Part shown: positions 1 through 11,709 of the stretch, one piece after another | Layout of the letters: every line of letters begins with the position of its first letter | Numbering within the stretch: the stretch's first letter is position 1 | DNA from: a virus | Lineage: Duplodnaviria > Heunggongvirae > Uroviricota > Caudoviricetes | Length of the DNA: 11,709 bases | Reading direction: 5' to 3' (one strand) | Virus record (IMG/VR): IMGVR_UViG_3300037455_000372 | Location: 1-11,709 of that record | Notes under the pieces: model-generated | Told to the model about the DNA's origin: nothing | Databases searched by the model: none | Seen by the model: the letters and a program-made list of their open reading frames with translations, nothing else | Position numbers and translations under genes: made by a program

Positions 1-781
1 AGTCACGGACTAACCTGTGCGATACTTGATGAAGGAAGTTTTTCCTTCTGTTACCCAGTTTTACATAGGCTGCGGCCAGTTGAATACGAACTTTCTCGTA
101 TCGACTGCCACCTTTCTTCGCCTTTGCTAGTTTCCTCTGCAAATGCCTAATCTTTCGCTCCGACTTCTTCTCGAAATGCGGATTCTTAATATTTTCTCCG
201 TTAGATAGAACAATGGTTGATTTGACACCGAGGTCGATTCCTACGCATTCGCCAGTATGTTCCATCTCTGGTACATCAACATCACAGCAGATTGAGCAAT
301 AGTAGTTGCCTTTTTTGCTCTTCTTGATTGTCACATTGTAGATTTTCTTGATGTTTTCGTGCTCGAATGTCTTGCCGAAACGGCACTTGACCATACCAAC
401 CTTCGGTAGTACAATGGAATTGCCAACAATTAGTTGCTTAATATCCTTATGGCACATGGCATTCCGGTAGCTCTGCTTGTCCTTCTTGGACTTGTATCTC
501 GGATACTTGGATTTGCCGGTAAAGAAGTTCTGGTAAGCTTGATTCATATCCATATAGGCATTAGCCAGTCCTTGTGAGTCAACTTCTTTCAGCCATTCCC
601 ATTCTTCCTTAAACGACTTCAATTTCGGCTGGAAGGACATCTTGGTCTCTTCGTAGATATATGACTTGATTTTAAGGCACTGGTTATACACGAAACGACA
701 GCAACCGAAGGTCTTCGCAAAGAATACCTTCTGCGCCTTGTTCGGATATAGCTTGATTTCTATGCCTTTCTTGACTATCAT
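1..781 (-). CDS. tnpB: RNA-guided endonuclease TnpB (IS200/IS605 family), 3'-truncated by the window edge
   Basis: Manual translation from ATG at 781, 260 codons open to the window edge: MIVKKGIEIKLYPNKAQKVFFAKTFGCCRFVYN...EWEWLKEVDSQGLANAYMDMNQAYQNFF...YPRYKSKK...VGIDLGVK...KNPHFEKKSERKIRHLQRKLAKAKKGGSRYEK...RRKNFLHQVSHRLVRD. Typical TnpB N-terminal HTH, YPRFKSK-like motif and RuvC-I motif with Asp183 intact (nt 233-235). Not in the supplied ORF track. Confidence 0.95.
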   Translation of the reverse strand, partial: MIVKKGIEIKLYPNKAQKVFFAKTFGCCRFVYNQCLKIKSYIYEETKMSFQPKLKSFKEEWEWLKEVDSQGLANAYMDMNQAYQNFFTGKSKYPRYKSKKDKQSYRNAMCHKDIKQLIVGNSIVLPKVGMVKCRFGKTFEHENIKKIYNVTIKKSKKGNYYCSICCDVDVPEMEHTGECVGIDLGVKSTIVLSNGENIKNPHFEKKSERKIRHLQRKLAKAKKGGSRYEKVRIQLAAAYVKLGNRRKNFLHQVSHRLVRD

Positions 782-818
782 ACGAAAAATCCTACCGGAA
801 CTCGCACTTCCGGTAGGA
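782..818 (-). terminator. Terminator-like hairpin plus U-tract immediately upstream of the tnpB ATG
   Basis: Minus strand TCCTACCGGAA-GTGCGAG-TTCCGGTAGGA (perfect 11-bp stem, 790-800/808-818), then TTTTT CGT ATG. Confidence 0.6.
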
Positions 819-883
819 CACAATGTACCTAAGTACATCTTAAACTTTCCCACGACGACAAGTGCGAGTTGCCTTCGTATATC

Positions 884-920
884 AGTTTATATATGTAGCA
901 AATTTTCCGAAAATCGTCAA
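884..920 (-). promoter_or_regulatory. Promoter region of tnpB: weak sigma70-like TTGACG-17-TACATA overlapping an ATATAAACT motif
   Basis: -35 at 915-920, -10 at 892-897 preceded by TTGC (this -10 lacks the conserved last T). ATATAAACT at 892-884. Confidence 0.45.
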
Positions 921-931
921 GCGGCTTTCAT

Positions 932-954
932 CTCACCCACTAAAGATGGGTGAG
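932..954 (-). repeat. IS200/IS605 left-end subterminal hairpin
   Basis: CTCACCCA-(T)C-TTTA-G-TGGGTGAG: 8-bp stem with a bulged T, in the context GAGAAAACTCACCCATCTTTAGTGGGTGAGATGAAAGCCGC, which resembles IS605-group ends. Confidence 0.75.
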
Positions 955-981
955 TTTTCTCGTCGCTATGTTATAAAAAAC

Positions 982-1335
982 CTAGCAGAATATCTTGTAA
1001 CCGATAAAACAGCACAGACCGGCTAACGGAAAGAAGTTGATACCGAATATGTGCGACCAGTAGAAATGCCAGTCATTGTATTCCGAGTGGCAGTCTTTAA
1101 CCTCTGGATATACGATAAAAATAAACCAAAAGAATACGACCGGCACCATACCTAGGATGGCGACGCCGAGACTTCCCATAATCGACAACAGGTCGACCGA
1201 CCGGTTAAACTTATCCGCCCAGAACAGATAGAACATTCCTACGTACGCGGCAAGCATAGGCCAGAAAACCGATATCCACAATAGATTGTCGCGACGGTCT
1301 TCGGCCTTCGATGGGGGTACCATATAGTCTCTCAT
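982..1335 (-). CDS. Hypothetical membrane protein (2-3 hydrophobic segments)
   Basis: 117-aa ORF with hydrophobic stretches LLWISVFWPMLAAYVGMFYLFW, LLSIMGSLGVAILGMVPVVFFWFIFIVY and IFGINFFPLAGLCCFIGY; co-oriented with its neighbours. Confidence 0.7.
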   Translation of the reverse strand: MRDYMVPPSKAEDRRDNLLWISVFWPMLAAYVGMFYLFWADKFNRSVDLLSIMGSLGVAILGMVPVVFFWFIFIVYPEVKDCHSEYNDWHFYWSHIFGINFFPLAGLCCFIGYKIFC

Positions 1336-1358
1336 TTTGTCTCCTGAAAGTAAGTAGG

Positions 1359-1859
1359 TTAAACATTACCAGAAAGCTTGTCTCTAAGCTTCTTGGCCTT
1401 CTTGCATCCACAGTCCGATGCGTAGTAGTACAAGACTTGCTTGAAATCGCGCAATGTAATGAAGTCCCACTCGAACTGCGGCGTGGGCGAGAAATACACC
1501 TTGCGCGTCGTGAGGATAGTCTTGCCGGTCTGCGACTTGATGAACTGGTACCGTGTCGTGTAAATCCTGACAAGGTTGTCCTTGAACACGACCTTGTATG
1601 GGATCTTGAAACTGGTCTCGTTTCCTTCACGAGTGACGAACACTACGCCGTAGGTAGTCTGTGTCAGCGTGGCGGCGATCTTGGACACGAGGTCGTCCAC
1701 TGACTTCTTCGGAAGGTCACTCACCCAATTCCAGATCCATTGGCTGTGATATTCCTTCGACTTATACTTCAGCACAGACTTCGGAAACCTGTACTTGTAC
1801 ACCGGAACCGAGACTGCGGTCACGGTACGGTAGAATTCGAGTTTGCTCTGTTTACGCAT
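1359..1859 (-). CDS. Hypothetical basic protein
   Basis: 166-aa ORF starting 3 nt after the stop of the upstream gene; operon-like packing; no recognised domain. Confidence 0.75.
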   Translation of the reverse strand: MRKQSKLEFYRTVTAVSVPVYKYRFPKSVLKYKSKEYHSQWIWNWVSDLPKKSVDDLVSKIAATLTQTTYGVVFVTREGNETSFKIPYKVVFKDNLVRIYTTRYQFIKSQTGKTILTTRKVYFSPTPQFEWDFITLRDFKQVLYYYASDCGCKKAKKLRDKLSGNV

Positions 1860-1862
1860 AGG

Positions 1863-2057
1863 CTAGTCTTCGAACACGATGGCCATACAGTCTCCGCCGA
1901 GAAGCGGGATATTGACCAGATTGGCTTCGAGCACGCACGGATAGATGCTGTAGCCGCCGCGCTTCTTTTTCTTCGCGACGACGACCTTGGTAATGCCTTC
2001 GATTGCTACGTTCGGAATCTTGTCCTTGATTGCCTTTTTCAGTTCTTCTACGTTCAT
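1863..2057 (-). CDS. Small hypothetical protein
   Basis: 64 aa; clear SD (AAGAGGA-CTAT-ATG) downstream of a TTGCTATATT promoter. Confidence 0.75.
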   Translation of the reverse strand: MNVEELKKAIKDKIPNVAIEGITKVVVAKKKKRGGYSIYPCVLEANLVNIPLLGGDCMAIVFED

Positions 2058-2084
2058 ATAGTCCTCTTTTGTTGATTTGTTTTA

Positions 2085-2094
2085 AATATAGCAA
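2085..2094 (-). promoter_or_regulatory. Extended -10 promoter TTGCTATATT for the leftward operon
   Basis: Exact copy of the recurring motif; predicted +1 at ~2078 gives a ~21-nt leader containing the SD. Confidence 0.65.
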
Positions 2095-2157
2095 CGAATT
2101 CCGAAAATCAACCTCGGTTTTCGAAAAATGACCGCGATTTTCAAAAATCCGACGGAG

Positions 2158-2166
2158 ATATAAACT
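2158..2166 (+). promoter_or_regulatory. ATATAAACT motif, candidate late promoter
   Basis: Intergenic, 26 nt before the ATG at 2193, followed by SD GAGG. One of four exact intergenic copies. Confidence 0.5.
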
Positions 2167-2192
2167 TCGATTACGAAACAACCGAGGAAACT

Positions 2193-3530
2193 ATGTCATA
2201 TAGAGGAATAGAAAACCTGAAATCCGCCGACGAAGTAGTCGAACTCACCCAAGAGCAGCGGAACACGCTCAAGCTCTGCCAAAACGACCCCTACCTGTTC
2301 ATCACTTCATTCGTGCAAACGACTTCCAAGGACGGCACCCACATATTGAAGCCCAGCCCCAGACAGCGAGCCGAGCTGGAAGTTCTGCAGAACCAGCGGT
2401 TCATCAAGTCGGACTGGTACAGACAGTCCGGCTACACGACCATCGTGCTCTCCTATTTCCTCTGGAAGGCGATGTTCACGCCCAATCTGGTACTGACCTA
2501 CTGCGCACCCAAGAAGGCTCAGGCGTACGCCGAGTTCGAGATGCACATCCGACAGGCCATCATCAGGCTCCCCTACGCCATCCAGCCCGGCGTCAAGACT
2601 TGGACGGAACACACAGTCACCTTCAAGAACGGAAGCTCCATCCTAGCGCGTCCAGCAGACCAGAAAAGCATATCCGGGTTCGCGTCCGACTACCTTTTCA
2701 TCGACGAGTTCGGATGGCTGACCGACAAGAAGATGCTGGAACTCACCCAGTCGGAGTTCGTGTGTATAAAGCACAGCGCACGTCGCCACCTCATCCTTGC
2801 CAACTCCCAGATATTCAGCGCACATTCAGAGGCCAACACCCTGTTCTGGAAGAACGGCGACATACCGTTCTACGCCTCCGTCAACACTTGGTGTGCCACA
2901 ACCAAGGAGGAAGAGGAGTTCGAGCAGAATATGAGGAAGTATATGGGCGACAAGGCTTTCGAGGCCGAATACGTCGGCATAAAGAAAGACCCCGAAAAGA
3001 AGAAGCTGTTCTGGGCGGAGAAAATAGACAGCCTTCCGGACCTCGTGAAGAAGAACCACTGGAAGGCCACTTTCCATAGCCAGAAGGCCGACTGGAAGTG
3101 GATCCAGGACAATATGGCAGTGACATCTTTCACCAACAGCCAAGTCGAGTTCAACGGCAACATCTACCCCGGCGTGATACTTGGAGTCTCCGAGTACGAG
3201 GGACACCCGGTTAGCGGAATGGACTTGGGCGGACTGGTCAACGTCGACATCGAGTATTTCGACTGGAAGTACGGCAAGTCGGCCGGAAAGGTGAGGTACA
3301 AGTGCCTAGCACTGCCTTCTATGGTCGAGGCCGCATCGCTGGACTACAAGGAATCCGACCACAAGCCGATGACCAGCACGATAAAGCTGATAGTTGTGGA
3401 ACGGTTAGGATTAACCTACGAGAAGGCCGATGTCCCGGAAACCTCGTACGAGGAAATCTGCAACTACCGTTGCATCAGCAACTACAGGGAGTCGATATCG
3501 TCTTGGCTGGAAACCAACGTCAAGCTATAG
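2193..3530 (+). CDS. Terminase large-subunit (T4 gp17-like) ATPase paralogue, degenerate, fused to a non-nuclease C-terminal domain
   Basis: N-terminal CQNDPYLF, adenine-binding-like PSPRQ, Walker A position RQSGYTT (aa 77-83; canonical RQxGKT), FKNGSSI, Walker B YLFIDE (aa 167-172), and domain end MGDKAFEAEY. No RNase H-like nuclease motifs recognised after aa ~265. Confidence 0.75.
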   Translation: MSYRGIENLKSADEVVELTQEQRNTLKLCQNDPYLFITSFVQTTSKDGTHILKPSPRQRAELEVLQNQRFIKSDWYRQSGYTTIVLSYFLWKAMFTPNLVLTYCAPKKAQAYAEFEMHIRQAIIRLPYAIQPGVKTWTEHTVTFKNGSSILARPADQKSISGFASDYLFIDEFGWLTDKKMLELTQSEFVCIKHSARRHLILANSQIFSAHSEANTLFWKNGDIPFYASVNTWCATTKEEEEFEQNMRKYMGDKAFEAEYVGIKKDPEKKKLFWAEKIDSLPDLVKKNHWKATFHSQKADWKWIQDNMAVTSFTNSQVEFNGNIYPGVILGVSEYEGHPVSGMDLGGLVNVDIEYFDWKYGKSAGKVRYKCLALPSMVEAASLDYKESDHKPMTSTIKLIVVERLGLTYEKADVPETSYEEICNYRCISNYRESISSWLETNVKL

Positions 3531-3533
3531 GAC

Positions 3534-3749
3534 TCACTTGCGGTCGGTGCATTCGTAGTGGAACTTCTGCTGCAGAAGCTTCAATTCGTAGTTCAGGCTG
3601 TCGATCTGGTGCCTCTGTCGGTCGTTAACGACGCGTAGGCACTTGTTGTTGTCTTCAATGATGTCGCCACGGCAACCGTTCTCAATAGTAGGTTCCGTGC
3701 AGCCCACGAACAAGAAGCCCAAAATCGAAATAGCTATCAGCTTCTTCAT
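3534..3749 (-). CDS. Small lipoprotein
   Basis: MKKLIAISILGFLFVG-C: basic N-terminus, hydrophobic core and lipobox Cys. Start placed at 3749, 2 nt after the upstream stop. Confidence 0.75.
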   Translation of the reverse strand: MKKLIAISILGFLFVGCTEPTIENGCRGDIIEDNNKCLRVVNDRQRHQIDSLNYELKLLQQKFHYECTDRK

Positions 3750-3751
3750 AC

Positions 3752-4048
3752 TCACCACCTAGATGCGCAATAATACGCCAAGTTCTTATAGCTCAACTGT
3801 CCGTTCTCAGTGACGACCTCGCGGCCTTTCTCGGTACGCTTGGCCATCTTGCGGCATTCCCAACGGATGGTCTTTCCGAAGATGCTGGTACCGAACCAGC
3901 AGTAACCGTTCGTCTCCCCTGCGGAGAAGTAGTGTACCAGAGTGTCCTTGGTAGCCGGGTTCCATACCGTGAACTGGTGACAGGTACCGGATTCGGCAAG
4001 GCCGTAGCCAGCCAGTAGACAAACGAGAATCAGTAGAGTCTTCATCAT
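3752..4048 (-). CDS. Small secreted protein with signal peptide
   Basis: MMKTLLILVCLLAGYGLA-ES signal peptide; mature part contains several Cys. Confidence 0.75.
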   Translation of the reverse strand: MMKTLLILVCLLAGYGLAESGTCHQFTVWNPATKDTLVHYFSAGETNGYCWFGTSIFGKTIRWECRKMAKRTEKGREVVTENGQLSYKNLAYYCASRW

Positions 4049-4061
4049 ATAAATTTCGCGC

Positions 4062-4349
4062 TTAACCGCGCTTTTCCTTCTTGAGTTCCGTAGAAATTCC
4101 GGTCAGACGCACGACAACGGATTTTTCGCAATTCCAGCACTTCGCTACAATCTTGGAATGGTTATCGAACATATCACGCAATGGATATGCGTGGGTACCT
4201 CGTGCGTTGCAGTGCGGACACTCCCAAGTGATTTCAGCCGTGATAGGAAAGGTCACTTGAGTTGCCTTGACTTTTAGCATTCCTCCGTGATTCAACGGGC
4301 CGGGTTTCCTCTGGATTTTCTCAGTATCTCGCATATTTTCAATAGTCAT
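4062..4349 (-). CDS. Zinc-ribbon protein
   Basis: CPHC...CWNC pairs flanked by beta-strand-like segments. Start moved to ATG 4349, which lies 6 nt after TATAAT. Confidence 0.7.
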   Translation of the reverse strand: MTIENMRDTEKIQRKPGPLNHGGMLKVKATQVTFPITAEITWECPHCNARGTHAYPLRDMFDNHSKIVAKCWNCEKSVVVRLTGISTELKKEKRG

Positions 4350-4355
4350 ACCACA

Positions 4356-4401
4356 ATTATAGCAATCCGATATGGACAGCGCAATAGCCAATTGCTATAT
4401 T
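4356..4401. promoter_or_regulatory. Overlapping divergent sigma70-type promoters
   Basis: Minus: TTGCGC(4379-4384)-17-TATAAT(4356-4361)-6-ATG. Plus: TGGACA(4373-4378)-17-TATATT(4396-4401)-6-ATG. Both -10 boxes are preceded by TTGC. Confidence 0.75.
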
Positions 4402-4407
4402 TTGAAT

Positions 4408-4446
4408 ATGACAGCTGACGAAGCCAGAAGCCAGAGGTTAATATGA
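4408..4446 (+). CDS. 12-aa leaderless upstream ORF (MTADEARSQRLI)
   Basis: ATG lies at the predicted +1; its TGA overlaps the next ATG (ATGA). Confidence 0.45.
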   Translation: MTADEARSQRLI

Positions 4447-4598
4447 GTTCTAGTTACGAACAATACTGGGCAGCGTGCGACCCGTACGACGCGTTCTTGT
4501 CCAAAGAAGAAAAGGAAAAGCACGAGACAGAAGTCTTGGCAAACCATCCGGAATATTTAGAACGGCTGAATAGTTCAGACAACACTAGAGAGGATTAG
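4443..4598 (+). CDS. Small acidic hypothetical protein (51 aa), below the ORF-track cutoff
   Basis: MSSSYEQYWAACDPYDAFLSKEEKEKHETEVLANHPEYLERLNSSDNTRED; SD-like GAGG upstream; fills the gap downstream of a promoter. Confidence 0.65.
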   Translation: MSSSYEQYWAACDPYDAFLSKEEKEKHETEVLANHPEYLERLNSSDNTRED

Positions 4599-4627
4599 CA
4601 ACTATATCGGCTTCTTGCCATTCAATT

Positions 4628-4667
4628 AAAACAATAGGGGCATCCAGCGTCGACACTGGATGCTCCC
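4628..4667 (-). terminator. Intrinsic terminator for a minus-strand transcript
   Basis: GGG-A-GCATCCAGTG-TCGA-CGCTGGATGC-CCC followed by TATTGTTTT on the minus strand. Confidence 0.75.
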
Positions 4668-4881
4668 ATGACATACACATCCTTGGTAATAAGGAGAGCG
4701 GGATGTCGGCCAATAATTTGGTAATTGGCTAACCTCCGTGCATAACATTCACGGTGACGGGCCGACTACCTTTAACGAGCTGTTTCGGCCTCGTCTTAAT
4801 TCCGGACAGATGTCAACCGCTTTTGACATCCTACCAGACTCTTTGCTCGACGGCTTCCAGAGAACCACCAATGGAGCCTGT
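4628..4881 (-). ncRNA. Candidate ~250-nt structured ncRNA, family not recognised
   Basis: Bounded by a promoter (TTGGCA-18-TATATT, +1 at A4881, no ATG there) and a terminator. Only a weak 26-codon internal ORF noted. Contains multiple stems and an H-type pseudoknot. Confidence 0.6.
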
Positions 4882-4959
4882 ACCGAAAATATAGCAAAGT
4901 CTGAGCTATTTTGCCAACTAGTTGCTAAAATTTGCCAACTTGTTGCTATATTTTCGGTA
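4881..4959. promoter_or_regulatory. Divergent promoter pair formed by a perfect 17-bp inverted repeat TTGCTATATTTTCGGTA
   Basis: 4943-4959 (+) and 4897-4881 (-) are identical. The last A is the A of ATG 4959 on + and the first base of the ncRNA candidate on -. Confidence 0.75.
4910..4951 (+). repeat. Tandem 21-bp imperfect direct repeat
   Basis: TTTGCCAACTAGTTGCTAAAA / TTTGCCAACTTGTTGCTATAT (18/21 identical); the first copy contains the palindrome CAACTAGTTG. Confidence 0.7.
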
Positions 4960-5186
4960 TGTACTCATTTATTGTCGAACATCTGGGCGAAGAAGGCACT
5001 TGGTGGCTGGTTCTGTGCATAGTCGAACTGTCGATATTCTGCTTCTTCGAGATGTTCTCGATCGTCTTCGAGACAGCCGACGACGGCGTAACCCCGACAC
5101 CGAAGACGTTCAGGAACTACCAGATATTCGTGATAATCAGCGTGGCCGTATCGACCATATTCTTCATCGCTTGCCATTACTTGTAG
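4959..5186 (+). CDS. Small two-helix membrane protein
   Basis: 75 aa from ATG 4959 (6 nt after TATATT); hydrophobic WWLVLCIVELSIFCFFEMFSIVF and YQIFVIISVAVSTIFFIACHYL. Confidence 0.7.
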   Translation: MYSFIVEHLGEEGTWWLVLCIVELSIFCFFEMFSIVFETADDGVTPTPKTFRNYQIFVIISVAVSTIFFIACHYL

Positions 5187-5772
5187 GAGTCAGCTTCAGC
5201 CGCATACCACGGCTTGCCGAACCGACGAGGTCGGCCTCGAACTCGTGGCCTATGGGGTAGCCGTATGAACTCTTGTCGTTCCATTCGTAATGAACCTTGA
5301 AAAGGAACACGGTGGCGTAGTACGTACCGTCGTCCCTGCGGTGAACGGTCAGACCGAGTCCGCTGTAGTAGCTGTAGTCACGGTTATACCGATCCAGAAT
5401 GCATTGCGTGTCCACGTCTCGCCAATGGTATTTCCCGATGTAGAAGATGCACCTGACGCCTACATTGGCCTCGTTTCCGTACCATTTGCTGGAATCGTTC
5501 AGATCGTCGGTATATCTGAGATTGAGGTAGAAATCGTAGAACTGTACGTTCGGAACCTTCAAGAACACCTTGTCCTTGGTTATCCTGACCCGTAGATCCC
5601 TCAAGGCGTCGATTATACGCTTCTTGCGTGCCGAATCCTTGTTGACTTGCGCCGTACATTCGGCCAGACCGACGACTCCGGCTCCCAGATACGATACGTT
5701 CGGCCAGTACCGGTTCAGCTTGTCTCGGCGGGTCTTCCTTTCAGGCGGTATAAAACGTGGGTCTCTTTTCAT
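5164..5772 (-). CDS. Hypothetical protein (start uncertain: ATG 5772, TTG 5835 or ATA 5838)
   Basis: Long ORF with Tyr/Asp-rich beta-type C-terminal half; no recognised domain. Confidence 0.7.
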   Translation of the reverse strand: MKRDPRFIPPERKTRRDKLNRYWPNVSYLGAGVVGLAECTAQVNKDSARKKRIIDALRDLRVRITKDKVFLKVPNVQFYDFYLNLRYTDDLNDSSKWYGNEANVGVRCIFYIGKYHWRDVDTQCILDRYNRDYSYYSGLGLTVHRRDDGTYYATVFLFKVHYEWNDKSSYGYPIGHEFEADLVGSASRGMRLKLTPTSNGKR

Positions 5773-5844
5773 ATCCGGAAAGATAGGAAATGCCGGTTTG
5801 AAGTGCAAATTACTTGAACGCCTTGTAGTTACCAATATATGGAT

Positions 5845-5895
5845 AATATAGCAAATGCGTCCGTATGTGACAACTAAGGCTGGATTTGCTATATT
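5845..5895. promoter_or_regulatory. Divergent sigma70-type promoters sharing overlapping -35 hexamers
   Basis: Plus: GTGACA(5867-5872)-17-TATATT(5890-5895)-7-ATG. Minus: TTGTCA(5868-5873)-17-TATATT(5845-5850). Confidence 0.75.
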
Positions 5896-5902
5896 GGATT
5901 GT

Positions 5903-6511
5903 ATGAGTAGAAAAGACTATTACAACTTGACCCAACTGAAAGAACGTGGATGGACACCTTCGATGGTTAAGAAAATCGTCGATATACCGCCAACCGAGTT
6001 CAAGGGTATGTACGCCAAACAGCCGCAGAAGTGTTATCCGAAGGAATATATCGAAAAGTTGGAACAGAGTGAGCTGTTCACTGAGTTGAAACTGAAAGCA
6101 GCTGGTAGGCAAGTTGCTATGAAAGCAGTAGCTGACGCGAAGCGGTCAGACAACATCGCCAAGTTCTCCGCACGAGTGGATTCCGTAAAGATACCAGCAT
6201 TGACGGAAGATGAACTGAAATCACGCACGATCAAGTCCAAGCAACGCTGGTACTCTTATCAGTCTGAACTGCGGTGTGAAGCCGATGACGGAATTGACAT
6301 CGAACATCTACCGGCTAACGTGTTACATCGCTGGGAAGTCAATTATATTCGCCACGAGCTGACCAGATATGAAAAACTGCTTGACCAAATTCGCAGATTA
6401 GTCGGTACGCGTGATATATACACGGTTATCAAGGGTGAAATTCTTGATAAAATTGCGACCGCCTATCCATGGCTCAAGGACGAGTGCGACCGCCAGAAAG
6501 AGGTTATATAA
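5903..6511 (+). CDS. Conserved-looking hypothetical protein (LKERGWT...VNYIRHELTxY type)
   Basis: 202 aa from leaderless ATG 5903. The N-terminal LTQLKERGWTPSMVKK looks HTH-like, and I recall the motif pair from uncharacterised bacterial/phage proteins (not verified). Confidence 0.75.
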   Translation: MSRKDYYNLTQLKERGWTPSMVKKIVDIPPTEFKGMYAKQPQKCYPKEYIEKLEQSELFTELKLKAAGRQVAMKAVADAKRSDNIAKFSARVDSVKIPALTEDELKSRTIKSKQRWYSYQSELRCEADDGIDIEHLPANVLHRWEVNYIRHELTRYEKLLDQIRRLVGTRDIYTVIKGEILDKIATAYPWLKDECDRQKEVI

Positions 6512-6534
6512 AAATACCGCTATCGTTTGATAAG

Positions 6535-6561
6535 AAGACGACCGATGATGGTCGTCTTTTT
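6535..6561. terminator. Intrinsic terminator, probably bidirectional, between convergent genes
   Basis: AAGACGACC-GATGAT-GGTCGTCTT followed by TTT; the minus strand is followed by CTTAT. Confidence 0.75.
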
Positions 6562-6587
6562 GCGTAACGATGGGACGGCGAGAATCA

Positions 6588-7001
6588 TTAGTACGGTCGC
6601 CTAGCGTAAGTCTTTATCGTATATTTGCGGTGGATAGCTTGGTGGCATTGTTTGCAAACTACCATCACGTCGTTGGATGAATACTGCCACGGTAGATACC
6701 GTTGACCACGGTACTTTAAATAATACTTATGATGCACTTGCAACGGTCTGGCATTCGGGTTTCTGCACCATTCACATATGGTTCCACGTACACTGAATAT
6801 GTATTGTCGGAAGTTTTCCCATTCTTGCGTCTGAAGCAAGTCGGCATAAGTCCACGACCGTTGGACTGTTCCCTCTTCTTGGTATGAGTCGGAATAGCTG
6901 TCGGCATCATCGGATGATGTCAATTTGGACACCAGCTTGTATACGACGAATACGCCTATTATGAGTATAATCGGTAGCAGACTGGATATGGTAGTTGGCA
7001 T
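6588..7001 (-). CDS. HNH endonuclease with N-terminal transmembrane helix
   Basis: LLPIILIIGVFVVY hydrophobic segment, acidic linker, then EWENFRQYIF...CEWC...LQVHH..Y...PWQY...VVCKQCHQAIH (zinc-finger HNH). Confidence 0.85.
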   Translation of the reverse strand: MPTTISSLLPIILIIGVFVVYKLVSKLTSSDDADSYSDSYQEEGTVQRSWTYADLLQTQEWENFRQYIFSVRGTICEWCRNPNARPLQVHHKYYLKYRGQRYLPWQYSSNDVMVVCKQCHQAIHRKYTIKTYARRPY

Positions 7002-7007
7002 AAGTTT

Positions 7008-7036
7008 AATATAATAATCGGTGCAAAGACTGTCAA
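7008..7036 (-). promoter_or_regulatory. Near-consensus sigma70 promoter, leaderless
   Basis: TTGACA(7031-7036)-17-TATATT(7008-7013)-6-ATG(7001). Confidence 0.8.
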
Positions 7037-7137
7037 TGTTTCTTGTACTGTTCGGAATGCAGCGGTGCGGACTCGCCGCGAACGGTGTTGGCTGTTGCCG
7101 ACGGTGCTGGGAATATAAGGAAATTTACAAAATAGTA

Positions 7138-7166
7138 TTGACAAGTTTAATTAAAAATGTTATATT
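7138..7166 (+). promoter_or_regulatory. Near-consensus sigma70 promoter
   Basis: TTGACA(7138-7143)-17-TATATT(7161-7166) with TG extension. Confidence 0.8.
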
Positions 7167-7216
7167 ATGATTGTCGACGGCGTGGTGCCGTCGGCCAATT
7201 TTACAAAGGAGATAAA

Positions 7217-7741
7217 ATGGACAAATCAACTATTATTGGTACTTTTATTGGTAGTTTAGTGTCGGTCATCGTAGGCGTACTTGGCTTTTGGGGAAGTATT
7301 TATTTGGAAGATCGAAGATCCAGAAAACAACGTCTCGAAGATTTAAGCTATCAAATATATACTGATGTAACAAACCCAATAAATGCAGCGATGGCGTGTA
7401 TTGTGGAATTTATGCATCGTACACTTCCTTTAGTTAATAAGCAATCTGAATGCATTGCGTTAGATCCATCAATTATCACTAGCTTGAGCCAATATTTGCA
7501 TACACTTCTTAATGGTATTCAAAAACATACTGATTTAAACCATATTGATAAGCAAGTATTCGTATCATTGGCAACTCGTTTGAAACCAGCCATTAGAGCA
7601 ATCGATGATTTTATTGACGATAATGACGGAGCCATTACAAAATCAGTTGTAGAAGCCATTATCGCGAAAACTAATCCGATTTTGGTAGAAGCAAAAGCTT
7701 GTGTAGATATGTGTATGCCAGATTGGCATAATATTATATAA
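7217..7741 (+). CDS. Hypothetical protein with N-terminal membrane anchor
   Basis: Start placed at 7217 after SD AAGGAG; IIGTFIGSLVSVIVGVLGFWGSIYL segment followed by a helical soluble domain. Confidence 0.75.
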   Translation: MDKSTIIGTFIGSLVSVIVGVLGFWGSIYLEDRRSRKQRLEDLSYQIYTDVTNPINAAMACIVEFMHRTLPLVNKQSECIALDPSIITSLSQYLHTLLNGIQKHTDLNHIDKQVFVSLATRLKPAIRAIDDFIDDNDGAITKSVVEAIIAKTNPILVEAKACVDMCMPDWHNII

Positions 7742-7773
7742 AACAGATTGACTGATTCAAGACTACAGAAAGT

Positions 7774-7800
7774 CGCCTCGCGAGACCGCGAGGCGTTTTA
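7774..7800 (+). terminator. Intrinsic terminator
   Basis: CGCCTCGCG-AGAC-CGCGAGGCG followed by TTTTA. Confidence 0.8.
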
Positions 7801-7808
7801 TATAAACT
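7800..7808 (+). promoter_or_regulatory. ATATAAACT motif, candidate late promoter of the glycan-gene cluster
   Basis: Directly after the terminator, 23 nt before ATG 7832 with SD AAGGA. Confidence 0.5.
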
Positions 7809-7831
7809 GGATATAGTATAAAAGGACTAAT

Positions 7832-8455
7832 ATGAAAATTTTTGTCGTTGGTAGCAGTAAAAATACCTTCTTACCGTTAAATGACATTCGTACTAAGTTT
7901 TTAGTCGATGTTCCGCACGACGGTTCAAACATCGACTTTCTCAATCCGTGGTATTGCGAGTTAACTGGGCTATATTATATGTGGCAGCATTGTACCGACG
8001 ACATCATAGGACTGGAGCACTATCGTCGGTATTTTGTAAATAGTGATAATATGTTGTTGTCGTCGGCTGAAATTTTAAATATGTTAACTAATACTGATAT
8101 GTTGGTTAGAGAATATGTATTTCCCGAAGACCGTCCTAATGCACTAGCTCATTTTTCCGCCGAGCGGCTGCCATTCTTATTACGATTCGTCGATTCATTT
8201 AATCTTGACGAAAAGAATTTCTTTATGGATAGACTAAGCAATAGTCGTCGATTCGCACAATGCAATATGTTTATAGGCAAGCGATCAATTATTGATACGT
8301 ATTGCCGATGGTTGTTAAAATACGCATCAAAAATTCCGTTTGACGATATGATTCGGTCACCTCGTATCATTGGCTATTTAGCCGAGTTCGTCTTTGGCTT
8401 TTGGCTAGATTATATGGGGTATAAAACGAAATGGTGTCCTAGTATAACAGTATAG
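7832..8455 (+). CDS. DUF4422-family glycosyltransferase-like protein
   Basis: DGSNIDFLNPWYCELTGLYYMWQHCTDDIIGLEHYRRYF, CNMFIGK...YCRWL and RIIGYLAE match the DUF4422 pattern seen in polysaccharide loci. Confidence 0.85.
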   Translation: MKIFVVGSSKNTFLPLNDIRTKFLVDVPHDGSNIDFLNPWYCELTGLYYMWQHCTDDIIGLEHYRRYFVNSDNMLLSSAEILNMLTNTDMLVREYVFPEDRPNALAHFSAERLPFLLRFVDSFNLDEKNFFMDRLSNSRRFAQCNMFIGKRSIIDTYCRWLLKYASKIPFDDMIRSPRIIGYLAEFVFGFWLDYMGYKTKWCPSITV

Positions 8456-8463
8456 AGGTGTGT

Positions 8464-9090
8464 ATGTTTGTTATTGCAAATAATTGCGGCGGCGCGGATT
8501 ATTATAACTTGCACAATACAGAATTTAATAATCCATTTATGTGGTCGTGTTGCTTTGCGGCAGATATATTACGAATAATTCAACAATTTTATCATATAAA
8601 TTGGTCTAACATCACACCAACTTTTATGACAGAATCCACCGCAATTAGTAATAATTACATTGAGTTCCAGCAATTTATACCGGGGTTTATAATTGATGGA
8701 CTTGCTGAGATATATTATACCCATTACTTATATGATGCTTACTGTGAGCAGCCGACGATACGCGGAAGTAATACATATCATCGTCAAAACTATAAATATG
8801 CATTTCAAAAATACATAAGTCGAACAGCTAAAATGTGTAAGCTTACTGAACCGCCGTGTTTTTTAATTATAACCTATAAACGACATGGGTGGAATGATGA
8901 TACGTTTAAACAATTATCAACCTTAAATACTGACTTGAAAATGTGTATTATATCATCCAAATCCATTAACGGTTTGACACCAAATATAAAATTGTTTTAC
9001 GAACCCGATTTAGATTCGCCAGCGACCTATTTACCAATTACTATGGTTAAAAAATATAATTTGGACATAACAAAACATTTTATGGGGTAA
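8464..9090 (+). CDS. DUF1919-like polysaccharide-locus protein
   Basis: N-terminal VIANNCGG..YY.....EFNNPFMW resembles the DUF1919 IISNNCWGG...NPF motif; SD GAGG 5 nt before ATG 8464. Confidence 0.65.
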   Translation: MFVIANNCGGADYYNLHNTEFNNPFMWSCCFAADILRIIQQFYHINWSNITPTFMTESTAISNNYIEFQQFIPGFIIDGLAEIYYTHYLYDAYCEQPTIRGSNTYHRQNYKYAFQKYISRTAKMCKLTEPPCFLIITYKRHGWNDDTFKQLSTLNTDLKMCIISSKSINGLTPNIKLFYEPDLDSPATYLPITMVKKYNLDITKHFMG

Positions 9091-9091
9091 T

Positions 9092-9667
9092 ATGAAATAT
9101 CCTTGTACAATGGGCGTACTCCGGACGGAAGCCGGACTGAAAATCAAGCAGCGAATCAGCCAATATCTCGAACCGAGGTTCAAGATATTCTACGTCGAGC
9201 AAGATCCTCCCGGAAAGCTGTTCGAATATCCCGGCATTATGTTCGCATTGAAGATGGCCGTCGACCTAAACAAGCCGACGCTATATATCCATACCAAGGG
9301 TGCCGCCGACCCTCACCATATGTGGTACCAAACGCCAGTTAAAAAACTCTGGGCTTACGAGTTCGGAACCGAGAAAGTGGTTAAGACATACCAGAGAGCG
9401 TGTACAGACGTACCCACGGTCATCTGTCCTATTGCTGGGTCCGAAAAGCAGACTTGGTGGAACGGAATGATTATCAACCCAGCGGCAGCCAAGGAAATCC
9501 AGAAGACATTCCACTTCGACACGAACCGTTTCTACTACGAGTTCTCGATGTGCAACCTTCCAACGGTGAACGTCGTATCATCCGCCATATCGGGAACCCT
9601 CAGCGAGGACGATACCAACCGCCTACTGAGGGAAATTACCAAGGATATGCCGGATATCGATTATTAG
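9092..9667 (+). CDS. Putative glycan-modification-associated protein (LYIHTKG motif)
   Basis: 191 aa; FEYPG...TLYIHTKGA...WWNG pattern resembles uncharacterised proteins I recall beside glycosyltransferases in phages and giant viruses (not verified); starts 1 nt after the upstream stop. Confidence 0.6.
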   Translation: MKYPCTMGVLRTEAGLKIKQRISQYLEPRFKIFYVEQDPPGKLFEYPGIMFALKMAVDLNKPTLYIHTKGAADPHHMWYQTPVKKLWAYEFGTEKVVKTYQRACTDVPTVICPIAGSEKQTWWNGMIINPAAAKEIQKTFHFDTNRFYYEFSMCNLPTVNVVSSAISGTLSEDDTNRLLREITKDMPDIDY

Positions 9668-10518
9668 AATATATGATCGCTCATTGGACCGCGTTTTTGG
9701 CCAAGGTGAGCTAGTGACATTTTTCGCCGTGTCTCTTCGCTAATTGGTTTGCGTGGTTTATTGCTGGCTGCTATAGTTGCGTTTCGTTTTTTGACGATTT
9801 CATCCTTACGCTCCGCCCACATTTGCTTCATTCGTATACTGCGAGCAGCTCGTTGTTCTGGTGTAGCTTTCTTTCCAGTTCTATTGGCTTTGTTAGCCTC
9901 TACAATTCGGCGACGACCTTCTTCTGATAAAGGGTGCGGTCGACCTCGACGAACTTCCGATAAATGAGCCTTTTGTTCTTCAGTCCAGTGACCGCCAGTC
10001 CTTTCATTTCGTGTTTTAACAGCTTTCCGTGCTATTTCTGGGTCACGTTTACGACCAGTAAGCGTTTGTGATATCTTCTTGCGCTGTTCTTCGGATATTG
10101 GTCTTCCTTTACTCGTTATTGAATTGTATTCGACGGATTCCAGAAATGCGGTTTCATACGCGGTTGCAATGGATTTGGCTTGGTCTTCCGACATCTCCGT
10201 AATATATCGTGCTTTATCATCAACCATTAGCCTAAAGGTTAATGCCATTGGCGATTTAAAAACTGGCTTTGCTAGTACATAATAGTAATAATGCACCATA
10301 AAGTGGTCTCTAACAGCTAGGCTGATAAGATTGTCTAAGTCGTTGTCGATGTCTTCCCCTAACAGTTTGCTAAAGCATTTGGGGAATTTATGATGTAACG
10401 CTCGACCGTCGTTGCATCCCTTCTTTTTAGGAAAGCTTTCGTTTGCGTTGAATATGGCAATTACTTCTTGCCACAGCGGATTTTCGGTATCAAATACCTT
10501 ACTAAAATCGTGTTCCAT
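9664..10518 (-). CDS. HNH homing endonuclease with multiple NUMOD3 DNA-binding repeats
   Basis: LHHKFPKCF...DNDLDNLISLAVRDHFMVH nuclease motif; NUMOD3-type repeats ISEEQRKKISQTLTG, WTEEQKAHLSEVRRG, LSEEGRRRIVEA and ISEETRRKMSLAHLG. Confidence 0.85.
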   Translation of the reverse strand: MEHDFSKVFDTENPLWQEVIAIFNANESFPKKKGCNDGRALHHKFPKCFSKLLGEDIDNDLDNLISLAVRDHFMVHYYYYVLAKPVFKSPMALTFRLMVDDKARYITEMSEDQAKSIATAYETAFLESVEYNSITSKGRPISEEQRKKISQTLTGRKRDPEIARKAVKTRNERTGGHWTEEQKAHLSEVRRGRPHPLSEEGRRRIVEANKANRTGKKATPEQRAARSIRMKQMWAERKDEIVKKRNATIAASNKPRKPISEETRRKMSLAHLGQKRGPMSDHIF

Positions 10519-10570
10519 AATATAAAAAGGCCAGATGACGCCTAAAAATGGAACACAGCATCATCCGGCC
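10519..10570 (-). terminator. Terminator-like hairpin plus U-tract immediately upstream of the HNH-NUMOD3 ATG
   Basis: GGCCGGATGATGC (10570-10558) / GCGTCATCTGGCC (10541-10529): 13 pairs including 2 G-U, 16-nt loop, then TTTTT ATATT ATG. Confidence 0.65.
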
Positions 10571-10618
10571 CGAAAAATCTCTATCCAGACAGGTTCCATT
10601 CCATCTGAACTATCAATA

Positions 10619-10627
10619 AGTTTATAT
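10619..10627 (-). promoter_or_regulatory. ATATAAACT motif, candidate late promoter
   Basis: Exact copy, 100 nt upstream of ATG 10518. Confidence 0.5.
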
Positions 10628-10743
10628 GGTGGAACCGATTTCTTATTCAATAAATTACATCAAGAGACGGATTGGTGGTTAAACTCATACCACCAAGTTT
10701 ATAAGTTTACGCAACAAGTCCGAGCCGTCGCAGCCGTGGCCGG

Positions 10744-10772
10744 TTGCGTAGATTGAGCGTTTTTGCTATATT
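10744..10772 (+). promoter_or_regulatory. Sigma70-type promoter, leaderless
   Basis: TTGCGT(10744-10749)-17-TATATT(10767-10772)-7-ATG(10780); TTGC precedes the -10. Confidence 0.75.
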
Positions 10773-10779
10773 TCCGTAT

Positions 10780-11427
10780 ATGATCAATTCGTACATATAT
10801 TGCGGTTCAGAAGACAAGTATGACTGGGACACACTGTTTCAAGAGTGCTTCCCTATTGACAACATAGCCCGGAAACATATGATCCAGGTTATCAACGAGC
10901 TACGTCAGCGAGTGTCCAATACCGAAAAGATGACGCAGCACCATATCATTCCGCGTTGTTTCTACGAATACAAGAACCTGAAGTGCGACAATTCGCAGAA
11001 CAACCTGATTTACGTTACCCAAGAGGAGCACCTGTTCCTTCATTCGTGCGCTGTCGCTTGCTGTAACTATAATCTCAAGTCGAAGCTTAAACAGCCGGTA
11101 ATCGCGATGCTGGGCTACTGGAAGGACGCACAGAAAGAAGGGATACGTAGATACGTCGCTAACGGTGGCAAGATGGGACCTCCACCGAAACAACGACCAG
11201 CAGAGTCTATCTGGAAGCCGATTATAGAGAAAGTCAACGCGAACGAAATGACTGTTAGAGAAGCATTGTCGATATTGAATTTGAAGCGCACTACATTCTA
11301 TAAATTATTTATGAATGAACTAAACCGAGATAGGAATGTTTATTCACGTACAATGAGTGCTATGCGCACCAACTCGGTTCATTCCTCTTCATCGTCCTTG
11401 ACGACGATGTCTTCTCCGACCGAGTAG
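10780..11427 (+). CDS. HNH endonuclease fused to a resolvase/invertase-type arm and HTH
   Basis: TQHHIIPRCF...DNSQNNLIYVTQEEHLFLH nuclease motif, then AQKEGIRRYVANGGKMGPPP...MTVREALSILNLKRTTFYK, resembling the C-terminus of serine recombinases. Confidence 0.8.
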   Translation: MINSYIYCGSEDKYDWDTLFQECFPIDNIARKHMIQVINELRQRVSNTEKMTQHHIIPRCFYEYKNLKCDNSQNNLIYVTQEEHLFLHSCAVACCNYNLKSKLKQPVIAMLGYWKDAQKEGIRRYVANGGKMGPPPKQRPAESIWKPIIEKVNANEMTVREALSILNLKRTTFYKLFMNELNRDRNVYSRTMSAMRTNSVHSSSSSLTTMSSPTE

Positions 11428-11709
11428 AGTTCCTTCAGGTTCTTCAGCTTGGTGCAAGTTTCGTCATACAGCTGGCAGAACGCCATCGCGTAGCCGATAG
11501 CAGCGACCAGACGCGGTATGCCACCCTCGGCGTACCAGCAAAACGGTTCCGACCCCAGCTTGTCCTCTGTCGGGTGTCTCAAGCAAGCCCTGAACTTGTC
11601 TCTCTTCGGCGTATAGGTGATATGGCAGTCGATGCAGATGTTCCTCACTCCGGAATCCACCATAAGCTCCACCGATATGGGTTCGCTCTCGCTCGGAACG
11701 ATGGTCGTC
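11379..11709 (-). CDS. Hypothetical protein, 5'-truncated by the window edge
   Basis: The frame of the 97-aa track ORF stays open upstream of 11672 to the window end (..TTIVPSESEPISVELMVDSG..); acidic C-terminus DDEEE. Confidence 0.7.
   Translation of the reverse strand, partial: TTIVPSESEPISVELMVDSGVRNICIDCHITYTPKRDKFRACLRHPTEDKLGSEPFCWYAEGGIPRLVAAIGYAMAFCQLYDETCTKLKNLKELYSVGEDIVVKDDEEE

Follow-up and report, generated by a model that had tools for sequence, protein, structure and literature searches.

The guide RNA of TnpB comes from the 3' end and limits on the expression of TnpB itself have been little studied. The roughly 100 bases that precede a tnpB gene in a giant phage raise the question whether they control production of the nuclease; this leader is a compact and testable candidate. 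The window, by which we mean the whole stretch of 11,709 nucleotides analyzed here, opens a virus record of 355 kb that is 93% complete; this giant phage genome contains a T4-like terminase domain.

Our analysis shows that the leader is real and conserved, an uncatalogued and probably cis-regulatory RNA, which most likely gates the production of the nuclease, and we are fairly confident that it is a cis-acting throttle of one direction or the other. A first-pass annotation had proposed a pseudoknotted attenuator or translational switch separate from the guide RNA, and this general picture held: the element is conserved, pseudoknotted, 5' of the gene, apart from the omega-RNA, and probably an attenuator or a translational gate.

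The tnpB element and its leader

The tnpB gene (IS605 OrfB; window 1-781, minus strand) matches the Pfam families HTH_OrfB_IS605 and OrfB_IS605 and is truncated by the contig start; the complete genes of its relatives encode 423 amino acids, and one relative (L001) matches the NCBIfam model guided_TnpB. With a TnpB gene, subterminal hairpin ends and an AT-rich TAM 5' of the left end, the element is of the tnpB-only IS200/IS605 type. A search of the 93%-complete genome for tnpA (Y1_Tnp) gave no match, although the relatives L225 and L228 do have a divergent tnpA. The TTTAT target/TAM motif (973-977, minus strand) lies just beyond the left end; the flanks of homologues diverge upstream of it and insertion sites differ. 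The homologous elements of related phages occupy various sites, start after TTTAT and have right ends that finish with TTCAT, the right end being taken from these relatives because the contig cuts the window's own copy. The IS200/IS605-type left-end subterminal hairpin (932-954, minus strand) is kept in the elements and is distinct from the leader, which is situated between the left end and the tnpB ATG. No close TnpB was found by a protein scan of GTDB genomes and no match in cultured phage records; the leader is present on four MAG contigs, which may derive from phage.

According to folding, the leader comprises about 100 bases with three hairpins (P1, P2 and P3) and a U-run before the ATG, all on the minus strand, and its fold is beyond chance (z = -4.8; 0 of 200 shuffles). 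P1 (842-888, core 879-851) presents the 7-nt loop L1 (CUCGCAC, 862-868), and its basal helix (888-884 with 846-842) overlaps the candidate promoter motif described below, so that it can form only on transcripts begun upstream. Such an overlap occurs in 15 of 21 leaders of one clade vs 1 of 25 of the other, and the promoter-overlapping P1 base was rejected as a general gate on account of this clade restriction. P2 (823-838), the spacer hairpin already noted in the first-pass annotation, is 95.8% paired and has two-sided changes in five of six pairs. P3 (790-818) is a terminator-like hairpin of 11 bp (12 bp counting one G-U) and -19.6 kcal/mol with the 7-nt loop L3 (GUGCGAG, 801-807), and its 3' arm holds an SD-like AGGA (793-790) located 8 nt before the ATG. 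The U-run (785-789; five U, six of eight) follows P3 directly and is separated by three bases from the ATG (781-779), exactly as annotated before.

The long-range pairing of the leader is a 7-bp loop-loop (kissing) helix of 868-862 with 807-801, both loops lying on one strand 55-60 nt apart. The earlier description of an 11-mer (870-860) exactly complementary to the loop region of P3 (809-799) was correct, and in shuffles of the upstream 73 nt a 7-mer complement arose in 0.06% and an 11-mer complement in 0 of 100,000. Rather than a free strand that invades the loop, as had been thought, the 11-mer at 870-860 forms the apex of P1; its complementarity exceeds the loop by two plus two bases, which belong to the pairs that close the loops of the two hairpins.

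Conservation and covariation of the leader

An unbiased set of 50 distinct tnpB upstream regions was selected by TnpB protein similarity alone. In 43 of them a strong hairpin near the ATG has a loop of 7 nt, and in all 43 an exact complement of the loop is located upstream (shuffle p at most 0.008 each). The other seven were four long-loop variants and three regions without a leader, two of which lack it because tnpA lies directly upstream. The long-loop variants (upstream of tnpB in L225, L226, L228 and L229) have loops of 12-15 nt with about 8-13 nt complementary by eye, and two of the four sit between divergent tnpA and tnpB genes. The leader accompanies TnpBs down to 40% identity. Nine close elements already contain three distinct matched loop pairs, 22 loop types were counted among 47 leaders (a set selected on complementarity), and there are 26 loop-pair types overall. 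In homologues the distance from L1 to P3 is 41-50 nt, and the leader always lies between the promoter motif and the start codon. A single broken kiss was seen, in L186 around 4313-4420 (minus strand; 5 of 7 paired), where each of the loops matches a different natural type, which may reflect recombination or an assembly chimera.

In the near clade (20 sequences) the kissing helix is 100% paired with compensatory changes, and two-sided changes were observed in three columns of the kiss, five of P2 and three of P1; the covariation score was reached by none of 500 shuffles. Covariation across homologous leaders, which the first-pass annotation had set as its refutation test, is thus decisively present. 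It does not extend to the proposed 11 nt: only the seven loop bases stay complementary and complementarity ends at the loop edge, with flanking pairs formed in 53-55% across clades, their invariance in the near clade being due only to the fact that they close both hairpins. Comparison of the sequences establishes a leader of three predicted hairpins with a pairing of 7 bp between L1 and L3, a P3 that is shaped like a terminator and covers the putative SD, and a candidate promoter motif at the 5' edge.

The stem of P3 has diverged by 0.4-0.9% in the near clade vs 35-61% at four-fold sites, and its sequence is not the same between clades. Divergence of the loops is 23% vs less than 1% in stems; since it is below the divergence at four-fold sites, there is no sign of diversifying selection on the loops. 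No third copy of either loop was found within the elements. Identical loop pairs are found in L224, L413 and L417 on the one hand and in L003 and L018 on the other, with L1 and L3 trading places between the clades, which suggests that the ancestor of the window's clade underwent an inversion or swap. A YUNR-like motif is present in one loop of 17 of the 26 types vs 31% expected; the types being related, this is a lead only.

Two other explanations of the leader sequence were rejected. The P3 stem of near-clade members is similar to the stem of the right-end hairpin in 7 of 8 bp (L001 around 3245-3272), but mimicry of that hairpin is contradicted by the AT-rich clade, which shows no resemblance. 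A tnpB gene extended in frame to an upstream GTG/ATG, with an ORF from 853 that would run across the leader, is contradicted by the loss of the frame or start in L006 and L007.

Expression signals and leaders of other genes

The 5' edge of the leader is marked by TATAAACT (884-891, minus strand), a candidate phage late-type promoter motif, which has 58 copies in the genome, 43 of them at most 100 nt upstream of a long ORF. Its resemblance to the late promoter of T4 and the presence in the genome of a homologue of the T4 late sigma factor gp55 (G000 about 122,400-122,900, minus strand; phmmer E 4e-5) suggest that it is a late promoter. Alignment also points to a candidate sigma70-like promoter at 892-920 (minus strand; -35 TTGACG at 920-915, 17-nt spacer, -10 TACATA at 897-892), the -10 of which is TATATT in relatives; in the window the candidate fell below the threshold of a consensus scan. 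A like sigma70-type stretch is located at window 2085-2110 (minus strand), upstream of a 64-aa ORF at 2057. In the second IS605-type tnpB element of the genome (G000 245005-243850, minus strand, i.e. L181; 387 aa, 40% identical), TATAAACT immediately precedes the gene and a leader is absent.

SD signals are in use in this phage, where they precede 140 of 387 ORFs vs 10-22 in control windows. The modal spacing in the genome is 7 nt, and the distance from AGGA to ATG in the homologues is 6-13 nt. P3 has the form of a terminator: its stem is GC-rich, and the U-run behind it has 5-7 U in every homologue. As AGGA lies within the 3' arm near the modal spacing, P3 would be both terminator-shaped and SD-hiding, and we infer that translation is blocked by P3, whose 3' arm contains the SD-like AGGA, and not by the 5' segment of the leader to which the first-pass annotation had assigned this role. 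For a relative, contigs assembled from rumen RNA libraries begin inside the leader, cross P3 and enter tnpB; this is a mere hint of read-through, because a single study supplied the start positions and DNA may be present in the libraries. The RNA runs contained only 5-15% of words, in the form of assembled contigs from which ends or levels are not readable.

The kissing leader is not specific to tnpB. Leaders with at least seven complementary loop bases were found behind three of the 58 TATAAACT promoters, each before a gene of selfish nuclease type, and the three leaders of the genome have differing loops. The second one (window 10519-10626, minus strand) consists of two hairpins with the loops AAUGGAAC and GUUCCAUU behind TATAAACT, is unlike the tnpB leader in sequence and precedes a NUMOD3 homing endonuclease gene (window 10518-9664, minus strand). 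Divergent from the latter is a second homing-endonuclease-like gene with an invertase-type helix-turn-helix match (window 10744-11427, plus strand). The third leader (G000 16655-16766, plus strand, corresponding to L180:2656-2766) was found with a covariance model (E 2e-7) and is followed by a gene for a 431-aa TnpB-like protein with RuvC-like motifs by eye and a weak PHROG transposase match; its loops match those of the tnpB leader in 6 of 7 positions, with the roles of L1 and L3 swapped. In L018, the same leader family precedes a homing endonuclease without IS ends, the left-end hairpin being absent. In addition, a leader at L212:1501-1630 is located behind a sigma70-like promoter and before a 160-aa protein without a Pfam family at the cut-off; its SD is downstream of P3, which favors a terminator role of P3 as well as SD hiding. 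The occurrence of one module before unrelated selfish nucleases suggests a shared solution for tolerance in the phage genome.

Possible mode of action and known systems

As a working model, we suggest that a portable, cis-acting leader RNA gates the nuclease gene behind it. P3 alone would be the OFF state, with termination at the U-run and a hidden ribosome site. L1, shown on a pre-folded hairpin, would capture L3 as it leaves the RNA polymerase, before the 3' arm of P3 is free; this would delay the closure of P3, so that a fraction of polymerases reads through and the SD is briefly open, while the finished RNA would relax to P1-P2-P3 and hence to OFF. Production of TnpB would then be low and limited in time, and driven chiefly by the promoter of the element itself.

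The model draws on the folding behavior of homologues. In snapshots of nascent RNA, with the end of the P3 3' arm missing, L1:L3 beats P3 in 19-20 of 20 homologues of one set and 22-26 of 26 of another, and replacement of L1 by A7 restores P3 in most, whereas the full-length RNA favors P3 in the majority of homologues (median probability 0.98), irrespective of where the transcript starts. Taken together, this suggests a kinetic gate. The snapshots overstate the competition, because a nested fold has no way to represent a kiss between two hairpins whose stems stay closed, and the strict 7+7 loops without kept flanks fit a true kiss on intact stems that possibly stabilizes P3, contrary to a permissive kiss. 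In favor of the latter, P3 is already strong and needs no extra lock, and it alone would shut the gene off, yet TnpB activity favors the retention of such elements (PMC10055086). On balance we give a permissive kiss, the direction of which we infer from these considerations, slightly less than an even chance. An equilibrium switch dependent on the start site, seen in the window's copy, was rejected since only 3 of 20 near-clade homologues show it. The P1 3' arm complements the P3 5' arm in the AT-rich clade (20 of 26 at p<0.05), a point for the model, and in none of 20 sequences of the window's own clade, a point against it.

The opposite direction, in which the kiss is an OFF lock that stabilizes P3 for termination and SD hiding until a trans factor opens it (a phage late protein or relief from nuclease feedback), appears to us rather unlikely. 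The exact 7+7 loop geometry without flank extension and the preference for P3 on full-length RNA agree with it, the kissing loop of the corrinoid riboswitch stabilizes the kissed hairpin (PMC10327014), and the near-invariant P3 stem of the near clade is as expected of a protein-binding site. The sequence of this stem, however, varies between clades, the presence of the same leader before unrelated proteins argues against TnpB feedback, and P3 is stable alone (-19.6 kcal/mol), which makes selection for a near-perfect loop match harder to explain. Improbable, in our opinion, is a terminated small RNA of about 95-100 nt, kiss-folded or kiss-oligomerized, that acts in trans and, for example, senses element copies by a loop code. 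Its promoter and terminator would bracket the unit, the loops vary far more than the stems and the three leaders of the genome carry different loops; but the loops stay below four-fold divergence without a sign of diversifying selection, the elements contain no third loop copy, the leader is always directly before a start codon, and the RNA contigs, which cannot show ends, contain no separate pile-up of leaders.

We give very little credence to two remaining explanations. The switch of the first-pass annotation combined invasion of the terminator loop by the 11-mer with pairing of the 5' segment 881-874 to 786-779, including the start codon. These segments can indeed pair (seven Watson-Crick pairs and one G-U), and the switch is possible in the window's copy and its nearest relatives; the sequestration is nevertheless not conserved, being 80% paired with no two-sided, compensatory change in the near clade and reduced to 2-5 bp in most homologues, and the 5' segment is partly upstream of the likely late start. 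Already largely refuted is a feature of the DNA, either a part of the transposon end that TnpA would recognize in single-stranded form or the remnant of an inverted duplication whose copies are kept matched by template switching. IS200/IS605 ends are hairpins, an inverted hairpin copy automatically has a complementary loop and the loop roles are swapped between clades; against this, the actual hairpin of the left end lies apart (954-932), genes outside IS elements have the leader as well (L018 and L212), G-U pairs are tolerated on the coding strand, and matching is kept in the loops only, not in the stems.

The permissive reading can be generalized to a ligand-free, portable gate common to IS605 TnpBs, a second TnpB-like family and homing endonucleases, in which the loop of an upstream hairpin kisses the loop of an intrinsic terminator and controls read-through co-transcriptionally, the loop possibly being an element-specific code; we regard this as conceivable, with the odds somewhat against it. 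We found no description of such a leader in the literature, although a phage catalogue of more than 10,000 structured RNAs (PMC10690425) may list it, and no corresponding terms in the text of a paper on 224 motifs. Neither a natural 5' control element for tnpB nor control of read-through by a kiss on the terminator loop was found in the literature searched, and the portable kissing gate, if true, would be the former and a terminator-control mode new to that literature. The 26 natural loop pairs are ready orthogonal parts for asking in which direction, toward termination or away from it, a kiss on the loop of a terminator acts.

In plasmid antisense kissing systems, such as ColE1 RNA I/RNA II and the pT181 attenuator, two RNAs interact in trans. 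The leader resembles them in the complementary 7-nt loops of variable specificity, and the CUNG start of L1 is similar to the YUNR U-turn, but both leader loops are on one strand. In the corrinoid riboswitch, of which repressing and activating forms exist, an intramolecular L5-L13 kissing loop likewise bears on a hairpin, deciding the terminator or RBS hairpin (PMC10327014). The leader differs in having no aptamer, no conserved L5 and a free loop sequence instead of a fixed consensus; a search with Rfam 15 covariance models yielded no match at E<=1 in the window and only chance-level matches at four loci. Moreover, the kissed hairpin of the leader is the terminator itself, whereas P13 of the riboswitch is a competing hairpin (PMC10327014). 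Like the omega-RNA, which overlaps the 3' end of tnpB and the right end (PMC10055086), the leader is a structured RNA inside a tnpB element; unlike it, the leader is 5' of the ATG and also precedes non-TnpB genes.

Similar in function is the leader of Salmonella IS200 tnpA, with a left-end terminator, an SD-hiding stem-loop and the art200 antisense RNA (PMC4513863). There too, a gene of the IS200/IS605 family is held down by a terminator together with a 5' structure that sequesters the SD. The controlled gene is tnpA there and tnpB here, the IS200 terminator and SD hairpin are separate with the terminator upstream of the start, and we found no loop-loop helix described (PMC4513863). The homing endonuclease genes of the T4 family (I-TevI/II/III, segB and Aeh1 mobE) have SD-hiding translational hairpins (PMC2988022). 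They share with our locus a selfish nuclease gene in a T4-like phage, a late promoter (a candidate one at our locus) close upstream and a stable hairpin over the ribosome site. Late transcription of the T4 genes starts inside the hairpin, which the late RNA therefore cannot form (PMC2988022), whereas the motif at 891-884 lies about 70 nt upstream of P3, which starts at 818 and is favored on short transcripts in most homologues. The leader is thus unlike the T4 hairpins in that P3 lies wholly within the predicted transcript and has the shape of a terminator, and in its additional, covarying kissing helix.

What the first reader, a model, noticed from the sequence alone, without database searches (positions are those of the whole stretch)
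779..10627. Same leader architecture in front of two unrelated selfish nucleases
tnpB (ATG 781) and HNH-NUMOD3 (ATG 10518) share no leader sequence beyond the motif. Yet both show ATATAAACT ~100 nt upstream (102 and 100 nt), an upstream strand complementary to a downstream hairpin loop (11 and 8 nt), a strong GC-rich hairpin plus U5, an ATG 8-10 nt after the stem with no clear SD, and a strand able to pair over the start codon. The other two ATATAAACT copies have short SD-type leaders instead. Established: T4 homing endonuclease genes are restrained by RBS-sequestering hairpins with late promoters. Inference: a convergent or phage-imposed RNA attenuation system gating toxic nucleases, possibly released by a phage antiterminator or RNA-binding protein.
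Basis: partly seen in the sequence, partly recalled or inferred. Interest (0 to 1): 0.8.

Follow-up and report, generated by a model that had tools for sequence, protein, structure and literature searches.

The report
Kissing-loop leader RNAs before phage nucleases
In this 355-kb uncultured rumen phage, five mobile DNA-cutting enzyme genes each carry a late-type promoter and a ~100-base folded RNA leader in which two hairpin loops pair just before the start codon; it is most likely a built-in brake on nuclease production, and I found no description of it in Rfam or in the papers searched.

Summary
TATAAACT is a genome-wide promoter-like motif (58 copies, about 12 expected), normally 22-34 nt before the ATG. 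Only six protein genes have a 100-157 nt leader after it, and all six encode selfish nucleases (Fisher p=1e-6). Five of these leaders share one design. A first hairpin (H1) has a loop complementary to the loop of a second hairpin (H2), which ends 7-18 nt before the AUG in these five and is usually followed by a U-run.

The leaders are not imposed by the phage. The tnpB leader lies inside the left end of an IS200/IS605-type element, and the HNH leader travels with the HNH cassette.

The loop-loop pairing is kept by compensatory changes: six variants in 21 tnpB leaders, all cells paired, 0/500 shuffles as good. One homologous leader family precedes HNH, canonical TnpB and a zinc-finger-less TnpB-like gene, so the module is exchanged rather than only convergent.

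Whether it works by attenuation or by blocking translation is inferred, not shown. No Rfam family matches, and I found no paper. Earlier notes of this scan describe the same kind of leader in other phage genomes.

The parts
972..977 (-). TTTATA target motif (probable TAM) directly 5' of the IS left end
   Evidence: Invariant in 20 distinct insertion sites. Flanks upstream of it are unrelated between sites. It is contained in the complement of the promoter TATAAACT.
1..971 (-). IS200/IS605-type TnpB-only element: 190-nt left end plus tnpB, cut by the contig start at codon 260
   Evidence: Homology with L001-L009 and 22 metagenome loci begins at 971. The full element in relatives is about 1.47 kb, with a 423-aa TnpB and a right-end hairpin CCCACCGG-TCTTTAG-CCGGTGGG.
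932..954 (-). Left-end subterminal hairpin CTCACCCA-TCTTTAG-TGGGTGAG, the presumed TnpA recognition hairpin
   Evidence: It starts 16 nt inside the element end and has the same loop as the right-end hairpin.
884..892 (-). ATATAAACT late-type promoter motif carried inside the IS
   Evidence: Conserved as TATAA(A/G)CT in all IS copies. For genome-wide motif statistics.
857..873 (-). tnpB leader hairpin H1: GGCAA-[CUCGCAC]-UUGUC
   Evidence: The closing pair covaries (GC 15, AU 6). The loop pairs with the H2 loop.
823..838 (-). tnpB leader middle hairpin AUGUAC-UUAG-GUACAU
   Evidence: Four of its six pairs change on both sides among the 21 leaders.
791..817 (-). tnpB leader hairpin H2: CCUACCGG-[AAGUGCGAGUU]-CCGGUAGG, with SD-like AGGA at its 3' end
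   Evidence: The stem is invariant. The loop core covaries with the H1 loop in six variants. It is flagged terminator-like.
785..789 (-). U5 run after H2
   Evidence: At least 5 T in all nine loci retrieved through the protein.
2..781 (-). tnpB coding sequence (first 260 codons)
   Evidence: Pfam HTH_OrfB_IS605 and OrfB_IS605; phrog_506.
10619..10627 (-). ATATAAACT promoter motif of the HNH cassette
   Evidence: Conserved in L014-L021.
10583..10610 (-). HNH leader hairpin H1: GUUCAGAUGG-[AAUGGAAC]-CUGUCUGGAU
   Evidence: MFE structure with four G.U pairs, so it forms only on the sense RNA. The loop equals the 8-nt complement.
10528..10571 (-). HNH leader hairpin H2: 13-15 bp stem, 16-nt loop UGUGUUCCAUUUUUAG
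   Evidence: The loop pairs with the H1 loop (8 nt) or with AUGGAACAC at the start codon (9 nt).
10524..10528 (-). U5 run after H2
   Evidence: Present in the window, L014 and L015. Degraded to UAUUUGUAUU in L016-L021.
9664..10518 (-). HNH-NUMOD3 homing endonuclease gene
2158..2166 (+). Canonical ATATAAACT promoter, 26 nt before a terminase-large-subunit-like gene
7800..7808 (+). Canonical ATATAAACT promoter, 23 nt before the DUF4422 gene, directly after a terminator

Best explanation
What it is. Each leader is a cis-acting RNA that belongs to the mobile nuclease cassette itself. The unit has four parts:
- a promoter matching the phage's late-type consensus TATAAACT;
- a 5'-proximal hairpin H1, usually followed by a middle hairpin;
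- a stable hairpin H2 ending 7-18 nt before the AUG in this genome's five copies (3 nt in relative L119);
- in most versions, a run of 5-6 U after H2.

The loops of H1 and H2 are complementary over 6-9 nt, an intramolecular kissing-loop contact. In some versions it can extend into a longer duplex.

How it probably works. I propose that the kissing contact locks H2 shut. H2 then occupies the ribosome landing zone; in the tnpB and AT-rich HNH versions it also holds the SD-like AGGA. Where a U-run follows, H2 would also stop part of the transcripts early. A strong late promoter would then yield only a trickle of nuclease.

Shown: the structure, its covariation, its place inside the mobile elements, and its association with nuclease genes. 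Inferred: the direction of the effect (a brake) and how it splits between termination and translation.
For: Motif spacing and gene association.
- 49 of 58 TATAAACT sites have an ATG 16-45 nt downstream (mode 25).
- The six genes with 100-157 nt leaders are tnpB-1, HNH-NUMOD3, TnpB-like orf431, a C2H2+DUF559 nuclease, a DUF7487 homing endonuclease and a GIY-YIG gene.
- Fisher test, 6/0 against 2/47: p=1e-6.

Shared design. Five of the six fold as H1 plus H2 with complementary loops: CUCGCAC/GUGCGAG, AAUGGAAC/GUUCCAUU, GAGCGAG/CUCGCUC, GUGGCACUC/GAGUGCCAC and GUGGAACUC/GAGUUCCAC.

Covariation in 21 distinct tnpB leaders.
- 98.9% of cells are paired.
- The loop-loop helix is 100% paired, with 3 positions changed on both sides (six core variants).
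- The middle hairpin has 4 covarying pairs.
- 0/500 shuffles reach the score; slid controls give 18-36% paired.

Covariation across the homologous AT-rich family.
- Kissing pairs are UGGCGG/CCGCCA, GUAGCAG/CUGCUAC and GAGCGAG/CUCGCUC.
- H2 stems are CCUCUU/AAGGAGG, CCUAUU/AAUAGG and CCUAUC/GAUAGG.

The leader is element-borne. The IS homology break lies 190 nt upstream of the ATG in 20 insertion sites. The HNH leader is about 95% conserved at 58% protein identity, with unrelated flanks.

Sense-strand RNA. There are four G.U pairs in the HNH H1, and a G-C to G.U change in L015.

Published precedent. T4 homing endonucleases are held down by RBS-sequestering hairpins and by terminators in mobE and segF (PMC2988022). 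IS200 uses a left-end terminator and an SD-sequestering stem-loop (PMC4513863).
Against: - No expression data. The one RNA library found covers neither leader, and the transcription start is not mapped.
- TATAAACT as a promoter is inferred from its position, orientation and the genes it precedes.
- H2 loops of 7-21 nt are large for intrinsic terminators. The U-run is degraded in L016-L021, v5a and L119.
- In v5a and v5b the SD lies outside H2.
- For several versions the computed MFE is the extended duplex rather than two hairpins. A switch is therefore not excluded, and the kissing contact could oppose H2 rather than lock it.
- Nucleases in the same genome manage without the leader (tnpB-2 at 25 nt, HNH at 69936 at 19 nt). 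T4 tolerates loss of the I-TevI hairpin (PMC2988022).
- H2-stem invariance in the tnpB set partly reflects how 22 of the loci were retrieved.
Confidence: 0.55

Rival explanations
1. Conditional riboregulator. The leader toggles between two states. In one, H2 is a closed terminator or sequestor; in two versions an H2-loop:AUG pseudoknot does this job. In the other state the loop is captured by H1, or an extended duplex forms. A trans factor decides between them and so times nuclease expression. The factor could be a phage antiterminator, a protein that binds kissing complexes, a helicase or a small ligand.
For: - Hairpin and extended-duplex folds are nearly isoenergetic, and the MFE flips between them among close homologs.
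- In the HNH leader and the DUF7487 leader the H2 loop is complementary both to the H1 loop and to the start-codon region (9 and 8 nt). H1 therefore looks like a decoy of the start site (scan note e1-5437447).
- Terminator-like H2 plus a competing pairing is the classic layout of an attenuator.
Against: - No candidate factor or aptamer-sized conserved pocket was found; H1 is a plain hairpin.
- The start-codon complement is absent from 7 of 9 leader versions.
- Covariation supports H1 and H2 forming together, which fits a static kissing complex.
Confidence: 0.2
2. Positive element. The structured 5' leader protects the mRNA from 5'-end-dependent decay, or recruits ribosomes. This would let weakly translated mobile genes be expressed late. 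The hairpin next to the AUG would be neutral or activating.
For: - H1 lies within 1-11 nt of the promoter motif, so at the 5' end of the RNA. By general knowledge, 5'-terminal stem-loops stabilise bacterial and phage mRNAs.
- The U-rich tract before the AUG could serve as an S1 or enhancer site.
Against: - A stable 8-15 bp hairpin ending 3-18 nt before the AUG normally hinders 30S binding.
- About 49 late genes of the same phage do well with ~25-nt leaders.
- Stabilisation does not explain the loop-loop contact to H2.
Confidence: 0.1
3. The ~95-nt RNA terminated at H2 is itself the product. It would be a small RNA with a terminator hairpin and a U-tail, acting in trans in the way the IS200 5'tnpA sRNA does. 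The nuclease ORF would be expressed only by leakage.
For: - Hairpin plus U-run at the 3' end is the usual sRNA and Hfq-binding layout.
- The IS200 5'UTR is processed into a regulatory sRNA (PMC5435999, listed).
Against: - The variable, internally compensated loops argue for an intramolecular partner rather than a conserved external target.
- Versions with a weak or absent U-run keep the design.
- No target was identified.
Confidence: 0.07
4. DNA-level element. The inverted repeats act in single-stranded or cruciform DNA, for mobility or recombination of the cassettes, and not in RNA.
For: - IS200/IS605 elements do use DNA hairpins at their ends.
- The complementary arms amount to an inverted repeat.
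Against: - The IS has its own separate end hairpins with a shared loop.
- The same design serves elements with unrelated mobility mechanisms (homing and peel-and-paste).
- The design always sits between promoter and AUG, in the sense orientation.
- G.U pairs would be C.A mismatches on the other strand.
Confidence: 0.05

Closest known systems
Translational-control hairpins and internal terminators of T4-family homing endonuclease genes (I-TevI, I-TevII, I-TevIII, segB, Aeh1 mobE; mobE and segF terminators). Edgell, Gibb and Belfort 2010, PMC2988022.
   Same: Selfish nuclease genes of a T4-like phage, tied to late promoters, are held down by an RNA hairpin at the ribosome binding site or by a weak intrinsic terminator.
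   Different: - In T4 the late promoter sits inside the hairpin, so late transcripts escape repression. Here the promoter lies about 100 nt upstream and the whole structure is transcribed.
- T4 has no second hairpin and no loop-loop contact.
- Here promoter plus leader is a portable module that also sits in front of transposon TnpB genes.
IS200 left end: terminator hairpin, SD-sequestering stem-loop in the tnpA 5'UTR, and antisense art200 (Ellis, Trussler and Haniford 2015, PMC4513863).
   Same: Same transposon superfamily (IS200/IS605). The left end carries the promoter and a structured 5'UTR that limits expression of the element's gene.
   Different: - IS200 regulates tnpA through one long stem-loop and a trans antisense RNA.
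- Here the regulated gene is tnpB, the fold is three hairpins with an intramolecular kissing contact, and I found no evidence of an antisense RNA.
Kissing-loop regulators: ColE1 RNA I/RNA II, R1 CopA/CopT, and the L5-L13 kissing loop of cobalamin riboswitches (from general knowledge, not checked here).
   Same: Contacts of 6-7 bp between fully complementary loops. In cobalamin riboswitches the second hairpin carries the RBS.
   Different: - The plasmid systems act in trans between sense and antisense RNAs.
- The riboswitch contact depends on a large ligand-binding aptamer, which is absent here.
IS200/IS605-family TnpB-only (IS1341-type) elements with a 3' omega RNA.
   Same: For the element at 1-971: OrfB_IS605 and Cas12f1-like_TNB domains, subterminal hairpins at both ends, a fixed target motif 5' of the left end, and a tnpB ORF running into the right end.
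   Different: - It lives in jumbo phage genomes.
- It carries a phage late-type promoter and the kissing-loop leader in its left end.
- Its target TTTATA lies within the complement of that same promoter consensus.

Membership tests
IS200/IS605-family TnpB element | TnpB protein with HTH_OrfB_IS605, OrfB_IS605 (RuvC) and the zinc-ribbon TNB domain | tested here: met
   The window copy has the first two domains and is then cut by the contig start. The full-length 95% relative L002 has all three.
IS200/IS605-family TnpB element | Subterminal hairpins at the left and right ends, with no terminal inverted repeats | tested here: met
   The left-end hairpin CTCACCCA-TCTTTAG-TGGGTGAG lies 16 nt from the end. 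The right-end hairpin CCCACCGG-TCTTTAG-CCGGTGGG lies just before the end ...TAGTTCAT.
IS200/IS605-family TnpB element | Insertion 3' of a short conserved target motif (the TAM) | tested here: met
   TTTATA is invariant at 20 distinct sites with unrelated flanks.
IS200/IS605-family TnpB element | Omega RNA at the tnpB 3' end and right end; RNA-guided cleavage; TnpA supplied in cis or trans | not tested
   The ORF runs into the right end in relatives, as expected for an omega RNA scaffold. No RNA model was fitted and no tnpA was looked for.
T4-type RBS-sequestering hairpin with embedded late promoter | The SD or AUG lies inside the hairpin stem | tested here: inconclusive
   AGGA lies in the H2 3' strand in the tnpB, orf431 and AT-rich HNH versions. 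There is no SD in the window HNH H2, and the SD lies outside H2 in v5a and v5b.
T4-type RBS-sequestering hairpin with embedded late promoter | The late promoter lies inside the hairpin, so late transcripts lack its 5' arm | tested here: not met
   The only TATAAACT lies about 100 nt upstream of the ATG, before H1. No promoter motif occurs inside the leaders.
Intrinsic (rho-independent) terminator | GC-rich stem, short loop (3-8 nt), U-run directly after the stem | tested here: inconclusive
   The tnpB H2 passes a simple scan when part of the loop is counted as stem. The HNH H2 has a 16-nt loop and is not flagged. The U-run is absent in some homologs. Termination was not measured.
Any Rfam 15 family (including IS605-orfB and HEARO motifs, riboswitches, ribozymes) | Match to the family covariance model | tested here: not met
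   No hit at E<=1 in the window. No hit on six loci carrying the other leader versions; only flanking tRNAs and one chance-level MicX match appeared.
HNH-NUMOD3 free-standing homing endonuclease | HNH nuclease core plus NUMOD3 DNA-binding repeats; variable presence between related genomes | tested here: met
   NUMOD3 5e-9 and phrog_655/314 homing endonuclease. The conserved HHK..N..H motif region appears in 17 homologs. The gene is absent from the syntenic relative L013. The Pfam HNH model itself does not score.

The most novel reading that the evidence does not exclude
The kissing-loop leader is a new, widespread class of portable riboregulator that selfish nucleases of phages trade among themselves. 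The traders include homing endonucleases of several folds and RNA-guided TnpB nucleases. The leader is a true switch. A phage- or host-encoded factor, or the competition between the H1 'decoy' loop and the start codon for the H2 loop, opens it only at a defined moment of infection. This would couple DNA cutting to the replication and recombination phase in which homing or transposition can succeed.
Probability: 0.2. Interest if true: 0.85.

Novelty: new variant of a known kind. Interest (0 to 1): 0.72.

Why it matters
How selfish nucleases avoid harming the genome they ride in is an old question. It has been answered in detail only for a few T4 genes.

This is a compact, sequence-variable but structure-constant RNA module. 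It sits in front of at least five unrelated nuclease families, including TnpB, the ancestor of Cas12. It also moves between them.

If it is a brake or a switch, three things follow:
- it gives a general, testable rule for how mobile nucleases are dosed in large phages;
- it is a ready-made small regulatory part for controlling TnpB or homing-endonuclease expression;
- it is a new structured-RNA family for the databases.

It also shows a transposon that has adopted its host phage's late promoter and whose target motif lies in the complement of that same promoter.

Tried and rejected
- Joining the contig's end to its start does not continue tnpB, which gains one codon and then a stop. The record is a linear IMG/VR contig, 93% complete, so the gene is cut by the assembly and is not shown to be a pseudogene.
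- Megablast against the phage collection found no match.
- Exact-pattern searches of viral contigs for the HNH protein and its neighbour found nothing.
- One call was wasted on a query that was too short.
- My first hairpin pattern used N5 where the variable core is N4, so its zero hits mean nothing.
- The 18-mer metagenome scan returned 57 loci; 35 were chance matches and were discarded.
- The gapped pattern for the AT-rich leader gave 12 loci, of which only L100 and L027 are real.
- The syntenic relative L013 has a different 5.4-kb island instead of window 4953-11386, so it offers no empty-site comparison for the HNH cassette.
- RNA evidence: one bovine-gut metatranscriptome holds 9% of the sampled words. 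Five small contigs fit, two of them inside the HNH ORF (9649-9950). None lies on a leader, and contigs cannot show starts or ends. This says nothing either way.
- The outer pairing of the tnpB leader's 5' end with the AUG is 82% paired but no better than shuffles (160/500), so I rejected it as a conserved feature.
- A loose descriptor (any two hairpins with at least 6 nt of loop complement before an ATG) finds 9 sites in the genome against 5-13 in shuffles. The descriptor alone is not specific. The case rests on covariation, the promoter distance and the gene association.
- Enrichment of AGTTTATA over plain TTTATA at IS insertion sites is 10/20 against a 30% background, p=0.08, not significant.
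- MAFFT did not put the AT-rich and orf431 leaders in structural register. Their pairs were therefore read from single-sequence folds rather than counted formally.
- A group I intron reading of the HNH leader is rejected: there is no Rfam intron hit, the ORF converges on a plus-strand gene, and the flanks are unrelated.
- The GIY-YIG leader (157 nt, G7 and G11 runs) does not show the two-hairpin design.

Full report
**Setting**

The window is the first 11.7 kb of a single 355,392-bp contig with 49% G+C. It is an IMG/VR virus record classed as linear and 93% complete. Earlier notes of this scan call it an uncultured rumen jumbo phage with a T4-type head.

On the minus strand, tnpB starts at ATG 781. 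Pfam HTH_OrfB_IS605 aligns from residue 1, followed by OrfB_IS605 and phrog_506. The gene runs off the contig start after 260 codons. The HNH-NUMOD3 gene is 10518-9664 (NUMOD3 5e-9; phrog_655 homing endonuclease).

ATATAAACT occurs exactly four times in the window.
- It ends 102 nt before the tnpB ATG and 100 nt before the HNH ATG.
- It ends 26 nt before a terminase-like gene and 23 nt before a DUF4422 gene.

The 11-nt and 8-nt complements, the GC-rich hairpins, the T5 runs and the 9-10 nt gap to the ATG are all as described. Both leaders fold far better than shuffles (z -4.9 and -4.1).

**TATAAACT is a genome-wide signal**

- It occurs 58 times against about 12 expected. The 9-mer occurs 33 times against 3 expected.
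- It is nearly always intergenic, oriented toward a gene, and often directly after a terminator hairpin.
- For 49 sites the ATG lies 16-45 nt downstream, with the mode at 25.
- The genes include two terminase-large-subunit-like genes and a baseplate wedge gene.
- Separate TTGACA-N17-TATATT sites, the sigma-70 early type, are also present in the window.

I therefore read TATAAACT as a late-type promoter, by analogy with T4's TATAAATA. That is inference; no transcript has been mapped.

Only six protein genes have a long leader after the motif.

| Gene | ATG (strand) | Leader | Identification |
|---|---|---|---|
| tnpB-1 | 781 (-) | 102 nt | OrfB_IS605 |
| HNH-NUMOD3 | 10518 (-) | 100 nt | NUMOD3, phrog_655 |
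| orf431 | 16763 (+) | 100 nt | Pfam-negative; RuvC-type motifs GIDMN, AIEDL, NPAYSSQ; phrog_12300 'transposase' 6e-7 |
| C2H2 + DUF559 protein, 414 aa | 67214 (-) | 122 nt | C2H2 zinc finger plus DUF559 nuclease domain |
| DUF7487 / phrog_3339, 349 aa | 238399 (+) | 110 nt | homing endonuclease |
| GIY-YIG gene | 337497 (-) | 157 nt | GIY-YIG |

All six are selfish-nuclease genes. Among the 49 short-leader genes I can name only two nucleases, tnpB-2 at 245005 and an HNH at 69936. The Fisher test gives p=1e-6.

One caveat applies: most short-leader genes have no annotation, so some could also be nucleases.

A motif-independent scan for 'hairpin plus T4 within 16 nt of an ATG' found six sites in the whole genome. 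Only the two window genes combine that with the promoter distance and a loop complement.

**The common design**

In five of the six leaders the upstream complementary strand is itself the loop of a hairpin, H1. Two hairpin loops therefore face each other.

| Leader | H1 loop | H2 loop segment |
|---|---|---|
| tnpB-1 | CUCGCAC | GUGCGAG |
| HNH | AAUGGAAC | GUUCCAUU |
| orf431 (two 7-nt loops, fully complementary) | GAGCGAG | CUCGCUC |
| DUF559 | GUGGCACUC | GAGUGCCAC |
| DUF7487 | GUGGAACUC | GAGUUCCAC |

The last two leaders are homologous and differ by one compensated change.

H2 ends 7-18 nt before the AUG. It is followed by U5-6 in most versions, and in several by the shared string AGGAUUUUU. 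That string places an SD-like AGGA inside the H2 3' strand, about 8 nt before the AUG.

**The tnpB leader is transposon sequence, not phage sequence**

Nine IMG/VR loci with 75-95% identical TnpB, plus 22 metagenome loci, align with the window up to position 971. Beyond that point they are unrelated to it and to one another.

The break follows an invariant TTTATA, seen at 20 distinct sites.

Just inside the break lies the hairpin CTCACCCA-TCTTTAG-TGGGTGAG. At the other end of the element lies CCCACCGG-TCTTTAG-CCGGTGGG, followed by TAGTTCAT, with the 423-aa ORF running into it.

This is a canonical IS200/IS605-type TnpB-only element of about 1.47 kb. Its 190-nt left end contains the promoter motif and the whole leader.

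**Covariation**

I aligned the 21 distinct tnpB leaders and counted pairs.
- 98.9% of cells form standard pairs, against 18-36% when partners are slid.
- 0 of 500 shuffles reach the covariation score.
- The loop-loop helix is paired in every sequence, with three positions changed on both sides.
- Its six core variants are CGCA/TGCG, GGTC/GACC, GGTA/TACC, AGCC/GGCT, GGAC/GTCC and GGAA/TTCC.
- The closing pair of H1 switches between G-C and A-U.
- The middle hairpin has four covarying pairs.

The H2 stem never varies, but that is partly because H2 was in the search pattern.

The outer pairing of the leader's 5' end with the AUG is not supported.

**The HNH leader travels with the HNH gene**

Homologs at 94-58% protein identity, in unrelated flanks, keep the promoter and the 100-nt leader almost letter for letter. 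Homology begins 20-45 nt upstream of the motif.
- The single stem change, in L015, turns G-C into G.U.
- H1 has four G.U pairs, so the structure exists on the sense RNA only.
- The U-run is degraded in the 58% group.

More distant homologs in AT-rich jumbo-phage contigs (47-39% identity; L022-L025) have a leader of different sequence but the same design.
- H1 is AAUUAGGAA-[UGGCGG]-UUCUUAAUU.
- A covarying middle hairpin follows.
- H2 is CCUCUU-[UAGAACCGCCAUUCU]-AAGGAGG, then AUUUUUAUAUG.
- In L025 the H2 stem becomes CCUAUU/AAUAGG.

Still other homologs, in roughly 30-kb phage contigs, have no leader at all.

**The module is shared, not only convergent**

The AT-rich leader family also precedes a canonical TnpB in L100, with kissing pair GUAGCAG/CUGCUAC.

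It is recognisably homologous to the orf431 leader of this genome. The two share UUAGGAA..UUCCUAA in H1 and UCCUAU-UAGAAC..UUCU-AUAGGAUUUUU in H2.

In L084 a tnpB-1-type left end and leader are followed not by TnpB but by a 42%-identical homolog of orf431.

DUF7487 endonucleases sit between nrdD and nrdG. In different phages they carry the v5 leader (L118), another version with UUGGCGUUC/GAACGCCAA (L119, L120), or none (L116, L117).

**Mechanism**

The following are shown:
- a conserved RNA fold with a loop-loop contact;
- its fixed position between a late-type promoter and the AUG;
- its ownership by the mobile cassettes;
- its association with nuclease genes.

The function is inferred. A stable hairpin 3-18 nt from the AUG, often holding the SD-like AGGA and often followed by a U-run, should both hinder 30S binding and terminate some transcripts. 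The kissing contact would lock it. That makes the leader a built-in brake on a strong late promoter.

Published precedents point the same way:
- RBS-sequestering hairpins of T4 homing endonucleases, and terminators inside mobE and segF (PMC2988022);
- the IS200 left-end terminator and SD-sequestering stem-loop (PMC4513863).

The main rival is a true switch. Hairpin and extended-duplex folds are nearly isoenergetic. In the HNH and DUF7487 leaders the H2 loop can also pair with the start codon region (9 and 8 nt), so H1 looks like a decoy of the start site. This is absent from the other seven versions.

No expression data could be obtained.

**Comparison with what is known, and novelty**

No Rfam 15 family matches any leader version. 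Full-text searches found no paper on such leaders.

The idea of restraining selfish nucleases with leader hairpins is established. Three things appear new:
- the two-hairpin kissing architecture;
- its portability across HNH, PD-(D/E)XK-type, DUF7487 and TnpB genes;
- its residence in an IS left end.

Other agents of this scan have noted the same kind of leader in other phage genomes, and the three-hairpin leader of orf431. I reached the structure independently before reading those notes, and I treat them as leads rather than support.

I rate it a new variant of a known kind, interest 0.72.

Noticed in passing
window 972-977; G000 245110-245148 (L012): The IS target TTTATA lies inside the complement of the late promoter (AGTTTATA is the reverse complement of TATAAACT). 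Half of 20 insertion sites are AGTTTATA. The second element (tnpB-2, 40% identical, G000 243845-245005) abuts the TATAAACT of a divergent 1736-aa gene, leaving that motif and its 28-nt leader intact. This fits a promoter that needs no upstream element. Enrichment over plain TTTATA is not significant (p=0.08).
   Followed up: partly
G000 16763-18058 (L090:763-2058); L084:612-1529: orf431 is a Pfam-negative, zinc-finger-less TnpB-like protein with motifs GIDMN, AIEDL and NPAYSSQ. In L084 a 42% homolog of it sits behind an IS605-type left end in place of TnpB. It has no sequence match in the PDB.
   Followed up: partly
window 10510-10518 and 10548-10556; G000 238399: In the HNH and DUF7487 leaders the H2 loop is complementary to the start codon plus the next 5-6 nt (AUGGAACAC, UGGAACUC). 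The H1 loop mimics that start region. This is not seen in seven other leader versions.
   Followed up: partly
window 2193-3530; G000 230153-231835: There are two terminase-large-subunit-like genes. The window copy (445 aa) matches only the N-terminal ATPase part. A 560-aa copy 230 kb away matches the whole profile. Both follow TATAAACT.
   Followed up: no
window 6588-7036: A small HNH gene (137 aa) follows a near-consensus TTGACA-N17-TATATT promoter whose -10 box ends 7 nt before the ATG, so the mRNA is probably leaderless and early. Several more TTGACA-N17-TATATT sites lie at 4373-5895 and 7138-7166.
   Followed up: no
window 4953-11386; L013, L014-L025: This stretch is a variable island, replaced by a different 5.4-kb block in a 93%-identical relative. 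HNH-NUMOD3 homologs in many jumbo-phage contigs sit among glycosyltransferase and polysaccharide genes (DUF4422, Stealth_CR2, GLF, TupA-like, PS_pyruv_trans).
   Followed up: partly
window 10744-11427: A second nuclease gene lies divergent from the HNH-NUMOD3 gene. It has an HNH-like N-terminal part (phrog_655, 2e-6) fused to a DNA-invertase-like C-terminal part (phrog_125). Its start codon is uncertain. An extra TTATAAACT (10696-10704, minus strand) and two hairpins lie in the shared intergenic region.
   Followed up: no
G000 337497-337662 (L091): The 614-aa GIY-YIG gene has a 157-nt leader after TATAAACT with runs of G7, T8 and G11. It has a normal GGAG SD and not the two-hairpin design.
   Followed up: no
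window 932-964 (+ strand): Read on the plus strand, the IS left-end hairpin is followed by TTTT and scores as terminator-like. It could stop antisense transcription leaving the element, as the IS200 left-end terminator does.
   Followed up: no
L116-L120; G000 about 238000-240000: DUF7487 homing endonucleases occupy the nrdD-nrdG junction in several phages. The DUF559 nuclease gene at G000 65970-67214 sits inside the tRNA array, with tRNAs on both sides.
   Followed up: no

Follow-up and report, generated by a model that had tools for sequence, protein, structure and literature searches.

A predicted structured non-coding RNA carried as an accessory cassette by a lineage of rumen jumbo phages

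The minus strand of positions 4628-4881 of the window (the whole stretch of DNA analysed, 11,709 nt, at the start of an IMG/VR phage record of 355,392 bp) seems to encode a non-coding transcript of about 250 nt, predicted to consist of six hairpins in a chain followed by a terminator. The interpretation that we favour, and hold with moderate confidence, is that of an autonomous non-coding RNA gene belonging to a rumen jumbo-phage lineage, where it would travel as a promoter-bounded accessory cassette and act in trans. That the RNA is both accessory and restricted to this lineage is probable, as far as can be predicted from sequence.

Results

That the element is borne by a phage, as held in the preliminary description of this DNA, is confirmed. 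The genome (93% complete, 49% GC) carries a T4-type terminase-like gene at 2193-3530 of the window, a tnpB at 2-853, an HNH/NUMOD3 nuclease and, at 48-70 kb, 40 tRNA genes, with the RNA lying 43 kb away from this tRNA cluster. The proteins encoded on either side of the RNA form clusters on many metagenome contigs (exact look-up in a collection of 15 billion proteins), and from the contigs bearing these small proteins, together with one metagenome pattern scan, we obtained 17 distinct full-length variants of the RNA. These are 87-98% identical and, like all relatives with the element, stem from rumen or bovine metagenomes.

The predicted promoter of the RNA (4881-4917, minus strand) is composed of a -35 TTGGCA (4917-4912), an 18-nt spacer and a TG-extended -10 TATATT (4893-4888), with A4881 as the predicted +1. 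It includes the 17-mer TTGCTATATTTTCGGTA (4897-4881), which had been described as an exact inverted repeat, and the inverted pair is real, there being exactly two copies in the 355-kb genome, 4897->4881 on the minus strand and 4943->4959 on the plus strand. The last base of the plus-strand copy is the A of an ATG; the minus-strand copy is followed by ACAGGCTCC, and the predicted RNA start reads ACAGGCUCC, with no ATG. Both copies belong to a promoter class (TTGACA-17-TGnTATATT) of the canonical sigma-70/sigma-A extended -10 type, of which the genome holds 26 strict copies, 16 of them with an ATG exactly at +1 and nine followed by short purine-rich Shine-Dalgarno leaders (AAAGGA/AGAGG). Only the copy at 4897(-) starts the GC-rich and ORF-less ACAGGCUCC, with neither a +1 ATG nor a Shine-Dalgarno leader. 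Going by this sigma-70-type class, the RNA would be expressed early. Read from the sequence, the members of the class with a +1 ATG could also amount to systematic leaderless early-type transcription in this jumbo phage. A Bacteroidota host, first read from a TAnnTTTG-type promoter, was dropped because the promoters match TTGACA-17-TGnTATATT.

At the other end lies a predicted intrinsic terminator (4628-4669, minus strand), with a 13-bp GC-rich stem, the loop UCGA and then UAUUGUUUU. The strong terminator claimed earlier is thus there, its stem at 4663-4640 counting 10 bp, or 13 bp with the GGG/CCC extension, before CCCUAUUGUUUU. Both the terminator call and the U-run are found on the minus strand only, and the pairing of the stem survives one-sided changes at pairs 216-249, 217-248 and 224-241, with one A.C mismatch in the L029 variant. 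The promoter and the terminator are intact in 17 of 17 variants, as would be expected from the stand-alone unit that had been proposed. Downstream of the terminator follows what seems to be a remnant of the next promoter, GGCAAGAAGCCGATATAGTTGCTA (4596-4622, minus strand), which contains an inverted 10-mer, is cut at 4596 and marks the border of the cassette.

The claim of strong folding was borne out, the stability being specific to one strand and exceeding what composition alone would give. The minimum free energy of the 262-nt minus strand is -99.8 kcal/mol, as opposed to -75.1 +/- 4.3 for dinucleotide shuffles (z = -5.76), and none of 200 such shuffles folds as well; across the variants z ranges from -2.1 to -5.9. 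When the whole genome is cut into 3552 windows of 254 nt on both strands, the GC-corrected energy of the RNA ranks 7th. The antisense strand reaches only -86.7 kcal/mol, and the sense strand is the more stable of the two in 13 of 14 variants; this difference of 13 kcal/mol points to an RNA, with its G-U pairs, rather than to DNA palindromes. Windows of the same genome that fold even better after GC correction lie at G000:C1 around 244.0-245.1 kb, at 159.8-160.3 kb and at 16.6 kb, and none of these three strongly folding regions has an Rfam match at E<=0.01.

All the hairpins described earlier (4838-4801, 4754-4736, 4729-4709 and 4706-4677, plus the 4795-4760 region) were recovered at their places in both the minimum free energy fold and the consensus fold. 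Hairpin 1 (4852-4878, minus strand as for all that follow; columns 4-30 of the alignment) has the invariant apical loop UUGGUGGUUCU and falls within the nearly invariant first 48 nt. Hairpin 2 (4801-4838, columns 44-81) keeps a 6-bp core, AUGUCA/UGACAU, and has hypervariable internal and apical loops. In the region of hairpin 3 (4756-4795, columns 87-126) the stem GGCCGA/UCGGCC is supported. The stems of the next two hairpins are invariant: CCGUG/CACGG in hairpin 4 (4736-4754), whose loop is lengthened by 1 nt and carries substitutions in one clade, and GCCAAU/AUUGGC in hairpin 5 (4709-4729), whose loop keeps UUACCA, varies in the remainder and also takes a 1-nt insertion in one clade. Hairpin 6 (4670-4707, columns 177-214) varies by 2 nt in the length of its loop and keeps ACC there, its inner pair 192-201 changing from U-A to C-G. 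The idea that the AUUACCAA loops matter as such found no backing, their invariant part being ACC(A) only.

Some of these stems show signs of compensation. Pair 93-121 of hairpin 3 is G-C in eight variants, G-U in eight and U-A in one; pair 192-201 of hairpin 6 occurs as U-A and C-G; and pair 7-27, when U7 is read opposite column 27 in hairpin 1, is U-A in seven variants, U-G in eight and C-G in two, with no mismatch. The covariation score is 0.046, where shuffles reach 0.040 (3/500) and slid controls 0.014-0.034, in an alignment that is only about 5% divergent. Two pairs changed on both sides are equalled by 17 of 500 shuffles, the slid controls giving 0-1, and, owing to the many joint changes in one clade, 5.5% of the pairs drawn at random from variable columns seem compensated. 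Pairs 56-69 and 88-125, G90 and one pair of the terminator are broken in single variants, and pair 94-120 of hairpin 3 in two. Two to three compensated pairs in such a shallow alignment are only suggestive. Variable columns make up 23 of 158 paired and 26 of 100 unpaired positions (p=0.033) when the fold is taken from the window sequence alone, the same test with the consensus fold giving 16 of 150 and 33 of 108 but being biased, and the three indels found among the variants (+1, +1 and -2) all fall in apical loops.

Two of the pairings put forward in the preliminary description are not supported. The stem of the H-type pseudoknot (4795-4760) shows no covariation, and changes at G90 break both this stem and its nested alternative. 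The pairing of the 5' GCUCC with GGAGC at the base of the terminator is broken by U7>C, a change that is compensated inside the local 5' hairpin. Columns 90 and 102 of alignment A4 (window 4792 and 4780), which look unpaired, change together in two lineages, from G/G to C/U in L004/L029 and to U/U in L047; no standard pair accounts for this, and the joint change may reflect a tertiary contact or recombination.

In 13 loci where the RNA and the neighbouring 75-aa gene are both present, the mean pairwise divergence of the RNA is 5.9%, compared to 10.1% at third and 5.2% at first plus second codon positions of that gene. The constraint is uneven along the RNA, divergence being 2.0% in columns 1-48, 17.2% in hairpin 2 and 4-6% elsewhere, so that relative to the third positions of the neighbour the ratio is about 0.6 overall and 0.2 for the first 48 nt. 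Hairpin 2 (here columns 49-82, window 4833-4800) outpaces even these third positions, yet its 6-bp core stem is kept. These figures bear on the possibility that the cassette is decaying or neutral, i.e., a promoter and a terminator around a former gene or filler, kept by short divergence times and giving a functionless transcript. In its favour, the RNA can be missing (L002, L088/L089), is restricted to one close lineage, has no significant covariation and includes a hairpin evolving faster than third codon positions. Against it stand the reduced divergence, most marked in the first 48 nt, a fold that is extreme for the genome and stronger on the sense strand, indels that avoid the stems, three compensated pairs, and a promoter and a terminator kept in every variant; we regard this possibility as unlikely, though worth keeping in mind.

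The RNA contains no conserved ORF, and its homologues do not keep a reading frame, in agreement with the non-coding character first proposed. Its region lies within the largest gap among the small genes, as had been remarked, and no credible ORF is found in 4599-4958. The six internal ORFs of the RNA region have no match in the collection of 15 billion proteins (exact look-up), where both neighbours are present; the gene tables of the retrieved contigs call no sense-strand ORF inside the RNA, and only in L008 does a call overlap the RNA, that of an antisense ORF of 42 aa. A 3' frame (ATG 4748) is shifted by the +1, +1 and -2 indels, and because of these its C-terminal half is wholly different between variants.

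The frame that deserves closer attention is one of 40 aa starting at TTG 4871, or of 26 aa if it starts at an invariant ATG (columns 53-55), in both cases ending at TGA 4749; the RNA would then be the mRNA of a small protein, with the hairpins as its 3' UTR. Twelve of 14 variants keep the 40-aa frame open, several of its changes are synonymous (columns 49, 76, 79, 115 and 121), and the phage is rich in very small genes. Against this, the L004/L029 clade (five fetched loci) has an in-frame TAA, and the variable columns are spread over the three codon positions as 3, 11 and 9, in contrast to 16, 9 and 25 in the neighbouring 75-aa gene. Its replacements are radical ones (K>M, V>D, G>V, G>D), and the first 48 nt are invariant except for two columns, would-be third positions included. 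Unlike genes of the same promoter class, the transcript offers neither a +1 ATG nor a Shine-Dalgarno leader, its candidate start is buried in a GC-rich hairpin, and, as said, no sense-strand ORF is called there. A small-protein mRNA is thus decidedly unlikely, and we return to a non-coding RNA.

No hallmarks of several well-known RNAs (tRNA, tmRNA, RNase P, SRP, 6S, hammerhead) had been seen, and no known family emerged from the searches. With cmscan at gathering thresholds, the whole window has no match among the 4227 families of Rfam 15, which cover tRNA, tmRNA, RNase P, SRP, 6S, group I/II introns, riboswitches and T-box, as well as self-cleaving ribozymes, phi29 pRNA, HEARO, IS605-orfB, GOLLD and ROOL; ARAGORN finds no tRNA or tmRNA. 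At E<=10, the region 4400-5100 gives only a chance miRNA match on the terminator (19 bits, with a threshold of 100). BLASTN in distant mode finds no match to the RNA in GenBank phages, and none of its exact 21-23-mers occurs in IMG/VR. Searched for as DNA or by model, the RNA is absent from two close IMG/VR relatives, and a covariance model (R1) has no match in nine IMG/VR relatives whose terminase-like proteins are 34-95% identical, a set that includes two relatives at 95% and, at 37%, a 253-kb phage that is 99% complete; near the terminase-like gene of three further loci at 50-57% identity, R1 finds nothing either. There is no second copy in the phage's own genome (BLAST and R1). The metagenome pattern scan returned 33 matches, of which those confirmed by the RNA profile (nhmmer) are all close relatives and the others inspected lie in unrelated sequence, whereas a scan of a genome collection gave a single match, in a Planctomycete MAG, judged to be due to chance. 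A literature search on jumbo phages, non-coding RNA and the rumen brought up nothing relevant. Since no distant homologues were found, the family seems to be confined to one close phage lineage. The suggestion of an undescribed class holds insofar as no catalogued family matches; less in its favour are the single close lineage, the dispensability of the RNA and the weak covariation.

The surroundings of the RNA change from contig to contig. On the terminator side it is flanked by 51-aa, 91-aa or 183-aa genes, and on the promoter side by 75-aa, 67-aa or 85-aa genes, or by none. In the window, the divergent neighbour is a leaderless gene (4959-5186, plus strand) for a hydrophobic protein of 75 aa, which is no fixed partner, being found with no adjacent RNA in L004-L006 and L088/L089, just as the RNA is also found beside other genes. 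In L004/L029 the whole block corresponding to 4624-4919 has been relocated beside tnpB and a 115-aa gene. A clean case is that of L090 compared to L088/L089, where both neighbours are common to all and the RNA is present only in L090, the indel being bounded by two AGTTGCTATATTT promoter copies. Elsewhere breakpoints fall at 4596, 4624, 4914-4919 and 4941-4961, and the borders of the unit coincide with homology breaks; position 4596 is both the insertion point of a convergent 51-aa gene cassette and the homology break in loci of the L007-L014 type, the second promoter copy being intact in L090. Repeated promoters at the flanks and presence or absence in close strains are what characterizes promoter-bounded shuffling cassettes of the T4 PeSL type. 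By genome comparison, the RNA is dispensable, because it is missing from L002 (with a 95% identical terminase-like protein), from L088/L089 and from all the more distant relatives searched.

Such mobility could also be that of a DNA-level element, either a site for recombination, replication or packaging close to the terminase-like gene or an IS200/IS605-type PATE moved by phage transposases. Inverted repeats abound, the block moves between contexts, tnpB is nearby (at 2-853 of the window, and beside the RNA in L004) and iteron-like repeats adjoin the RNA. G-U pairs, however, make the fold clearly better on one strand than on the other, the borders lie in promoter copies and not in IS ends, no other site of the genome, IS ends included, shows any likeness to the RNA, and the terminator U-run together with the promoter has the logic of a transcript. 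We consider a DNA-level element most improbable.

The RNA could instead act in cis, as a leader or attenuator whose terminator controls read-through into the minus-strand genes downstream, much as riboswitches and T-boxes do. Its size and its multiple hairpins are aptamer-like, and in loci of the L007, L014 and L090 type it lies directly upstream of minus-strand genes. The identity of the downstream gene varies (91-aa, 183-aa or 66-aa), though, and in the window a convergent plus-strand gene takes its place; each downstream gene is leaderless and starts from a promoter of its own just past the terminator; U7>C contradicts an antiterminator-like pairing of the 5' end with the terminator; and none of the riboswitch or T-box models gives a match at E<=10. 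A cis-acting leader is therefore very unlikely.

Discussion

If the autonomous RNA gene is real, a sigma-70-type promoter with a TG-extended -10, of the same class that would drive many of the small leaderless genes of the phage, would start the RNA and an intrinsic terminator would end it. The transcript would fold into a row of hairpins, with a near-invariant 5' hairpin and first 48 nt, two ACC(A) loops and a hypervariable hairpin 2. The cassette would be shuffled among neighbours by way of the promoter copies that bound it, and lost in some strains, like the hyperplastic small-ORF cassettes of T4-type phages. The RNA itself might act in trans, as a regulator or decoy whose invariant exposed loops would bind a protein or RNA of the host or of the phage, and probably early, in host takeover or counter-defence and not in core replication. 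A search of the phage genome found no extended complementarity to the RNA, and whole-length duplex energies between the RNA and neighbouring mRNAs were uninformative.

RNA cassettes running from a promoter to a terminator with no ORF are a known kind in phages. The closest parallels in large phages may be RNA C and RNA D of T4, discrete and structured but non-essential RNAs encoded within the tRNA cluster and released by processing of the cluster transcript. Like these, the RNA described here would be a structured, ORF-less RNA of 100-250 nt encoded by a large T4-like phage with many tRNA genes; unlike them, it is far from the tRNA cluster (43 kb), has its own promoter and terminator and bears no Rfam likeness. 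As regards its mobility, it resembles the PeSL-type early-promoter cassettes that Arbiol and co-workers are said to have described in 2010 in the hyperplastic regions of T4-type phages. These too are small units bounded by repeated early promoters and stem-loops, shuffled, gained and lost via recombination at promoter copies, but they carry small ORFs where the present cassette carries an ORF-less structured RNA.

Other known RNAs share less with it. The phi29 pRNA (RF00044) is, as the RNA described here would be, an early phage RNA of comparable size, encoded near packaging genes and with a potential for loop-loop pairing, but its model does not match here. Strains whose terminase-like gene is 95% identical do without our RNA, so that it cannot belong to the indispensable parts of the motor. 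With GOLLD, ROOL and the omega RNAs of TnpB/IscB it has in common that these are structured RNAs often carried by phages, and this phage does have a tnpB; it is, however, much smaller than GOLLD and ROOL and matches neither in Rfam. A TnpB omega RNA/reRNA was rejected: in L004 the RNA lies on the strand opposite to tnpB and about 320 nt away from it, and in the window the two are 3.8 kb apart; the RNA shows no similarity to other sites of the genome. Pseudo-ToxI, type III antitoxins and RNA decoys are similar in being phage-borne accessory structured RNAs, possibly pseudoknotted and located in a variable region; the present RNA, however, has neither tandem repeats nor a toxin gene partner, and is unrelated to them in sequence.

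A number of further identities were tried and discarded. A type I toxin-antitoxin system would require a fixed linkage to a toxin, whereas the RNA is found beside 75-aa, 115-aa, 67-aa or 85-aa genes or none, and it has no match of >=12 nt to 4959-5200 (short-word BLAST). A ToxI-like type III antitoxin is contradicted by the lack of tandem repeats and of a constant downstream gene, and a riboswitch or T-box leader by downstream genes that differ and have their own promoters, as well as by U7>C, which breaks the pairing of the 5' end with the terminator. A DGR template, a tracrRNA/anti-repeat and an IS end were rejected too, with no fixed partners, repeats or matching sequences.

Within the autonomous RNA reading, a decoy role is plausible, and one may speculate on what it would capture. 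The invariant 5' loop UUGGUGGUU holds two overlapping UGGU, and in T-box bulges UGGU pairs with the NCCA 3' end of the tRNA. The RNA might, at a stretch, stand for a new class of counter-defence or takeover decoy, in which this loop and the ACC(A) loops would capture or mimic tRNA acceptor ends and hairpin 2 would be a strain-specific module; we put forward this specific version as a very long shot.

The small accessory cassettes of large phages tune host takeover and the evasion of defences, and the attention given to them has gone almost entirely to proteins. The cassette described here would be a clean natural case of an RNA cargo that is moved about by the promoter-based shuffling known from protein cassettes. 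Strains with and without the RNA share a habitat, and a near-invariant 5' domain is combined with a single hypervariable hairpin; if expressed, the RNA would offer a tractable entry to the role of orphan phage RNAs, with an immediate reach limited by its narrow distribution and by the lack of a cultured host.

The neighbourhood of the cassette has features of its own. Between the divergent promoters lie two 21-nt direct repeats, TTTGCCAACTWGTTGCTA (4910-4951, plus strand), which overlap the plus-strand promoter and look like a candidate operator for a dimeric regulator. Each of them contains the palindrome CAACTAGTTG, the pattern GCCAACT[AT]GTTGC occurring nowhere else in the 355-kb genome, and the repeats are kept in L002, which has no RNA. 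Copies of tnpB (OrfB_IS605/Cas12f1-like TNB) sit at different insertion places in close strains (2849-4114 in L004, 2-853 in the window), one of them directly adjoining the RNA cassette, and one relative also has a Y1 transposase and a sigma-70-like gene. The convergent 51-aa gene and its leaderless promoter (window 4366-4595) form a cassette themselves, missing in contigs of the L007-L014 type, the breakpoints (4365/4366 and 4595/4596) falling within promoter sequence; a mini-ORF of 12 codons, also leaderless (ATG 4408), overlaps the start of this gene (ATGA at 4443). In L002 the slot between the conserved flanks holds about 2.7 kb instead, including a minus-strand ORF of 579 aa (3091-4830).

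Follow-up and report, generated by a model that had tools for sequence, protein, structure and literature searches.

A conserved, folded leader with a start-codon mimic, and its possible role as a translational gate, at a homing endonuclease gene of a rumen phage

A homing endonuclease gene in the 355-kb genome of a rumen phage is preceded by a folded leader of ~100 nt, which lies between a promoter-like box and the ORF and which, judged by its conservation among related loci, is a genuine, selected RNA element. Two hairpin loops of this leader are complementary to each other and to other, competing partners, among them the start codon region of the gene and an element located just upstream of the box. 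Our structural modeling leads us to propose, tentatively, that promoter, leader, and ORF form a cassette in which the leader acts as a translational gate dependent on the 5′ end of the transcript, similar to the control known from phage T4 but refined by a decoy; we hold this reading to be plausible, while stopping short of calling it probable.

Results

The endonuclease gene and its setting

The gene occupies the minus strand of the window (the whole stretch of 11,709 nt analysed here) and is inserted antisense between phage genes. Its product matches PHROG 655 and 314, annotated as “homing endonuclease,” as well as Pfam NUMOD3, and carries an HNH motif in its N-terminal domain. A protein search returned 363 homologues of this NUMOD3 endonuclease, and since M1, H3, D4, F5, and S6 of the N-terminal motif M-x-H-D-F-S are invariant in 22 homologues, the ATG at 10518 is the conserved start; it has no Shine-Dalgarno (SD) sequence. 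In several database proteins, the leader has been mistranslated by gene callers as a false N-terminal extension of 27 residues. A blastn search against phage records gave no match, and neither did a scan of viral contigs with a single protein. The gene just upstream of the cassette (10780-11427) lies on the plus strand, which leaves the ORF at 12410-11379 and a weak box at 10704-10696 as the sources from which read-through could enter the cassette, a circumstance that speaks against the gate proposed here.

The promoter-like box

The box ATATAAACT, which resembles the late promoter of T4 (Table 1), is found in 33 copies in the 355-kb genome, where about 2.7 would be expected (a 12-fold excess). 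Nearly all copies are intergenic and oriented toward a gene, often directly 3′ of a terminator, and in about 22 of the 33 the end of the box is 22-32 nt from the start codon. The genes behind them include those for the terminase large subunit and a baseplate wedge protein, the latter being the one gene that PHROG annotation could name among ten genes behind other boxes; the designation “late” rests on these two, as no other of the ten was named. We call ATATAAACT promoter-like on the strength of these motif statistics, and we take the transcript to start near 10613, as set by T4 late promoter geometry, in which case the first hairpin of the leader would begin ~3 nt downstream. All relatives retain the box, which forms part of the 5′ arm of a predicted long-range helix. 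A second, box-like motif, TTATAAACT, is located farther upstream; the box of the related locus L026 has this variant, and L019 and L020 have not kept the motif. Transcripts from TTATAAACT, if it is a promoter, would carry element a, whose hexamer GTTCCA is present within 30 nt upstream of the box in only 2 of the 33 copies.

Table 1. Coordinates of the leader, its pairing elements, and neighboring features in the window
Feature	Position	Strand	Remarks
Second box-like motif TTATAAACT, one mismatch	10704-10696	minus	TATAAAC at 10703-10697
5′ arm of long-range helix (AAAUCG, GUUCCA, AUAUAAA)	10641-10621	minus	MFE folds and six-sequence consensus fold
Element a, (G)GUUCCA	10636-10630	minus	Just upstream of promoter-like box
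Promoter-like box ATATAAACT	10627-10619	minus	Resembles T4 late promoter
hp1, 10-bp hairpin with four G.U pairs	10610-10583	minus	RNAfold -9.5 kcal/mol
Element b, AAUGGAAC	10600-10593	minus	Entire 8-nt loop of hp1; mimics start region
hp2	10570-10529	minus	13-bp core 10570-10558 / 10541-10529, two G.U pairs
Element c, U-GUGUUCCAUU	10557-10547	minus	Segment of hp2 loop
U/A-rich tail UUUUUAUAUU	10528-10519	minus	Between hp2 and AUG
Element d, start region AUGGAACAC(G)	10518-10509	minus	Can pair with c or a
HNH-NUMOD3 homing endonuclease ORF, 284 aa	9664-10518	minus	Pfam NUMOD3, PHROG 655 “homing endonuclease”

Fold and conservation of the leader

The leader comprises two hairpins, hp1 and hp2, followed by a U/A-rich tail that leads to the AUG. 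RNAfold gives hp2 15 bp and -26.1 kcal/mol, the complementary strand being far weaker at -14.7; its loop is 14-16 nt long, and its GC-rich stem is invariant in the six sequences compared. For the whole leader, the minus-strand fold reaches -36.6 kcal/mol versus -18.7 kcal/mol for the plus strand, with six G.U pairs across both stems; as modeled, the fold is strand-specific and resides at the level of RNA. The hp2 stem is followed by UUUUU (10528-10524), AUAUU, and then the AUG. The original prediction of a 13-bp hairpin followed by U5 thus describes the window correctly, but U5 is not conserved, being replaced by UAUUUGUAUU in three of the five relatives; UUUUCAUAUU is another variant of the tail. 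In the predicted fold of long transcripts, the transcribed promoter box serves as a pairing partner of the tail, and an A-to-G change at 10523 keeps this pairing as U.G. A covariance-model search of Rfam matched the leader to no family, the only two hits being at chance level (E about 5, 15-16 bits compared with gathering scores of 41-60) and outside the leader.

Our six-sequence comparison consists of the window and five related metagenome loci (L019, L020, L021, L026, and L031). Among these, 89 of 101 leader columns are invariant, whereas of the 33 third codon positions within the initial 99 nt of the ORF only 13 are, and identity between the two subgroups falls from 91-92% in the leader to 70-80% in coding bases 1-99 and 59-62% in coding bases 100-240. 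The variable leader columns are confined to linkers, the U run of the hp2 loop, and the tail, with the exception of a G-to-A change at 10585 in L019 and L026, which turns a U.G pair of the hp1 stem into U-A. Element a appears as a six-column invariant island amid variable flanks, and the four elements a, b, c, and d show no variation apart from position 10509 in d (G or A); next to c, the adjoining U run alone varies in length. Because the elements are invariant within these close relatives, support for the b:c and c:d pairings comes from the class-wide comparison. A search of viral contigs with a 17-mer of hp1 gave four chance hits only, and the hp2-stem pattern with a free loop had no match in viral or genome contigs. 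We also considered an upstream ORF from the AUG in loop b and rejected it: its length is 12 codons in two of the sequences (the window, L020) and 4 codons in two others (L019, L026), and it is fused to the gene in L021 and L031, so this is not a coding leader.

Four elements with competing partners

The original prediction placed in the hp2 loop GTGTTCCAT (10556-10548), the exact complement of the first nine coding bases ATGGAACAC (10518-10510), and the overlapping GTTCCATT (10554-10547), complementary to an upstream decoy, AATGGAAC (10600-10593). All of its statements on the sequence are borne out, including that the loop has two mutually exclusive partners, since b:c and c:d both use 10554-10548. 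What it missed is that the decoy AAUGGAAC is itself the loop of hp1, so that decoy and hp2 loop would form a kissing pair; nor did it include element a, with its hexamer at 10635-10630, and the helix that a and the box would form with the start region. Element a is complementary to b over 7 nt and to d over 6 nt, and c is likewise complementary to b, through 10554-10547, and to d, through 10557-10548, which leaves b with a and c as possible partners. The c:d pairing amounts to 9 bp plus one G.U at -14.1 kcal/mol, although such energies ignore pseudoknot and kissing geometry, and an 8-nt loop does not readily pair along its whole length. The c:d pairing reaches 2-3 bp past its overlap with b:c, and bases 10556-10555 of c find a partner in d and none in b; with just 0-1 nt separating c from the hp2 stem, c:d probably cannot exceed about 7 bp. 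The hexamer TGGAAC/GTTCCA occurs in four copies within 125 bp, in alternating orientation and with spacings of 37, 44, and 37 bp, and a is exactly 81 nt from c, as is b from d. We rejected a tandemly duplicated unit of 81 nt, as alignment gives no support for it (z about 1.5).

Complementarity alone was also rejected as evidence. In a genome-wide control with 337 crude genes of the phage genome, 3 of the 337 had a complement of at least 9 nt between the start window and the 100 nt upstream, with 1.25 expected. That the match between loop and start is non-random follows from its position in a hairpin loop and from the conservation of the leader, and not from the complementarity itself.

In silico, the 5′ arm (10641-10621), made up of element a, its flanks, and the box, pairs with 10526-10505 in a long-range helix of -20.1 kcal/mol, in which the U and G of the start codon are included. 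This helix is predicted only for longer transcripts, and the predicted probability that the start region is unpaired is about 0.17 with element a versus 0.61-0.71 without it. The a:d helix is present in the consensus fold of the six sequences, with a compensatory pair at 10637/10509 (C-G, U-A, or U.G) and a second variable pair that changes from U-A to U.G. According to these models, the start is buried only in transcripts beginning upstream. This renders plausible, in silico, the proposal that transcripts with different 5′ ends fold differently, given the helix of element a in longer transcripts and the location of the box inside the interval originally described.

A class of leaders in front of selfish nucleases

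We defined a wider class by a strand that follows shortly after the box, can pair with the loop of a GC-rich, start-adjacent hairpin, and covaries with it between members. The six members have leaders of 100-122 nt, with b located 13-20 nt after the box, and they cover four different selfish nuclease genes of the rumen phage and two related loci; the genes encode TnpB, HNH, DUF559, and DUF7487-type nucleases. All six have a b:c pairing of 8-11 nt, in six different sequences, and the leaders at 67345 and 238280 show a double compensatory difference in it. In all six, the hp2 equivalent ends 3-20 nt from the AUG and has a U-rich run on its 3′ side, its loop being 20-30 nt in the other members. 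Element a is confined to the HNH-NUMOD3 leader family, and c:d is present in only two of the six versions. It recurs, with 8 bp, at genome position 238280, where c has changed from GUG to GAG as d has changed from CAC to CUC; this leader is probably homologous to that of HNH-NUMOD3. The putative two-state translational switch of the original prediction is therefore upheld in part: mutually exclusive complementary partners exist and b:c is conserved throughout the class, but four of the six versions have no c:d. Covariation among homologous leaders, to which the prediction had looked, is similarly uneven, with six sequences for b:c and one compensatory change, at 238280, for a c:d found in two versions. 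A second leader family, that of the MVH-type homologues, appears bistable in folding: hp2 sequesters the RBS in one state, a b:c duplex of 14 bp releases it in the other, and the two lie within 1-4 kcal/mol of each other.

Discussion

The leader most likely serves to restrain production of the nuclease, in a variation on the control known from phage T4. More specifically, we suggest that it acts as RNA, limiting translation of the nuclease according to the origin of the transcript. Transcripts initiated upstream would carry element a, which together with the RNA of the box would pair with the start region and the U-rich spacer; alternatively, a may occupy b in these long transcripts and leave c to capture the start. 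Either route would bury the SD-less AUG and switch translation off. Transcripts from the cassette's own ATATAAACT box would start ~3 nt before hp1 and would not include a. In these, b, being made before d, would kiss loop c, and the AUG would be free until c swaps to d, such that translation would be on, but leaky. Expression would be damped further by hp2, 10 nt from the AUG, and by the U-rich tail, probably through crowding of the ribosome landing site and possibly through partial termination. A more doubtful extension of this proposal is a family of promoter-coupled decoy leaders in large rumen and gut phages, in which a loop would hold either a start mimic (on) or the true start (off), with an element upstream of the promoter removing the decoy in foreign read-through transcripts. 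The genes so controlled would be those of selfish nucleases without a Shine-Dalgarno sequence, and the logic, one of four segments resembling an attenuator, would operate on translation initiation.

The class-wide comparison could also be read differently. As b:c is the only pairing common to all six class versions, and hp2 ends within 3-20 nt of the AUG in each, the kissing complex of hp1 and hp2 beside the SD-less AUG might simply be a constant damper that lowers translation in every transcript, with the likeness of b to the start, as well as element a, being evolutionary by-products, for example of a duplication of the start region. The equal 81-nt spacings of a to c and b to d would fit such an old duplication. 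However, beyond the hexamers, the resemblance of the two 81-nt units is not significant (a score of 25 vs. 14.7 +/- 7 for shuffled sequences), element a is a conserved island amid variable flanks, bases 10556-10555 of c fit d and not b, and c and d have undergone a compensatory change in the 238280 leader. We thus consider a constant damper unlikely, though a serious contender.

The attenuator that formed part of the original prediction fares less well. Here, most transcripts initiated at the box would stop after hp2 and the U run, as an RNA of ~90 nt that spans 10613 to about 10524, and read-through alone would yield the nuclease mRNA; the small RNA could also act in trans, with loop c on the start and loop b on element a of longer messages. 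In its favor are the U5 that in the window and L020 comes after a GC-rich stem of 13-15 bp, the U-rich run located 3′ of the corresponding hairpin in each of the six class versions, and the fact that both loops have matching targets (a and d) on longer transcripts. Yet the U run has decayed to UAUUUGUAUU in L021, L026, and L031 and to UUUUC in L019, and the hp2 loop of 14-16 nt (20-30 nt elsewhere in the class) differs from the 4-5 nt of the phage's ordinary terminators, hp2 not being called by a terminator scan that allows loops of 3-8 nt. Further, no pairing among a, b, c, and d touches the hp2 stem in a manner that would disrupt it, and hp2 is kept in the MFE and centroid structures of every transcript form. 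The AU-rich tail can be accounted for just as well by an unstructured landing site for an SD-less start and by pairing with the box RNA. We regard attenuation as improbable.

The four hexamers within 125 bp, with their alternating orientation, might instead bind a repressor at the level of DNA, possibly the NUMOD3 endonuclease itself, as in the autorepression of I-TevI, whose operator overlaps its late promoter (Edgell, Gibb & Belfort 2010, PMC2988022); in all six sequences, a and b do form an inverted repeat of 7-8 bp on either side of the box. This we hold to be very improbable, since the stems flanking the hexamers are equally conserved and contain G.U pairs that are sensible only in minus-strand RNA (-36.6 vs. 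-18.7 kcal/mol), the complementary strands differ in sequence across the class, which fits mutual pairing and not the site of one protein, and a half-site spacing of 30 bp is unusual for a single protein. Coincidence, for which the background of about 1.25 nine-nucleotide start complements per genome might speak, is scarcely credible given that the leader is more conserved than the adjacent coding DNA, that the hexamer occurs four times, each time as a conserved island, and that the same design recurs with different letters across the class.

As DNA-cutting enzymes, homing endonucleases and TnpB-type nucleases need tight restraint by their hosts and by the elements themselves. To our knowledge, experimental insight into the restraint of phage homing endonucleases is limited almost entirely to T4 and some few of its relatives, and our literature search returned no paper describing kissing-loop leaders of homing endonucleases. 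Uncultured rumen jumbo phages appear to solve this problem with a portable module of promoter and leader that travels with the nuclease gene and is more conserved than the protein it would control, its architecture being common to four unrelated nuclease genes in one genome, with different pairing sequences. If the decoy mechanism holds true, it would constitute a compact, protein-free way of tying translation to the origin of the transcript, with relevance for RNA switches and mobile-element biology, as well as for annotation in view of the false N-terminal extensions.

Mobile elements other than phage endonucleases show comparable defences. In the “fold-back inhibition” of IS10, the element guards its transposase against impinging transcription by means of mRNA structure. 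The left end and 5′ UTR of tnpA in IS200 combine a separate terminator, a stem-loop that sequesters the SD, and an antisense sRNA (Ellis, Trussler & Haniford 2015, PMC4513863). As would be the case here, a nuclease or transposase gene is shielded in both from impinging transcription, and its translation is repressed by mRNA structure; unlike the phage leader, IS200 has neither kissing loops nor a start mimic, and it does not encode a phage homing endonuclease. Nearer in kind is seg43(25) of Aeromonas phage 25, in which a very stable hairpin is located just upstream of the RBS and does not sequester it (PMC2988022). In the same manner, hp2 lies directly beside, but outside, the region where translation of a free-standing endonuclease gene is initiated, whereas loop-loop or loop-start pairing has not been described for seg43(25).

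The closest parallel is provided by I-TevI, I-TevII, I-TevIII, segB, and mobE of Aeh1, where RBS-sequestering hairpins contain an embedded late promoter (Edgell, Gibb & Belfort 2010, PMC2988022). In line with these T-even hairpins, the phage leader precedes a homing endonuclease gene, its start is predicted to be buried only in transcripts begun upstream, and an AT-rich, promoter-like box resembling the late type lies in the 5′ strand of the predicted inhibitory pairing, so that the cassette's own transcripts would escape that pairing. The differences are that the leader has no Shine-Dalgarno sequence, the AUG itself being paired; that its inhibitory helix would join distant strands, with two further hairpins over about 100 nt between them; that its box is ATATAAACT and not TATAAATA; and that it is known here from sequence alone. 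Finally, the loops of the leader would pair with each other, one mimicking the start and the other complementing it, and it is this use of a start-codon mimic as an anti-sequestor that the leader would add to the control known from T4.

Leader architecture and conservation

The genome is a single contig of 355,392 bp with 49% G+C, and the window, its first 11.7 kb, carries several HNH nuclease genes and one for the large subunit of a T4-type terminase. The HNH-NUMOD3 ORF is antisense to plus-strand genes on either side, and its ATG is the conserved start: aligning 22 homologues showed no variation at M1, H3, D4, F5 or S6. Its stop overlaps that of a plus-strand 191-aa ORF (9092-9667) by 4 nt (9664-9667), and the two ORFs therefore converge; this neighbour is the same in the related metagenome locus L019, and two extra genes intervene in L020.

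The sequence statements of the original prediction about the leader all hold. In hp2, the hairpin nearer the AUG, the loop includes GUGUUCCAU (10556-10548), which complements AUGGAACAC (10518-10510) exactly, and GUUCCAUU (10554-10547), which complements AAUGGAAC (10600-10593). After the hp2 stem come UUUUUAUAUU and AUG 10518, before which a Shine-Dalgarno (SD) sequence is absent. Two points had been overlooked. AAUGGAAC is precisely the 8-nt loop of a second hairpin, hp1, which makes the proposed "decoy" pairing a loop-loop (kissing) contact, and a hexamer is present four times in the region, as elements a, b (hp1 loop), c (hp2 loop) and d (start region). Positions 10556-10555 of c are complementary to d and not to b. 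The leader fold is strand-specific (-36.6 vs -18.7 kcal/mol), and no Rfam family matched the leader.

Features of the HNH-NUMOD3 leader and of related leaders
Feature	Position	Strand	Details
HNH-NUMOD3 ORF	9664-10518	minus	284 aa; NUMOD3 and PHROG families annotated "homing endonuclease"
Box ATATAAACT	10627-10619	minus	33 genome copies vs about 2.7 expected; long leader, HNH-NUMOD3 gene
Hexamer GTTCCA	10635-10630 (a), 10554-10549 (c)	minus	
Hexamer TGGAAC	10598-10593 (b), 10517-10512 (d)	minus	
hp1	10610-10583	minus	10 bp, -9.5 kcal/mol
hp2	10570-10558 with 10541-10529	minus	13-bp core; RNAfold: 15 bp, -26.1 kcal/mol
Long-range helix	10641-10621 with 10526-10505	minus	AAAUCG/GUUCCA/AUAUAAA with UUUAUAU/UGGAAC/CGAUUU
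tnpB long leader	779-892, box at 892	minus	tnpB
Long leader, G000 C1 (whole genome)	67345-67209	minus	DUF559/zinc-finger protein
Long leader, G000 C1	238280-238407	plus	DUF7487 / PHROG "homing endonuclease" protein
MVH-type leader	L001:2360-2530		

Complementarity by itself is not significant: of 337 crude genes of this genome, 3 show at least 9 nt of complementarity between the start window and the 100 nt ahead of it, where 1.25 would be expected. It is conservation that settles the reality of the leader. A homologue-alignment scan of JGI metagenomes recovered the same leader in L019, L020, L021, L026 and L031, whose proteins are 37-94% identical to that of the window, yet the leader does not vary in 89 of its 101 columns. 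Leader identity across the two subgroups is 91-92%, compared with 70-80% for coding bases 1-99 and 59-62% for bases 100-240; third codon positions are unchanged at only 13 of 33. Variation in the leader is confined to the spacer that follows the box, the linker between hp1 and hp2, the U run in the hp2 loop and the tail, with the exception of 10585 (G or A), which turns an hp1 pair from U.G to U-A. Element a travels with the cassette, because sequence homology of all six begins about 25 nt upstream of it; its six invariant columns form an island within variable flanks, and just one more of the 33 boxes is preceded by GTTCCA at a distance of at most 30 nt.

The leader does not encode protein. 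Read from the AUG in b, the open frame has 12 codons in both the window and L020 and 4 in L019 and L026, and in L021 and L031 it is joined in frame to the nuclease gene, a fusion that explains a spurious 27-residue extension of the database homologues P0003, P0004, P0006 and P0007. This N-terminal extension is the leader as translated by gene callers (MEPVWIEDFSGRMMLCSILGVIWPICI); +1 and -1 indels in these four bring the hp1-loop AUG into the frame of the gene, and in P0004 an I-to-T change (likely AUA to ACA) would convert the closing G.U of hp1 to G-C.

A promoter-like box and a class of long leaders

Copies of ATATAAACT are nearly all intergenic and oriented to the next gene, often after a canonical terminator. 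The box ends 22-32 nt before the start codon in about 22 of the 33, and the genes that lie behind copies include terminase and a baseplate wedge gene. From these motif statistics and by comparison with T4 late promoters, we read the box as a putative T4-late-style promoter. By the same analogy the cassette transcript presumably starts near 10613, about 3 nt ahead of hp1, and element a and the box would therefore be missing from the cassette's own transcript. Elsewhere in the genome, ATATAAACT boxes occur as two back-to-back pairs, one box on each strand, with gaps of 2 nt (322123-322142) and about 30 nt (160871-160917), each pair facing divergent genes.

Long leaders (100-122 nt) lie behind 4 of the 33 boxes, and each is followed by a selfish nuclease gene (see table). 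Those at 67345 and 238280 (also L066 and L067) are about 110-120 nt long, and the layout recurs in L080 and L081, relatives of the 238280 gene. Each of the six versions has a strand 13-20 nt past the box that complements the loop of a GC-rich hairpin over 8-11 nt; a U-rich run comes after this hairpin, which ends 3-20 nt ahead of the AUG. The pairing sequences differ in each version, and 67345 and 238280 show a double compensatory change (GUGGCACUC/GAGUGCCAC vs GUGGAACUC/GAGUUCCAC). The b:c pairing, proposed as a decoy, is thus the best-supported interaction of the leader. The 67345 and 238280 leaders are mutually homologous, with compensatory changes in both the strand-loop pairing and the hairpin stem.

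The pairing of the hp2 loop with the start region is rarer: the HNH leader has it over 9 bp plus one G.U, and the 238280 leader over 8 bp (GAGUUCCA with UGGAACUC), but the other versions of the class lack it. These two leaders align above shuffles (z = 5.7), and c changes from GUG to GAG where d changes from CAC to CUC, a compensatory U-A to A-U swap. In both, b resembles a start site (AUG-GAA-C in the HNH leader, GUG-GAA-CUC at 238280). In the tnpB leader, AUACGAA 3 nt past the box complements UUCGUAU spanning the start codon, and is a possible start-sequestering strand at the extreme 5' end of the transcript.

MVH-type homologues (L001, L022, L023, L025, L029, L030, L032, L039 and L060) have a different, conserved leader, in which a TATAAATA-containing box precedes two hairpins with complementary loops (GGCG/CCGCCA) and the AAGGAGG ribosome-binding site lies in the 3' arm of the second. 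A 14-bp duplex of the b and c strands, 1-4 kcal/mol from the two-hairpin state, would release this site, and the variable inner hairpin shows compensatory changes. L096 and L099 have the same design before a DUF7487-type gene, with loop letters GAGCGAG/CUCGCUC. These leaders support the general idea of b as anti-sequestor and the c-bearing hairpin as sequestor. In other phages (L090-L093, L095, L097 and L102-L105), hairpins with complementary, covarying loops (UUGGUAG/CUACCAA, UUCCCG/CGGGAA, UUUCCAC/GUGGAAA, UUACCGG/CCGGUAA) stand on either side of a TATAAATA box, about 100-170 nt ahead of the called starts of DUF7487-type endonuclease genes.

Alternative pairings and possible attenuation

Taken as plain duplexes, ignoring kissing-complex and pseudoknot geometry, the pairings are predicted at -11.9 (b:c; loops only -8.3), -14.1 (c:d), -14.9 (a:b) and -20.1 kcal/mol (a:d). 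The c:d pairing is probably limited to about 7 bp, the gap between the hp2 stem and c being 0-1 nt. In the MFE fold of every transcript containing a, a long-range helix encloses hp1 and hp2, and the start region is then predicted to be unpaired with a probability of about 0.17, against 0.61-0.71 in a transcript from 10613. RNAalifold gave this helix for the six sequences as well, with a compensatory pair at 10637/10509 (C-G in the subgroup of the window, U-A in L021, U.G in L026 and L031) and another pair that goes from U-A to U.G. The next gene upstream (10780-11427, plus strand) is divergent, leaving ORF 12410-11379 or a one-mismatch box TTATAAACT (10704-10696, minus) as the source of any longer minus-strand transcript; L026 has a co-oriented ORF whose end is about 90 nt ahead of a. 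The one-mismatch box overlaps an 8-bp perfect hairpin UUGGUGGU...ACCACCAA (10697-10672), and the region 10672-10704 is not conserved in L019 or L020.

Beside a two-state translational switch, the original prediction had proposed an attenuator, and partial transcription termination at hp2 and its U run is possible but unproven. The stem is strong and runs into U5 in both the window and L020, and the equivalent hairpin has its U-rich run in every class version; however, L019 has UUUUC at this place and L021, L026 and L031 have UAUUUGUAUU, the hp2 loop is 14-16 nt long against 4-5 nt in this phage's ordinary terminators, hp2 was not called by a terminator scan, and a pairing that would compete with its stem was not found. 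The tail doubles as partner of the box RNA, since its A-to-G change retains a U.G pair, and it could be an AU-rich landing site for the SD-less start.

Comparison with known systems

A literature search found no paper on such a leader. The closest logic is that of I-TevI, I-TevII, I-TevIII, segB and mobE, T4-family homing endonuclease genes whose late promoter lies within the 5' strand of a start-burying structure (PMC2988022), as the promoter-like box does in the long-range helix of the HNH leader. The IS200 left end, whose terminator blocks incoming transcripts and whose stem-loop hides the SD (PMC4513863), is a looser match. Unlike both, the HNH leader would sequester the AUG itself, and it contains a two-hairpin kissing module in which one loop mimics the start.
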